From assembly GCA_002269645.1 (NCBI GenBank), contig NIVC01000180.1, positions 186,001 to 250,000 of the forward strand: a stretch of DNA of 64,000 bases, read 5' to 3'. Below the pieces are notes generated by a model. The model did no database searches, was not told the origin of the DNA, and saw nothing but the letters and a program-made list of their open reading frames with translations. Shown in pieces: positions 1 through 64,000 of this stretch. Position 1 is the stretch's first letter. Each line of letters opens with the position of its first letter. The DNA is from Macrostomum lignano. Taxonomy: Eukaryota. The translations under genes were made by a program, and so were the position numbers.

Positions 1-179
1 CGAGGCCAAACAAATTTCAGACATTAGTCAAGGGAGAGTTGGGCGCATTGTCACTCGGAGACCGCTACAACGCGAGGCCAAACGAATTTCAGACATTAGT
101 CAAGGGAGAGTTGGGCGCATTGTCACTCGGAGACCGCTACAACGCGAGGCCAAACAAATTTCAGACATTAGTCAAGGGA
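1..179. repeat. 72-bp tandem repeat (~2.5 copies, truncated by window start), probably intronic in the ferlin gene
   Basis: CGAGGCCAAAC recurs at 1, 73 and 145. Confidence 0.9.
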
Positions 180-329
180 AGGCAATGGACTATCTTGTTG
201 TCAATGACTACTAGAACTCGATACGAGCGTAATAACAGAGAAATCGATACTGAGTCATAGAGGAGGAGTAGCTAGAGGCCCCATCATAAACGTATTATGA
301 GCTAATTATTTTAATCCATTTGTCTTAAG

Positions 330-3022
330 CTCCTCTTCGAAACTTTACAAAGGCCGCATCATAAAGTCGAACGAGCCACTTGCCCTGAAGGCGCTGTGCA
401 GCTGGGAGTCCATCACTGGAGTACCGCTGGTCCCCGAGCACATCGAAACCCGGCCGCTGTTCACCCCGGAGAAGCCGGGCATTGAGCAGGGCCGCATCGA
501 GATGTGGGTGGACCTGTTTCCCAAGGAGCTGGGCACCCCGCCAGCCGCTGTGGACATCACTCCACGACAGCCCGTCAGCTACGAGCTCCGCGTCATCATC
601 TGGGACACCGAGGAGGTGCCGCTGAACGATACGGGCGGCCTGACGGGCGAGGCCAGCTCCGACATATTCGTCAAAGGCTGGATGAAAGGCCTCGGAATCG
701 ATGACCAAGTAACGGATGTCCACTACAGGTGAGACAAAGGGCCAAATTAGGTTAACTATACTAGCGAAAATCAAGAAGCACGTCATTTAACTGACGTCTT
801 GAGCCCGCTCTAGACCTCCCAGACATACATTTACATGTGTGTACAATTCTCTGTAAAAAAATTCTGATCTAATGGTGAAAATCGGTTGAGCCATTTTTGC
901 TACAGTCAATCGCATACCTAGATAAATACGTTCATCTTTCGTATCTGCAAAACGAGAGATTGAGTAAATTTGGATTTCTCTTGCAGGTCTCTCAACGGCG
1001 AGGGCAACTTCAACTGGCGCTTCATCTTCAAATTCGACTACCTGAAGGCCGAAGACAAGATCGTCTACCGTGTCAAGGACAGCCTGTTCGCCATCGACGA
1101 GGAGGAGAAGAAAGCCATGTGCCGGCTCAACCTGCAGGTGTGGGACGCGGACATCGTGTCCTCGGACGATTTCCTCGGCGGTTTGGAGCTGTCGCTGTCG
1201 AAGATGCCGCGCGGCGCCAAGTTGGCGAAGGCCTGCGGCACCTTCCTGCTGGACAAGGACAGCGGCGTGAAGACGTTCTCGCTGTTCCACAACAAGCGCT
1301 GCCGAGGCTGGTGGCCGTTCCTTGGCGAGGCAGACGAGGACAGCAACGAGAGAGAGCTTGCGGTGAGACAGGGCTGTCGCATGCATTCTGTGGACAAGTG
1401 GGTTTTGGAGGGCTGCGGGCACCGTGGCTCAACGCCTTTGGCGACATCTCGTCCCACAGCCAGCTCTCCCACAGCCCGTCCCACAGGAATCGCATGACAA
1501 TTCGCTGATAAATGTTTGCGTGCACACTAGCACGATGTGGCCGCGTACGGAATCGAACCAGGGGTGGTGGTCACGTTAGATCACGCATCAGACGCTCTGT
1601 CCCCCCCGGATGGTTAACTTTTCATTGAATGCGAAAATTGATTCACCATTTCTACACTTTGCATTCAGGGCAAGGTCGACGTAGAGCTGCAGCTGCTGAC
1701 CGCGGCAGAGGCGGAGGCCAACCCGGCCGGCCTCGGTCGGGAAGAGCCGCAGCCGATGCCACCGCCAAAGTGAGTCCGTCTGTCTGATTCTCTGTCACCC
1801 TATCAAGAGATAGTATCACCCTATCAAAAGTGTCCCAGAGTCGCTTTGAGTAGGTGGTGGTGCAAAAGTAACTTTGCAACAGAAACATTAAGCGAAATTT
1901 GATTGTAAAAGATTTCAAGTAAAAATCGTCAAGCTCTCGATACACGAGCTCAAATAGTCTTCTGAATCTAGAAAGATATTTTTTGCATTTGTGTCTCTAT
2001 GTGACTCAGGTACACTTTGAAACTAAAAATTTATAAATTAAAACAAAGATATTTATCCAGAAAGCTAATCTACAGAGCACGTGACTCATCAGTCATTCGG
2101 AATTTGCACCAGTCGCAGTGCCGTCCAAGCCAGTAATTGAAAGCCAGCAGACCAAAAGCAACTGCTGAAGTAACACCACAAAGTGCACGAAGCAATTATT
2201 ATAACATTAATTCAACAGCTCGCATCGCCACTGCTTATCGTTCGCAGCCGCCCAGAGACCTCCTTCCTGCGGATCCTGAATCCGCTCAAAGTTGTGAGGT
2301 TTCTTGTTTGCGTGAAGTACCGCACCCTGCTGCTCAAACTGCTGGCAGTGGCCCTGCTGGCGGCCCTGCTGGTGCTGTTTGTGTACAGCAGCCCCGGCTA
2401 TCTGGCCAAGAAGATGATCAACGTCTGAAGTCAGTCTGTGCACCCCGAGCAGGGTGCCGTACTCGGACTCTGTTGTTCCGTGTTACACATTTACTCATTC
2501 ATTCTCGTTGTTGCTTGAATCTCGATGTTGTCCTGTATTTGACCTCCTCCTCATTCTGAACTCAGCGGTCGCACAAGAAAAACAACAATATTTCCCATCC
2601 AGAAGCTTTACGTTGTGAAAGCATTCAATTTCTAGTGACTATTACATGGATCCCATTCGCTACCAGCATGTTTTTCAAGTTTGCCAGTCCACCTGGCCGT
2701 GACAGCTCCGAGGGCTGCGGCAGAACTTCAGAACTTCTGCGGCAGTAGTTTTACCTCGTGAAGCTTCAGTTTGCTGTCGTTAGTTAGCCAATTACACCTT
2801 CACGAATGCAGTCGATACTAAATGAAAAATGCGATTACTTTCAGCCGACCCGAGTCCACCTTCATGAACATGCTGAACCCGTTGAAGGCGCTGGCGCTGA
2901 TGTGGCACAGGTTCAAATGGGTGCTCCTGAAGCTGCTGATTGTCAGTCTCATTGTGGCGATACTGGCGCTCTTCATCTACTCCAGTCCCGGCTACATAGC
3001 GAAGAAGATCATCGGAGCCTGA
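330..3022 (+). CDS. OTOF: Otoferlin-like (type II) ferlin, 3' exons encoding the last C2 domains and the C-terminal TM anchor; 5' part lies outside the window
   Basis: Exons 330-728, 987-1362 and 1669-1769, then 2248-2428 or 2845-3022. All junctions are GT-AG and phase-compatible. Ferlin motifs: [75 protein letters not shown], PGYxAKK. OTOF versus FER1L6-type orthology is not resolved. Confidence 0.88.
1538..1610 (-). mobile_element. tRNA-derived fragment (SINE head or tRNA pseudogene) in a ferlin intron
   Basis: Minus strand reads ACAGAGCGTCTGATGCGTGATC...CCTGGTTCGATTCCG...GGCCA. It has a B-box (GGTTCGATTCC) and a D-arm/anticodon-like segment but no complete cloverleaf. Confidence 0.45.
2248..2428 (+). 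CDS. Ferlin alternative terminal exon A (TM anchor, ends ...[14 protein letters not shown])
   Basis: TTCGCAG acceptor. Phase 2 joins AA|C CGC CCA (N-R-P-E-T-S-F). Hydrophobic TM segment, then stop. Confidence 0.85.
2845..3022 (+). CDS. Ferlin alternative terminal exon B (TM anchor, ends ...[14 protein letters not shown])
   Basis: TTTCAG acceptor. Same phase 2 join (N-R-P-E-S-T-F). Paralogous to exon A. ATTAAA at 3081. Confidence 0.85.
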
Positions 3023-3467
3023 TGATAGCCAGCACCTTTTCAGCGCCATTTCTATTCTATATTTAAAAGTAAACTCAGCAATTAAACTTCAACTTTCGTG
3101 TTCCACTCAGTTTTGCGCCTGGGAGCGGTCCCAATGGGATTTCTGCCGCGCCCGATCTTCCTGCCCATGTTTTTTTCTATTCCAACCCCGCATGGATAAC
3201 GCTTTAAACTCGTGTCTCGAGCATCTCACCAATGTTTTGTGAATTTGTTAATTTGCCTTCCCTGAGCTCCCGCCGGTGAGAAAAGTTACAGAAGCCTATT
3301 AAAATGTACTTAAATCTCAGTTGAAATCTCAGCAAATTTACTGCAGACTGCTTGTTGCTGTACACTGCCACATCTTTGGTGGGGGCTTTTATCATGAAAA
3401 TGTTTTTTTCTGTAAACCACGTCCTGCTTGCTTGATAAGATGCTACATGTGAAACCTAGCCTAACAT

Positions 3468-3672
3468 CCCCGCAGGCCCCAGCATCAGGGAAGCCCTACA
3501 ACCCCGCAGACCCCACAACCCCGCAGACCCCACCATCCCGCATAATCACAACCCCCGCAGATCCCACCACCCCGCAGATCCACCACCCCCCAGACCCCAC
3601 CACCCCGCAGACCCCACCACCCCGCAAACCCCACCACACCCGCAGACCCCACCACCCGCAGACCCATCACCC
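3468..3672. repeat. C-rich degenerate minisatellite, unit ~17-18 bp (CCCCGCAGACCCCACCA)
   Basis: Repeated CCCCGCAGACCCCAC motif read directly from the sequence. Confidence 0.85.
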
Positions 3673-4241
3673 CATAGATGTCGTCACTCCAGCACGGACA
3701 GAGATGGACAGCGACAGCAAGACAGAAAGAATCCTCTGTAGATTTTCCGACAGAATCTCTATATTTACATTTTAACTTTCTGGTTAATTGTTTCCTTTTC
3801 CACTGTCAATTTTCCTATGCGATTCCGAGCATTGATCTCATGATATCATTCACTTGCTGTCATCACAGTATTGCTGAGCATTTTCGCTGGTTATTTCTGC
3901 TTCAAAGAGAATATTTTAAATTTTCTTCAAATACAATTTACATGTAAGCAGTTACATTGCTGTACAGGGTAAATAAAATCGAGAACACATCGCTTCTAAA
4001 AATGTGCAAAATTTACTTTTCAACTTTTACACAGGGCAGGTCATGTTTGAGTGCATAGAAGCTAAACTCTTTAAAAGCGTTCAAATTTACATGTTTAAAT
4101 GTAAAAAATATGAGATTCCTGTGAAGTTAATTCAGCATATTAGAAAAATGCCAGCCAATTTCAAAACTGTAATTTATAGAATGCTGAACGAACATAGTCA
4201 GGAAGTGCTTTCATTTGCAAAAGGCCCCCAGATCAACCCGT

Positions 4242-5333
4242 CTAGAGCCCGTTCGATCGACGTCCGCCTCCAGTTCGAGTCGGCGCTCTGCGGCCTCGGC
4301 GCCCCATCGCTGCGGCCTCCGCCTCTGCCGCCTCCCTGGCCGCCGCAGCCGCTGCCGCCGCCTCGGCCGCCGCGGCCGCCGCACCGGCCGCCACGCCGCG
4401 CCGGTAGCTGGGGAAATGCTGCTCGCTCCACAGGTCCAGCGCCGAGTGCAGCAGCTGCTGCGACGTCCGGCAGCCGCCTCCGCCGATGGCTTTGACCAGG
4501 ATTTCTGCGTACGTCTCGCCGCGGTTCAGCGGCAGAATCGGCGGCAGAATCGGCGGCTTTGCGGCCTCTGGCGCCGTCTGAGGCGGCAAATTTGAGAACC
4601 GAAGCTTTGCTGCTGCGTCCCTGCGCTGGCGCCCCGCTGCCTGCTGCTGCCGCGCTCGCCTCCGCTCCGCGCGTTCCACTTCCGCTTCGTCGAGTCGCTG
4701 TCTCTGCCGGAGCAGCTCGGCGATCTCAGCCAGCCCCAGGCGCCTGGCCAGCATGTAGGGCGTCAGGCCCTGACTGTTGAGGTGCTCAACCGAAGCTCGC
4801 TGGCGCAGCATTGCCCGGAGCAGCACGCCGACAGTCTGAGGGCAGCCCGAGGCCACGGCCAGATGCAGGCAGGTCTGGCCCTGCGAGTCTCTCCGGCGCC
4901 AGTCCGTCTGACTTGACGCTCCGGACGCCGCGGACAGTCGGAGGACCTTCTCCAGCTCCGCTGGTCGCCCGAGAGCCGCCGCCCAGCTGATGAGGTCGCG
5001 ATCGAGCGCCGAGTCCCGGCCTGCCAGACCAGCGCCGTTGTCCAGCAGCAGGTCGAAGGTTCTCGACCTCGCCGCCTGGTCGTCCGCCAGCAGCGCCATC
5101 ATCAGTGGAGTCCGGCCGTCGTCTGGGTGCTGGAAGCCGCGCGGCGGGCCGGTGAGTCGCAGGAGATGCCCGACATCGGCGTGACGGCCCTGCGCTGCGG
5201 CCAGGAACAGCTCGCGAAGTCCCTGGGCTGCCACCGGCTGAGGAATATGCGCCGGCGCTATGGACAGCGTGTGACGCTGGCGCACCGCATGCTGCTGGTT
5301 GCCATGGGGAATCTGCGATGCAGCAGCCTTCAT
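4242..5333 (-). CDS. Ankyrin-repeat protein (~4-5 ANK repeats, then a coiled/low-complexity C-terminus), 363 aa, apparently single exon
   Basis: ATG at 5333. ANK-like segments GRTPLMMAL, DSQGQTCLHLAVASG and NSQGLTPYMLARRLG. GC-rich coding composition. Confidence 0.8.
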   Translation of the reverse strand: MKAAASQIPHGNQQHAVRQRHTLSIAPAHIPQPVAAQGLRELFLAAAQGRHADVGHLLRLTGPPRGFQHPDDGRTPLMMALLADDQAARSRTFDLLLDNGAGLAGRDSALDRDLISWAAALGRPAELEKVLRLSAASGASSQTDWRRRDSQGQTCLHLAVASGCPQTVGVLLRAMLRQRASVEHLNSQGLTPYMLARRLGLAEIAELLRQRQRLDEAEVERAERRRARQQQAAGRQRRDAAAKLRFSNLPPQTAPEAAKPPILPPILPLNRGETYAEILVKAIGGGGCRTSQQLLHSALDLWSEQHFPSYRRGVAAGAAAAAAEAAAAAAAAREAAEAEAAAMGRRGRRAPTRTGGGRRSNGL

Positions 5334-5890
5334 GGATTGGCAGTTTTGACTACTGCAGATAATTGTTTAGATATTCGATAGCGGCTTTTACAATTTAAAG
5401 TTAGGACGCTCACAGAATGCGTGCGGCTGCAGTCCGGCCTTTTACCCTCCTAAAAGATGATTTTTATTGAATAAGCGCTCTAAGCCAAACCAGTCCGCTC
5501 CCTCACTTTGTTGCTAGGCGCCAGACCCATTGGGTTAAATTTCCACAGCCCAGTGCGCAACCTCCTCACGCGATGCCGGCTACGCGTTACGAGCTGAAGC
5601 CGCATTGTCCTCGGCCCATTGTGATGCCCCACTCAGCTGCAGCCCAGCCTCCCACTTGGGTTTCTCTGCCTCCCGCTAGGCAGCTCTCGCGTGGGTGGAG
5701 CGCTTCAGGGAGAGGGGAAGACGGGAGAGAGAAACAGGATGCAATGTACGCAGGGGTTTCTGTTAATGCCTGAATACGGATGCTTGCTGCTATAGTCTGC
5801 CATTCTGACTAGCAAGCAAAATTCTGCTGCGCCCTATCTGTTTCTTAGAGAATGGGTTGCTGCCCCATGAGAAATCCGTGATTCTTGAGT

Positions 5891-6077
5891 GACTGACTCA
5901 CCCACTCACCCACCCACTCACTCACTCACTAACTCACTCACTCACTCACTCACTCACTCACTCACTCACTCACTCACTCACTCACTCACTCACTCACTCA
6001 CTCACTCACTCACTCACTCACTCACTCACTCACTCACTCACTCACTCACTCACTCACTCACTCACTCACTCACTCAC
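5891..6077. repeat. (CACT)n tetranucleotide microsatellite
   Basis: Nearly pure CACT run. Confidence 0.97.
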
Positions 6078-6562
6078 TTCGGAAATAGACTCACATAAAT
6101 CCGCCTAAAACGTGAACAGTTTGTGCGCAGATCAAAGGCAATAAGTCTTGCACTCCCTGGCACATTCATTGAATCGGGGGCACTGCATTTCAATAGCAAG
6201 CATTGCTTTTGTGAAGTGCGGCTCCGCTGCAGGTGCAGTCGCTTAAAAATGGAGACATGGCCTCAAATGGCAGCGAGAGATCGCAAAGTGATAAATCTTT
6301 CACGGGGAATAAAAAACCAGCAACAGGTGCGTCTGGTTGCGCTTGGTAAATGACTTATAGCTGCGCAGGGGAGCACGGGTAGTTGAGTCCAAATTCGAGG
6401 CATCTGAAATAAGTTTATTGAAATCCTACCGCAGCGAAGTGAATATATATTGAAATAGACCCGAGGCCCGTGCTCCCAAACTTACTGGGGCCGCTGGTAA
6501 AGAATATTTTACTTACTGGGTTTCCTATTCTGTACCCGTTGTTTGCGACGGAGGGCTTGCAG

Positions 6563-9500
6563 ATGAGCTTGATTCAGTGCCGCTTGCAGCTGCTCATGCT
6601 GCTGCTGCTGTGGGCGTCCCAAGCGGTTGGGAAGCATGCCAGCTCCAGGACTCGAGTCCCGAACTACATTCGCAACATTTTTCCGGGACCGGATCCGCAC
6701 TTCAGAGTGGCGCCCAGCGACCAGAAAGTGACGGCCGGGGACAAGTTTGCTCGCTTCCACTGCGTCCCGGCGGGTGCCCAGAAGCTGCACGTGATCTGGC
6801 GGATTCTGAGTGAGTTCACAGAATTCGGATTCCTGCATTCACTTTCAAATGAATGATAAATTTGGCGGCATGAATCAAGCGAGCCCGATATCACCTTCTG
6901 TCGACGGAACAACTAGGTCCCGACGGAGAAGTTGTTGTTGGCGATCGTCACCGCGTGTCGAAAGACGGCACCCGGCTGACTATTTTCGACCCGATGGAGT
7001 TTCACGACGGCTTCGAGATCCAGTGCTATCTGAACACGCCGTTCGCTAAGCGGCCTCTGGTAGCTTCCGCCAAACTGTTTGTGCGACGGCCTCGTAAGTC
7101 AATTTGGAAAAAAAGTGCAATCAACGAATACGCTCGCACATAAGATCATTGGCAATAAACTCAATTTTCTTTCTCAGAACCTCCTGAGATTGTCGAGTCT
7201 CCCAGATCCGGAAAGCACAAGCGGGGCTCCCGGGTCGTTCTGGAGTGCGCTGCCCAGGGCTGGCCTCTGCCGAGAATCGGTTGGGTGAGTCGGGCTATGA
7301 CCTTCATTTAGTGGATGTTTCTGTTTAGGGTTAGGGCTACGCGTTATCCACTGAACGTAGGATGTTACAGCCCATGTACGTTTAGTGCTTGTGGATAGCT
7401 ATAATGACGCTGCAGGCACCCCAACCAGAGAATTTATTCGACTGCCAGCTTGCTGATGGCGTCGCCGAGGACATAGTGGGCGTGGCCTAGGTTTGCACCC
7501 AGGCCCGGAAGGCGGCCTATAGCGCTGCTCTCGTTAAAAACTAGCAGACTGTATTTTTGTAGGTGGTGTTAACTTGACTTTTAAAGCTCAAAGAGTTTCC
7601 TTTTTTGAAGAAACAAACAGGGACGCATAGCAGTATTCTAAAATATTGAAATATATATCTATGAAATTGCTGTAAAATTACGAGTATAGAGAACTATAGA
7701 TTATAAAAAAGGTTGAGTTCGGTTATCAAATCAGTTTCCGCGATGGACAAGTCTTCAATCAAACTGCTGGCCTTGCCGACCACCTTGCAGATATTCGAGT
7801 CGAGACGGTTCAAAATCCGTCGATTCTTCGACGCCAACAAAGACTATCGGGACTACATCAAGGAGCCGAACCGACTCATCATTGTCAACATGAGCCCCGA
7901 GTCTGAGGGCACGTACACGTGCATAGCCTACAGTAGGTACGACCACTCCAAGATCAAAGCTTACGTCGGCTACGATCGTAGAAGTGAGTTAATCAGTTGT
8001 ACTTGTTTCTTTCAACAGCTTTCTCTAACACTGTGGAGTTGCATCGGTTCGTTCGTATGTGATACAATAGTTTTTGGTAGCAAGTTGATAGCTAGGGCCT
8101 CACTTGGGTCGACTGTAATGCTCGTAAGTTGTCAATTTTCAGTCTGGAACTGAATATTGGTATCCTGTCGAATAGAATGTCTCAGTCGTTACTACAGTTC
8201 CTAATTTCAGTAGCCCTTGCCGGCCTGCAGTCTGAAAATTATGTTTCATTGAGAACGCAATCGATACACCACCAGGAGTCCGCCGGCCTAACGTCCGCAA
8301 GATCGTGCAAACTCTGCGCGGCGTCTACCGCCACTACCGCAATTACGCGCGCGATGCCGAGCAAAAGCTCGGCCGCAAGGCCACCTGCAACATGGAGGTG
8401 TTGAACCAGTTCGGCTGGCTACCCCGTCCTAGCCGTCGCATGGACCGTATGACTCTGACTTATGACTACCTTCTGGCCATCCTGGAGCGGCATCGAGTTC
8501 ACCCGAACAGTGTCAAAAGTCTTCCCGGTGAAGCTCTGAACATCGACGTGCCCCTGCTGCAGTACATCAAGTCCAAACTGAACTGCTCGAGCTCGGCTGT
8601 CCCGGCCCCTGATTGCAAACGCTATCCCGAGTTCCTGTCCAAGTATTCAGCACCCGACGGTAGTTGCAATAATCTTAAGCGACCGACCTGGGGCCAGGCG
8701 GGTCGCGGATTTCAGCGTTTCCTGCAAAGCCAATACGAACTGGGAATTAATCTGCCCCAAGGTGACAGTCACACCTGTATTTACTCATAATTAGCAAAGT
8801 TTGAACGAATCATTTTCATAAATATATTACGGCATTGGCATTGCAGGGTACCAGAAGCATCGCAGATACGGCGGGTTCCGTAAGCCATCGGCACGCAAGG
8901 TATCTCTGCACGCGCTGCGCAAGAAGCATTACCCAGTGGACAAGGCCATCAGCCAGGTATTCAACTACTTCGGCCAGTTTTTGGATCACGACATTGATCT
9001 GACTCCTGGCGCCTCTACGGATCGTGGACTAGTGCACAACTCCGACTGCAATAAGCACTGCCGGGTGGACCTACCATGCTTTCCCATTCCAGCGCCACGA
9101 GGTACCCAGACCACTACTCATTATTGCACCAGCTGTTGTTGTGTCGCTATGGACTAATTAATAGCTGATTTGCTTCTAGCAACTTAATTTTTTAAAGGCA
9201 ATAATCAAGAGCAAGTGTTTCCATTTAAAGTGTATTGGTCCGAAAATATCATCCCTCAGACGACCCACGCATGAAGGGCTGCATAACCTTCAAACGGTCG
9301 GCCGCCTTCTGCTCCAGCGGCGAGTTCAGCAAGCACGAAAAGTGCATCCGCCCTCGCGAACAGATCAACCAGATCACTAGCTTTATCGATGGTAGCGCCA
9401 TCTACGGCAGCAATTGCGAAGTACTCAACTTACTGCGCGATTTGAACTCACCTTCAGGGTTTTTGAAAACTAGCCGGCCAGCTCCAGGCCAGATGCTCGA

Positions 9501-11167
9501 TCTGCTACCCATCAGCGTCAACGGCGTTCCCACCGCCTGCGGCCGTAACCGGGACTCGCCTAATGCCAAATGCTTTAGCGCCGGCGATGCTCGAGCGAAC
9601 GAGTTTGTTCTGCTGACTGTGTATCACACAATGTTTGTGCGGGAGCACAACCGTATTGGACACGTTCTGCACTCGCTCAACCCGCACTGGTGCGGGGACA
9701 AAGTGTTTTACGAGACTAGGCGGATCATGAGTGCGCTAACACAGCAGATCACATACAACGAGTACCTGCCAGTGCTTATTGGCGTGACAGGAATGAGAGA
9801 AATCGTGAAGCCTTACAAAGGCTACCGCTCGGACGTGAACCCCAACATTGCCAACTGCTTCGCCACCACTGTGTTCCGCATCGGCCATACCATGATATCC
9901 GACTTTTTTGCTCTGTTGGATAAAAAGTACCACCTGGAGCAGGTAGTGCAGCTTGAGCATGGCCTCTTTGCTCCACACATAATATCAGCTAAGGGCATCG
10001 ACTCGCTGGTTCGCGGTGCCATCACTGTGGCCATGAAGAGCCGCTCCAAGGGCCCTGCGTCGATGTCACGAGGCACTGTGGACCGCTTGTTTGAGCTCAC
10101 CAGCAAAGTCGCCTCCGATCTTGCCGCGTTAAACATCCAACGCGGTCGCGACCACGGCCTGCCGTCCTACAACTACTGGAGACAGCTGTGCGGCCTCTCC
10201 TGGGCCACTAAGTGGGACGACTTGGCGGGCGAGATTAGCAGCCCGGAGGCGCTTCGCAAGCTTGAAGAAGTTTACGGATCCCCGCGTAAGTCAAAGATTT
10301 TTCTGCGATCCTTCTGATTTCGATAAAGCGATTTTTAGATCATGTTCCTGACGCCATGATGTTAATCTTTTTTCACAGTAAACGTTGACCTATTTCCGGC
10401 GATCGTGCTGGAAGACCGAGTGGATGATTCGTTGGTCGGTCCAACAGCTCGCTGCGTTCTGGCCTTGCAGTTCCGGGCTCTGCGCGATGGAGACAGGTTC
10501 CAAAGAATTATAAGCAATTCTAATTATTTTACAGATATTTTCTGTTCGTTCTCTGCTTTCTGAAAAGCATCCTCAAATTTCAGATTTTGGTATGAAAATC
10601 CGGGTCAGTTTACGCCGACCCAGCTGCAGGAGATTCGGCGGTACACTCTTTCGAGACTGATCTGCAACACGGTTGAGACAATCAACGAGATCCAGCCGCA
10701 GGCTTTCTACACTCCGCGGCACAAAGCGGACCTCGTGCCCTGCTCCGAGCTGCCGGACATTGATCTCAGCGCTTGGAAGGGTCAGTTATTTATCAATTCA
10801 CTAGACTTAACAGAATGTATTGCAAAGAGCCTCGCACGATTGCATTCACTGTTTTAAAGACAGTGAAAGTTTTTGACAGTGAAAGTTTAACTGTTTCTGT
10901 ATATATTGCTACCTAACAAGCTAAATTTCTGTTAAACAAGGCAGCTAATAATTGTTGCTATAAATCACAAGCACACTCGTCAATCATTTGGCTACGGTTG
11001 AGCCAGGGTGGTTGCACATCCGTCCGGAAGCAGGCAAAAGCTACCTATTGCTGTCGAACTCACTTATTTTAGATTTCGACAGGCGCAAGAAGTGCATGCC
11101 GAGGAACCCTTGCAGCGGTGCCAGGGGAGAATCGGAGGCTGCGGATGGCAGTCAAGTCAACTATTAA
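6563..11167 (+). CDS. Secreted heme peroxidase, peroxidasin-like: signal peptide, 2 Ig domains and an animal peroxidase domain (~966 aa)
   Basis: Exons 6563-6809, 6917-7093, 7178-7284, 7791-7983, 8276-8761, 8847-9101, 9260-10285, 10379-10496, 10584-10780, 11073-11167 (2901 nt, in frame, all GT-AG). Motifs: DGSCNNL, GQFLDHD (distal), [13 protein letters not shown] (proximal His), [22 protein letters not shown]. Ig C...W...GTYTC pattern. Confidence 0.88.
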
Positions 11168-13138
11168 GTTGAAAGCTAATTGAGCACGATGCTAACTATA
11201 AAATTATAAACCTGAACCAGCGTTTCAATTTAATTTGGTGGAGTAACACTAATCGGGTGATTTGTGACCATTTTTTGCTTTCGCTCCCTAATTTTATTTT
11301 TAATCACTGAATACACGATAGTTTGCGCATCCTTGAGTCTCGCAGGGAGGCTCGGAGTGAATCAGAACTACTGAGAGTGCCCATGCTTTCACATCTGGAC
11401 TTCGTTTGTGCAGAAAGCTGCGTCTAAAACTGACTGATTTTAGGCCCGAGATGCAGCAGACTTGATTTCCCCTGGGCCCCCATGAAAGATTTTCCGATGT
11501 CAAATATTTGCTAAGCAGCTCAAGCCAGGTTTCTTCACGAGAATATTTTGTCACTTTGAATAGCGTCTCAACCGGAGACACAGACGGTTGGTGGACACGA
11601 CAGAACAACTTTTGAGTTTCGATTCAATCAGTTCGTAAAAAGTTCACATTCGATAAGCGGATGTCAACTTATAAGCTCCTGAAGCTCCAGACTTTCAGAA
11701 AATTCGACTATCGAAATCCTAACAGCACCAGGCAAGGACCTAAAGGAACCTGGTCATAGTCAATTTGGTCCGGAACAATTTACTCGTGGCTTCATACCTT
11801 TAGTCTCCATCCACATCTCTATCTTCTCCATCTCCATCCATAGAAAATTTCTGTATTCAAGTGTCTTTTAAAACACCATTGTCCTTCTATTCGTTCATAT
11901 CGAGCTGAATTCATATGGACGCTAGAGTAGCTGTCTAAGCTACATGTACAATTTTGATTGCTTCAATGCCGGTACTTTGACGCATATAAAAGTAAACCGA
12001 AAGGTCGCCTTTTGGTCATTTAAGAGCCGCTACAAGTGGACTTGGTTAGGACCTGGTATTCCCTGGTTAAGCCTTGACGCATTCAAGTAGAACATAAAAA
12101 CACGAGAAAACCCTTCGAAGTGCGAACGAGAAATCCGCCAGCCTGGCAGGGCTTATCGGCAGAAGCGACGCAGAGCTAGCAGTTTTACGCAGACAGATAA
12201 TGATCTAACATCCTTGTCGGCACTTGGGAAGCTCTCTGACATTTGATGTGTCGCAGAGAGAGATGGATGAGGCGCTACGCCACGGGTTCAGTCCGCGGGG
12301 CGCAAACATTTTGCCCGTGTAATCCCTAGATATACTATGGAGTCAGTGCGCGACGATTTTCTGCTGAGTTTGAGGCTTAGATCAACCTCTCCTGACCATG
12401 GACACCTCAAGCTAGAAATCTGGACTGCAGCTCCGAGCCCTTGCAGTGGTAGAGCTACAACTTTATGCCTACAGCAAATAAAACAAATTTATAGGGTGAT
12501 TTACGCAGCATTTCTTAGTATATTACTAATAACTAACTAAGTAATGACTTTCCTTATTTCCTTTTTGTGGGTTTTGATTGGTTTATTCAGCTTTAAAATA
12601 AATTCTTAGATTAACTACGAGCGTACGTTTCAACATTCCAGGGTCTGAATTGTTTAAAAGTCGAAAAATTAGTGAGCCTCCTGGTCCTGAATCTCTCCTT
12701 AGGACTCCATGGTCCTGACTAAACTGATTCTTGCAGAGGCCTTAGCGTTGATAATATAGCAATAGACCTGGCGCAGCTAGTAGGGAGCAACAACACGCAG
12801 CTGAGGAAAACGTTCGCGATCCTGCATGATTGGCCGGCCGAACAACCCCAGCCGATCCCAGTCCGAGTTCCCACTCTACTGGCAAGCGCCAATCAGCTTG
12901 GCCGCCCTCCTCTCTGGGGCTATCGTTAACATTTATAGCTGCAAAAACAGTCATTCGGGCCTGCATTCAGGATCTCTGCAATAGGAAAAATTGGACCAAG
13001 GCAGAAGTGAAGGAACGAAAAAGAGTCCAAAGAAGGAAAAGCAAAGGGTTGTTGGATTCGCGAGGGCGCGAGTTCAGAAGCAGCACGTTGAAATCGAGCT
13101 AAAAACGTTGCTTAATCCAGTTTGCAGAGATCAACAAG

Positions 13139-16100
13139 ATGACAACTCAGTTGAGTTTAGTATTGGCTCTAGTTACCTGGACTCAGCTCCCTCTGGTAAT
13201 TGGACACAGTGACGTTCCACTGCCCAAGCTCCGCAGCCACACATTCAGCACAGCTGCGAACCGGTCCAATGAGAAACTGCTGATCGAGATGCTGGTTGAC
13301 CGATACAGGAGCACCGGCCTGCGTGGGCGGCCCGTCTTCAACGCCAGCGACACAGTTTCAGTCGCCTTTGGCCTGGCCATCATTCAGATTTTGGACCTGG
13401 ACGAGAACCGGCAGTTCCTGCGCACCAACTGCTGGCAGCGCTACTCCTGGACAGACCCGCTGCTGGAGTGGGACTCTTGGAACAACACCAACTTCCAGAA
13501 CATCACGCAGCTCCGCCTGTACCCCGAGCTGGTGTGGACGCCGGACATTCGGCTATTCAACTTCGCCGACACGCGGCTGAAGGAGCATCGAATGGCTCGG
13601 GTTGTGGTGTACTCCAGCGGCAGCGTGTTGTGGGTTCCGCAGAGTCTGTTCAAGAGCACCTGCCCCGTGGAGATCGAGTACTTCCCGTTCGACACCCAGA
13701 CCTGCGACCTGGAGTTCGGGTCGTGGACCTACGATGTGACGCAGATTAACTTGACGTGGTTTGGATTTGAGGTAAGTGAAATTCGCTAGTTTAGAGGCGC
13801 GAAAACAAATATATATTGTCTCTTTCATTCAATATCAAAAGAACCTTTATTCGATGAACGGTCAAATAATTTTCGACACAAATGAAAAGTGAAAACAGTA
13901 AGGCATTGGCAAAGAATCCCGGTTAGCGGGATTGGCTCTTTTTTGGTCTCAAACTGCAAAAGAAACTGGCTGATTCCAAAAGGCTTCAAAAGAATTCAAA
14001 GGGCTTGACCTCGGGTCGATGAGGAAGGCTTTGAATAGACAGTGGAAAGTCATGGACTTGGCCTATCAAAGTCGGCATTAAGTCTCCTGGCTTGAAACTC
14101 TTCTGTGCTTATGAGGAAGTGAGATGACAAGAAACCTTGTAATAGCATTTGAAAATTGGAAAATATTGGGATGGAGACGGCTTTGATACCAAATTTTCAA
14201 TGCGGAAATGCATAGAAAGTACCGCTTTTATAAAACTAAAAATTTCACAGCTAGCTCTTATAAACCACTGCTACTAACTCCAGTTTTTCCGCATTGAATT
14301 ACTTGCTTTGAACTAGTTAAGCCAGCTGCAGAGAAAAACAGCAGCAAACGGTGATTGATGGAGTTCTGTTAGTTGCCAGGTGCGGTTACTGCGCTTGTCA
14401 ATCATGTCCCCCTGACCACCTGTCATCGCGTCTTCTGCGCAAGGCTGTGCAGAACTTCAGTTCAAGACGCGGACTCGGAGCAGCGGAACACTGCAAGGAT
14501 TCCCCTGGGAACTGGCCTCTCCAGTTCGGGCTTCGCTGCAGCGGAAGGCCGGGCCAGAAATTGTGAAGCCCTCCGTCGCACCTTTTGCCTGAAATTTCTA
14601 AGAAAACCATTAAATCTGATGCGTCAGAAAGTTACCTTAGAAGCATTCAGAAAAAAAGTAAATATTCTATATTTAGCTAATGGCTATTTAAACTTCTTTC
14701 GTAATGGGATGCTCCATTTGGAAATCCTGTAAATTGCACTAAGACCTGCTGCGCAGTACATTGCATCGTCAGCGAGGTTGGGATTTTTCGGGGGCTAAAT
14801 TTGTCTCAGCTCGCGGATTAAGTTCAGACAAAAACACATGATTTTAAAAATTGTTTTCTTTGAAATTCAGAAGTTTTAAAGGGGAGATACGAGCGTTTTG
14901 GTCAATCCGGTGCTAAGAAAAAGCAGAAAGCTCCCCATTTTGCGAGTTTGGCGTCCAAATGTTCAGGGAGAGCCAAGATGTATCGCAGAATGAGTCTCAA
15001 TGATGGCGCACTCGATGGCCTAAAAAGCACGTGAAACAGCAGCCACTGATAGGGCCTATTCGGTGTTCGATCGGAGGGGCCTGCAGTCAAAACAAATAAT
15101 GCGGGATTCCGCTTGGCCAACAAGTGGAACCCAGTGGGAAAGGTTGCCCCCCCCGTAGATAGCAGCACAGGAGCGGGCCCGAGATCAAGGAGCTGCCCAC
15201 CGAATCAGCGCAACACTATTGGAAAGTGATTAATCTCCAGCTGCACATCACAATGCACGCAACAGGGGTGCAGTGGCTCTCCATCTCTGATTATGTCTGT
15301 TTATCCGATCCCCAACTGGCCCACTCTCTCGACCCAGTCGCTGCATTATATGCCTCGCTGGCTCTCTGGGCCTGCCCAGTTTCCTTGCCTTCGGAAGTAA
15401 GAAGCGATCCACTTGTGCGTGGCTGGCGGCATGGGAAATCCAAGCCCCGGATTCCTCGGGCCGCTTCCTTGTCGCGAAGGCCAGTAAAATACCGGCAAAG
15501 CTCGCACAGACAATACAACAAGGTGGGCGGGCTAACTTGGATTGCGCCATTTTTGTAGAGGGGAGACGGGCTAAAGGTAAAAATATCTACCGCAGGCTCT
15601 GCAGGCAAAGCCATTGGCCAAGCCGAGAATTGCCTGACATGTGACCTCCCGAAACTATTTGAAATAATATGCTGTTAATCTTTAGTTCTCCGATTCCAGG
15701 CTTCTAAGTTACTTTGCCTGTCTCTACTAAAAAGATTACGTAAAGTTATGTAAAATAGTTCCTATAGTCTCTTTTAGCTCCCATGTAACTGTGAAAATCT
15801 TTAAACAGAAGAGCCAGTAAGAAATGTGAATTTTTTTGCAATAATTGTACGCAAATCAGCTGCCCCATCATTAGAAGCTGCTTCGTGGCTGAAAATCCGA
15901 AGACAAGTAAAATTAGCAAATTGGGTCGCTCCCGGCGGGGCCCCAAGATGTCTGCTCGGGACTGACCCGGAAGTGCTCCAGCCCAGACTGCATTATCCAA
16001 AGGTCTTCCCAGCTGTGTACGGATAGAATTAGCAGGTTGGCCCTCCAACGCCCCCGGGGACTGTCGCTCGCAGGCCGGACCACCCAGGAACAGTCGCATG

Positions 16101-19047
16101 GAGCAGGGAGAGAATCTGTCACTGTTCCCCCGAAACTTGTTCCCCATATTGGTGCAGTGCAGCGGACCACGCTGCATAGGGGGCCGCATTTATGCAGACA
16201 TAGCGAGTGGCCATACAATTTTCTCATCTTCCAACCCGAAAGCCGGCCCCGAGTGCGACAGGCCCGCTGTGGACCCTCAGGCGGATGATCGGTTGACATC
16301 GTAAATCTGTCCCGGGATAAATGGCTGGCGCTCAGCCCAGCCGCCCCCTACATCTCGATCCTCCAATTGTCAATTTGTGATACTGCGGCTGCCTCAAATT
16401 CAGTCCGGAGCGGAATCCCTGATCTGCGGATAATAAATATATTGTAGAGCTGCGCGGGCCACATATGGCTACTATTATCAAATTACTGAATACGTTTATG
16501 CGAGTATTATTACGCAATTACAAGTTAGGTTTGGTCAATGTTTGGGGTGCTGGTTAGTCAGTTTGCATGGCGAATTTAGACCCCCCTGACGCAAGCCACT
16601 GGTCCCTTGAGCGCGTACACACAGACGCATATAACGTACGCCCAAACTTTCCCATCGGTATGCGCATATTTTGTACAACTCCATATATTGGGAGTTGATC
16701 CTCATGAATTTGAATGAATCGTTCGACAAGCTCCTTCTACCGGCGAGAGCCAGGCGCCGGTTCGCATTTCCGCCAGTAGCATCAACCTGTTTTAAAATTG
16801 ACGAGTATTTGAGTTAATCTTCCACCTGGATTTCCTGCTTGAATCTCTGGACCCAGCATCCTAAATCATCATAAGCTTACAATGGAGGCACCAGCATTGT
16901 GTTTTTACCCATTGACGAGATTTATGGGGCGCAGTTATCGATCATCTCTGCCATTCGCGTAATGACCGTCTCAGGGACAGCAGCAAACTCTGTCTTCATT
17001 GTATTGACCAACCGATGCATCGGATAGCAGTTTTAGCTCGAAAAAAGATGGGAAAACTTCCTGACGAAATTTCGCGATAAATGATTTCGGAAATGACCCA
17101 CTTTCTGACCACAGAACGCAATGAGGAAATCAATGATTATTGGTTTGGCCTGAATGTTATTGAATAATTGAGAAAAAATGGTGCGCCTCGACCTCCGCAA
17201 CGAAGAATCAGTCACTGACAGTTCTACCCGGCGAGTTCTGCTGAGTGCTGAGTCACTGGGTATTATCCTTGCTTAAACTCGGACTCATGCAGCCAGACGA
17301 ATCCAAACCCAATCCAAAGCGAAAGAGAGAAGACAGCTGTATATCTGACTCTGCAGCGCCAACGGCAAGGCCACAATTTAGCCTGGGCTGCTCCACGAGA
17401 CTGCTTTCAGAGGAAAACAGATTGCTAGAGAGTGAAAGCGAAGGAAAGGAAAAAGATGCCCCACCCTGCAGTTTCTGGCGCATGGAAAACTGAAAATTGA
17501 GTTTTGCCTTCATCCCCTTCATCTGGGTAGCTCTGTGATCACAGCAGCGGAAGCCGCAGCTGCCCCCCAGACCTCTCCAGCGCCCCATCTTCGTGCACAG
17601 AGGGCAGCTTGCTCTCCAAGACATTTTCCTGAGATTTGGGGACTGCAAAGTCTCCGCAAGCATGTGTTTACAGGAAAATGTTCCGCTTGCCCGCAGCTGT
17701 AGGCCAGGTCAGGGGCACCCATGCCTGCGAGTCTTTCGGATTGAATTGTTCGTAGCAAAGTGTTTAGGAGTGTCATTTAACCATAATCGGATCCTCTGGC
17801 TCACTATGCATGGTTGATATTTCTATCAGCATTTATCAAGCTCGAAACTTTTCCAGGCTTGAAAGGCAGTCACTTGCTGATGGACTGGGCTTGACTTGAC
17901 AATGCCTGTAACGATATGAACTTTAGAGCCTGTGCAACCCCATCAGTTCCCCCAAGTTCCTTGTCTTTGTTACTGTAAAAAAATCACAGCTATTCAAGTA
18001 CTCTGGATATGAGCAACTGCAACTCAAATTCCATTGCAGTACGAGCCGAATGTGTACGAGCCGAACCCCTACATCGATTTCACCAACTACATCAAGAGTC
18101 CCGAGTGGATCACCGATGGCCAGGACGACTTTCGAATCCGGCCGTCGGAGCGGCGACGCCAGATCCGCTCCCGGATGGAGTGCAAGAACATCACCTTCAA
18201 GGGCCCGGACGGCCGCTCGCACAGTCAAGTTTTCCAGCGCTTGGTGTTTAAAATACGCATTCATAGAAACCCGGATTTCTACTTGTCCATTCTGGTGCTT
18301 CCCTGCATCCTCATGTCCTGTCTTACCTGGGTCATTTTCTGGCTGCCACCCGAGTCGCCAGCAAAGATGCTACTCGGAATGAACATCTTCGTGGCCTTCT
18401 TTATCCTCATGATTCTGCTGGCCAAGACCACCCCCAGTGCAGTGGGCACTTTTCCTAAGATCGGCTACTTCTATGGGCTCAACATGGTGATGATCACGCT
18501 GAGCACCTTTCTAGCTGCCATTGTGCTGAACCTGTACATGCGAGCAGACAGAAGGGGCCGCATGAGTCCCGTGCTGCGGCTGCTCATCCTCGAGGGCCTC
18601 GGCCGGCTGTTCCTCGTCCGTCAAGCGGTTCCATTGAAGCCGGCCACTCGGAAGTTGTTGTCCGAGCGGCTGCCAACGTCCTCAGCTGCTTCTCCGGTTT
18701 CGACGGCCGCCGCAGCCGCTCGCAAGGCCCGCCGGCACCGGCTGGAAGCCCCGCCGGGCGAGGCCGAGCGCGACTCGCCGTTGCTCCCGTGTGGCTGTGT
18801 CGAGCGAGAGGTGCGGGAGATCCGGCAGTTTCTCAAGGCGCACGTCGGCCGGCTGAAGGAGCGGGACAAGCGCAACCAGGCCTGCATGGAGTGGCGCACC
18901 CTGGCCATCGTGCTGGACCGCCTGTTCTTCACTGCCTACGTGCTGTGCATCGTCTCCTCTGTGGTCGTCCTCATACCGAGGTCGCACCAGGCAATTACGA
19001 ACAGCGCAGTGACAAACGAAGCAGACTGTCTAGCGGTGTCGCGGTGA
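13139..19047 (+). CDS. Nicotinic acetylcholine receptor-like Cys-loop subunit, non-alpha, predicted anion-selective (ACC-type), ~546 aa
   Basis: Exons 13139-13771 and 18040-19047 (phase 0; GTAAGT donor, TTGCAG acceptor). Signal peptide, WTPDIRL, Cys-loop CPVEIEYFPFDTQTC, GSWTYD, four TM helices, M1-M2 linker PPESPAK, M4 LDRLFF. Confidence 0.92.
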
Positions 19048-21286
19048 GACCGTGCAGAGACTCCTGGCCTTGTGCGTTCCGACCTTGTGCCTTCCGTGTC
19101 CGTAGCTGCTGAGGCGTGATTGAATGCCATCAGTTGGTTGCGGCTTCATTTGCCATTTCAATCGACTCTTAGGCCCTGATCTCTAGCGATGACCGAATTA
19201 TGCTCTCCATTTGTCGGTGTCCGAAGATTTATTTCTGTTTGTTTTTCGTGAGCAAACAGGAGTCGATTGAAATGATAAGATTTTTTGTGACACCCGTTAT
19301 TGGATATCATAATTAGATCAAAGTATGAGGGCTGTTATGTAGAAGTGATGCAACACTCCTAAAACTGAAGAATTTAGAAAAGATACCCAAAAAGATGCAA
19401 GCAGATTCTCTGAAAATGTTTTGGTTCGGGATAACCGTAGAATATGGCAGTATCGCATACGTTTTGTGATTGACAATAATTGTGATTGTGACTGTGACTA
19501 CTGACAAAATGCTTCGTAACTCGTGAATCTTCAACGGTAAAATGCCCGAATTAGTGATGGAATTCGGCACTGACAATGTCGATTTTGCCAAATTGCATTG
19601 CCGGCAATTCAGTTAATAAAATATCTATTAATATATAGAATTTTGAATTGAATTTTTATTTCAAGGTCAAGGACCGCCAGTAAGCACTCTGTAACTGGAA
19701 ATGGCACTTATGTCTGATGTTCCTAATTGGTAAAGCATCCTCCGCTTCAGACCGTCCCGCTGATAATTGCAATATCGAAATATCCCGTTTTTTATCCGCA
19801 ATTTTTCTGCTGTCTTTGCTTATGGAAACCGCGTGTACAATAAACGTTCTTTATTACGGACCAATCGTGTGTTAATCAGCGAACCAAATTTAGCAGAGTT
19901 TGTTGACATTTGCAACTGTACATAATTGACAATTTTGCTGATAACTGCAGCCTAATTCTGGCTGTCGCGCTGTCTGTCTGTGCTTTTATTGCCCGCTGCT
20001 GGGCTTTATGGCCCAGACCAGTGTCAGCATTCTAGCTTCTCCGATACTGGAAGTCCTGCCAGCAGTGGGCAGTAAGCGGGCCAGGATTAGCGCCCAATAC
20101 GCGAGCCAGATCGCCCCTCTCTAGCCTGACCGCGCTCCCGGCCGTGAACTCCGACCCTCCACTCGACTCTCTGGTAGCGCGGCCACTCGAGTCCTGTCAG
20201 TTGCGCTGATCCGCGCACAAATTTTCTGCTTTCTGTTGCAGGGGTTGGGGTGGGGGGCGTTTATGACGGCTGCTCCGGCCGGCTGCCGCGTCTCATTTAT
20301 TTGTACTCTTCCGCGCTCCTCGACTTTAAGTGTCTAGACACTGCTCTGCAGCCAGCTATAGCTGCTCAATAGGTGCCTCAGAATAGAATCGGCTTAAATG
20401 CGCAGGAGCTCGGATCTTGAAATCACCATGAACAGCTTCAATGAGGCGTCAGTGATTGAGTGAGAGCCTTGATGAGCAGTTGATTTCGATTAAAATTTCA
20501 CGATGACCAAAATGATAGCTTTGTAAGGGCAGTAGTAAATTTGAGGTTTTGAGCAGTTTTCAATGAATTTTCAATGGGCATGCGGCAAGCTCTTAAGTAC
20601 CCAATAGTATGCATGGTCTCTTCTCTTTTTGGCCTGTTTGATAAATCAGAATCTCCAGAAATGTTTGGTCGATGGTATTCAATGCATATTTTTGACTGCT
20701 TTCAATTCAAAGAAGTACATAAAGAAAAGTTTTATGGCTTATTTTGTCTACATCTATACTCAGCAACATTGAAAAGTCGCCACGGCCGTTTGCGCCAGTG
20801 AGCAGGGATTTTAGACCAGCGTCTATCACCTGGCCAATCATGTTGATATTAAAAAATGCTTGAAAAAAACAATGAAAACCGGGCGGAAGCTTCAATCCAT
20901 TCAGCCTTCGCCCTCCGCTCTTCCCAATCCCTCCTCAGCCAGTCCAAATCTGCGTCGCGTGGCGCAAAAGTCAATACTGAGCTGGAATTTACGACTCTCG
21001 CGATCTCGCGATACGAGAATGACGGCTTTCTAATTTGAATTTGAGTTTTGCCTGAGTTCCCCATTACCCTTAGACAGTTGAGAGTGAAACGAGAAACTGA
21101 TTGAATTGTACTGCCGCTGGCTAGATTAGACGTTGGCTTGTCTAAATTGAAAATTACAATAGATTGGGAAAATGTATTTATAGTTAGCCTAAGCGTGTTG
21201 AACCGGGGAGAAACGCACGGCAGCCCGCCCGCTGCAATTGTCTTTGGCTGACTTCAATAAATAAAAAACTCGTATGCATATAAGTA

Positions 21287-21991
21287 TACCTTTTTACGTT
21301 CTATTTGATAAAAACTGCAACCAATTTGGCCTCGGCTCAGCCTGACCATAGACATAGAATTTTCCATAGACAGCCACCGCTAGCGGCAACCAATTTGGTA
21401 AAAACTGCGAGCTATTTTGCCAGCTTGAAGATAGCAGCTGCTCTGATGGCGAATCGTGGGCCGTACCAAAAGATAAGTCAGCTGGATCGAGAGCGAATCG
21501 TGAGAGCGTACAGGAGTGGCGACGACTGGGGAGAGCTTGGCAGAATGATGGGGATGAAGAAACCGACAGTGAGGAACATCGTGACCACGTATGAACGAAC
21601 TGGTAGAGTCGGCACTGCCAAAAGGAGGAGTGAAGAGGATGGCGCTGACGGAGGCTATGGTGGACACCATTGTTCAATTCGTCGAAGGTCAACCTACTGC
21701 CTCTCACGCCTCTCAAGTGCCTGCGCTGGATCAACCATTCCCAGACGTACTTCAATCGGTGCTTGAATGCTGAGGACATAATGTTCTGACTTCGTGCATG
21801 TATTGTTAACATTCTTTATCGTTATTGTTATGCTATTGAGCTGCTATCTTCAAGCTGGCAAAATAGCTCGCAGTTTTTACCAAATTGGTTGCCGCTAGCG
21901 GTGGCTGTCTATGGAAAATTGCTGCGGCTGCGTCAGGCTGAGCCGTGGCCAAATTGGTTGCAGTTTTTATCAAATAGAACGTAAAAAGGTA
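21287..21991 (+). mobile_element. Internally deleted Tc1/mariner DNA transposon (non-autonomous), ~153-bp TIRs, TA flanks
   Basis: TIRs 21287-21439 and 21839-21991 are near-perfect reverse complements with TA on both sides. The internal ORF from ATG 21446 encodes a Tc1-type N-terminal HTH (YQKISQLDRERIVRAY...KPTVRNIVTTYERTGRV), which is frameshifted and lacks the DDE domain. Confidence 0.9.
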
Positions 21992-24410
21992 TATTTAGTT
22001 AATGTTTTTACAACTTGTATATTTCGACAGTAAAGCTTAATACCATAGACAACAGCATACATAAACAACATAAAACTTTATCAGTTGCTTATTATCATTT
22101 TTCGACTCACAAAATAAGGAGTTTTGGCCATAGACAATTTCTTAGATTTCTTTCTTTCTTTTTCTAGAGTGCTGGCGTGCCAAGAGTGTGCTTAGCGCCC
22201 CCTTGACCCCGCTCTCTTCTGACTTTGCCAGAAGTAAATGGGATTTTACCATAGACAGTCTCAAAGGGCCCCGCTAACTATAACACTAATATAGATGGGC
22301 TGCAGACGGCAGAAATGAGCTACAATGCAGAGGCGCGTAGCTTTGTGTAATGTCCACAGACTTTTCCTCTTTTGAAGTTATTTAAATTTAACACTAAGAA
22401 TAGATTTACAATATTCGAATTGATTGACTGTCGCTCTGCTTGGTAGTTGACGATGAGTAAGGCAGACCTACCCTCGATTCCCATGGCCTCCAGTCCCAGG
22501 ACACCGCATCGCATTCCCTCAACTCCTTTGCCCAGTAGTGCATGCTTTTGTCTCTGCTCTGTCCACCCCGCTCATGCTCGCGTCCAGCTCTCCTTGCGCA
22601 GATCTGAGCATCCCCAGACCAACTGGTTCCGCCTCTGCCCCCTTCGAATTCCTCCAATCCCCCCCCCCGATCTGCCGCTCTAATTTGCATATAAATTCAA
22701 ATTACGCACAACTAAAATGGCTTGACGCCTCCCGCCGTTCAGCTTTGCAGTTTCAGTGCCCGTGCGCAATCAACTTTTCGGCACTGCGCAACGGGGCTGG
22801 CAAAACTTGTTGCACAATGGCACTGAGAACCGCCCACTAAGCTTAGCGCATTGCCCGTCAAGCGCTTCCAGTTAAGCACAGTTGGTCTTGGTTAGTACGC
22901 AGCTGAACAGGCTTGCATTAACTCTTGCTAGCCACAAAATGCATCAAATTTCGCCTATCCTAACCTTAACTATATTCATTGATGCAGGAATATTTCAAGC
23001 ATATACGAGCGTATCATGCACTAATAGCAACTTATGTAAATGTAGGTGCTGGTGCAGTGAGTGTGATATCTCCTAAACATCCATATGCAATGGAATGGAC
23101 TCTCAAGTGTACATGATGACGAAAAAACTCTGTTAGCTCCATGTAACTTGGCAACATATCGCTACATATGTAACTTAAGCCCCGCTGGGCCACTCGCCAT
23201 TCATAGAGCAAGAAGAGCAGCTCCGCTTCCAGCCAAATTTCATCTCCAGGGCAGTACTCATTGCAAGGGGCTATCATATCTTGCGATTGAGACGTCAAAC
23301 TTGCTACCAATGTAATGCGATGCACAAATTAATGCGAAAAACTCTGACGAGACGCCCCATCGAAAGTAGTATCAAAGGAAATGAAATTTCGAGATTTTCC
23401 AATCAACTGAGCTGCAGCTGCTCAGTCACTACTTCAGCGTGCAGCAGATCAGGTATTTCCCTGAAGACGCCCAGGACCAACTCCACGTGAGCTTCCTGCG
23501 ATCACCTTCCTTGCACTTTAACCTGCGCAAAAATGTCAAAGCGGAATTGAAACCAGCATGACTACAAAAGCACTTGAGGCCACTTCTACGTACGTGAAGG
23601 AGGAATTTTGTTTAAATTAAACAAGCAAGAAAATCCGACCTGTCAGCAGTTGAACCTGCGGTGGATGCAAAAATGTGCTTGAAAAGCAGCCGGAGCCCTG
23701 CGAAATCAGAGGCTCTGTGGGCCTCTTGCCAGCAGCCTGTCGAATCCAGTTGAACTCGTTCGCACGAGATAGTTAGCGATTTAGAAAAAGCACTCAAGCT
23801 CACAGCAGGTTAGACACGAGTTTTGACAGATCGAAATTCAGTTTTTAATGAAAAATATTCATTGGCTTTGTGTGTCTACTTGTAGTTGCGTGTATCTAAA
23901 TGGGAGTGCTTAGTTCTGGTCTGATTGGGAGTGCCCAGGTCTGGTCTGACTGGAAATTGTCAGATCCAACAAGTTTCAGGGCAGCTAAGTTAAAATATTT
24001 TTTCTCAAAAGCGGACGCGCAAACTCTTTTCCAACCAAAGGCAGCATGATACCTACCAGTGTCATGTTGGCTTGGCTCATCTCTGCTGTGCACGCCAATT
24101 TATTGGTCGCTGGCCCATCGCCGGCCACTGCTACACTTCCCGCACGCAGCGGTCGCCTTCGACGTCGCGATTGGCCGCTGCCGGCTCTTCGACGGCGAGG
24201 CTGCTGGATTTGTTCGGAGCGGCGGCTGACCGCAAGTCCAGCTGAGACCTCATTTTGAACAAATAATATTTTTGGAGTGAAATAGACAAGTAGAAGGGGA
24301 TTCCAATTGAGTTTAAAAGTAGAAGCGGCATTGCAGAACATTGGTTAATGTATCTGACTATGTGGTATAATCTCTATCTGCCCTGCAGTCTTACCCCACA
24401 TCTTTTACTT

Positions 24411-25505
24411 GGCGCTCACCAAGAGACAGGGGCGCTCACCAAGAGACAGGGGCATTCACCAAGAGATTTGAGCGCTCACCGAGAGACAGGGGCATTCACC
24501 AAGAGACTTGAGCGCTCACCAAGAGACAGGGGTGAGCCGCTCACCAAGAGACAGGGGCGCTCATCAAGAGACTTGAGCGCTCACCGAGAGACAGGGGCAT
24601 TCACCAAGAGACTTGAGCGCTCACCGAGAGACAGGGGCGCTCATCAAGAGACTTGAGCGCTCACCAAGAGACAGGGGCGCTCATCAAGAGACAGGGGCAT
24701 TCACCAAGAGATTTGAGCGCTCACCGAGAGACAGGGGCATTCACCAAGAGACTTGAGCGCTCACCAAGAGACAGGGGTGAGCCGCTCACCAAGAGACAGG
24801 GGCGCTCATCAAGAGACTTGAGCGCTCACCGAGAGACAGGGGCATTCACCAAGAGACTTGAGCGCTCACCGAGAGACAGGGGCATTCACCAAGAGACTTG
24901 AGCGCTCACCAGAGACAGGGGCGCTCATCAAGAGACTTGAGCGATCACCAAGAGACAGGGGCGCTCATCAAGAGACTTGAGCGCTCACCAAGAGACAGGG
25001 GTGAGCCGCTCACCAAGAGACAGGGGTGAGCCGCTCACCAAGAGACAGGGGTGAGCCGCTCATCAAGAGACTTGAGCGCTCACCAATAGACTTGAGCGCT
25101 CACCAAGAGACAGGGGCGCTCACCAATAGACTTGAGCGCTCACCAATAGACTTGAGCGCTCACCAAGAGACAGGGGCGCTCACCAATAGACTTGAGCGCT
25201 CACCAATAGACTTGAGCGCTCACCAAGAGACAGGGGCGCTCACCAATAGACTTGAGCGCTCACCAATAGACTTTAGCGCTCACCAATAGACTTTAGCGCT
25301 CACCAAGAGACAGGGGCGCTCACCAATAGACTTGAGCGCTCACCAAGAGACTTGAGCGCTCACCAATAGACTTGAGCGCTCACCAAGAGCCTTGAGCGCT
25401 CACCAATAGACTTGAGCGCTCACCAAGAGACAGGGGCGCTCATCAAGAGACTTGAGCGCTCACCAAGAGACAGAGGCGCTCACCAAGAGACAGGGGCGCT
25501 CAACA
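24411..25505. repeat. Composite 20-bp minisatellite (GCGCTCACCAAGAGAC + AGGG/TTGA variants) with a local 245-bp higher-order period
   Basis: Monomer period of 20 seen at 24411 and 24431. The rarer 25-bp ACAGGGGTGAGCC variant recurs at 24526 and 24771. Confidence 0.92.
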
Positions 25506-25837
25506 AGACACCAAATATTGGTATTATCCCACTGGGGCTGAGTGGGACGCACGCAGGCAAATGGGATTTTCATTGATCTGATATAGTGGGATCTGCTCTT
25601 GTAAGCCGCTTCCGTTTTTGGACTAATTTGACGTCTCCTTAACCGATAGACCAAGAATGTTTTTCTTAATTTGTAGAATTACGAGCTACAAGTGGAAACT
25701 GTCTAGAAGTGTTTTGAGATTTTTGCCACACTCATTAACCTTTGATGCTTTTTTTTTTATTAAAATTTAATTGTTGTGAAGTTTCCTTTTCTTAAACAAT
25801 CCGATTTTAGTCAGACACTTTGGCTTTTGCATACAGC

Positions 25838-25851
25838 GTTGTCATGGCAAC
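25838..25851. promoter_or_regulatory. RFX X-box-like motif GTTGTCATGGCAAC
   Basis: One mismatch from the palindromic X-box GTTGCCATGGCAAC. Target gene not established. Confidence 0.45.
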
Positions 25852-26673
25852 AGGCTTGGCAAGCGATTCACGAATTCGAGTACTGACGCCCGACGCCTGA
25901 TGACAACCTCGAATACTGAACTCTCCAGCAAGGCTCCGAAACAGCACTTACGCCTCAAGTATGAAAATTCTGGATTAATCAGAGTGTTAAAATTTCTATA
26001 TTTGCTTTTTTCAGAACTTTTCTTTTGCTTTCTTTCTTCTTTCTTCTTTCTTTCTTTTGTTGAGCACAGGTGGGACCTTCTTGTATCTTCTTTTGCTAAA
26101 ATATATCGTCAGCAACATCATTTAAATTCATTATGAATCTCTTTTCAGAGGCTTGAAATTTCTGAAATTGAATTTATAAATAAGGAAGCAACTAAGCTCG
26201 ATTACTTTTTATTCATAGGACTTTCAGCCGCTTTCACTGCTACTTAAAGTAATATTTGCGAGGAAACACCAAAGCATACAAGAATTGCTATTTTTACAGC
26301 ATGAGGTTCAAAAATTATTAATTAAAAAATTTGATGCTCAAGTCTTAAATCAGTACGGCAGAAATGGAAGCAACATCGAGGTGCATGAATAATAAATAAG
26401 TTCTGTCGCTACAGAACTTGCTCATCATTTTGTCACTGGAGGTCGCTGCTTCGTACAAAACTCAAGCTATACTACTCAGGAGACTGGTCAGTAGTGGGTT
26501 CGGTTTCTACCAGCAGAGAATTCGCCTCTCGCAGAAGAGTGTCGGCCTTTCGAAGCATGCGGCGGCTCAGGGCCAGCCGACTTCCGGCACCGCCGCCAGA
26601 GGCTGAGATGTCCGACCCCGCATCATCCTGCACAATTGCCGGTAGCATGAATGCAAGGAGGACTCAACTCGTG

Positions 26674-27067
26674 CTCACACCAGTCTCATGCTCACACCAG
26701 TCTCATGCTCACACCAGTCTCATGCTCACACCAGTCTCATGCTCACACCAGTCTCATGCTCACACCAGTCTCATGCTCACACCAGTCTCATGCTCACACC
26801 AGTCTCATGCTCACACCAGTCTCATGCTCACACCAGTCTCATGCTCACACCAGTCTCATGCTCACACCAGTCTCATGCTCACACCAGTCTCATGCTCACA
26901 CCAGTCTCATGCTCACACCAGTCTCATGCTCACACCAGTCTCATGCTCACACCAGTCTCATGCTCACACCAGTCTCATGCTCACACCAGTCTCATGCTCA
27001 CACCAGTCTCATGCTCACACCAGTCTCATGCTCACACCAGTCTCATGCTCACACAAGTCTCATGCTC
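26674..27067. repeat. 17-bp minisatellite (CTCACACCAGTCTCATG), ~23 near-identical copies
   Basis: Direct reading of the array. Confidence 0.95.
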
Positions 27068-27097
27068 AAACCGGACTCATGCATCACTTCAAAGATT

Positions 27098-30000
27098 TCA
27101 GAGACCTCTCACCTGCTGTCCCATGGATGACGCAGCGTCAGCTTCTCTATCGACGTCGCGCCCCACCGAAGACTCTTCGGGCACCCCCGACATGGAAATC
27201 GAGCCGGCCCCGCGACCGCTGACGGTCGGCATTCGAAATGAGCCGCCGGCACCGCCGCCTGCGTAGCCTCTGAAGCAGCTGCTGCCGCATTCGCTGCCGG
27301 TGCGAGCAACGTCGTCGTAGAGAATGCGACAGTCGGTCTGCATGCAGTACAAGCACTGCTGCTGCTGCTGCTGCTGCTGCTGCAGAAGCCGCTGATTCTG
27401 GGAGCCGGTGCTCATCTCGGCCACACCCAGGCCCTCTTGCCGGCGTTGCCTCTGGCCGGTGGAGCGCTGCTGCCCGTGCGCTGCCTCGGCCGCGTCCAGA
27501 TCCACCTGTACAGTGCTCACGCAGAGGCAGCTGCCCAGCCAACCCAGTGGCTTCCTCTGGTTTCGTCTGCGCGTTTCTGCAATTTCGGATAACTGCTCAA
27601 TGAAGGAACTTCATCAGTAAAACTTGTGCTACGTCTTTGAGGTTGTCGAAGGATCTTTCAGGCTGACGATTTCTAAGAAATGCACCAGACTCTGCCGACT
27701 CAAATTCCGGGGCAACGGTCAACAACGACAACGCTCAGACGGTCTTTAATGTCTAGAAATTTTACCACAATTTTAAGTGAGCACTATTCAGGAAAATTTG
27801 CAGAATAAGCTTGAGAAAACATTGGATGAATGGCAATTCTCCTCAGGGAAAATCGGCATAGATTGCTTGGAAAGACAAGCTGATCAAAGAGTCTGTGTTC
27901 AAGAATGCGCTGAACAAGTGAAGATTGAGATGATGGCAATCGAAGCTGATGTTGAAGACGCACTTTCAATTTGCCTCAGCTCTCAGCTTGTTAACTCGCT
28001 CGTTCCAGAAATTCTACTACTCGCCACCAGCACTCGCTTCCGGCCTCCCACGCCCCTCTTCAAGCCCCCCCCCCCCCAGCGCTCTGTTTCCTTGTCCCAG
28101 CGAGGTCGGAACCGCAGGCAGCCAGGCAAAATCTGCGGTCAGGAGAGCAGCAGTCAGGCTGCTGTCGCGTGGACCAGAAAACCAATTTAAAGTACACTGC
28201 GATAACTCCTCCCCTCATTTCGGCGTATAGCCAATTTTGCGTCTCCAGAAGGCACTCAAACAAGGAAAACGGAAATTCGATTTGTTCAGCCAACTCATGG
28301 CGCTGGGAGGCAGAGAAATTTGTTTGGCTGAATGCGGAAATGCGGGAATGAAGATTAGCATTCCGCTAAAGCAGGGGTGGGCCAGATACAGAACCTTGGT
28401 TACCTGGCGCATGACTGCGGGCCAGAGGAGGGAACAGAGGATAAAAAAGAGGCGAGAGAATAAAGAAGAGAGACGAAATAGAGGAGAAGATATTAGAAGA
28501 GAAGAGAAGAGATTAGAAGAGAAGAGAAGAGAAGAGAAGAGATTAGAAGAGAAGAGAAGAGAAGAGAAGAGATTAGAAGAGAAGAGATTAGAAGAGAAGA
28601 GATTAGAAGAGAAGAGAAGAGAAGAGAAGAGAAGAGAAGAGAAGAGAAGAGAAGAGAAGAGAAGAGATTAGAAGAGAAGAGATTAGAAGAGAAGAGATTA
28701 GAAGAGAAGAGAAGAGAAGAGAAGAGAAGAGAAGAGAAGAGAAGAGAAGAGAAGAGATTAGAAGAGAAGAGAAGAGAAGAGAAGAGAAGAGAAGAGAAGA
28801 GAAGAGAAGAGAAGAGAAGAGAAGAGAAGAGAAGAGAAGAGAAGAGAAGAGAAGAGAAGAGAAGAGAAGAGAAGAGAAGAGGAGAGAAGAGAAGAGGAGA
28901 GAAGAGAAGAGAAGAGAAGAGAAGAGAAGAGAAGAGAAGAGAAGAGAAGAGAAGAGAAGAGAAGAGAAGAGAAGAGAAGAGAAGAGAAGAGAAGAGAAGA
29001 GAAGAGAAGAGAAGAGAAGAGGAGAGGAGAAAGAGGAGAGAGGAGAGGAAGGAGATTAGAGAAGAGGAGAGGGGATGAGAGAAGAGAGAGGAGAGGAGAG
29101 CTGAGAAGACACAAACACCGAGCGAGCCAAATTGCTATTGTGAAGTCTCAAAGGACCCGAGGGCCGGATAGAGAGGCTTTGTGGGCGGCATGTGGCCCGC
29201 CGGCCGGTTTGCCGACCCCTGCGCTAAAGTGTCCGGTCTTGAACAGTAGGTGAGCAGCAGTCTGCAGTTCGTGTCTGGGTTTTTACTTTACAATCATTGC
29301 CAACAAATAAATTTGAATGGTAAAACTACCGCAGTTGAAGTAATCAACTCACCCACGTAGTGCCTTGCCAGGATGCAGCGCACGCAGAAGCCCAGATTGA
29401 GCAGCAACGATGCTGACATGACTGCGAGCACCCCAATTATGTAGTCTGTGCGGGCAAACTTTGCCACTGGAATTTTGACGAAATGGAAGGCAATTAGTGA
29501 GCTAATCGGCTAGTGCAGAAAATACTGTGGGATTTCCTACAGTTCGGGTGCCGGTCAAAATCGTCCTGCGTTGCAGCGAGGTCTGCTGGGAACCGCCTGA
29601 CGTCCGGCTTCCAGACGCCCAAGTCGGCTGCGGCGGGCGCGCTGGTCGGTGGCGACTCTGCGTTGGCGGAGAACGTGTCGCGCATTCATTAGGTTTTCTC
29701 TTTAAGTTTATGGCAAAACTATAATCTATTATATGTATAAAAGACTCAGTATCTCGCACTATATACAGCAGAACGGTCTTGACAACCTCTGCCAGCCGCA
29801 AATTTAGTGGCGGCACCGAGTCGCAGCTCGAGATACTCACCTGCAGCAGCAGCCGCGCCACGCCTGCCTGTAGGCATTGGCTGCGTCGGCGCGAAGGTGG
29901 TCTTCATGACGTAGGCAGTCAGGTCCACCGTGGCGCTGACCGCTCCACGGAACTTGCAGCTCCAGGCGCCGGCCAGCCGCGACAGTCGCGTGTCCACCGT

Positions 30001-30311
30001 CAGGCTGACAGTTTTGGCGTCCGGTGGGCGCACCGTCCTATCACAGGAGACGCCCGACACGAGAATGGGGTCAATCACTGGGCAGCTGCCGTCGCTCTGC
30101 ATGTTGCAGATCGGGCTGCACTCACCGAAGCACTGCAGGCTGCTTGACAGCACAGGGCAGTAGAATTGCACTTTGTGATCGTCTGCACCGGCGCCTGTAG
30201 CGATCACGTCGCAGCTCAGCGTGACCAGGTGCTCGGACACCGACACTCGGATGCGCACGTCAGTGCTTGATGAAGACGAGGCGGAGGAGGATATGGATCC
30301 TTGACACCTGG
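27098..30311 (-). CDS. Uncharacterised single-pass membrane protein with a Cys-rich Ig-like ectodomain and a poly-Q cytoplasmic tail; first (signal peptide) exon not located
   Basis: Minus-strand exons 30311-29841, 29466-29353 and 27576-27098, all phase 1 with GTGAG donors and CAG acceptors. Ectodomain VTLSC...GAWSCKF; TM IIGVLAVMSASLLLNLGFCV; basic stop-transfer RRRNQRK. Confidence 0.72.
28372..29221. mobile_element. Non-autonomous hAT (Charlie-like) element with 8-bp TSD, intronic
   Basis: Ends CAGGGGTGGGCCA and TTTGCCGACCCCTG. The identical 8-mer CGCTAAAG flanks both ends (28364-28371 and 29222-29229). Confidence 0.88.
28490..29050. repeat. (AGAAG)n pentanucleotide microsatellite with AGATT/AGAGG variants, inside the hAT element
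   Basis: Direct reading. Confidence 0.96.
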
Positions 30312-31672
30312 CTGTGAACGGTTCGTGCGAGGACAGGCTACGACTAACAAGCTGCGTTCATTGACCAAATCAGAAATCACGCAAATGGGCGTTCAATAAG
30401 GCTTTATTTAGTAATTTACGTTATTCAGTATCACTAGTAAAACGAACCAACTCTAGTGTTTCTGAACACAACATAAGCTATCACCTTCGAGCGTAGACAG
30501 AGAACATTTTGACCTTGAACAGTGCGAGTACATGTAGATTGTTCATGCAGTCATTTCCATTCATTTTAGCTCACCCAGAGCTTGTAATTTGATTTTAGAT
30601 TGGCTTATTACGAGTACAGATAAAATGTTCGCAACTTCAAGAATCGTCACAATGCTGGAATAGAGAACAATTTTGTGCCTGTGTTTCACTATGAAAGCTA
30701 TTCAGTTATTGCCATTAATAAAATAAGAAGGTCTGGCAAACTTACTGAATGCAAATGCAAAAATTAACATTTGGAGAAAGATTTTTGGCTTACTTGTCTA
30801 TTGGGCAAGGGCCCCTACTTGCTCCAGCAGCCCCAGCCCCAAAGCCCTAAAGTAGTTCTGCTGACTAAAAGAGGCTGCGCAACTCTCTGAGCAAATTCTT
30901 ACTGCCAAGTCTAATTGAACAGCGTTGCGGAGTAGCAAGAGGTGTGCAAGAGGGGCTGCACAATGGCCAGGCTGCGGCGCGTACGCAGCCCGCGCCCCAT
31001 CCCACCTGGATGCACAATTAGCAAGCTGAGCCTGGTGGTTGCGAGGCCGTTTGGTGCAGCCCCCCGCCCCCCCCCCCCGGCGCGGGAGAAAGAAAACTAC
31101 AGCTCGCCTTTGCGAGTAAATTAAATGCCGCCCAGGTAAATTCGGACAGAGATTTGCCTGTGCCAGTGATGCAGCAAAACTTGCATGATTAATTTCTATA
31201 TGCGAAGCTGCAATTAGAGTTTCTGAGGGTTCTTCTTTTGCGACAACCTCAGCAATTTCTGCTTGCTTTTTCTGCAAGCCAATAATTATACGGGGCAAAA
31301 TCCATGCAGAGTTGCAAAGTGAATCAAAGTCCGCTTTCGGTGTGTGTAGCATTAGCGTAGCTACTCCAAAATTTATTGAAAGATGTTGTTAATATTAAAT
31401 GCGCTTGTGTTTCTTTGAAAAATGTTTAGAAAAGATGGAAACTCTGGTCATGCTTGTTGGCCACAATGCCGCAATGCTTACATGGTGTTAAAACAGACAA
31501 AATTTGAAATGCAGTGTAAATTTTGTTTAACTTTTGAAGTTGTTAACTTTTATCCTCTTGTTTTAATTTTGTTCAAATTTTTGTCTGTCGACGGTTTAAT
31601 CGTTTTGAGCGAACGTTGGAACCAGTAATAAGCTCCTCATGTTGAGGCAACAGATCGAAGCTACAATCTACC

Positions 31673-34293
31673 TGTATCTCCCAGTTTAATGAAATGGCGC
31701 ACCTGGTGCAATCTCCCAGTCCAATGAAATGGAGCACCTGGTGCAATCTCCCAGTCAAATGAAATGGCGCACCTGGTGCTTACATGTGTGTCCCAGTCCA
31801 ATGAAATGATGCACCTGGTGCAATCTCCCAGTCCAATGAAATGATGCACCTGGTGCAATCTCCCAGTCCAATGAAATGGAGCACCTGGTGCAATCTCCCA
31901 GTCCAATGAAATGGCGCACCTGGTGCAATCTCCCAGTCCAATGAAATGGCGCACCTGGTGCAATCTCCCAGTCCAATGAAATGGCGCACCTGGTGCAATC
32001 TCCCAGTCCAATGAAATGGCGCACCTGGTGCAATCTCCCAGTCCAATGAAATGGCGCACCTGGTGCAATCTCCCAGTCCAATGAAATGGCGCACCTGGTG
32101 CAATCTCCCAGTCCAATGAAATGGCGCACCTGGTGCAATCTCCCAGTCCAATGAAATGGCGCACCTGGTGCAATCTCCCAGTCCAATGAAATGGCGCACC
32201 TGGTGCAATCTCCCAGTCCAATGAAATGGCGCACCTGGTGCAATCTCCCAGTCCAATGAAATGGCGCACCTGGTGCTTACATGTGTGTCCCAGTCCAATA
32301 ACCTGGCGCACCTGGTGCAATCTCTCAGTACAATGAAATGGCGCACCTGGTGCTTACATGTGTGTCCCAGTCCAATGAAATGGCGCACCTGTTGCTATCT
32401 ACCAGTCCAATGAAATGGCGCACCTGGTGCTTACATGTGTGTCCCAGTCCAATGAAATGGCGTACCTGTTGCTATGTCCCAGTCCAATAACCTGGCGCAC
32501 CTGGTGCAATCTCTCAGTACAATGAAATGGCGCACCTGGTGCTTACATGTGTGTCCCAGTCCAATAACCTGGCGCACCTGGTGCAATCTCTCAGTACAAT
32601 GAAATGGCGCACCTGGTGCTTACATGTGTGTCCCAGTCCAATGAAATGGCGCACCTGTTGCTATCTACCAGTCCAATGAAATGGCGCACCTGGTGCTTAC
32701 ATGTGTGTCCCAGTCCAATGAAATGGCGTACCTGTTGCTATGTCCCAGTCCAATAACCTGGCGCACCTGGTGCAATCTCTCAGTACAATGAAATGGCGCA
32801 CCTGGTGCTTATATGTGTGTCCCAGTCCAATGAAATGATGCACCTGGTGCAATCTCCCAGTCCAATAACATGGCGCACCTGGTCCAATCTCCCAGTCCAA
32901 TGAAATGGCGCACCTGGTGCAATCTCCCAGTCCAATGAAATGGCGCACCTGGTGCTTACATGTGTGTCCCAGTCCAATAACCTGGCGCACCTGGTGCAAT
33001 CTCTCAGTACAATGAAATGGCGCACCTGGTGCTTACATGTGTGTCCCAGTCCAATGAAATGGCGCACCTGTTGCTATCTACCAGTCCAATGAAATGGCGC
33101 ACCTGGTGCTTACATGTGTGTCCCAGTCCAATGAAATGGCGTACCTGTTGCTATGTCCCAGTCCAATAACCTGGCGCACCTGGTGCAATCTCTCAGTACA
33201 ATGAAATGGCGCACCTGGTGCTTACATGTGTGTCCCAGTCCAATAACCTGGCGCACCTGGTGCAATCTCTCAGTACAATGAAATGGCGCACCTGGTGCTT
33301 ACATGTGTGTCCCAGTCCAATGAAATGGCGCACCTGTTGCTATCTACCAGTCCAATGAAATGGCGCACCTGGTGCTTACATGTGTGTCCCAGTCCAATGA
33401 AATGGCGTACCTGTTGCTATGTCCCAGTCCAATAACCTGGCGCACCTGGTGCAATCTCTCAGTACAATGAAATGGCGCACCTGGTGCTTATATGTGTGTC
33501 CCAGTCCAATGAAATGATGCACCTGGTGCAATCTCCCAGTCCAATAACATGGCGCACCTGGTCCAATCTCCCAGTCCAATGAAATGGCGCACCTGGTGCA
33601 ATCTCCCAGTCCAATGAAATGGCGCACCTGGTGCTTACATGTGTGTCCCAGTCCAATAACCTGGCGCACCTGGTGCAATCTCTCAGTACAATGAAATGGC
33701 GCACCTGGTGCTTACATGTGTGTCCCAGTCCAATGAAATGGCGCACCTGTTGCTATCTACCAGTCCAATGAAATGGCGCACCTGGTGCTTACATGTGTGT
33801 CCCAGTCCAATGAAATGGCGTACCTGTTGCTATGTCCCAGTCCAATAACCTGGCGCACCTGGTGCAATCTCTCAGTACAATGAAATGGCGCACCTGGTGC
33901 TTACATGTGTGTCCCAGTCCAATGAAATGATGCACCTGGTGCAATCTCCCAGTCCAATAACATGGCGCACCTGGTCCAATCTCCCAGTCCAATGAAATGG
34001 CGCACCTGCATGGTCCAATCTCCCAGTCCAATGAAATGATGCACCTGGTGCAATCTCCCAGTCCAATGAAATGGTGCACCTGGTGCTTACATGTGTGTCC
34101 CAGTCCAATGAAATGGAGCACCTGTTGCTATGTCCCAGTCCAATGAAATGACGCACCTGCATGGTGCAATCTCCCAGTCCAATGAAATGGCGCACCTGCA
34201 TGGTCCAATCTCCCAGTCCAATGAAATGGCGCACCTGTTGCTATGTCCCAGTCAAATGAAATGACGCACCTGGTCCAATCTCCCAGTCCAATG
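31673..34293. repeat. 35-bp satellite (CAGTCCAATGAAATGGCGCACCTGGTGCAATCTCC) with length variants and a 679-bp higher-order repeat
   Basis: Period of 35 seen at 31901 and 31936. Identical repeat-derived ORFs lie 679 bp apart (32697/33376 and 32780/33459). Confidence 0.95.
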
Positions 34294-35279
34294 AGGCCCT
34301 TGAAACCAAATGGGCCACCTCAAATGAAATTGCCCACTACTGAAAACGACCAAATGAAGAATCCTGGCAACGCCCCCTGAAGCGAGTTGGATGCGCGCAG
34401 CTGTCTTATCAATGGCAACACTTACCTGGACCCAGCAGACAGGCTAGCAGCAGAGACAGAGCCAGCAACCTGACCATACTTGCGGTGGTCGGCAAACAGA
34501 TTGCGCAATCAACTTTGCGATTATTCGGCTTAGACCTTGGAAACTTGGAGACAAAGTTTAATACTGACCCTGAGCAGGCTCAGTGCGCTGGTCAACCCGG
34601 CGGAACACGCAGTGCTCAACTCGCAGTTCATTTGCTTGCTTCATATATCAGACAGCACAGAATGCCTGAGCTGTGCTTAATTTATTCTCTACTCGCATTG
34701 TTAGCGTACGTTGCGTCTCAGCTTTCTATTGGTCCATAGCGTCTTCTATAGATAAGCTAAAGTTATACCACTCCGTTGGAGACGCTTGCATTGCTACTTT
34801 AAGTAAGTGAAACAAGAAAAAACTAAAATAATTAAATTAAAAAAACTTTTCAGCGCACATATTATTCCAAAATTATGCTGCTTACGTTTATGCACTTCTT
34901 TAAATAAAAACTTCACGACAGCCAAGCAAGATTTGATTCTCAGAACATAAAACCCGGCGTAAAACTTCACGCCAACACTAGTACGTGATACTCGATTAAA
35001 ATGTTGATCTGAAAAAGCAACTTTTAGGAATTCTGGCAACGTAGAATATACTAGCCTACTTGAAGTAGTAAGGTGACAGCCTGCAACAATTGTAACAGCT
35101 GCGGTGATCACAGAACATCGCTTTTTTAAATTTGTTTGAATCGACTGGTAAAATCTTGAGTAGCTATATTCAATGTTTCTCGTACATTCAAAAATAGGCA
35201 GAGCGTTGAGGTTTCTTGATGAATGAATTTTTATGAACGAGTAAAAATAGCTCCCTTGAGATCAAGGCTCTCACGCAGC

Positions 35280-36816
35280 TCAGTTCTCAGCCGCGTCCGC
35301 AGCCTCAATATCAGCCCGAGCCTTCGGTAGCAACTTCTCCAAGCGCTTGGCTACCGCGGCAAACTCGAAGGTGTCCTCGAACGTCTCTTTGCCGGGATTG
35401 TACACGTTTCGAATGGGCAGACCGTCCAGTCTCTTCTTGAGCTTGTGACACCTGTCCAGGTAAGCATCGAAGTTGTCAACAAAGTATCGGGCAGCGGACA
35501 AGTGCAGGGCCGGCGGCAGCGAGCGCTGCTCCAGCTGCTGGCAGACGGCGATTCGCAGAGTCTCGTAGGCGATTTGGTCGTTGTAGTGTTGATTGCTTTG
35601 CTCGCATTCTCGCATCGGTGCCGGCTCGTGCTTCAATGGCTGGTCATCAAGTCGAAATTGCATGTCGTGGATTATGTTCTCCAGGCGGTAGCTTGAATCC
35701 CAAGTGCATTCTCCCCAGGTGTTCTGAATAGGATCAAGGAATTTTTATTGGCTTGTATCAGAAAAAGCCGTATATTTTTGCAATAACTGTAGGTACATTG
35801 TAGGTACAACGCTACAATCATCCCAAAAAATGAAGTCAAAGAGATAACTAAGCTCGACAAGAGACAGGAGTTCAAGCTCAACTTTTGCCCCTGTAAGACA
35901 TGGCATCCACCGGTCTACGAAACGAAATATATAAGCAGAGGCGCCTTAGGGCAAGCATATCAAAACACCAAATACGAGCGTTTCAGAGTTGCAAATCCTG
36001 CGTACGCCAAGGGAGTCGTAGTCTAGTTGGTTAGGGCGTCGGACTCACGACTTGAAGGTCGAGGGTTCGATTCTGGACCCCACTCGGAACAATTTGTGTC
36101 CTTGAGCGAGACGCTTAACTCTGCATTGCTTCAGTTCACCCAGCTGTAAAATGGGCTCCAGTTCCAGAATTAGCTGGGGTAATTGAGGGCGTGTGTGTGT
36201 GGCGACCCCCCAGTCCTTGGAATTGCTGCGGCTGAGCTCAGTTGCAACTACTCGTACCTATTAGGATACCTATTAAGAAAAAATCCTATATACCAAAAAT
36301 GATCAGTGGGCTTTCAAAGCTCACCAGAATGCTCATGCACACGCAGCCTCTCTCATAGAAGTTGGGATGGAACCGAACCCTGTCGCCGTGGCTGGCTGTG
36401 CGGAAAGCCACGTAGGGCGGTCGCTGCGGATAGTCTGGCGGCGCGCGGACTGAGAAGTGAAAAAATCCGCCAGCGTAGGGAGTGCCGTCGCCACCTCGAA
36501 GCAGCAGCTCCGCGCGCACTGCGCAGTCCTCGTCGGGAAACACTTCCGCCAGAGGCTGCGGCTGATGGCAAAGACGGCGAAGATCGTCGGTGAAGCGCTT
36601 CAGACACTGCCGTGATGGCGCAGGCTCGGAATCGCGGCTTGGGTGGTCTGGGTCCCATTGCTCGGGCCTTTTGTAGGCATCCCAGTTGCCCATAGGCATA
36701 GGCATTAGCATAGGCATAGGCATGGGAATGGGTATGGGCATGGGCTCCCCAGACATGGGGAGGAATGGCATTGGAAAAGACTGTGGTGTGGATGTGGGGT
36801 CATGGAATGGGAACAT
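35280..36816 (-). CDS. UBE2Z: Ubiquitin-conjugating enzyme E2 Z-like (USE1), ~311 aa
   Basis: Exons 36816-36325 and 35723-35280 (phase 0). QCLKRF, GTPYAGGFF, PPDYPQRPP, RFHPNFYERGCVCMSILNTW (catalytic Cys kept), HEP...YNDQIAYETLRIAVC matches the UBE2Z C-terminal extension. Confidence 0.85.
36011..36278 (+). mobile_element. tRNA-derived SINE with a CORE/Meta-like central domain, antisense in the UBE2Z intron
   Basis: Head with A-box (TAGTCTAGTTGG) and B-box (GGTTCGATTC). Central TGTGTCCTTGAGCGAGACGCTTAAC...TCAGTTCACCCAGCTGTAAAATGGG. Short TACCTATTA repeats at the tail. Confidence 0.75.
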
Positions 36817-39282
36817 TTTTGTTGTTTTCAAAGGTTTGCAAAATTGTGTCAAGTATTAAATAGTCAGCATAAACAGGATAATGTTTCATTATACAGTAAA
36901 TTCCAAGACTCAAAAGTATTTCGAACATTTCATCAACTACACAATGTCAACCACAGGCATAGCTATAGCAAAAATTATATGTAAGCAACAAAGATGGCAA
37001 AAAATCTAAGTATATCTTAAACAAATTATTGAAATGTTTAATTAGTTGACTGACAAAAACAAATGGTATGGGCTATTACTACAATTTTTTACTTATTAAT
37101 ATTAAAAATTACTATGGGTAACTTTAGTATTTAGTATCCTAGTTACATAGGTAACTTTCAAGTCAAACAATTGAAAATATAAGCACCCTAAAGCTAAAAG
37201 GCCAAAGCAATATATTAAAGTAAGAAAATATATTTATAGTTACTAAGAATAAATAATAAGGTAAATCATGAAACAGATTATAAAACAATGTGTCCAATGT
37301 GTATATTAAGTAGTCTCAGTAATTAAAAAATCAAAACTATACTTAAACTTGGAATCTTTAAGCGTTGCACAAGGTAAAATGTCATTTATTAAATATCTAA
37401 AAATTAAATAGTTAAAATTAAATTTAACGACTCAATGAGCTGGTCATGGACCAGCTGCAGAAGCGAAGTGGTCAAAGCCAAAAGGATATAAAATTCTATG
37501 GTTGATATGCTTCTAAAGTTTCTAAAAGAATGGTCAACTGGTAGTAAATACTAACCGTCGACTACTTTAAAAACTTTTTTGGGCAAAATAGTATCTGTAT
37601 ATCAATCATACAGCTCACAGCTTGCCTTGTTCTATTTCTCGCAAACTTGCAAGTACAAAAGCTCTAAAAGCTTTTCTTAGGTCAGTTATTTTTTTAGACT
37701 CCTGAAAGCGAAAATTTTCGTGTGTAAAATATATTATATTTTTCAAATATTATTCTTAATTAAAACTTGTTTATTAAAAAATTAAATGCAGTATTTAGAA
37801 AAAAACTTTAAAAGACAAAAAATATTGTTAATCTATGCTAACACCGAAAATTTTATCTATGCCTCGTGCCTTTGTCGATTAGTTTCTGCCTCATGCGATC
37901 TATAGTTGCTACGCCAACGCTATGTAACACAATAGATCAATGAATCAACACACCAAACATTCTTACTTTGTATTATCATCTGTGTGCATGCGTGCGACAC
38001 TTCACAAAGCTAAGCCTAAAGAAAGGGCCGATTAAATCCAACAGTGTAACAAAACAGATCCTTAAACCAAAGGCCTAAACAACAGCAAGGCAAGATAATC
38101 AAGATTAGGCTTAAACTTAGTTTGCAGTGATCAGTGGGTCCCGTCTAGTCCAGTCCAGTAACTATACTATTATAATAATGTAATATTTTAATTACTTTAA
38201 ATGAATAGTATGTAATTTATAAGCCTTTTTAATAGTGTTGAGACTCCATAGAAATTTTGAAAGATTTTTTCTATTTCAGTTAATACGGGCCTAATGATAA
38301 ACCTTATTTGATTTGCCTGGGGCTAGGCCTAGCCTCCTAAGGCTAAGCTAAGGCTAGGTATAAAGACACTTGCTTTTAATTAATCTTGTCAAATAATAGA
38401 AAAATTAATATTAATAAAACTTTGTAGGCCCTTATCTTGTATCTTAACTTGAAGTTAAATTTCAACATTTTTTTATTATTTTAGTGATGTATTACATAAT
38501 ACATTTTACTAGGCTCTAGCCTCTAGGCCCTATTATTACTAATGTTAGTATTAGACTGTGTCTGTAAGCATTTGCATTAGGCCTAGGCCTATTATTGTGT
38601 TGTAGGTCTATAGGGCTACTTTTCTAATTCCTATTATTGAATATCCTATATTGTCTAAAAGATAGGCCTATAAAAAACAAATAAATAAATATATTACATT
38701 TGTCCTCTTTACCCTTTTAACTTTAAAAGTGTAAAAGAAAAATGAGGTTTATGATCATTTAAATGGCAAAAGGTAGCATCATTCCACAAGAGGGTCCTAT
38801 CATGTTTTTTGAACTTTAAGCACTTGTAATTTTTTAACCATGTCATAATAGATAAAACAAAACTGCAAAAAGCAATCTATGTCAAACTTTTAGCTCTATA
38901 TTATTCAAATAGCTAGGCCTACTTATGAATTCTAAAACAACTGAATATATAGCAAAGCATAAAATTTGCTAGGCCTATCATTAGATCAGTAGAGCATAAA
39001 GTCTGCCATATACAAATATATTAAATATTTGAAAAGCATGCTTTTTAAAAAAAACAAAATAAAAGAAGTGTTGTGTAAAAAGTAAAAAAAGCCTTATAAA
39101 AAATAAAAGAAGCATTATATAAAAAATAAATATCATGTAAAATATAAAAAAACCTTATGTCAAAAAGATTATCATTTCAAACCTAAAAAAGCATCATACA
39201 AACTAAAAAATATAATGTTGGAAATAAAAAGCCTTATATAAGCTTGCTTTGACTTTTAGGCATGCTTGGGTACAACTTAGGG

Positions 39283-39411
39283 ATTCACCTGGCCATTTCT
39301 ATTGGCAACACACATGTAAATTGCTATTGGACGGAATAGTAATCACGTGACTACTCTTAGCCAATAGCAATTTACATGTGTATGTTCCCAATAGAATCAA
39401 CCGAGTGATTT
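39283..39411. repeat. Imperfect palindrome (~110-130 bp) centred on CACGTG; MITE-like or regulatory
   Basis: Arms ACACATGTAAATTGCTATTGG and CCAATAGCAATTTACATGTGT are exact reverse complements, with weaker outer arms. Confidence 0.75.
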
Positions 39412-40609
39412 TCAAGGTTGCGCATATATGCTTTTAGGGGAAAGTTATTAAGATGTCAAGGCTCATGGCAAATAACAAATGTAAATAATTATGCAAATAT
39501 TTTTGAGATATCAAGGCTTTAGGGTGAAGGTTAGGTTTAGGTTAGGTTTGGGTTATGGGTTAGGGTTAGAAGGATTTCAAGGTTGATAAGAGATTTTTTT
39601 AGATTTTAAGATATTTTAGAATTTAGATAAATAAGAAAATCAATATGCTTCTAAATATATAAATATCTTAAGAAAAGTCATACCAAAATAATAATTATTC
39701 AAAAATAGATATGTTGACATTTATGAGATAAAAGTGTATATTGATTTGCATATTGTATCAACTATATTAGTTAATGATAACTATTTAGCTAGTTAACTAT
39801 TTTAGTTAATAAATTACTCAAGATACTCAAGTAAAGAGATTCCTAACTTGTATAAATAAAATATACAAATGTACTAAACTGTTATTCTAATTAAGATTAC
39901 AATTCTAGTATACACTAATAGGTTAATTAAATTCTAGTTAGATTGATTATATTCTCAAAAAATGTCATAGGACTAAACTATAGCAATATAGGCTTAACTT
40001 GCATTTAGGTTATTCTAAGATTAATCTTTAGCTTATATAGTAATTTAAAAATTTTAACATACTAAGCATTTTAACATACTAAGCATTGAAATACTATTAA
40101 CAATTAAGGTAACAAGAATCTAAGGAATAAGTAAGGTTTGTTATGGTTGGCTCATGGCTTAATTAGAAAATTGCCTAATGGCAAAAAGGAAAGTTGCTCA
40201 GATAAAATGTCACAAAAGAAGAAAGATCTAGGCCTAGCCTGATTTTTGTCACAAGCCTAAATAATTTTAAAATTTTATAACTTTTTGCAGGCCTATAGTA
40301 TTTCTATTCAATTTTATACTTTTCAATATACAAATTTGAGAGAGAATATAGGTAAAATTTTAACTTTAATTTAAATAATCCTGCTGTCATACGTAGTGAA
40401 TAGTCTTGAAACTTTACTTTCAATGGCATCTCATTAGGGGATATATAGGAAGCAAAATTTATGGCTGGTAGATTTTCTGCAACTGTTCAAGTCCTTAAAA
40501 GAAGAGGCACAATCTTTAGCTTGTTTTCAATTTTTAATTTTTCAGCTGACTAAGCATCACTGCTTGGACCTTTTTTCTGAGTTCCAACAATTTTAACTGA
40601 GTTGGTAGC

Positions 40610-43600
40610 ATGGATCTACCATACTGCGAATTGTGTAGTGAATATTTCTACACACCCATTGACTATAATGCCCACCTTGTGTCCAATGAACACTTGCAAA
40701 AGCTGCTTAGCTTTCCTGTTGGCCAGTCAGCTTCAAATCCTATGCCAGTAGGCTCTAATCAGGAAGATATAGGAGAACTTGAGCTAGTCCAGTCTGATTT
40801 TATTTATGTGTCACAGCACACACCTCAGTTGGCACAGATCTACAAAGTCTATCAAAACCATATCAGACAAATGATACCATTTGGCATGAGCTACATACTG
40901 CTCCTTGATGCTGTTCCGCCAAGCATGTGGCAGGGCATGATCTCAGCATTGAACGAGTTCTCTGTGTCATTTCCACTGTTTGTTCAAAGCGGCTCGTCTG
41001 GTTCTCCGCCTGCTGACAAGCAGCTAATGGACTTTGTATTGGTTGTTGACATCGATCCGTCTACCACAGCCAAGCAGTTGGCTGCTTGCATTGGTACTAG
41101 AGAGACCGATCTTGCACTGATACCCGGCGATTCTGGCTCCGACACCACTGGTTTTCTGCGCATCAGCCACTCCAAACGGCAGGTAGTGCTGGATAGAATT
41201 CGTTCGGCTCGCGTGCCACCTCGTCAGCGTCAGATTGATGCGTTTGAACTGTGGGGACCTCGCGCTTCTTCCTATAGTGGGGCGCGTTCGCCCACTTCAC
41301 CCCCGTTGCAGTCTTCACTTGCCCCATCGCCGAAGCTTAATAAGGATGTGCCTGGACTGCTCGCATCTTTGTCGTCTAGGACAATGAAGTTGGCAGCATC
41401 GTCTACTGCTACTACATCCTCATCTGGCTTGCCACCTAAGTCTGACAGCTATCGCCCTAGCTCTCCCAGCCAAGGTGGCAGGATACCATCTACATCCCTA
41501 GGTAGCAGCGGTCGCGGCCGCAGCAGCAGCAGCAGGCATCGAGCAGACGAGAGCAGAAGCCATCGCGACAGGTCCAGGTCCAAACACGGTTCCGGATCGC
41601 GGCTCCGGTCTAGATCGCGTTCTCGAGAGCGCAGATGCAGCCGAAGCCGCAGTCGCCAACGAGGTCATAGTCGAAGTAGCAAAGACCCCCAGCGAGATCA
41701 GGATCGCAATCGCGACCGAGATACTCGCAGTGAACGCGGCCCCGACCGTAATTCTGAGCAGGGCAGCGGCTATAAGCGTCGTGGTAGGCGAAGTTCGTTC
41801 TCCATGCACGAAGCTGCTGAGGAGCAAGAGGATGACTACGATGAGACGCCGTCTTGCTATCTGGAGCGCACTTGGTCAATCAAATTTGGCGGTATGCCAT
41901 ACCTTCGAATCTCAGGATTCGATCCAGAGGTAGATACAGTCGACTTGGTTGACGCCGTCTGCAGCCGAATTGACGGTATAGAAAGCATTTACGCATTTAC
42001 TCACCCTAAGGGTTTGAGAAAGAGTGTTATTTGCAACTTAAGCGAACAGACACCTATGCCCTCGGTTAATCAAGTCAAGGACAAGATTGGTGACCTGTGC
42101 AGTAACGAGCATCTGTTTGCACAGGACTATACAGAAGAGGCATTTCATCAAATTAAGTTTAATCTTCCGCATACATTTTTCTTTGTCCCCGTAACTAAGA
42201 CGCGAGCCTTTGAGCCCATGTTTCTATTAATTTGGAATATACCAGGCAATGTGCATCCGAATCACATTCTGTACAACATGCGTAGGTCTATGCCCAGCGC
42301 ACGCAGTTTTAACTGTCCGCGACTATTTCGGAAGTCATATAAGCAAGGCCGATTCAAGAGCAACGCAATTCAATTGAACTGTGGCTACGCCGTTGCTAGG
42401 TTCAACAGCTCCGAAGACTGCACCGTGATGATGCAAAGACTCGAAGAAGCTGCCGAGGAGGAGTTGCAGGCTGTATTTTCAAGCGGTAAAGTAAAGTTCT
42501 CGTTCGTATGCATGCAAGAGACTTGCTTGATTCCGCCATTTTCCTTTCCCTGTCACAACTTTCTTCATTGGGACCTCGATTCCGACTGGGATAGCATGTG
42601 TCCACAAGACTCTTTGCCTGACAGGCCTTATGTACCGTTTGTGTGCAACTGCCACACCGACTCCATGCCGATAGCACCACACGCTTCGGCTCTAGATGTC
42701 GTCGCCAAACATATTGTTGAACAGCTCGCGGTCGATGGTCCTTCTGTTGTGTGCCAGAAGTTGACCGAACTGCTTAAGCTCGAGGACAGCTGTCCAAAGA
42801 AATTTGCATGCGTCGAAGACCGGCCCGCTTCGGATCGCGTGCCCCCTATCGAGCTGGGCAGTGTTCAGCTCGGATCGGCCAGTAGTTATTGGTGTTTGCT
42901 TTACGGGCCCGACATATACTACACTGCAAGAGGCTTTCCATTGAGTATGGACTCATTCGAAATCGAAGAGATCGTGAAGCGAACTTGCAAAGCTTACTGC
43001 ATCTACGTGCACATTTATCCTCAGCCGGTGCCTCAAGTGCTGACAAAACAAGCCGTGTTTCGCTGCTCACCCGCTGCGACGAGTTCGTCCATGTTCTCAG
43101 CTACGCGATCGCTTCAAATAAAGCTTAACGAAGAGATGGAGCGCCTCAATATACAGCTGCCGGACAACATTTTTGTGAGCGAATGGAGCTATCGATCTTG
43201 GGACAAGTTCAAGCACTTGCGCCCGTTTATGTTACCATTCTGCCCCGTGCCGAACGGCTACAGGAAGCCGCACTTCATCCTAGTGTGGAACATCAACTCC
43301 GAGTTGGGCAAGCACGTCTTGGTGCGAAACTTCCTTAAGAAGTACCCGCAAGTGCGCAGCGTCTTTTCGCCGCATCTCCAACCAGCTCAGGTCTGCCGCA
43401 ACTGCGAGTTCTGCGTGCTGCGCTTCGACAACCCCGATGATTGCGTGCGCACCTATGCATCGATGCGAATCATGACAGAGCAAGAGCTGCAGGCTCTGTG
43501 CCCCAGGTCAGACATTCGCTTTATCCTGTGCCGCATGGAGGAGACCTGCTACATCCGACCGTTTCTATTTCCGTGCCACAATTTCTTCTTCTGGTACGGC

Positions 43601-43828
43601 CGTAACGATGAAGGTCAGACGAACAACGGCGACAGGCTGTTTGTTGAAAGTTGGTCCCGTCGGTTTGACTGCGTCTGCCACCCCTACTGCGAGGCCTTGA
43701 CCCCTGGCGGACCGCAGCTGCTTCGCTTTGCGCGAATGGTGCACACGGCCGTTGAAAAATCTACGTGCGAAGCTGTCAAGAACTGCCTGCTGATGTATAT
43801 CGAGGCCACGCAAGATGCGACCAAATGA
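40610..43828 (+). CDS. Intronless 1072-aa protein: N-terminal U1/matrin-type C2H2 zinc finger, RS-rich region and several divergent RRM-like domains in a duplicated module
   Basis: Long stop-free ORF. C-x2-C-x12-H-x5-H at the N-terminus; RSRSRSRER tract at ~41500-41790; internal repeat ETCLIPPFSFPCHNF / ETCYIRPFLFPCHNF 341 codons apart. RRM assignment is by eye. Confidence 0.82.
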   Translation: MDLPYCELCSEYFYTPIDYNAHLVSNEHLQKLLSFPVGQSASNPMPVGSNQEDIGELELVQSDFIYVSQHTPQLAQIYKVYQNHIRQMIPFGMSYILLLDAVPPSMWQGMISALNEFSVSFPLFVQSGSSGSPPADKQLMDFVLVVDIDPSTTAKQLAACIGTRETDLALIPGDSGSDTTGFLRISHSKRQVVLDRIRSARVPPRQRQIDAFELWGPRASSYSGARSPTSPPLQSSLAPSPKLNKDVPGLLASLSSRTMKLAASSTATTSSSGLPPKSDSYRPSSPSQGGRIPSTSLGSSGRGRSSSSRHRADESRSHRDRSRSKHGSGSRLRSRSRSRERRCSRSRSRQRGHSRSSKDPQRDQDRNRDRDTRSERGPDRNSEQGSGYKRRGRRSSFSMHEAAEEQEDDYDETPSCYLERTWSIKFGGMPYLRISGFDPEVDTVDLVDAVCSRIDGIESIYAFTHPKGLRKSVICNLSEQTPMPSVNQVKDKIGDLCSNEHLFAQDYTEEAFHQIKFNLPHTFFFVPVTKTRAFEPMFLLIWNIPGNVHPNHILYNMRRSMPSARSFNCPRLFRKSYKQGRFKSNAIQLNCGYAVARFNSSEDCTVMMQRLEEAAEEELQAVFSSGKVKFSFVCMQETCLIPPFSFPCHNFLHWDLDSDWDSMCPQDSLPDRPYVPFVCNCHTDSMPIAPHASALDVVAKHIVEQLAVDGPSVVCQKLTELLKLEDSCPKKFACVEDRPASDRVPPIELGSVQLGSASSYWCLLYGPDIYYTARGFPLSMDSFEIEEIVKRTCKAYCIYVHIYPQPVPQVLTKQAVFRCSPAATSSSMFSATRSLQIKLNEEMERLNIQLPDNIFVSEWSYRSWDKFKHLRPFMLPFCPVPNGYRKPHFILVWNINSELGKHVLVRNFLKKYPQVRSVFSPHLQPAQVCRNCEFCVLRFDNPDDCVRTYASMRIMTEQELQALCPRSDIRFILCRMEETCYIRPFLFPCHNFFFWYGRNDEGQTNNGDRLFVESWSRRFDCVCHPYCEALTPGGPQLLRFARMVHTAVEKSTCEAVKNCLLMYIEATQDATK

Positions 43829-45020
43829 ATGCCTCTTGATTAATGATGCTTGCATGTACAATTCTTCAGTTAAGAATCGTGTTGTGTATTGCCGTACAAA
43901 TTCTCGTTTCGCTGTTTTTACTTTTAATTCAAGTTCCCATATATTAATATTTGCAAGCTTTTCAGAATGAAATCACCGTAGCATTTGTCCGTACAACGCG
44001 ATATTTAAATCATTGCTTATAACGTTGAAGTTTAAAATTTCTATTAATTGGTAATTTAACCGTAAATCACTGGTTCAAAATATTCTCAAGCGCGCCCTCT
44101 CATTTCGCTGTCTTATTTAATTGCGCTTACTTTTGTTCATTGTTCTGTGGTTCATTCTTAGTTTTATTCTGTTAGTGTGATATAAAATGATTGAGTTCTC
44201 ACGCTGTTTTTGCGAAAGTTATGTTTATATATTGTTTAATCAAGACTGTCATTCGTGCAAAACTACGAGTCCTCGGCTCATTAGTTCAACTTTTGATGCT
44301 TTTAAGAGTTGAATTTATGAAAAATTAATTAGCCGTCTGTTCGCTTGCGGATCCATAAATTACACTTGGTCTATTGCATGAACATATATTAACAGTTTGC
44401 AATAGGCAGCGGAAGTGACCGGGTTCGAGTTGAAGTCAACTATCAGGTGTAGCAAGGTTAGAAAAGTCACTTGCTCTCGTTCTTTCTATATCGTACTTTC
44501 CTTTCAGTTGGAGAACAGTGCAAATACCGCAATAACCTATGCACTAAGTTCCCAGTTGTGTCTGAATTCTGTTACGAGAATGGCGAATCGTTCTTAAATT
44601 ATTTGGTCCGTTGCTCAGCTATGCGTTCTGTTTCATTTAATATAAATACATGCAATGCATCCACTTGCTTTGTCAACTATTTATTTGAGTTAAGCACAGC
44701 GTTGAACTCACTGTCTTGCTGTCTTCTACCGGCTTTATTTGGTTTTAAGAGTACTCGTAGCTGAAATTTTCACTTTTCGCCATTTTAAGCCTTTATATAC
44801 TATTTAGTAATGCTAAACATTGTGGCAAGCATAGCTTGCGCATAGAAGCAATTTAGAAGTCTTAAAATCTGCTAAATATTCTACATTATACAATATATTG
44901 CTTGAATATTGAATCAAACTTAGCATGTTAATTGAAAGTTCTGCTTTCAGTATTAGCTATAGCTTTAGGAAGGCATAAGAATGAAAAACATTTGGCTTAA
45001 ATGAAGAAATTTATTAATAG

Positions 45021-45644
45021 GCTCACTTGCACCTGCTCGGGCAGGAAAATTCGCAGACCTCAACGAGTAGCCGGCAGCAGCCGCAGTCTTCAGCGGCGGC
45101 TGAAGAGAGCCGCGAGCTCACCCACGAGGACATGGTGTACATGAAGAAGTGCCGGGACGAGTCCATGGTCTATGGCCAGTTGCCGCTCACCGGCCTTTTC
45201 TCGGGCTTTGTGTGGTACCGCCACCGGGCCGGCTACTACAATCACCTGCCATTCGCCGCTGTCCTTGGCCGCTACTTCTTCGCCCTGAGCACCGGCATCG
45301 TGCTCGGCCTGGTCGCCTACGTGCCGCTCTGCCTGTCCCGGGTGACCCGAGTAGACATGGTTGACAGTGTGCTGCAGGACCGGATGCTCAAGCTGCGGTC
45401 TAACCAGCAGCTGGATGAGAATTCTCGACTTCGCGTGCCAGACATTGGGCCGAACGAGCCGTTTCGCGACCCCTATCTGAAGGCTTTGGGTTCCGAGGAA
45501 GGGTTCACAACCTACAAACAGAGGCGCGAGCTCTCCAGACAGCTGGCTCGGGAGAGGCCGAGTAACCAGCAGCAGGAGCAGCAAACTGCCCAGTTATTGC
45601 CTGATTCTAATGAGCACTCAGAAGCTTCGCTGGCTTGGCAGTAG
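45021..45644 (+). CDS. OCIA-domain protein (OCIAD/asrij-like); start or first exon unresolved
   Basis: EDMVYMKKCRDESMVYGQLPL...two hydrophobic segments...GLVAYVPLC resembles the OCIA domain pattern (ECxxES...LP; G..SY...C). The ORF-track start is TTG, so an upstream exon is likely. Confidence 0.68.
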   Translation, partial: AHLHLLGQENSQTSTSSRQQPQSSAAAEESRELTHEDMVYMKKCRDESMVYGQLPLTGLFSGFVWYRHRAGYYNHLPFAAVLGRYFFALSTGIVLGLVAYVPLCLSRVTRVDMVDSVLQDRMLKLRSNQQLDENSRLRVPDIGPNEPFRDPYLKALGSEEGFTTYKQRRELSRQLARERPSNQQQEQQTAQLLPDSNEHSEASLAWQ

Positions 45645-46848
45645 CGTGATTGTGTTTTAACATTGTAGCTAAAAATTGCGCACAGGTAGTTACGGTAGCC
45701 GATTGACCTCTTGGCGATGCTTGAATGCTGGGGTGGCGTCATGTTGAACCGAAATATTGATTGGTCGAATGCCTAGGCTCCACTCTGATCAGTCAATGGT
45801 ATCCGATCTAATATCAGATCTTTTTAAGCCACTAAATAGGATTAAATTTTATAGGGAGTGAGTATTATTAGAAAGTATTTTCAGGGATTGAGCACAGAAA
45901 GAAAAAAATAGAGCATATAAACATCATGTCTTCAGAATAAAGTGGTTACACTTTGAGTCCGTCTGTAAGGTACCAGTACTTAACTAAGGCTTTTAACTAT
46001 CGAATGTTTAAGCATAATTCTGGACCATGGGCCGTAGTCTAAGTTGCGAATAAATCAAGTACAAAACGTATAAACCGATCGGTTCCAGTTTGGGTGGCTT
46101 TGTATAACTTAGCTTGGCTTTTGTAGTCTATGGCCCAATAGACCAAGGCAAGGCCTCTCGCAGGCAGCGTATGGAGGATTCTCAGTTTGGATCACATTCT
46201 ATTACCTAGATGGGCGAATACCCCGGGGTTTCGACCATAGACAGTAGCTTCTGCTGCTCTCAAGACATTAGCAACAGCTAGTGTCTGTGGCCCTAACCCC
46301 TGGGTTTTCGGGGCCTCGGAGACGGCCGCTAAATACATTAGCGAATGCTGATGTGGCACATCTAGGTCATATTATGTTAGAATCTGTGGTTTGGATAGCT
46401 TTATTGCCAAAAGCTATAGCTAGATGGCTTGAGGTCTATTAATTAAATATATATAGTTGGCATTCTAAAACCTGCTGTCTTGTTTGACATTTTAGTAAAA
46501 AATATAGATTACGTGTAACTTTAGCAGTTCATGTATGTGCCATATTGATTAGTTTTCCATCTTCGCACTCTGCATACAGCATCGCTCGTGTAGTTGTACA
46601 AATAGACAATTTATCAATGCATTTTGCTTCCATCTTCATTTTCATGCACGCGTGCTTTTATGCTGCTGAAGAACAGAAATAAATGAAGTAGTTGTTTCAT
46701 AATTAGCAATTTTCGAGATGTGTAACACCTGTTATTTGCTAATCTTCTAAGTTAGTAGTCATTTTTGAGATTATGTCCGAAGTTCAGCATTTTATCTTGA
46801 CGCACCTGACTTGAATCAAAACAACCGCTGCAGTCGGCTGTCCCGGAA

Positions 46849-48548
46849 ATGCAGCAGTCGGACGAGGACCTCCAGGCTGAGGTTTACCGCTCCCCCCTGG
46901 TGGCTCGCTACGCCAGCCCCGAGATGGCGGCCAACTTTGGCGACCGCAAAAAATTCACCACCTGGCGCCGCCTGTGGCTGTGGCTGGCCGAGTCGCAGCA
47001 GCAGCTGGGTCTGGCCATCACTGACCGGCAGCTGGCCGAGATGCGCGCCAGCCTGGACCTGCTCGACCTGCGATTGGCTGCCGAGGAGGAGCGGAAACGG
47101 AAGCACGACGTCATGGGGCACGTGCACGCCTTTGCCGCCCAGTGTCCCGCGGCTGCCGCCGTCATCCACCTGGGCGCCACGTCCGCCTACGTTGGAGACA
47201 ACACCGATCTAATTTGCCTGCGCGATGCGCTGGACATCCTGCTACCCAGGTAGCTACCCAATAGCAACACTGGTAATCATGAGTCATGCTACTAAAAATA
47301 GCACACTGGTAATCATGAGTCATGCTACTAAAAATAGCACACTGGTAATTATGAGTCATCAGTTACTAACAATCAGTATAAGTCCTAATTTTTTATCCGA
47401 AATAAAGAAAGCAATTGTATCGTCATATATTCAGCTCTTCAGCTCACTACTCTTCCTCCGCTTTTCTCAACCACTAAAGGTCAAACTAAGTCTTCGTAGA
47501 TACGCTTTAAGCTCTGCTCAACTATCAATGTGCAACCAGTTACCAGTTTACGCTTAACTGTCTATTGCCTCAAATGTTCCTACTGTAAGTAGCATAAATC
47601 GCCGCTCCGCTGCCCCTGCCAGGCTCGCGGCTGCAATCGCCGCCCTGTCGCGATTCGCCGGCCAGCACCGCTCGCTGGCATGCCTGGGCTTCACGCACCT
47701 GCAGCCCGCCCAGCTCACCACTGTGGGCAAGCGGGCCTGTCTGTGGCTGGCCGACCTGCTGGCCGACCTGCGCAACCTCAGCCGCTGCCGGGCCGACCTG
47801 CGCTTCCGCGGCGTCAAAGGCACCACCGGCACCCAGGCCAGCTTCCTGCAGCTGTTCGAGGGCGACCACGATCGGGTGGAACAGCTGGACAAGCTGGTGA
47901 CGGCCAAGGCCGGCTTCCCCGCCGCCTACATCGTCACCGGGCAGACCTACAGCCGCAAGGTGGACTCTGAAGTCCTGCTGCAGCTGGCCGGCTTCGGCGC
48001 CACCGCGCACAAAATCGCCACCGACCTGCGCCTGCTGGCCTCCTGGAAGGAGATCGAGGAGCCGTTCGAGCGCGACCAGATCGGCTCCTCCGCCATGCCG
48101 TACAAGCGGAACCCCATGCGGCTGGAGCGGGTCTGCGGCCTGGCCCGCCACGTCATGGCTCTGGCGCAGGTGTCTGTCTGTCTTGTCTGTCTGTCTGCCT
48201 GCCTGTCTGTCTGTGTGTCTTTCTGTCGGTCTGTCTGTCTGCCTGTCTGTCTGCCTGTCTGTGTGTCTGTCTGCGACTCTGCGTGTGTCTGTCTGTCTGT
48301 CTGTCTTAGTGTCTGTCTGTCTGCTTGTCTGTCTGCCTGCCTGTGTGTCTGTCTGCGTGTGTCTGTTTGTCTGTGTGTTTGTGTGTCTGTCTGTCTGTCT
48401 GTCTTAGTGTCTGTCTGTCTGCCTGTCTGTCTGCCTGTCTGTGTGTCTGTCTGCGTGTGTCTGTTTGTCTGTGTGTTTGTGTGTCTGTCTGTCTGTCTGT
48501 CCGTCTGTCTGTCTCAGTCTGTCTGTCTGTCTCAGTCTGTCTGTCTCA

Positions 48549-48582
<34 letters not shown>

Positions 48583-48661
48583 GTGTCTGTCTGTGTGTCT
48601 GTCTGTCTGTCTGTCCGTCTGTCTGTCTCAGTCTGTCTGTCTGTCTCAGTCTGTCTGTCTT

Positions 48662-48722
<61 letters not shown>

Positions 48723-48743
48723 GTGTCTGCCTGTCTGTCTGCC

Positions 48744-48788
<45 letters not shown>

Positions 48789-49557
48789 TAGTGTCTGTCC
48801 GACTGTTAGCTGTCCCTCTGGTGTTTTTATTTTCTCTTCTCCTCCGAGACCCACTGCAATATTTCACAGCTCTGCCGCGCCCACCCGCTCAGGACGCGCT
48901 GAACACCCATTCGGTGCAGTGGATGGAGCGCACCCTGGACGACTCCAGCAACCGCCGCCTGAGCATCCCGGAGGCGTTCCTGGCCGCCGACATCGTTGCC
49001 AGCACCCTGGGCAGCGTATTCGACGGCCTGGTGGTCTACCCGATGGTCATCCAGCGCCATCTCAAGGAGGAGCTGCCCTTCATGGCCACCGAGAACATCC
49101 TGGCCGCCATGGTGAAGGCTGGCGGCAATCGCCAGGTGAGAGAGGCCAGACTGATGTCGAATTGAGCACTGAAATTGTCTGTCTGTCATGTCTGCCTGTC
49201 ATCTCTGTCTGTCACACTCCTTTCCTTGTTACTAAAGCCAAGTCCCACACAGACTGTCAGCCACCCCCGCCAACTCCGCCTCTCCAGGAATGCCACGAGG
49301 TGATCCGTCAGCTGAGCCAGCAGGCCGCAGCCCAGGTGAAGGAGCGCGGCCTTGACAACGACCTGATCGAGCGGATCCAGGCCTCGGATTACTTCGCCCC
49401 GATTCGAGACCGGCTGCCTGAGCTGCTGGACCCCGCCACCTTCGTGGGCCGGGCGCCTCAGCAGGTGGACCGCTTCCTAGCCGAGGAGGTGGCCCCGGCG
49501 CTGGCTCCGTTCACTGCCGCGCTGGAGAAACTGACTGCGGTGGTGCAGCGCGTGTGA
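46849..49557 (+). CDS. ADSL: Adenylosuccinate lyase (486 aa)
   Basis: Exons 46849-47249, 47623-48169, 48893-49135 and 49288-49557 (1461 nt). [43 protein letters not shown], signature [20 protein letters not shown]. Confidence 0.96.
47260..47360. repeat. 36-bp tandem repeat (~2.8 copies) in ADSL intron 1
   Basis: CTGGTAAT recurs at 47270, 47306 and 47342. Confidence 0.9.
48170..48800. repeat. Degenerate (CTGT)n microsatellite filling ADSL intron 2
   Basis: Direct reading; begins at the GT donor. Confidence 0.95.
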
Positions 49558-49560
49558 CAG

Positions 49561-49622
49561 CCTGGTGTGACCCGGCTGGTGTGACCCGGCTGTTGTTACC
49601 CGGCTGTTGTTACCCGGCTGGT
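49561..49622. repeat. 15-bp tandem repeat (~4 copies) just after the ADSL stop
   Basis: CCCGGCTG(G/T)TG(T)(G/T)A units. Confidence 0.75.
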
Positions 49623-49724
49623 TTGACCTTTAGGATCGATTTTCAACTTACTACTGTTGTAGATGTAGAGTCAGTTTTTATACTTAGGAGGGCATTGTGT
49701 GGGTTTCGTGACTCTATGCGGCCT

Positions 49725-50295
49725 TGACCTTATGTGACCTTATGTAATGTACGCGTGTGACCTTGACCCTGTATGATCTTGTGGTTTCCTTGACCCCTGT
49801 GTGACCTTAATTGTATTTTCCTTGACCCGGTGTGACCTTAATTGTATTTTCTTTGACCCGGTGTGACCTTAATTGTATTTTCCTTGACCCGGTGTGACCT
49901 TAATTGTATTTTCCTTGACCCGGTGTGACCTTAATTGTGTTTTTCCTGACCCCTGTGTGACCTTAATTGTGTATTTATTGACCCCTGTGTGACCTTGATT
50001 GTGTATTTATTGACCCTTGTGTGACCTTGATTGTGTATTTATTGACCCCTGTGTGACCTTGATTGTGTATTTATTGACCCCTGTGTGACCTTGATTGTGT
50101 ATTTATTGACCCCTGTGTGACCTTGATTGTGTATTTATTGACCCCTGTGTGACCTTCATTGTGTATTATTGACCCCTGTGTGACCTTCATTGTGTACTTA
50201 TTGACCCCTGTGTGACCTTGATTGTGTATTTATTGACCCCTGTGTGACCTTGATTGTGTATTTATTGTCCCCTGTGTGACCTTGATTGTGTATTC
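49725..50295. repeat. 31-32-bp minisatellite (GACCCCTGTGTGACCTTGATTGTGTATTTATT)
   Basis: Period of 31 at 49822/49853 and of 32 at 50041/50073. Confidence 0.92.
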
Positions 50296-50691
50296 CTGCG
50301 CAGCGTGGGATGTCGAAGTTTTCCCAGTTTACAAGTACATTCGAGATCCACAAATTCATACACAGATAAAGCGATATTTTTGTGCTCGAACTTTTATATC
50401 ATGCCTAGTAGCCTATAACTAAATACCTTGATTAGTTGAACATAGAAGCCCCAGTTATGTCTAGTTTTATAATTAACTGTAGTTGAAACTATTAAATGTG
50501 TTTTACGCAGCCACACCTGGTGCTGCAAGGTCTGAGCAGCAATCTCTCTTTATGAATCGGCAACAATGCCAGAGGTGTCCTGTTTCTTTTGCGTCAAAAA
50601 ATTTTATTGCTTATTGATGCTGCACTCTATTCTATCACACCGGTTTAAAGGTTTAAATTTAAAATTTAGATTTAAAAGGCCTATCAAAATG

Positions 50692-51520
50692 CCCCTTACC
50701 AGACAAGTGAGAATCGCCTCTCACCAGACACATGAGATTCCCCTCACCAGACACATGAGATTCCCCTCACCAGACACATGAGATTCCCCTTACCAGACAC
50801 ATGAGATTCCCCTTACCAGACACATGAGATTCCCCTCACCAGACACATGAGATTCCCCTCACCATACACATGAGATTCCCCTCACCAGACACATGAGATT
50901 CCCCTCACCAGACACATGAGATTCCCCTCCCTCACCAGACACATGAGATTCCCCTCACCATGGACACATGAGATTCCCCTCACCAGACACATGAGATTCC
51001 CCTTACCAGACACATGAGATTCCCCTTACGAGACACATTAGATTCCCCTCACCAGACACATGAGATTCCTCTTACCAGACACATGAGATTCCCCTTACGA
51101 GACACATTAGATTCCCCTCACCAGACACATGAGATTCCTCTTACCAGACACATGAGATTCCCCTCACCATGGACACATGAGATTCCCCTCCCTCACCAGA
51201 CACATGAGATTACCCTTACCAGACACATGAGATTCCCCTCGCCAGACACGTGAGATTCGCCCCTCACCAGACACGCGAGATTCGCCCCTCATCAGACACA
51301 TGAGATTCCCCTCGCCAGACACGTGAGATTCGCCCCTCACCAGACACGTGAGATTCGCCCCTCACCAGACACGTGAGATTCGCCCCTCACCAGACACGTG
51401 AGATTCGCCCCTCACCAGACACGTGAGATTCGCCCCTCACCAGACACGTGAGATTCGCCCCTCGCCAGACACGTGAGATTCGCCCCTCACCAGACACGTG
51501 AGATTCGCCCCTCACCAGAC
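50692..51520. repeat. Minisatellite changing from a 23-mer (CCCCTCACCAGACACATGAGATT) to a 25-mer (CGCCCCTCACCAGACACGTGAGATT)
   Basis: Direct reading of the units. Confidence 0.93.
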
Positions 51521-51630
51521 TTTTCGTAGCAGCTAAAAGTTTGCCATAGACTTGCAGCTAACAGCCGCAGCTATCTGTTGCGCAGCTAAAAATCCCGGAC
51601 AGAACCGGCCACAGCAGTTCGGCCGGCGCG

Positions 51631-54600
51631 ATGTCCGAGAAGCAGGTGCAGGGCACCAATGACAGCAGCATAGTGAGCAAGGCCTCGGCTGTTGAGAGAG
51701 GCTACTTTGATGACCCCTTCGTGTCGCTGATGGTGCGCAAGAGGGCTCGCCGGGCTCCGCTGATTAACCGGTTCGTGCGGCTGGGGTTCAGGTCTCGCTT
51801 TTTGACCCTGGCTTGAATATTGAGGCCAGTTCAATAATTTGATCAGAGTCAAATTGGTAGGGTCCCCCACCAAAACAAATTTTACCACACTGAGGGGGGG
51901 TCCGTGCGGGGCCGCATTCATGCGGGACTTGTGTATGGAAAACTAGGAGTAGGAGGTTCGTCGTGCGATTCACCACCAACCCCAAAGCAGCAGAGAGTGT
52001 AGATAAGATTAGAAATTAGAAAGTCTGTCAGTTCTATTTTTATGATCAGCCAGTGTTTTCCGTTGAGCTGTTCTTAATAAAAAACCACTGCAGCGGATAC
52101 TACATTCGCATGAAGGCTATGGACCAGGCCCTTCAGAATTTCATCAGCGCCACGTCAGCAGAAGGGCAGACTCGCTACGTAAGTCCTAGGAGTTTTTTGT
52201 AGAGTTCTTCTACTTCCAATCAGTAGCATGATGAACATTTTTTCATTTTTCAGATTATATCGCTGGGCGCGGGTTTCGACACGGCCTACTTCAGGCTGAA
52301 GTCTAAGGGTCTCCTGGACGGAATCTACTATATCGAGGTATTCTGATGCAGATCATCATGCAAATTACTTTTTTGACCAAAATAAGACTCACCTAAGAAA
52401 AAAACAGAAAATTTGCGTAATTCTGGGTAAACAGCAGGAGTAACTATAACTGTTTTATTAAGGCTAAATGCCTCGTCATCTAATTAGTACTACGTCTATG
52501 TTTTATGTAGACATTTTTGCGATTTACCTTGGCTGGGCCCCTCGCCAGCCAGCTGGGTGTTGCGCAATTGTGATGCAGATTAGTTGATGATTGACTTGCT
52601 CTCCAGAGCCTCTGTCACTCGAACCATCCCGCTCCAGATTGACTACTACGATGTGGTGGCGAACAAGGCGCGGCTGATCCAGCAGTCCGAGTTGCTGACG
52701 GCCGTTATTGGCGACTACCGGCTTGAGCTGGGCTCCAATTTAGGCAAGTGGGGTTGGCGGGGCTTCGCTGCTGCTTGTTGGGGGGGGGGCTGCTTTTAGG
52801 ATAGGCATTGGGGGTTATTTTATAAAGCAGTCTGAACTTTAGACAAATTTTCCATAGCTATGGAGTCTATGGCGATTTTTCCATAGCTTTTGACTCTGGG
52901 CGATTTTTCCATAGCTATGGAGTCTGGGCGATTTTTCCATAGCTATGGAGTCTGGGCGGTTTTTCTAGGGCTATGGAGTCTGGGCGATTTTTCCATAGCT
53001 ATGGAGTCTGGGCGATTTTTCCATAGCTATGGAGTCTGGGCGATTTTTCCATAGCTATGGAGTCTGGGCGATTTTTCTAGGGCAATGGAGTCTGGGCGGT
53101 TTTTCCATAGCTACGGAGTCTATGGCGATTTTTCCATAGCTATGGAGTCTGGGCGATTTTTCCATAGTTACGGAGTCTATGGCGATTTTTCCATAGCTAT
53201 GGAGTCTGGGCGATTTTTCCATAGCTATGGAGTCTGGGCGATTTTTCCATAGCTTTTGACTCTGGGCGATTTTTCCATAGCTATGGAGTCTGGGCGATTT
53301 TTCTAGGGCAATGGAGTCTGGGCGGTTTTTCCATAGCTACGGAGTCTATGGCGATTTTTCCATAGCTATGGAATCTGGGCGATTTTTCCATAGTTACGGA
53401 GTCTATGGCGATTTTTCCATAGCTATGGAGTCTGGGCGATTTTTCCATAGCTATGGAGTCTGGGCGATTTTTCCATAGTTACGGAGTCTATGGCGATTTT
53501 TCCATAGCTATGGAGTCTGGGCGATTTTTCCATAGCTTTTGACTCTGGGCGATTTTTCCATAGCTATGGAGTCTGGGCGGTTTTTCCAGGGCTATGGAGT
53601 CTGGGCGATTTTCCCAAACCTATGGAGTCTACGCGATTTTTCCAAGCCTATGGAGTCCATGGCGATTTTTCCAAACCCATGGAATCCATGGCGATTTTCC
53701 CAAACCTATGGAGTCCATGGCGATTTTTCCAAACCTATGGAGTCCATGGCGATTTTCCCAAACCTATGGAGTCCATGGCGATTTTCCAAAGCTATGGAGT
53801 CTGGGCGATTTTTTCCAAACCCATGAAGTGTGAGCGATCTTTCATAATGCTGTGAAGTCTTTTCAAAGCTGTCTTTCTATTTGAGTTCGCGCGGTTTTCC
53901 ACGGCCAATGCACAAATTTTTATCAGTATCAATTAGCTGTTTCTTCAGCACGGCATAAAGTACAGATTGCACTCTCTAACCTATTGACCTCCGCCCCCTC
54001 CCTCTCCAGTGGTGCGCTCAGCAGACTACTGCCTAGTAGCATCGGACCTCACTCACGAGCCAGTGCTGGCCGCCTGTCTCCGCGAGCTGGTCCCAGACTG
54101 GACTGCGCCAGCTCTGTTCTTCTCTGAGTGCGTGCTCACCTATGTGGCGCCCAAGCAGTGAGTCATCAGGCTGCTCAATTTGTCACCTGTGACACTTATA
54201 ATGTAAGGTATTCTCAGAACCTCGAGTTTTGTCACACATTGATGCACAAGTTCGGGAGAACCACAAACACCATTCCAGTTCCAGTTCAAGGATAATCCTA
54301 ATCCATTTTAAGGATAATCCCCAATCCATTTTAAGGATAATCCCCAATCCATTCCAAGGATAATCCCCAATCCATTCCAAGGATAATCCCCAATCCATTC
54401 CAAGGATAATCCCAAATCCATTCCAAGGATAATCCCCAATCCATTCCAAGGATAATCCCCAATCCATTCCAAGGATAATCCCAAATCCATTCCAAGGATA
54501 ATCCCCAATCCATTCCAAGGATAATCCCCAATCCATTCCAAGGATAATCCCAAATCCATCCCAATGATAATCCCTAATCCATCCCTAGGATAATCCCCAA

Positions 54601-57600
54601 TCCATTTCAAAGGTAATCTCTGGTCCAACTCAAGGAAAACCCCTAATCTATTTAATGGCTATTTTAAATGACTTTGCATGCTTTCATATATAGCGACTCA
54701 AGCTCAAGTTCCACCATATCTTATCACACGGCTAATCCACATCGGCTGACCCGCAGTGCCGATCAGCTGATAAACTGGATCAGTCAAGAGTTCCCCTGCA
54801 GCGTCTTCCTGTTGTATGAGCAAATCCGGCCTTATGACGGCTTCGGAGTCATCATGTGAGCTGAACTGCGCTGGCTGTATTTGCAACTCACCCCACAGAA
54901 TCGCCAATCACCCCACAGAATCGCCACTCACCCCACAGAATCGCCGCTCACCCCACAGAATCGCCACTCACCCCACAGAATCGCCGCTCACCCCACAGAA
55001 TCGCCACTCACCTCACAGAATCGCCAGTGACCCCACATGAATCGCCAGTCACCTCACAGAATCGCCACTCACCTCACAGAATCGCCACTCATCCCACAGA
55101 ATCGCCACTCACCCCACAGAATCGCCACTCACCTCACAGAATCGCCACTCATCCCACAGAATCGCCACTCACCTCACAGAATCGCCAGTGACCCCACATG
55201 AATCGCCAGTGACCCCACAGAATCGCCAGTCACCTCACAGAATCGCCACTCATCCCACAGAATCGCCAGTCACCTCACAGAATCGCCACTCATCCCACAG
55301 AATCGCCACTCACCTCACAGAATCGCCAGTGACCCCACATGAATCGCCAGTGACCCCACAGAATCGCCAGTCACCTCACAGAATCGCCACTCATCCCACA
55401 GAATCGCCACTCACCTCACAGAATCGCCAGTGACCCCACAGAATCGCCAGTCACCTCACAGAATCGCCACTCACCTCACAGAATCGTCACTCATCCCACA
55501 GAATCGCCACTCACCTCACAGAATCGCCACTCATCCCACAGAATCGCCACTCACCTCACAGAATCGCCACTCATCCCACAGAATCGCCACTCACCCCACA
55601 GGATCACCCTCTACAACCCCAAAAACTCGCAATCCACAGGTGTCAGCACTTCAAAGGTCTGGGCTCGCGTCTAAAGTGCATCGAAAAATACCCATATTTG
55701 GCCGATCAGCGAGAACGATTTTCAGTAGTAAGTGTCTCTTTTCAACAATGACCGCAATCTGATGACCACAATGACCGCCATCCTCGCTGCGAACATCCCC
55801 CAGGGTTGGCAGCGGGTCGAGGCCCTGGACATGAACGCCTTCTACCGGTCGCTTGACTTGGCCGAGCGCTGCCGAGTCGAACACCTGGAAGTATTCGATG
55901 AATTCGAGGAATGGTGGGCCAAGTGCGAGCACTACTTCGTGCTGGCCGCGCACACCGCCGGCTTCCGCCACCGACATCACCGGGCCCGGCTGCTCGTCCG
56001 GCGCCACGGCGACTGCGGCGAGGAGGAAGAAGCCGCGGCCGAGCCCCCGTGCTGGCGGATGCAGCAGGGCCTGTCCCAGCAACCGCTTAGCAACCTGGCC
56101 CGGGTGCTGGTCCGGCCGTTGCCGGGCGGATGCGCTGACCAGTTCCGCCTGCACTGGGCCGGCCTCAGCCCGGTGGAGCTGCCCCAGCATGCGCCGCTGC
56201 TGCTGCGGCTCGGCGGCTACGGCGTCGACCCGCTAGGGCTGCCCGGCCACCGGCGCCTGTCCTGTCTGACTTTAATTGACCCCTACCGGCTGGCCAGCCA
56301 GCAGCCGCCGGTCTGTCAGCACGCGAAGCCCGACGAGCCGTGCCCGAGCGAGTGGCTGGAGCACCTGCTGGGCCCCGTGGTCTACCAGGTGAGGCGGCGT
56401 GCAACTAATAATATTTTTGAAGGCCGATTTCTACAATATAGTCTAGGTAATCCCCATGTTTCCCATTGAAATTCCCGAATTCCCCTCCACCCAGGTTGGT
56501 GCCCAGGAGCTGCTGCTGTTCGGTGGCAAGGCCAGTCCGCTGCGGCCCTCGGCCCGCCTGCTCCGCCTGCGGCTGTCCGCCTCCCCGGACGGCGTTGGCT
56601 CGCCCCGCTTCACGATCGAGGAGGTCGCCCAGCGGCGCGCCGACGGTCCCGAGCTCGAGCCCCCGTGCGCGCGCTGGCGTCACGCCGGCTGCTCCGTGCC
56701 GCTGGGCGACGGCGACCAGCGGCGTCGAGGCCTCGTCCTGTACGGGGGTCGAACCCCGGACCAACTGTGCCTGGCGGATGCCTACCTTGCCGTCTGGCCG
56801 CCCCCGCAGCAGCTCGACGGAGAGGTCGGCGGCGTGGCTTGGGAGGCGCTGCCGGCCAGCCCGGGGCCGCGCTGCTCGCACGCCGTCTGCGGCCACCCCA
56901 GCCGGCCGCTGGCCTTCCTCAGCTCTGGCCTCAGTCTTGAAGAGGCCGCCGATGATGGAGACGCCGGCCAGCGCAGCTCCGCCCTGCGGCCCATGTGGGA
57001 CCTGTGGCAGCTGGACGTGCTGGCCAGGCAGTGGACTCGGCTGACCCTCTCTGGCCGCCTGGCCGGTCCGTCCGGTCTGCCCGTCACCCGCTTCGGACAC
57101 TCGATGCACTGCCTGGCCGCTGCCGAGCTCGGGAAAGGTGCGCCTGCTGCTTTAAGAAGTCTTGAAATCCACTCTGATCCGTTTCAGGAGATGTCCATTT
57201 TTCCTGAACAAATCTCCAATCCAGCCCTAGGATAATCCCCGATTGTTGCCAAAGATAATCGCCAATCTACTCAATGGATACTGCCCGATCTACTCAAAGG
57301 ATAATCCCCGATTGTTGCCAAAGATAATCCCCAATCTACTCAATGGATACTGCCCGATCTACTCAAAGGATAATCCCCGATTGTTGCCAAAGATAATCCC
57401 CAATCTACTCAAAAGGATAATCCCCAATCTGCTCCAAAGATAATCCACAATCTACTCGAAGGATAATCCCCGATTGTTGCCAAAGATAATCGCCAATCTA
57501 CTCAATGGATACTGCCCGATCTACTCAAAGGATAATCCCCGATTGTTGCCAAAGATAATCCCCAATCTACTCAAAAGGATAATCCCCAATCTGCTCCAAA

Positions 57601-58254
57601 GATAATCCACAATCTACTCGAAGGATAATCCCCGATTGTTGCCAATGATAATCCCCAATCTACTCAAAGGATAGTGCCCAATCTACTCAAGGATAATCCC
57701 CAATCTGCTTAAAAGATAATCCCCAATCTACTCAAAGGATAATCCCCAATCTACTCAAAGGATAATCCCCAATCTACTCAATGGATAATCCCAGATTCAC
57801 CCAAGCAGTCCAGCTTCACTCTGACCCGCCATCTCCCCCAGGCGACGACGCCTCCGCGGCGCCAGCCGACTGGCTCATCTGCTTTGGCGGCGCCGTGGCC
57901 ACCTCCGCGGACTCCGCCGGCCCCGCCAGCCGCTCGCTGACCGAGCCGGCCACCCTCTGCCTCATCAGAGTCGATCTTGATGGCACCGCCGCCCAGTTCG
58001 TCAACCTGGCCGCTGACTTCTCCCTCGATCCCGCCGCCGCCTCCGCCGCCCCCTCGAAGGCCTTCCTCGCCTTCAACTCCGCCACGGCGCTGCTGACGCC
58101 GGCCGGACGCCCGGCTGGCCAGGAGGACCGGCCGGCTCTGCTGGCCATCCTGGGCGGCGGCGGCAGCTGCTTCAGCTTTGGCACCCACCTGAACCCTGCG
58201 GCCGTGTGCCTGCACCTGGCTGACCTCTTCCTGCCTGTGGCCGGCCTGTTCTGA
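51631..58254 (+). CDS. LCMT2: tRNA wybutosine-synthesizing protein 4 / leucine carboxyl methyltransferase 2 (LCM methyltransferase plus kelch-like C-terminus), ~796 aa
   Basis: Exons 51631-51770, 52094-52178, 52254-52337, 52638-52743, 54010-54157, 54757-54855, 55640-55727, 55804-56388, 56495-57137, 57842-58254 (2391 nt). [46 protein letters not shown]...[19 protein letters not shown]. Intron 4 is modelled with a GC donor. Confidence 0.9.
52850..53825. repeat. 28-bp minisatellite (CGATTTTTCCATAGCTATGGAGTCTGGG) in LCMT2 intron 4
   Basis: Period of 28 at 52901 and 52929. Confidence 0.94.
54288..54612. repeat. 23-bp minisatellite (GGATAATCCCCAATCCATTCCAA) in LCMT2 intron 5
   Basis: Period of 23 at 54312 and 54335. 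Confidence 0.94.
54886..55600. repeat. 20-bp minisatellite (CACAGAATCGCCACTCACCC) in LCMT2 intron 6
   Basis: Period of 20 read directly. Confidence 0.94.
57228..57792. repeat. 23-bp minisatellite (AAGGATAATCCCCAATCTACTCA) with local 69-bp trimers, LCMT2 intron 9
   Basis: Period of 23 at 57721 and 57744; three alternating variants at the 5' end. Confidence 0.92.
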
Positions 58255-58322
58255 CACCGGCCTCGGCCTGAGCTCTGGGATTTTTTGCACCTTCTTCCCT
58301 ATTTTAGCTGCCATCCTCCTAG

Positions 58323-59130
58323 ATCCGCAGCTGTTGAGCCAGCCTCCCAGATCCTCAGTTGCTGGGCCAGCCTCCCAGATCCTCAGTTACTGGGCCAGCC
58401 TCCCAGATCCTCAGTTGCTGGGCCAGCCTCCCAGATCCTCAGTTGCTGGGCCAGCCTCCCAGATCCTCAGTTACTGGGCCAGCCTCCCAGATCCTCAGTT
58501 GCTGGGCCAGCCTCCCAGATCCTCAGTTACTGGGCCAGCCTCCCAGATCCTCAGTTGCTGGGCCAGCCTCCCAGATCCTCAGTTACTGGGCCAGCCTCCC
58601 AGATCCTCAGTTACTGGGCCAGCCTCCCAGATCCTCAGTTGCTGGGCCAGCCTCCCAGATCCTCAGTTGCTGGGCCAGCCTCCCAGATCCTCAGTTGCTA
58701 GGCCAGCCTCCCAGATCCTCAGTTGCTGGGCCAGCCAGCATCCCAGATCCTCAGTTGCTGGGCCAGCCTCCCAGATCCTCAGTTGCTGGGCCAGACTCCC
58801 AGAGTGTCAGTTGCTAATCCAGCCTCCCGGATCCTCAGTTGCTGGGCCAGCCTCCCGGATCCTCAGTTGCTGGGCCAGACTCCCAGAGTGTCAGTTGCTA
58901 ATCCAGCCTCCCGGATCCTCAGTTGCTGGGCCAGCCTCCCGGATCCTCAGTTGCTGGGCCAGCCTCCCGGATCCACAGTTGCTGGGCCAGCCTCCCAGAT
59001 CCTCAGTTGCTGGGCCAGCCTCCCTGATCCTCAGGTGCTGGGCCAGCATCCCAGATCCTCAGTTGCTGGGCCAGCATCCCAGATCCTCAGTTGCTGGGCC
59101 AGCATCCCAGATCCTCAGTTGCTGGGGCAG
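58323..59130. repeat. 28-bp minisatellite (GGGCCAGCCTCCCAGATCCTCAGTTGCT) 3' of LCMT2
   Basis: Period of 28 at 58364 and 58392. Confidence 0.94.
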
Positions 59131-59599
59131 CCTCTCACAGCCTGAATTTTCCTCAATATTTTTGTTTTGTCTTTCCTATCAGCTCACTGCATTGGTGTTG
59201 GTTTGTATTTACTCTTTCAATTTAGTTGTTAACAGAAAAATTGATAAAGTTTATTGCAATTCTGACTTTATTTGATTTTATGTGGGGAAAGTCTGAGCAT
59301 GGCTAGAGACCTGTTGCAGTTTTGCTAGTTCAACTGTGCCTGATGATTTTTCGTGTGGTTTCCAGTCAGTGACAATGCAATGAAATGTGGCTTCTGCCTT
59401 CTATTTGATCAATCATGAAAAATATATCACAATTGTGTCAGGCCGTCTGCTTTCTGTTAGACTGGGTTGTCTATTGTCTGTTTTGGATTCAAATATTCAC
59501 CTCACTGAGGTCTGAAATTGCTTCTCATAGCTCTTTTTATATGTTGCATTAATGTGCTACATAGTTTCCCAACTGCCAGGTAATTTAAGAGCATTTCTA

Positions 59600-59825
59600 G
59601 ATCCTCAGGTAGATCGGGCAGCTACCCTGCCAGATCCTCAGGTAGATTATGCGGCTACTACCCTCCCAGATCCCAGGTAGATTATGCGGCTACTACCCTC
59701 CCAGATCCCAGGTAGATTATGCGGCTACTACCCTCCCAGATCCCAGGTAGATTATGCGGCCACTACCCTCCCAGATCCCAGGTAGATTATGTGGCCAGTA
59801 CCCTCCCAGATCCCAGGTAGATTAG
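59600..59825. repeat. 35-bp minisatellite (CCCTCCCAGATCCCAGGTAGATTATGCGGCTACTA), ~5-6 copies
   Basis: Period of 35 at 59661 and 59696. Confidence 0.9.
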
Positions 59826-60778
59826 GTTGCAACTCTCAGATCCTCAGTAGATAAGTCGGCAACTCCCAGATCTTCAGTTGGATTGGGCTGCCAATCTCCC
59901 AGATTCTCAGGTAGACTCAATCGGTCATTGTACATGCAGATCCAACAAAGTGCATCTCCCACCAATTATTTGCGGTACTGATTCAGACGCTTGTCTATGG
60001 CCAATCAACCCAAAGTTTTTCATTGGTTTAGTTGGAATTCAATGAATTTGGAATCCTATTTTTGCAAATCCGAAATCAAGTTAATCTCATCAGCCAATTA
60101 CTCGAACAATTGGAACAATTTCAAAACAGTATGACCGCCGGGTATCATAGCAAATGTTACCGCAATCATTTTCAGGTAAGCCCAAGCTCTTAGTTGCAGG
60201 TAGGGTTTGTTGGCACAAAATATGGCAATTCTGCGCGTGGCAGAACGCACCAGTGTGCCATACAGATCGCCTCGCCCTGACTCTGGTTAATGTACCAGGG
60301 TTAGGGTTGGGGCATGCCGGAGATTGCATTGGCTGTGTACAGCTTGTACATGTGCGAAGGCTGTGGGGACCTCACCTTTGTAGCTCAGCTTCATCTGCCA
60401 CTCGCTTCTTTGAGGGTCTTCACTTGGCTCAGAGGTCCAAGTTGTGCCGAATTTATGACATTGGGAGCCAATTTAGCATTGCTACTGTACTTAGCGATCT
60501 CCGTTCTCCCATCGGGACTCAATCTGCTTTTGAAGACTCCCCAGGAGGAGATCCGCGAGCTTATCATTGTGATCTCTTTGGCGTGAGTTCTCCAATAAAT
60601 TTATATTACATTTTTGATCGCGAGGGCAAAGCCACGAAGATTGGTAAACATTGGTAAGTCATTGCTGTGATGGTCTGGCGCAAACGATCGTTAGGCGCCA
60701 TTGCGCCAGCTGCACATAAAGAACGCCAGACAGCACCTGCTCCGTTTTTGTCGGAGATGGTGGTGAATTATAAACAAA

Positions 60779-61084
60779 ATGCTCAATGCGAATCTGCAGG
60801 TGACCTACTCGCCAGTCTGCCTGACCATCACCGTCAGCTCGGACTATCGCGAGCGCGGCAAGGAGCTGTTCTACCGCATCCTGGCCGACTTCGCCGACTT
60901 GCACCCGGTGTGGGTCCGCGTGCAGCTGGAGTCGGCCGCCGAGCCGCGCCTCTTCGAGGTGTCCATCCGCGGCTACGACGTCACTTTCGAGGCTAACGAC
61001 AAGGGCATCATCGACCAGACGGCGCTGTACCGCAAGCTGCGCGAGATCTGCAAATCTTTTTGCCCAATCATCAGTCTGGTGTGA
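60779..61084 (+). CDS. Small Rdx-family (selenoprotein W-like) thioredoxin-fold protein, 101 aa, with no Sec codon
   Basis: By-eye match to SelW: LQVTYSPVC ~ VRVVYCGAU; FEVSIRG ~ FEVTVAG; GIIDQTALYRKL ~ GYVDTESKFRKL. AAAATG start context; AATAAA at 61142. Confidence 0.62.
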   Translation: MLNANLQVTYSPVCLTITVSSDYRERGKELFYRILADFADLHPVWVRVQLESAAEPRLFEVSIRGYDVTFEANDKGIIDQTALYRKLREICKSFCPIISLV

Positions 61085-61141
61085 GCCGGGCGTGCTGAAC
61101 CTGCAGACTGGAAATTGATTGCCTTGTAACTGCCTGTTTTT

Positions 61142-61147
61142 AATAAA
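61142..61147 (+). terminator. Polyadenylation signal AATAAA of the SelW-like gene
   Basis: About 58 nt after the stop codon. Confidence 0.6.
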
Positions 61148-61454
61148 ACTGCTTGTTGTTCTTTATCCTTCGCTAGAAGCTGTGCTTACTTCACTTGCTT
61201 TACTGACTTCTTGAACTCCCAGCTGTGCATTAAATGGTTTGCGGCTTTGATAGAATTAAAATACCTGGTTTGATTCCGTGCGCATCCACATTCATTTTTG
61301 GCTTATCGATAAATGCACTGGCGACACGAAAAGTACACGTTCCTCGCCGACTCCCAGCTCGTTTCTAAGGAAATTGAATGCAGCGTCCTTGTGCTTCAGC
61401 TGTCCATGGGCACGGAGTACAAAATGCCTCACTTTTAAACACAGCTCAACCCAA

Positions 61455-62050
61455 CGGAGACGCCATCGCCGTGTGCGAGGACTTCTGGTACCTCGGGTCG
61501 CTTGCAACGAGTCCGGACTAGATCGTCTCCGACAGGAGGAATCAGGCGTGGCGCGCGGCGCACCTGCTCTGGAACACCTTCAACTCTACTGCTTGGGACG
61601 GCCTGAAGGTGCGCCTCTTCCGTGTGGCCGTTGAGCCGATCCTCCTGTACGGCATGGAAGCGGTGCCGATGACCGACACACGAGAGCGAGCCCTGGACGC
61701 GCTTTACAGGTCCCTGTTGCGCTACGCCCTGGGTGTGCACTATCCCGAGCAGTTGCCGTCCAGAGACCTGATGGCCCGCGCCGGCGTTCCAGACCTGAGC
61801 GTTATCCTGCGCCGGCGCCGCCAGATGCTTCTGGGCCACTGCCTACGGAGTCACGGCCGCGGCGACCAAGTCCCGTTGGCGCTGGTCCTCCTGCACCAGT
61901 CGACGGAGCGGAAGCGCCGTGGCCAAGGGCGAACTGTGACGCTGACTGACTGTTTTGTGGCTGACTTGCAGACGCTGGGTCTCAGCCCCCCCCCCCAGAC
62001 CGCTGCTGCCTGCCCCTCCCGCCTGTTTCGCGAGTGCGTGTGCATAAAAT
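61455..62050 (+). mobile_element. 5'-truncated, degraded non-LTR retrotransposon (RTE-like RT C-terminal/thumb region)
   Basis: FWYLGS, then after an in-frame TAG at ~61519: LKVRLFRVAVEPILLYGMEAVP, RSLLRYALG, LLGHCLR. These are typical LINE post-RT motifs. Confidence 0.8.
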
Positions 62051-62808
62051 CCCTCTAGTTTTTGCGTTTCTCTATCCACGAGCTATCTATGAGTGCGTGC
62101 CTGCGTACAGCATCCGCATGATGGGCAGAATTGCGTCACCGCTGGTTGTCGCAGAAGGCGTTGCGCCCGCAACCCTTCTGGTAATATTAGATATTATAAT
62201 TTATTGGGGAGAACCAGGGGTGTTGATGTATCATGTGGTCTGAACTAAAACTACAAACTCCCAATGTTATTTATTCAACTTCTAAACTGCCTGTCCTGGT
62301 CCTTGGACCAAGTGCAAGTTTTTACAGTGTGATTTCTTTTACTTAGTAGACACCCAACTAATATGGGCGAACATTGAAAGTCTAAAGAAGCACCACTAAA
62401 AAGGCAAATTTCTTATTACCACATTACATCAGCCTATCAAAGGGGCTTATTTATAAAGGGGACACTACTAGCTAATGTCACAGACATCAACCTTCAAGAT
62501 GGTCTAAGAGCAAAAAGTGTTGGAGCTTCTCGACTAAAAGACCGGCTTGAATGAGCAGTTCAGGGACAATTAAAAGTGTTTCAGAGTGTTCTAGTTGTCC
62601 CTGGAGCAGTTTCTGCAACCGCCAGCGTGAAGACGTCCGTCTATGGTAAAATTCCGTCGCATTTTATAATTAACTCTTGGTAAACAAGCGCTCTCTTTAG
62701 TTCTCTAGTTCCTCCCGGCAAATCTTAGCTCAGGAGGCAACTCACTCAGAGGTGGGGAATTGAGGAAATCCACAAAGCAACGCCTCATCAACAACTCCAC
62801 GTCCGAAG

Positions 62809-64000
62809 ATGCACGCCATCGGAAAGCTGCAGAAGCCGAAAGTTTACCGCCTCCAGGTTGATGGCTTCGGAGCCTCATCGGGTGAATACACCTACAGCTC
62901 CATCAGGCCGTACTTCCCCGCCAACCACCCCAACACCATGTGGATCATCAACAGGGTCCGGGCGGACGACCCAACGCCTCTGGTGAACATTCTAAAGGCC
63001 AGGAAACGCATGAACATTTTCTTTAAGTACATGTACTTTCAAATCCTGGACAGGCCATCGCTTTACAATCCGAAAGCGCCGATGGACAAGCCGATGTTTA
63101 GCGAAAAGGCCTACCTGTTTCTCAACATATTCGCTGTGGCGCTGTACTTCAAGTGCGAGTCCATCGCGCAGGTGCTGGCGCCGATCCGGGTCGGCAAGCT
63201 GGACAATCAGTTCAGTTACGAGGCTCTGAGCGAAGTCTCCATCCCGCAGTACGCCAGCTACGTGCACGACCACTCATTCGGCGACCTGATGACCTTCAGC
63301 ATCCCCGTGGTGATGATGCGCAGGGAGGCCTACTTTGCCATTCCATTGCTGTTTAAGTTCGGCTCCTGGGCGCCCCGCAACCAGTTCACAATATCTTACT
63401 ACCGCAGACACTACAACTGCACTAAAAAGTTCAACGACTGGCTTGAGTACGCCTGGCAGCTGCTCACCGAGCGGCCCTACACCAAGATCTCTATGATGGT
63501 GTACATGCTCAACAAATCTGCGCATCAGAATTTCTACCTCGGGGACAAGGTGTTCTTCCAGCCCATTAACTGTCGCTATTACAACGCGCCCTGGGTGTCG
63601 CCGTCGCAGGACGAGCGGGCGATGATCGTGTTCAGGTCCTACCCGAGGCGCCTGCTCTGCAAGCTGTTTCTGTGCAAGGACCCGCTACGAATCCTGCCCC
63701 AGGTGGTGCCCTTCGTGCGCATGTTCCAATCTAATCGCTACTTTGTCGCTCAGACCACCCGAGCCATGAACCCGGAGTTCCGCGCCGTCATTCACAGCAG
63801 TCTGGAGGAGCGCTTTCTCAACATCTCGCCAATCTGCAACTCGAACGAGCTGAACTCTTCTGACTATGTGGAGCAGAACTCGCACAAGACTTCCATCTAC
63901 GATTATGACAACATCATCGCCTTGCTCTTGTACTTTCTCGTGAAAGCCACCGATAGAAATGTCCAGTCCCTGCAGCACAGCATTGTCCAGCTTGTCATGG
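62809..64000 (+). CDS. Uncharacterised protein, at least 397 aa, open to the window end (missing from the ORF track)
   Basis: ATG at 62809 after an in-frame TGA at 62761; no stop through 64000 (MHAIGKLQKPKVYRLQVDGF...SLQHSIVQLVM). Strong C/G third-position bias like the other genes here. Confidence 0.8.
   Translation, partial: MHAIGKLQKPKVYRLQVDGFGASSGEYTYSSIRPYFPANHPNTMWIINRVRADDPTPLVNILKARKRMNIFFKYMYFQILDRPSLYNPKAPMDKPMFSEKAYLFLNIFAVALYFKCESIAQVLAPIRVGKLDNQFSYEALSEVSIPQYASYVHDHSFGDLMTFSIPVVMMRREAYFAIPLLFKFGSWAPRNQFTISYYRRHYNCTKKFNDWLEYAWQLLTERPYTKISMMVYMLNKSAHQNFYLGDKVFFQPINCRYYNAPWVSPSQDERAMIVFRSYPRRLLCKLFLCKDPLRILPQVVPFVRMFQSNRYFVAQTTRAMNPEFRAVIHSSLEERFLNISPICNSNELNSSDYVEQNSHKTSIYDYDNIIALLLYFLVKATDRNVQSLQHSIVQLVM

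Follow-up and report, generated by a model that had tools for sequence, protein, structure and literature searches.

Does this ferlin gene, which seems to end in two alternative terminal exons that each encode a complete membrane anchor, employ both of them, and was the pair inherited together with the two anchors of otoferlin, previously known from mammals, or acquired separately? Mutations of exon 48 of the mammalian otoferlin gene, OTOF, lead to deafness. In vertebrates, OTOF contains the alternative transmembrane exons 47 and 48, where human exon 47 encodes a Leu-block anchor (TMD2, brain) and exon 48 the anchor harboring Ile1967 (TMD1, cochlea), with tissue-specific use documented in mammals (PMC10394277). 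The window analyzed here, the whole stretch of 64,000 nucleotides, covers the last three common exons of the gene and both candidate tails, while the remaining gene lies upstream of position 1. A haem-peroxidase ORF is also present in the window, with a best match that is 44% identical.

The gene and its two terminal exons

The exons were delineated as follows.

353..728, plus strand: ferlin coding exon that begins the region of the last C2 domain, its translation continuing in frame into the exons downstream
987..1362, plus strand: ferlin coding exon, C2F domain, from a Pfam C2 match and tblastn of ferlins
1669..1769, plus strand: last common coding exon, 33 residues, ending with the AA of a split Asn codon
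2248..2428, plus strand: terminal exon A, Cys-type tail anchor, TGA at 2426-2428, 59 residues after the (N)
2845..3022, plus strand: terminal exon B, W-H-type tail anchor, TGA at 3020-3022, 58 residues after the (N)

The 5' boundary of the first exon is uncertain, with AG at 351-352 or, for a start at 330, AG at 328-329 as options; tblastn alignments of full-length ferlins begin at 352, and the donor is CAG/GTGAGA at 728/729. The second exon is bordered by the acceptor ttgcAG/G and the donor GCG/GTGAGA. In searches with the 344-residue A isoform, the closest relatives are otoferlin-like proteins of fishes, a gastropod, amphioxus and a crustacean (53-57% identity), with dysferlin and myoferlin matches being lower (42-47%), and the tail motif NRPxxxF..NPLK falls with the otoferlin type. 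Upstream of the tail, the Pfam C2 profile is matched at 28.7 bits (cut-off 22). Congruent with the otoferlin-like identity proposed in a previous, sequence-only reading of the locus, these nearest relatives, together with the C2 and Ferlin_C profile matches, identify this 3' end as belonging to a ferlin gene of the otoferlin (non-DysF) type.

The last common exon possesses one donor, AAA/GTGAGT, with the GT at 1770-1771 and in phase 2 (AA/C = Asn). Two paralogous acceptors had been proposed to follow this phase-2 donor at 1769, and they can be read directly, with an AG before 2248, preceded by ...ttatcgttcgcAG, and another before 2845, preceded by ...gattactttcAG; the encoded peptides are also identical to those reported earlier. 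Each open frame comprises 59-60 codons, the stops occupy homologous positions, and a second TGA (3023-3025) comes directly after that of exon B. The two peptides share 55% identity over 58 residues (blastp E = 1e-22), a similarity that greatly exceeds chance. A tblastn search of the 64-kb window with tail A recovered exon B at E = 2e-17, the match ranked after it having E = 0.28, and neither a third tail exon nor other ferlin exons were detected elsewhere in the 64 kb by tblastn. Since the window holds no further ferlin exons, an origin of A or B from a second ferlin paralog is ruled out.

Both exons encode a complete anchor, as had been claimed. The spliced C-termini match Ferlin_C (PF16165) above its cut-off of 29.4 bits, isoform A scoring 96.2 and isoform B 100.2 bits, in alignments that extend to profile position 154/154. 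All of R2, P3, F7, P13, L14, K31, Y47, P50 and G51, which make up the invariant or near-invariant columns defined across 19 diverse ferlin tails, are kept in A and B. Each tail is built of the same modules, an amphipathic juxtamembrane segment, the invariant Lys, a hydrophobic core of 16 residues, the PGY motif and 13 residues at the lumenal end, and the best 19-residue Kyte-Doolittle windows reach 2.98 (A) and 3.10 (B). With 13 residues after the hydrophobic core, both correspond to a single C-terminal tail anchor. In composition, tail A has exchanged the interfacial Trp for Cys, has no second Trp and has a Leu/Ala-rich core, and tail B combines an Ile/Val-rich core with the W-H motif that typifies invertebrate tails. 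GC3 amounts to 0.82 in A, 0.85 in B and 0.82-0.90 in the upstream exons, and the GC content of the flanking intron and spacer to 0.39-0.46.

Exon choice and the 3' end

Two further features of the region were considered in relation to the choice between the exons.

2316..2463, plus strand: 16-nt inverted repeat, with arms at 2316-2331 (inside exon A) and 2448-2463 (just past its stop)
3068..3086, plus strand: candidate poly(A) hexamers AGTAAA (3068) and ATTAAA (3081) from a hexamer scan, 46-59 nt after the stop of B

The hexamer scan recovered neither AATAAA nor ATTAAA in the stretch from the stop of A up to exon B, and A-containing mRNAs thus probably extend to a poly(A) site past B. Accordingly configured, with a probably shared 3' end after exon B, the event would amount to a selection between two 3' splice sites. 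Between A and B there are no strong donors (GTRAG), only GTGAAA at 2615 and GTGAAG at 2758. The arms of the inverted repeat are complementary at 15/16 positions, and the hairpin closes over the transmembrane-coding part of exon A. Its fold has a z of -2.5, with 0/200 shuffles folding equally well, and the motif occurs in the window at just these two places (0.02 expected). The hairpin may influence which exon is chosen or how the 3' end is formed.

At the nucleotide level, the two exons are 61% identical, with a longest identical run of 8 nt, and no similarity was found between the introns flanking A and B; the substitution rates are dN = 0.45 and dS ~0.97. From the dS of about 1, the level of identity, the short runs and the dissimilar introns we infer that the A/B duplication is old, and the same short run and dS rule out recent gene conversion between the copies. 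The dN/dS of ~0.46 indicates net purifying selection. These figures bear on whether A or B might be a pseudo-exon, an unused relic of the duplication, so that one anchor only is made. The polypyrimidine tracts are modest at both acceptors, that of exon B being poor (aaatgcgattactttcag), a canonical poly(A) signal does not follow A, and a mammal-like contig (L078) demonstrates that a W-H-type exon can decay. We nevertheless regard such a relic as unlikely, considering that frames, invariant residues, core, stop and GC3 persist in both copies at this dS, that dN/dS is well accommodated by constraint and that both exceed the Ferlin_C cut-off in matches reaching the end of the profile, features that a neutral 180-nt sequence of such age would be expected to lose.

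The protein searches made returned no tail-bearing protein or contig from M. lignano or a close relative. The best matches of the A isoform search reached 56-57%, and its only Macrostomum match was the tail-less M. lignano fragment P0063, a model that runs through the donor, is 63-72% identical to the gene and agrees at 19/19 residues in the last common exon; by this identity, M. lignano is the nearest relative in the databases and a flatworm origin of the gene probable. A profile of both C-termini yielded three distant matches, and a HMMER search of 1.84 billion representatives with the A+B tail profile gave 293 matches, none macrostomid-like.

In the mechanism we propose, the single donor at 1769/1770 would be joined to either of the two tandemly duplicated terminal exons, via the proximal acceptor at 2248 for isoform A or the distal acceptor at 2845 for isoform B, leaving the cytosolic C2 machinery common to both. 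As the anchor of a tail-anchored protein doubles as a targeting signal, the switch most likely changes membrane insertion, destination or lipid environment, and the juxtamembrane Cys in place of Trp might create an S-acylation site. An analogous principle operates in VAMP-1A/1B, where alternative splicing swaps the tail anchor, and hence the target membrane, with the cytosolic part unchanged; VAMP-1 is however an unrelated protein, whose alternative ends do not come from tandem paralogous exons.

Origin of the pair relative to OTOF exons 47 and 48

The resemblance to vertebrate OTOF is considerable. In both cases two tandem exons reside in one ferlin gene behind a phase-2 intron at the identical position, each encodes a juxtamembrane segment and a transmembrane anchor with its own stop, and one copy has Trp-His and the other Cys at one shared column. 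The alternative last exons of vertebrate OTOF, cited in the sequence-only reading, are borne out by the literature (PMC10394277) and by a locus of the fish Dissostichus (L081), where a W-H-type exon (13149-13328) precedes a Cys-type exon (15279-15461). The motifs cited there exist too, LICTRY within 'YLICTRYKW' (P0039/P0178) and WHTY within 'FIWHTYRW' (P0140/P0142), and all tail exons, in the window as well as in the loci from fish, bird, annelid, cestode and metagenomes, carry AG/C CGN CCN (read as 'SRP'). On the other hand, the order is inverted, from Cys-type to W-H-type in the window, and fishes have a third tail type that the window lacks. The proposed echo of LICTRY in A and of WHTY in B did not withstand scrutiny as a sign of homology, as it reduces to one column and one nucleotide (column 22, Cys versus Trp, TGC versus TGG). 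No column but this one connects A with the vertebrate Cys type and B with the W-H type, two columns each favor the opposite pairing, and W-H is the common state among invertebrate single-exon tails. Short echoes such as 'LVCVKY' and 'LICTRY' can thus arise by a one-nucleotide Trp-to-Cys change and need not mean shared ancestry. Neither does an exon-level tree place A and B with different vertebrate exons, as true orthologs of exons 47 and 48 would be, for in neighbor-joining (NJ) bootstraps A joined the vertebrate Cys type in 2/200 and B the vertebrate W-H type in 0/200 replicates.

Several observations instead unite A and B. They share E4, L29, S49 and A54, each of which is rare (<=10%) in 39 non-flatworm tails, and both have lost W9 and F10, the loss of W9 being common to neodermatan flatworm tails. 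A+B is also the most frequent NJ bootstrap grouping, with 98/200 and, in wider sampling, 130/500 and 172/500 (26-49%), values below 50% from a 59-residue, half-hydrophobic alignment that cannot resolve deep nodes. Pairwise identities, ~54% for A versus B and 47-57% for A versus many others, fit either origin and do not separate the hypotheses. The rare states common to A and B could moreover have evolved in parallel, as adaptations to shared cellular partners, and not stem from common descent.

The main competing explanation is that Cys-type and Trp-type anchors coexisted in a bilaterian or older ancestor and that one copy was lost in most lineages, which would make A the ortholog of vertebrate exon 48 and of crinoid and hemichordate tails, and B that of exon 47 and most invertebrate tails. 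Position and phase of the intron are identical in all animals examined, and vertebrate and several invertebrate Cys-type tails cluster in the NJ tree. Furthermore, some distant Cys-Val tails share more than the Cys with A: P0016 ('LLCVRFRSLLIK'), those of Antedon and Glandiceps ('LICVRLK') and P0128 ('ILCVQYKW...ALLTALLVLFIYASPGYL') also lack one or both Trp, and A has C22-V23, a basic residue 24 and the losses of W27 and W9 in common with Antedon, Glandiceps, P0016 or P0128. In one distance model, A grouped with P0128 in 108/500 and with Ambulacraria in 54/500 replicates. Across analyses the grouping with Ambulacraria spans however just 7-54/500, and the inverted order, the single discriminating column and the vertebrate bootstraps above likewise speak against inheritance of the pair. 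The Trp-to-Cys change is a single transversion, with Cys being present in beetles as well, invertebrate loci with two copies (cestode, annelid-like, amphioxus, hemichordate) have copies of the same type that are alike, and a single tail exon is found in Capitella, Bradybaena, Paramuricea and several Cys-type lineages (on the contig or within <=10 kb on each side). An ancient pair thus appears highly improbable to us, and we consider it equally doubtful that exon A in particular goes back, as a copy surviving in protostomes, to an ancient Cys-Val anchor exon also present in crinoid, hemichordate and vertebrate otoferlins.

Of the two origins that had been contemplated, a pair predating the split of protostomes and deuterostomes is consequently disfavored by exon order and bootstraps, while the independent origin stands, and the A/B pair looks like a development separate from human OTOF 47/48 rather than a shared inheritance. 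On balance, we find it probable that this otoferlin-type gene produces two tail-anchor isoforms by 3' splice site choice, following an old, lineage-specific exon duplication independent of OTOF exons 47 and 48. The tandem duplication itself would have taken place in the flatworm lineage.

Multiplication of the anchor exon among animals

Comparable loci were recovered from other animals. The cestode Dibothriocephalus latus (L082), likewise a flatworm, has two tail exons ~1.1 kb apart, with the same acceptor phase, open frames and stops. Unlike in the window, both copies read 'LIKYKLKW', with neither Cys nor Trp at column 22, and their 83% identity points to a much younger duplication. Two tail copies are present in an annelid-like contig (L023), two to four in the arthropod-like contigs L019-L021 and two in L012, gene models of Branchiostoma belcheri fuse three and two tails, and teleosts have doubled Cys-type copies in addition to their third tail type. 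The otoferlin-type gene of the hemichordate Glandiceps talaboti is annotated with two C-terminal anchors that diverge exactly after ...DKPN/RP, the tail of RefSeq isoform X2 differing from that of X1/X3/X4/X6. In contrast to A and B, both are Cys-Val tails ('FLICVRLKR') and mutually closest (399-464/500 bootstraps), without a Cys/Trp pair. Copies within one locus usually resemble each other. Cys at column 22 is seen in crinoid, hemichordate, vertebrates, beetles and several single-tail lineages, having arisen in a number of lineages that are not related. Aggregated, these loci support that A and B represent one case of a recurrent, apparently independent multiplication of the anchor exon in animals, always at the same intron. 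Full-text literature searches, a ferlin phylogeny (PMC2923515) and work on misfire (PMC1853072) did not turn up any account of such alternative anchors for ferlins of invertebrates.

Should the ancient Cys-Val reading nonetheless be true, a bilaterian two-anchor switch would have been repeatedly lost, reordered or re-duplicated. With the independent origin that we prefer, repeated duplication at one intron argues that tail-anchor switching is generally useful for redirecting one Ca2+-sensing machine among membranes or cell types, and the tandem tails provide naturally occurring pairs of anchors that could be swapped in tractable invertebrates.

Two terminal exons behind a shared donor

The 3' end of the ferlin gene lies within window positions 1..3100 on the + strand, and its three common exons together encode a C2 domain and, after it, the beginning of the Ferlin_C module. 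The third of these exons closes with ...CCA AA/GTGAGT, so that an Asn codon is split after its second base (phase 2). Behind this donor at 1769, the two acceptors proposed by the sequence-only reading could be read directly, and the peptides it had assigned to exons A and B match our translation exactly.

Coding exons at the 3' end of the ferlin gene
at least 353..728, + strand, ferlin coding exon, AG acceptor and GTGAG donor
987..1362, + strand, ferlin coding exon, AG acceptor and GTGAG donor
1669..1769, + strand, last common ferlin coding exon, AG acceptor and GTGAG donor
2248..2428, + strand, exon A, acceptor ...cgttcgcAG/C at 2247/2248, stop TGA at 2426-2428
2845..3022, + strand, exon B, acceptor ...tactttcAG/C at 2844/2845, stop TGA at 3020-3022, then a second TGA

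The assignment to the otoferlin type was correct: the best matches with full-length coverage are otoferlin-like proteins of fishes, a gastropod, amphioxus, Schistosoma and a crayfish, at only 53-57% identity, versus 42-47% for the dysferlin and myoferlin types. Closest of all is P0063 (A0A1I8F3E7), a fragment from Macrostomum lignano, with two blocks at 72% and 63% identity and a stretch that is 19/19 identical. Its UniProt model ends ...PEPK/SAVAMSLR: at the homologous phase-2 donor the frame runs on into intron sequence, which leaves the annotated protein with neither tail nor membrane anchor. Judged from this one gene, the animal is probably a macrostomorph or another free-living flatworm; the peroxidase ORF listed below carried no taxonomic signal.

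Exons A and B both look functional from their coding signature. Their peptides are 55% identical (E = 1e-22), and with tail A as query B was the sole other match in the window (E = 2e-17; next best 0.28); neither a third tail copy nor further ferlin exons were found within the 64 kb. Each spliced C-terminus aligns to the very end of the Pfam Ferlin_C profile (96 bits for A, 100 bits for B; cut-off 29.4 bits), retains every residue that is constant or almost constant in 19 diverse tails, and places a 16-residue hydrophobic core behind the invariant Lys, followed by 13 residues. GC3 is 0.82 in A, 0.85 in B and 0.82-0.90 in the upstream exons, the GC content of the non-coding DNA around A and B being 0.39-0.46. 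Between the two exons dN is 0.45 and dS about 0.97; identical stretches reach at most 8 nt, and the preceding introns show no similarity. This points to an old duplication that has escaped recent homogenisation and evolved under net purifying selection. An equally old neutral copy would not be expected to show these features. Protein and profile database searches returned no transcript-derived sequence of the species or a near relative.

The window is also unusually rich in minisatellites (1-179, 3464-3673 and about 20 more arrays up to 59915). In intron 2 (about 1530-1600, opposite strand) lies a tRNA T-arm-like motif (ggaatcgaacc), which may be a tRNA-derived repeat; ARAGORN called no tRNA within the window.

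Other features of the window
1-179, window start, minisatellite, 72-bp unit x2.5
spacer downstream of the ferlin 3' end, before the next gene, minisatellite, 17-bp CCCGCAGACCCCACC-like array
4242-5333, - strand, ankyrin-repeat protein ORF, convergent with the ferlin gene
9235-10317, + strand, animal haem peroxidase ORF, best database identity only 44%
13139-13789 and 18034-19047, + strand, Cys-loop ligand-gated channel, two exons
31676-34294, minisatellite, 35-bp array, 2.6 kb
40610-43828, + strand, 1072-aa ORF, no Pfam match

Proposed exon choice and the two predicted anchors

Neither AATAAA nor ATTAAA occurs in the stretch from the stop of A to exon B, and no strong donor lies downstream of A; AGTAAA and ATTAAA are found 46-59 nt past the stop of B. 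The simplest model would be one donor with two competing acceptors, i.e. 3' splice site choice inside one terminal transcription unit, where selection of A would turn the B sequence into 3' UTR. An inverted repeat of 16 nt (15/16 complementary) pairs 2316-2331, codons 24-29 of A, with 2448-2463, 20 nt past its stop. The 181-nt fold at this site has z = -2.5, with 0/200 shuffles folding as well, and no further copies of the motif exist in the window; the element may play a part in the choice of exon or in forming the 3' end.

In the juxtamembrane segment A has Cys22 and lacks Trp27, whereas Trp22-His23 and Trp27 are present in B. The core of A holds 7 Leu and 4 Ala, that of B 4 Ile, 2 Val and one Ser, and the last four residues also differ. 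These are the features that govern insertion and destination of tail-anchored proteins, and the two isoforms are predicted to differ in both. Cys22 of A could be an acylation site.

Relation to the vertebrate anchors

A review of human OTOF (PMC10394277) describes two anchors: the brain anchor, with a long block of Leu residues, comes from exon 47, which carries a stop of its own, and the cochlear anchor comes from exon 48 and is the one affected by the deletion of Ile1967 in patients. Among the vertebrate sequences recovered here, the FIWHTYRW type (P0140, P0142) is the Leu-rich anchor and the YLICTRYKW type (P0039, P0178) continues with ...KWLIIKIV.... In vertebrates, as read directly from genomic DNA of the fish Dissostichus mawsoni, the Trp-type exon comes first and the Cys-type second, whereas in the window Cys-type A precedes Trp-type B. 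The third exon of the Dissostichus mawsoni locus (L081) represents a type that also terminates the vertebrate sequences (transcripts or models) P0012 and P0190, and thus seems to be in use.

Tail exons of the Dissostichus mawsoni locus
13149-13328, W-H-type tail exon
15279-15461, Cys-type tail exon
17657-17845, third tail exon, highly divergent, after the W-H-type and Cys-type exons

On a mammal-like metagenome contig (L078, 1373-1519) the W-H-type exon has an in-frame stop and a deletion and is thus probably decayed. In the flycatcher locus the Cys-type exon is the only one seen over 13 kb upstream. Some amniotes may thus have lost the W-H exon.

The sequence-only reading had noted that a motif in A echoes the vertebrate Cys exon and one in B the W-H exon, and had inferred that the switch either predates the protostome-deuterostome split or arose convergently. 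In a column-by-column comparison with the vertebrate Cys-type and W-H-type consensus, the pairing of A with the Cys type and B with the W-H type was backed solely by column 22 (Cys vs Trp; TGC in A and TGG in B, one nucleotide apart), and two columns each backed the opposite pairing. W-H is the commonest state at these positions in invertebrate tails, being carried by Capitella, Batillaria, Bradybaena, Cherax, a beetle and dozens of metagenome loci. Cys at column 22 recurs in vertebrates, the crinoid Antedon mediterranea, the hemichordate Glandiceps talaboti, beetles (Callosobruchus) and the loci L001, L070/71 and L085, each of these loci with one tail exon. A and B share E4, L29, S49 and A54, states that are rare (<=10%) in 39 non-flatworm tails, and both have lost W9 and F10; Trp at position 9 is also absent from the Schistosoma, Trichobilharzia and Dibothriocephalus tails.

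A neighbour-joining analysis of 49 tails recovered A+B in 98/200 bootstraps. Support for joining A to the vertebrate Cys-type clade was 2/200, and for joining B to the vertebrate W-H clade 0/200, which excludes the proposed pairing. When 61 tails were analysed under two distance models, A+B was still the most frequent grouping (130/500 and 172/500), in an alignment of 59 residues, half of them hydrophobic, that cannot settle deep nodes; the alternatives of A with P0128, a Cys-Val tail (20-108/500), or with Ambulacraria (7-54/500) are not negligible. The trees weakly favour a lineage-specific duplication, and an older origin of the Cys-Val exon appears quite improbable. As an analogy, the parallel with vertebrates is genuine; one-to-one ancient homology lacks support.

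Tail-exon duplication across animals

Scanning metagenome contigs with the tail profile (72 loci), complemented by annotated genomes, recovered tandem tail-exon arrays in many lineages. Every array exon with readable genomic DNA is preceded by the same phase-2 acceptor and ends in its own stop.

Duplicated tail exons in other lineages
cestode D. latus, 2 tail copies, 83% identical
annelid-like contig L023, 2 tail copies, about 87% identical
arthropod-like contigs L019-L021, 2 to 4 tail copies
locus L012, 2 tail copies, one very divergent
teleosts, 3 tail types, with doubled Cys-type copies in Conger (P0001) and a Liparis-like fish (P0126)

The Branchiostoma belcheri gene models KAI8499151.1 (P0125) and KAI8499153.1 (P0124) carry three and two concatenated tails, all Trp-type, and suggest, as gene models and not as genomic sequence, that amphioxus has about five such exons in an array. 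In Glandiceps talaboti the tail is the sole difference between the RefSeq models X2 (P0184) and X1/X3/X4/X6 (P0290-P0293); both anchors are of the Cys-Val type (FLICVRLKR) and pair in 399-464/500 bootstraps. Single tail exons, within the contig or <=10 kb on each side, were found in Capitella teleta, Bradybaena, Paramuricea and flycatcher. Copies inside one locus are usually closer to each other than to copies from elsewhere; the anchor exon has thus been duplicated recurrently and mostly in a lineage-specific way.

Our literature searches found no paper describing duplicated anchor exons in invertebrates, and the hemichordate case is already annotated implicitly in RefSeq. The pair in the window adds one more case to a type of switch already known, and it led to a broader comparative pattern that is worth a proper study.

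Follow-up and report, generated by a model that had tools for sequence, protein, structure and literature searches.

MATR3, RBM20 and ZNF638 share an architecture in which matrin-type fingers lie on either side of one or two RRMs, and RBM20 and ZNF638 also carry an RS region. Classical SR proteins have their RRM(s) at the N-terminus, followed by a C-terminal RS domain. Tandem-RRM proteins, such as Sxl, PABP, HuR/HuD, hnRNP A1, Pub1, raver1, PTB and IMP3 (RRM12), hold their folds as pairs joined by a short linker, and the DBHS proteins (SFPQ/PSF, NONO and PSPC1) follow the order RRM, RRM, conserved extension of ~50–60 aa, helices. In the RRM consensus, RNP2 reads [ILV]-[FY]-[ILV]-x-N-L and RNP1 reads [RK]-G-[FY]-[GA]-[FY]-[ILV]-x-[FY].

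A 64,000-nt stretch of the Macrostomum lignano genome (contig NIVC01000180.1; hereafter the window) contains an ORF whose 1072-aa product is probably a lineage-restricted multi-RRM protein, SR-related at most. This protein is built of the same kinds of parts as MATR3, RBM20 and ZNF638, to which a preliminary description had likened it, namely a U1/matrin-like C2H2 finger and RRM folds, plus an RS region as in RBM20 and ZNF638. The likeness holds as an analogy; membership of that group was rejected, as no homology was detected in an exhaustive search of 1.84e9 proteins or in the PDB, and the architecture differs, with a single N-terminal finger, no C-terminal finger, three RRM-like pairs, a different domain order, and Cys/His tails that have no counterpart in the group. 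Assignment to the classical SR proteins was likewise rejected, since the RS tract lies internally, between RRM-like pairs. Overall, the protein mapped onto none of the described families considered (MATR3/RBM20/ZNF638, DBHS or Mei2).

Domain architecture and proposed mechanism

The ORF is by far the longest in the window, the runner-up encoding 480 aa. The intronless reading frame, N-terminal finger and RS tract of the preliminary description were all located where it had placed them, and the motifs WNI, ELQA, ETC and RF(N/D) occur once in each module. The proposed layout (Table 1) runs from a U1-like/JAZ finger through an RRM-like pair and a ~190-aa linker, predicted to be disordered and Ser/Pro-rich with an RS portion, to two diverged modules, in each of which an RRM-like fold A would be followed by RRM fold B, then the conserved Cys/His tail and last a helical pair.

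On balance, we favour a reading in which the gene is functional, is confined to Macrostomum and codes for a large RNA-binding protein of modular build, with an RS-targeted nuclear role, B folds that contact RNA, and a Zn-pinned tail. The RS tract would target the protein to the nuclear SR-protein/splicing network, under regulation by phosphorylation; the N-terminal finger may contact structured or duplex RNA, and the B-type RRMs single-stranded RNA. The A-type folds, like the N-terminal pair, lack the RNP aromatics and would serve as scaffolds or protein-binding pseudo-RRMs.

Table 1. Features of the 1072-aa ORF and its 5' leader (positions in the window).
Feature	Residues (aa)	Position	Strand	Basis
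Polypyrimidine tract + AG (TTTTTAATTTTTCAG)		40530..40544	+	5' leader, read from sequence
Single-exon complete CDS, 1072 aa + stop	1-1072	40610..43828	+	ORF list, GenBank match
C2H2 finger C-x2-C-x12-H-x5-H, probable U1-like/JAZ (dsRNA-binding) class	6-28	40625..40693	+	Spacing, Pfam
N-terminal RRM-like fold 1, beta-alpha-beta-beta-alpha-beta, without RNP aromatics	59-126	40784..40987	+	AF2 pLDDT 72-83, Foldseek
N-terminal RRM-like fold 2 (FVLVVDID ... TGFLRIS ... AFELW)	137-217	41018..41260	+	AF2 pLDDT ~61-85, Foldseek
Low-complexity linker	218-410	41261..41839	+	Composition
RS tract, R/S/D/E-rich	~300-400	41507-41809	+	23 RS/SR dipeptides, 31 R, 26 S
Module 1 RRM-like fold A (YLRISGF ... KSVICNL)	431-507	41900..42130	+	AF2 pLDDT 53-72, Foldseek
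Module 1 RRM fold B, RNP2-like FLLIWNI, RNP1-like (C)GYAVARF	538-635	42221..42514	+	AF2, Foldseek, PDB profile
Module 1 Cys/His tail	636-691	42515..42682	+	Invariant columns, motif
Module 1 C-terminal helical pair	692-726	42683..42787	+	AF2 model helices 282-299, 301-316, pLDDT ~42-60
Module 2 RRM-like fold A (YYTARGF ...)	~770-860	42917..43189	+	Boundaries by homology to module 1
Module 2 RRM fold B (FILVWNI ... (C)EFCVLRF ... 'DC' Cys945)	889-976	43274..43537	+	Alignment
Module 2 Cys/His tail	977-1033	43538..43708	+	Alignment, motif
Module 2 C-terminal helical region	1034-1072	43709..43825	+	Homology to module 1 helices, P0004, P0006

Duplicated modules and their RRM folds

The C-terminal part of the protein consists of two diverged copies of a module of ~330 aa, which align with each other by BLASTP with E=7e-24 and 24% identity over 299 aa, placing the duplication far beyond chance. 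The FPCHNF anchors, at aa 646 and 987 (nt 42545 and 43568), are spaced by exactly 1023 nt, and the back-translated pattern P-F-x-F-P-C-H-N-[LF]-[LF]-x-W was found at two places in the window and not once in 100 shuffles.

The two RRM folds expected of a module were found in the AlphaFold2 (AF2) model of module 1, which contains two beta-alpha-beta-beta-alpha-beta units, with pLDDT of 73–89 in the structured elements of fold B; for module 2, the tandem folds are predicted by homology to module 1. Foldseek returned 73 PDB matches to the module 1 model at E<=1e-3, the top 50 being exclusively multi-RRM proteins with E~1e-5, at TM-scores that are low across the Foldseek comparisons (0.15–0.38). 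Both AF2 models, of module 1 and of the N-terminal region, are of moderate confidence, having been built on very shallow alignments (6 and 3 sequences), with mean pLDDT of only 55.6 and 65.4, respectively. In a profile search of the PDB, five of eight weak matches were canonical RRMs, aligned to fold B in the RNP2-to-RNP1 register with E of 0.3–0.5. Pfam RRM models gave no match at E<=10 for the protein or either module, and RRM_1 reached at best E=0.28 on the paralogue P0007. On the strength of the models, the protein is predicted to carry six RRM-like folds in three pairs, and is probably an RNA-binding protein.

The B folds match the RNP consensus in part: module 1 has L-L-I-W-N-I and C-G-Y-A-V-A-R-F, and module 2 has I-L-V-W-N-I with C-E-F-C-V-L-R-F. 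They keep the Asn at RNP2 position 5 and, in RNP1, an aromatic residue at position 3 as well as the final Phe; RNP2 position 2 and RNP1 position 5 are non-aromatic, and RNA binding is therefore not assured. No match to the RNP consensus was found in the A folds or the N-terminal folds; four of the six folds are without RNP aromatics. Tandem-RRM proteins are the best structural matches of both models, and fold B resembles theirs in the correct register of its RNP2-like and RNP1-like strands; however, the M. lignano protein shows no significant sequence similarity to them, lacks most of the RNP aromatics, and ends each module pair in a conserved Cys/His tail and helical pair, both of which tandem-RRM proteins lack. 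The C-terminal helical pattern of module 1 recurs among paralogues.

By eye, module 1 (LLIWNIPGN, NCGYAVARF) resembles Mei2 RRM3 (VMIKNIPNK, CNVGYAFINF), and the paralogue P0005 is named ‘RRM_2 domain-containing’ in UniProt. A Mei2-type RRM_2 (PF04059) was nevertheless rejected, as hhalign of the module profile against Mei2 RRM3 (PDB 7DUS) gave E=0.039 over only 16 columns, and Pfam RRM_2 did not match; UniProt may have taken the name from a different domain resource, such as SMART.

The resemblance to the DBHS proteins bears on a different account of the folds, in which these are pseudo-RRMs for protein contacts only (UHM- or DBHS-type), and the protein, a scaffold without sequence-specific RNA binding, forms oligomers by way of each module's tail and helical pair, possibly with Zn bridging the subunits, as has been reported for SFPQ. 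DBHS proteins head the Foldseek list for module 1 with E of 1e-5 and ~300–330 aligned columns that reach the C-terminal helices, and the top match (6OWJ) is entitled ‘Zn-mediated polymerization of human SFPQ’; the missing RNP aromatics and the lack of a Pfam RRM match point the same way. Against this, the DBHS alignments have TM-scores of 0.19–0.26 and rmsd >20 Å, and DBHS proteins rank first for the N-terminal pair as well, although it has neither tail nor helices; the ranking is therefore largely a matter of tandem-RRM geometry. The sequence shows no similarity to DBHS proteins and no Pfam NOPS match on the 1072-aa protein, while fold B retains the RNP1 G-[YF] and the RNP2 Asn. The M. lignano module also differs in having a short helical pair in place of a long coiled coil, and in occurring twice per chain. 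DBHS membership was accordingly rejected, the resemblance being topological only, at TM ~0.2, and a pure pseudo-RRM scaffold is judged unlikely relative to a protein whose B folds contact RNA.

The N-terminal region

The matrin-type finger of the preliminary description probably falls in the U1-like/JAZ/matrin class, only marginally so by Pfam: zf-C2H2_jaz scored 22.7 bits (cut-off 22.6) on the fragment of aa 1–217 and 19.3 on the full protein, and zf-met scored 19.2 against a cut-off of 21.2. The best PDB matches of the finger, all weak (E 0.05–0.6), were ZFa, Bud20 and Prp9, and its Cys/His spacing is that of the U1-like fingers of JAZ/ZNF346, ZFa, Bud20 and Prp9/SF3a60; the rest of the protein is unrelated to these, and where JAZ and ZFa have several fingers there is one here. 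The region has pLDDT <40 in the AF2 model, and the paralogue P0004 keeps the second Cys and both His residues.

Between the finger and the linker, a single RRM-like segment, the fifth in the protein, had been described. The segment is indeed RRM-like, corresponding to N-terminal fold 2, but two units are present there, raising the total from five to six. The AF2 model has pLDDT mostly of 72–85 over aa 55–222 and a pTM of 0.66, and its best Foldseek matches are tandem RRMs that span both units with probability 0.9–0.99, nearly all of the top 50 being multi-RRM proteins. Fold 2 is conserved in two segments of P0004. The idea that the N-terminal domain is a third copy of the module was rejected, as hhalign against the module profile gave E=0.11 over 18 columns, in register at beta-1 only; the N-terminal pair and the modules have the same fold, and their common origin is unproven.

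The first part of the linker (aa 218–299) is rich in S/P/T/G/A (66%). In P0004, the linker is acidic and of low complexity in place of RS, and the suggestion of a role in nuclear splicing is therefore limited to the gene in the window.

A conserved Cys/His tail

In both modules, fold B is followed, one to two residues past strand beta-4, by a conserved tail. In module 1 it reads E-T-C639, P-P-F-x-F-P-C648-H649-N-F-L-x-W654, a variable loop and C679-x-C681-H682 (CNCH), and in module 2 E-T-C980, P-F-x-F-P-C989-H990-N-F-F-x-W995, a loop and C1021-x-C1023-H1024 (CVCH). Six module copies from the family, only 24–38% identical, all share D-C, E-x-C, P-x-H-N, W and C-x-C-H, and thus four Cys and two His; Cys/His make up 6 of the 15 invariant columns, against 14 of the 143 columns without gaps (odds ratio 10; p=9e-4). 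The reported invariance of PCH and CxCH thus holds for the His, the Asn that follows it, the Trp and C-x-C-H, and fails for the ‘PCH’ Cys, which is Ala in P0007. The Cys residues of ‘DC’ and ‘ETC’, listed without stress in the preliminary description, are also invariant in the family; the former (Cys604 in module 1) lies at the start of helix alpha-2 of fold B.

It is from this conservation that we infer metal binding. The tail would most likely fold back onto fold B, held there by a single Zn ion whose ligands would be found among the E-x-C Cys, the P-x-H-N His, C-x-C-H and possibly the helix alpha-2 ‘DC’ Cys, and might in this way extend or gate the RNA-binding surface of fold B. A search of Pfam and the PDB with a tail-only profile gave spurious matches only (spondin-1, XRCC3 and AMA-1, all E>0.01), in keeping with the suggestion that the tail is undescribed. 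Tentatively, then, the pattern E-x-C-x8-9-[C/A]-H-N-x3-W-x~25-35-C-x-C-H, together with the helix alpha-2 ‘DC’ Cys, could represent a new Zn-binding subdomain to which an RRM supplies a ligand, and which arose and was duplicated within the Macrostomum lineage; the proposal is possible rather than probable.

The conserved residues might instead bind no metal, serving in buried packing or as redox-sensitive or disulfide Cys, with the PPFxFPxHNLLxW tail packed on the beta-sheet of fold B as are the C-terminal extensions of some RRMs. Its most conserved stretch is as rich in Pro/Phe/Trp as in Cys/His, one putative ligand is the Cys replaced in P0007, no known Zn-finger model matches, and AF2 shows no clustered site, the module 1 tail having pLDDT <50. 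However, retention of four Cys and two His in copies so divergent is typical of metal ligands in intracellular proteins, and structural disulfides are unlikely in a nuclear RS-domain protein, leaving a metal-free tail improbable.

Should the tail prove to be a genuine metal site joined to an RRM, the known RNA-binding modules would gain a new kind of RRM extension, and the protein would also show a lineage building a large RNA-binding protein by repeated duplication of an RRM pair.

A family restricted to Macrostomum

The preliminary description had called the protein lineage-specific, and in the databases searched its relatives are limited to M. lignano paralogues. An exhaustive phmmer search of 1.84 billion representative proteins with aa 411–1072 recovered M. 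lignano paralogues only, and the family consists of the gene in the window and at least four paralogous UniProt models (P0004–P0007), of which two coincide along the greater part of the shorter. Other searches were sparser still: a word-indexed search with the full-length protein returned only the query, probably because the RS tract swamped the index, and returned nothing with module 2; a homologue search with the module profile found P0006 only; a PDB sequence search with the 1072-aa protein found nothing; and a 46-bit back-translated motif gave no match in a scan of metagenome contigs.

Macrostomum is a model for regeneration and reproduction that is transgenic and amenable to RNAi, and the members of this small family, for which the databases searched yielded no detectable homologue, are candidates for RNA-processing factors specific to the lineage. 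Their scope is narrow, being one genus so far, and the fold that dominates them, the RRM, is very common.

The gene and its locus

The product is 99% identical to the M. lignano hypothetical protein BOX15_Mlig033299g2 (PAA51730.1), and a literature search on the locus tags and accessions found no paper. GenBank gene models for the assembly derive from RNA-seq transcripts (PMC5730564). The assembly holds several near-identical copies of the gene, which are collinear over >17 kb with the same unrelated neighbours (UBC E2, OCIA-like and ADSL). This identifies them as homeologous or duplicated blocks of chromosome, in line with the redundancy of the DV1 assembly (PMC5730564). Compared with one homeologous copy (L001), the CDS has 15 synonymous and 7 non-synonymous differences (pN/pS 0.13) and no indels over 3219 nt; five of the seven non-synonymous differences fall in the linker (aa 218–410), and the two modules alone have nine synonymous and one non-synonymous. 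Judged by this comparison, the ORF is a real gene under purifying selection. The upstream flank is 96.2% identical to the homeolog with 69 gap positions, indels thus being present in the flanks and absent from the CDS.

A retrogene origin had been suggested from the lack of introns, and was not borne out: no A-run of at least 7 nt occurs downstream of the CDS before 45902, no AATAAA or ATTAAA lies within 1.2 kb, and no direct repeat of at least 11 nt, as a target-site duplication would leave, flanks the CDS; nor did an intron-bearing parent come to light. An intronless CDS alone is not evidence of retroposition. It is very improbable that retroposition, association with a transposon or faulty annotation accounts for the ORF, in place of a host gene with a function of its own, for although it lacks introns, has near-identical copies and has a paralogue (P0004) fused to gag/CCHC/protease-like sequence, the copies share their neighbours, the CDS is constrained, the flanking marks of retroposition sought were not found, the annotators had already left out models overlapping repeats (PMC5730564), and the fusion in P0004 has the look of a chimeric model.

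An intronless CDS is unusual for M. lignano, whose genes have ~5 introns on average (PMC5730564). An in-frame TGA lies 9 nt 5' of the ATG, and further upstream TTTTTAATTTTTCAG may serve as an acceptor for 3' splicing or for SL trans-splicing; trans-splicing affects 38.8% of the genes of M. lignano (PMC5730564).

A single-exon gene under purifying selection

The open reading frame at 40610-43828 (+) codes for protein and is under purifying selection. It comprises one unbroken frame of 1072 codons, more than two-fold longer than any other in the window, with an in-frame TGA 9 nt upstream of its ATG; the intronless structure proposed in the preliminary description agrees with the 3219-nt, single-exon CDS in GenBank assembly GCA_002269645.1. 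The product is 99% identical to the M. lignano ‘hypothetical protein BOX15_Mlig033299g2’, and three near-identical 1072-aa sequences, including that of the window, form one 90% cluster. Gene models in this assembly derive from RNA-seq-guided transcripts and TransDecoder ORFs, with repeat-overlapping models taken out (PMC5730564). A literature search on the locus tags returned no paper mentioning them.

Duplicated blocks of ≥95% identity make up 180 Mb of the assembly (PMC5730564), and a second, homeologous copy of the gene's chromosome block (L001) is collinear with the window for >17 kb, with the same neighbours: UBC E2, an OCIA-like ORF and adenylosuccinate lyase. The two ORFs differ at 22 codons, 15 synonymously and 7 non-synonymously, with no indels and a pN/pS of 0.13; across both C-terminal modules, the count is 9 synonymous versus 1 non-synonymous. 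Over the 3.5 kb upstream of the ORF, identity is 96.2% and 69 positions are gapped.

An intronless 3.2-kb CDS is atypical of a genome averaging ~5 introns per gene (PMC5730564). The earlier suggestion of a retrogene origin found no positive support, the locus showing no poly(A) remnant, AATAAA/ATTAAA or target-site duplication.

Domain order and RRM-like folds

Most of the sequence features first listed for the protein were found where they had been placed (Table). Comparison of one half of the C-terminal region with the other (BLASTP, E=7e-24, 24% identity over 299 aa) bears out the duplicated module, and shows the internal duplication to be both real and old.

Features of the protein, its paralogue P0004 and the neighbouring genes (aa, protein; nt, window)
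Feature	Position	Strand	Detail
C-x2-C-x12-H-x5-H finger	aa 6-28		sequence
N-terminal beta-alpha-beta-beta-alpha-beta units (two)	aa 59-126 and 137-217		predicted model
R/S-rich tract	aa 300-400		23 RS/SR dipeptides
Module 1 fold A	aa 431-507		AlphaFold2 pLDDT 53-72
Module 1 fold B	aa 538-635		AlphaFold2 pLDDT 73-89 over structured elements
FPCHNF	aa 646 and 987		spacing exactly 1023 nt
C-x-C-H	aa 679 and 1021		sequence
WNI, ELQA, ETC, RF(N/D)			paired motifs, sequence
Invariant Pro (two)	upstream of and early in fold B		six-copy alignment
Invariant R-F	end of RNP1		six-copy alignment
Invariant Cys of ‘DC’	start of helix alpha-2		six-copy alignment
Invariant Cys of ‘E-x-C’			six-copy alignment
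Invariant F, P, H, N, W	in ‘F-x-F-P-x-H-N-x3-W’		six-copy alignment
Invariant C-x-C-H			six-copy alignment
Invariant Pro	eight residues beyond C-x-C-H		six-copy alignment
P0004 first unit			finger remnant, N-terminal pair, acidic linker, module 2-like copy
P0004 second unit			N-terminal-like region, module 1-like copy
Ankyrin-repeat protein	nt 4242-5333	-	neighbouring gene
Animal haem peroxidase	nt 9235-10317	+	neighbouring gene
Cys-loop ligand-gated channel exons	nt 13139-13789 and 18034-19047	+	neighbouring gene
Ubiquitin-conjugating E2 exon	nt 36286-36852	-	neighbouring gene
Adenylosuccinate lyase exons	nt 47723-49557	+	neighbouring gene

Six independent copies of the module were aligned as input for an AlphaFold2 prediction of module 1; despite a mean pLDDT of only 55.6, the model contains two clear beta-alpha-beta-beta-alpha-beta units. 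Searched against the PDB with Foldseek, it gave 73 matches at E≤1e-3, the best 50 all being multi-RRM proteins (SFPQ/NONO/PSPC1, Sxl, raver1, Pub1, PABP, DND1, hnRNP A1, HuR/HuD, nucleolin and PTB among them). Independently of the model, five of the eight weak PDB matches to the module sequence profile were canonical RRMs (hnRNP Q, SRSF2, PPIL4, TIAR and SRp46), all aligned RNP2 to RNP1. Fold B carries an RNP2-like strand (L-L-I-W-N-I) and an RNP1-like strand (C-G-Y-A-V-A-R-F); inspection of the fold A sequence revealed no recognisable counterpart of either. The proposal of tandem RRM folds in each module is supported structurally for module 1.

The N-terminal model (aa 1-230, from a three-sequence alignment) has a pTM of 0.66 and a pLDDT of mostly 72-85 over aa 55-222, and its best structural matches are tandem RRMs (probability 0.9-0.99, E 1e-3 to 1e-2). 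As it contains two units, as does module 1, the protein has three RRM-like pairs, or six folds, rather than the five originally counted. The match of the N-terminal pair to the module profile (hhalign, E=0.11) is too weak to demonstrate that a single ancestral unit gave rise to all three pairs. The predicted domain order is a finger; an RRM-like pair; a disordered S/P and RS linker; and two RRM-like pairs, each with a tail and helices. At the level of predicted fold, the protein groups with RRM proteins.

Pfam recognised the N-terminal finger alone, and marginally: zf-C2H2_jaz scored 22.7 bits on the N-terminal fragment (cut-off 22.6) and 19.3 bits on the whole protein. The finger's best PDB matches, all weak, are the dsRNA-binding or U1-like fingers of ZFa, Bud20 and Prp9/SF3a60.

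The Cys/His tail

Fold B gives way to the tail 1-2 residues past its strand beta-4. At only 24-38% identity, the six module copies share 15 invariant columns. Six of these are Cys or His, whereas the ungapped columns, 143 in all, include 14 such positions: an odds ratio of 10 (Fisher p=9e-4). The expected conservation of the PCH and C-x-C-H residues held for C-x-C-H and for the PCH His, invariant in all six; the PCH Cys is Ala in the paralogue P0007. In module 1 the tail is not resolved by the model (pLDDT <50). A tail-only profile found no relative in the PDB or Pfam, in keeping with the proposed status of the tail as an undescribed Cys/His subdomain. The tail probably packs back on fold B, held by a putative Zn through the invariant Cys/His, and would in this way modify the RNA-binding face of that fold. 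That the tail is instead a non-metal hydrophobic extension, a reading to which the invariant F and W could be fitted and against which the Cys/His enrichment is to be set, is the less likely possibility.

Distribution and paralogues

An exhaustive phmmer search of 1.84 billion cluster representatives, with aa 411-1072 as query, recovered only the protein itself and four others, which supports the view of a lineage-specific factor. All four are M. lignano UniProt entries; the paralogues carry the accessions A0A1I8I8L7, A0A1I8JLK3, A0A1I8HYM5 and A0A1I8GGF0. There is no further copy of the gene within the window, and a 46-bit back-translated motif, whose only sites in the window are the two expected ones, had zero matches in metagenome contigs. 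In the paralogue P0004 (UniProt A0A1I8I8L7, 2098 aa), encoded outside the window, two family units in succession follow a gag/CCHC/protease-like retrotransposon N-terminus, and the gene prediction is probably chimeric; the C-terminal part of P0004 matches another paralogue, P0005, over most of the length of the latter, minus one internal segment. The content of the P0004 units indicates that the N-terminal pair is carried by paralogues too. The gene represents a multi-RRM protein family that is restricted to this lineage and carries a conserved, previously undescribed Cys/His extension.

Known families and proposed role

The MATR3/RBM20/ZNF638 architecture initially suggested was not borne out, as no homology was detected and the layout differs. 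A Mei2-type RRM was rejected (hhalign E=0.039 over 16 columns). The internal position of the RS tract sets the protein apart from classical SR proteins. DBHS membership was likewise rejected, since the protein lacks the NOPS domain and its resemblance to DBHS proteins is topological only.

The combination of finger, RS tract and RRM folds suggests a nuclear RNA-processing, SR-related factor. The U1-like finger may engage duplex or structured RNA, and the RS tract could provide SR-network targeting and phospho-regulation. Of the folds, those of type B are predicted to be most likely to contact RNA; the A folds and N-terminal folds are likelier to serve as scaffolds. A purely protein-protein, DBHS-like oligomerising scaffold would accommodate the SFPQ/NONO/PSPC1 matches, and the RNP-like strands of fold B weigh on the other side; it is the less likely reading.

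Genomic surroundings

The neighbouring genes are ordinary, unrelated animal genes. An AT-rich block directly upstream of the six-RRM gene (38000-40500; 28% GC versus ~48% elsewhere) is the most indel-rich stretch between the window and its homeolog. A polypyrimidine-AG site (TTTTTAATTTTTCAG, 40530-40544), 65 nt upstream of the ATG, could, judging from its sequence, be an SL trans-splice acceptor. The paralogous GenBank locus tag has the suffix ‘g2’, which that annotation gives to genes sharing a transcriptional unit with others. Downstream, a 205-aa OCIA-like ORF (45027-45644, +) matches the OCIA domain weakly, at E=2.4e-4, short of the Pfam cut-off; its homeolog counterpart is an annotated 199-aa gene without Pfam matches.

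Two long microsatellites, (AGAGA)n at 28469-29109 (~129 copies) and (TGTC)n at 48171-48799 (~156 copies), account for the strong spikes of AT skew along the composition profile; the second lies within the adenylosuccinate-lyase gene region and is presumably intronic. A large minisatellite at 31676-34294 repeats a 35-nt unit (ATCTCCCAGTCCAATGAAATGGCGCACCTGGTGCA) ~70 times and has a higher-order period of 77 nt; the array is much shorter in L001 (about 2100-2957), and array length therefore differs between the duplicated blocks.
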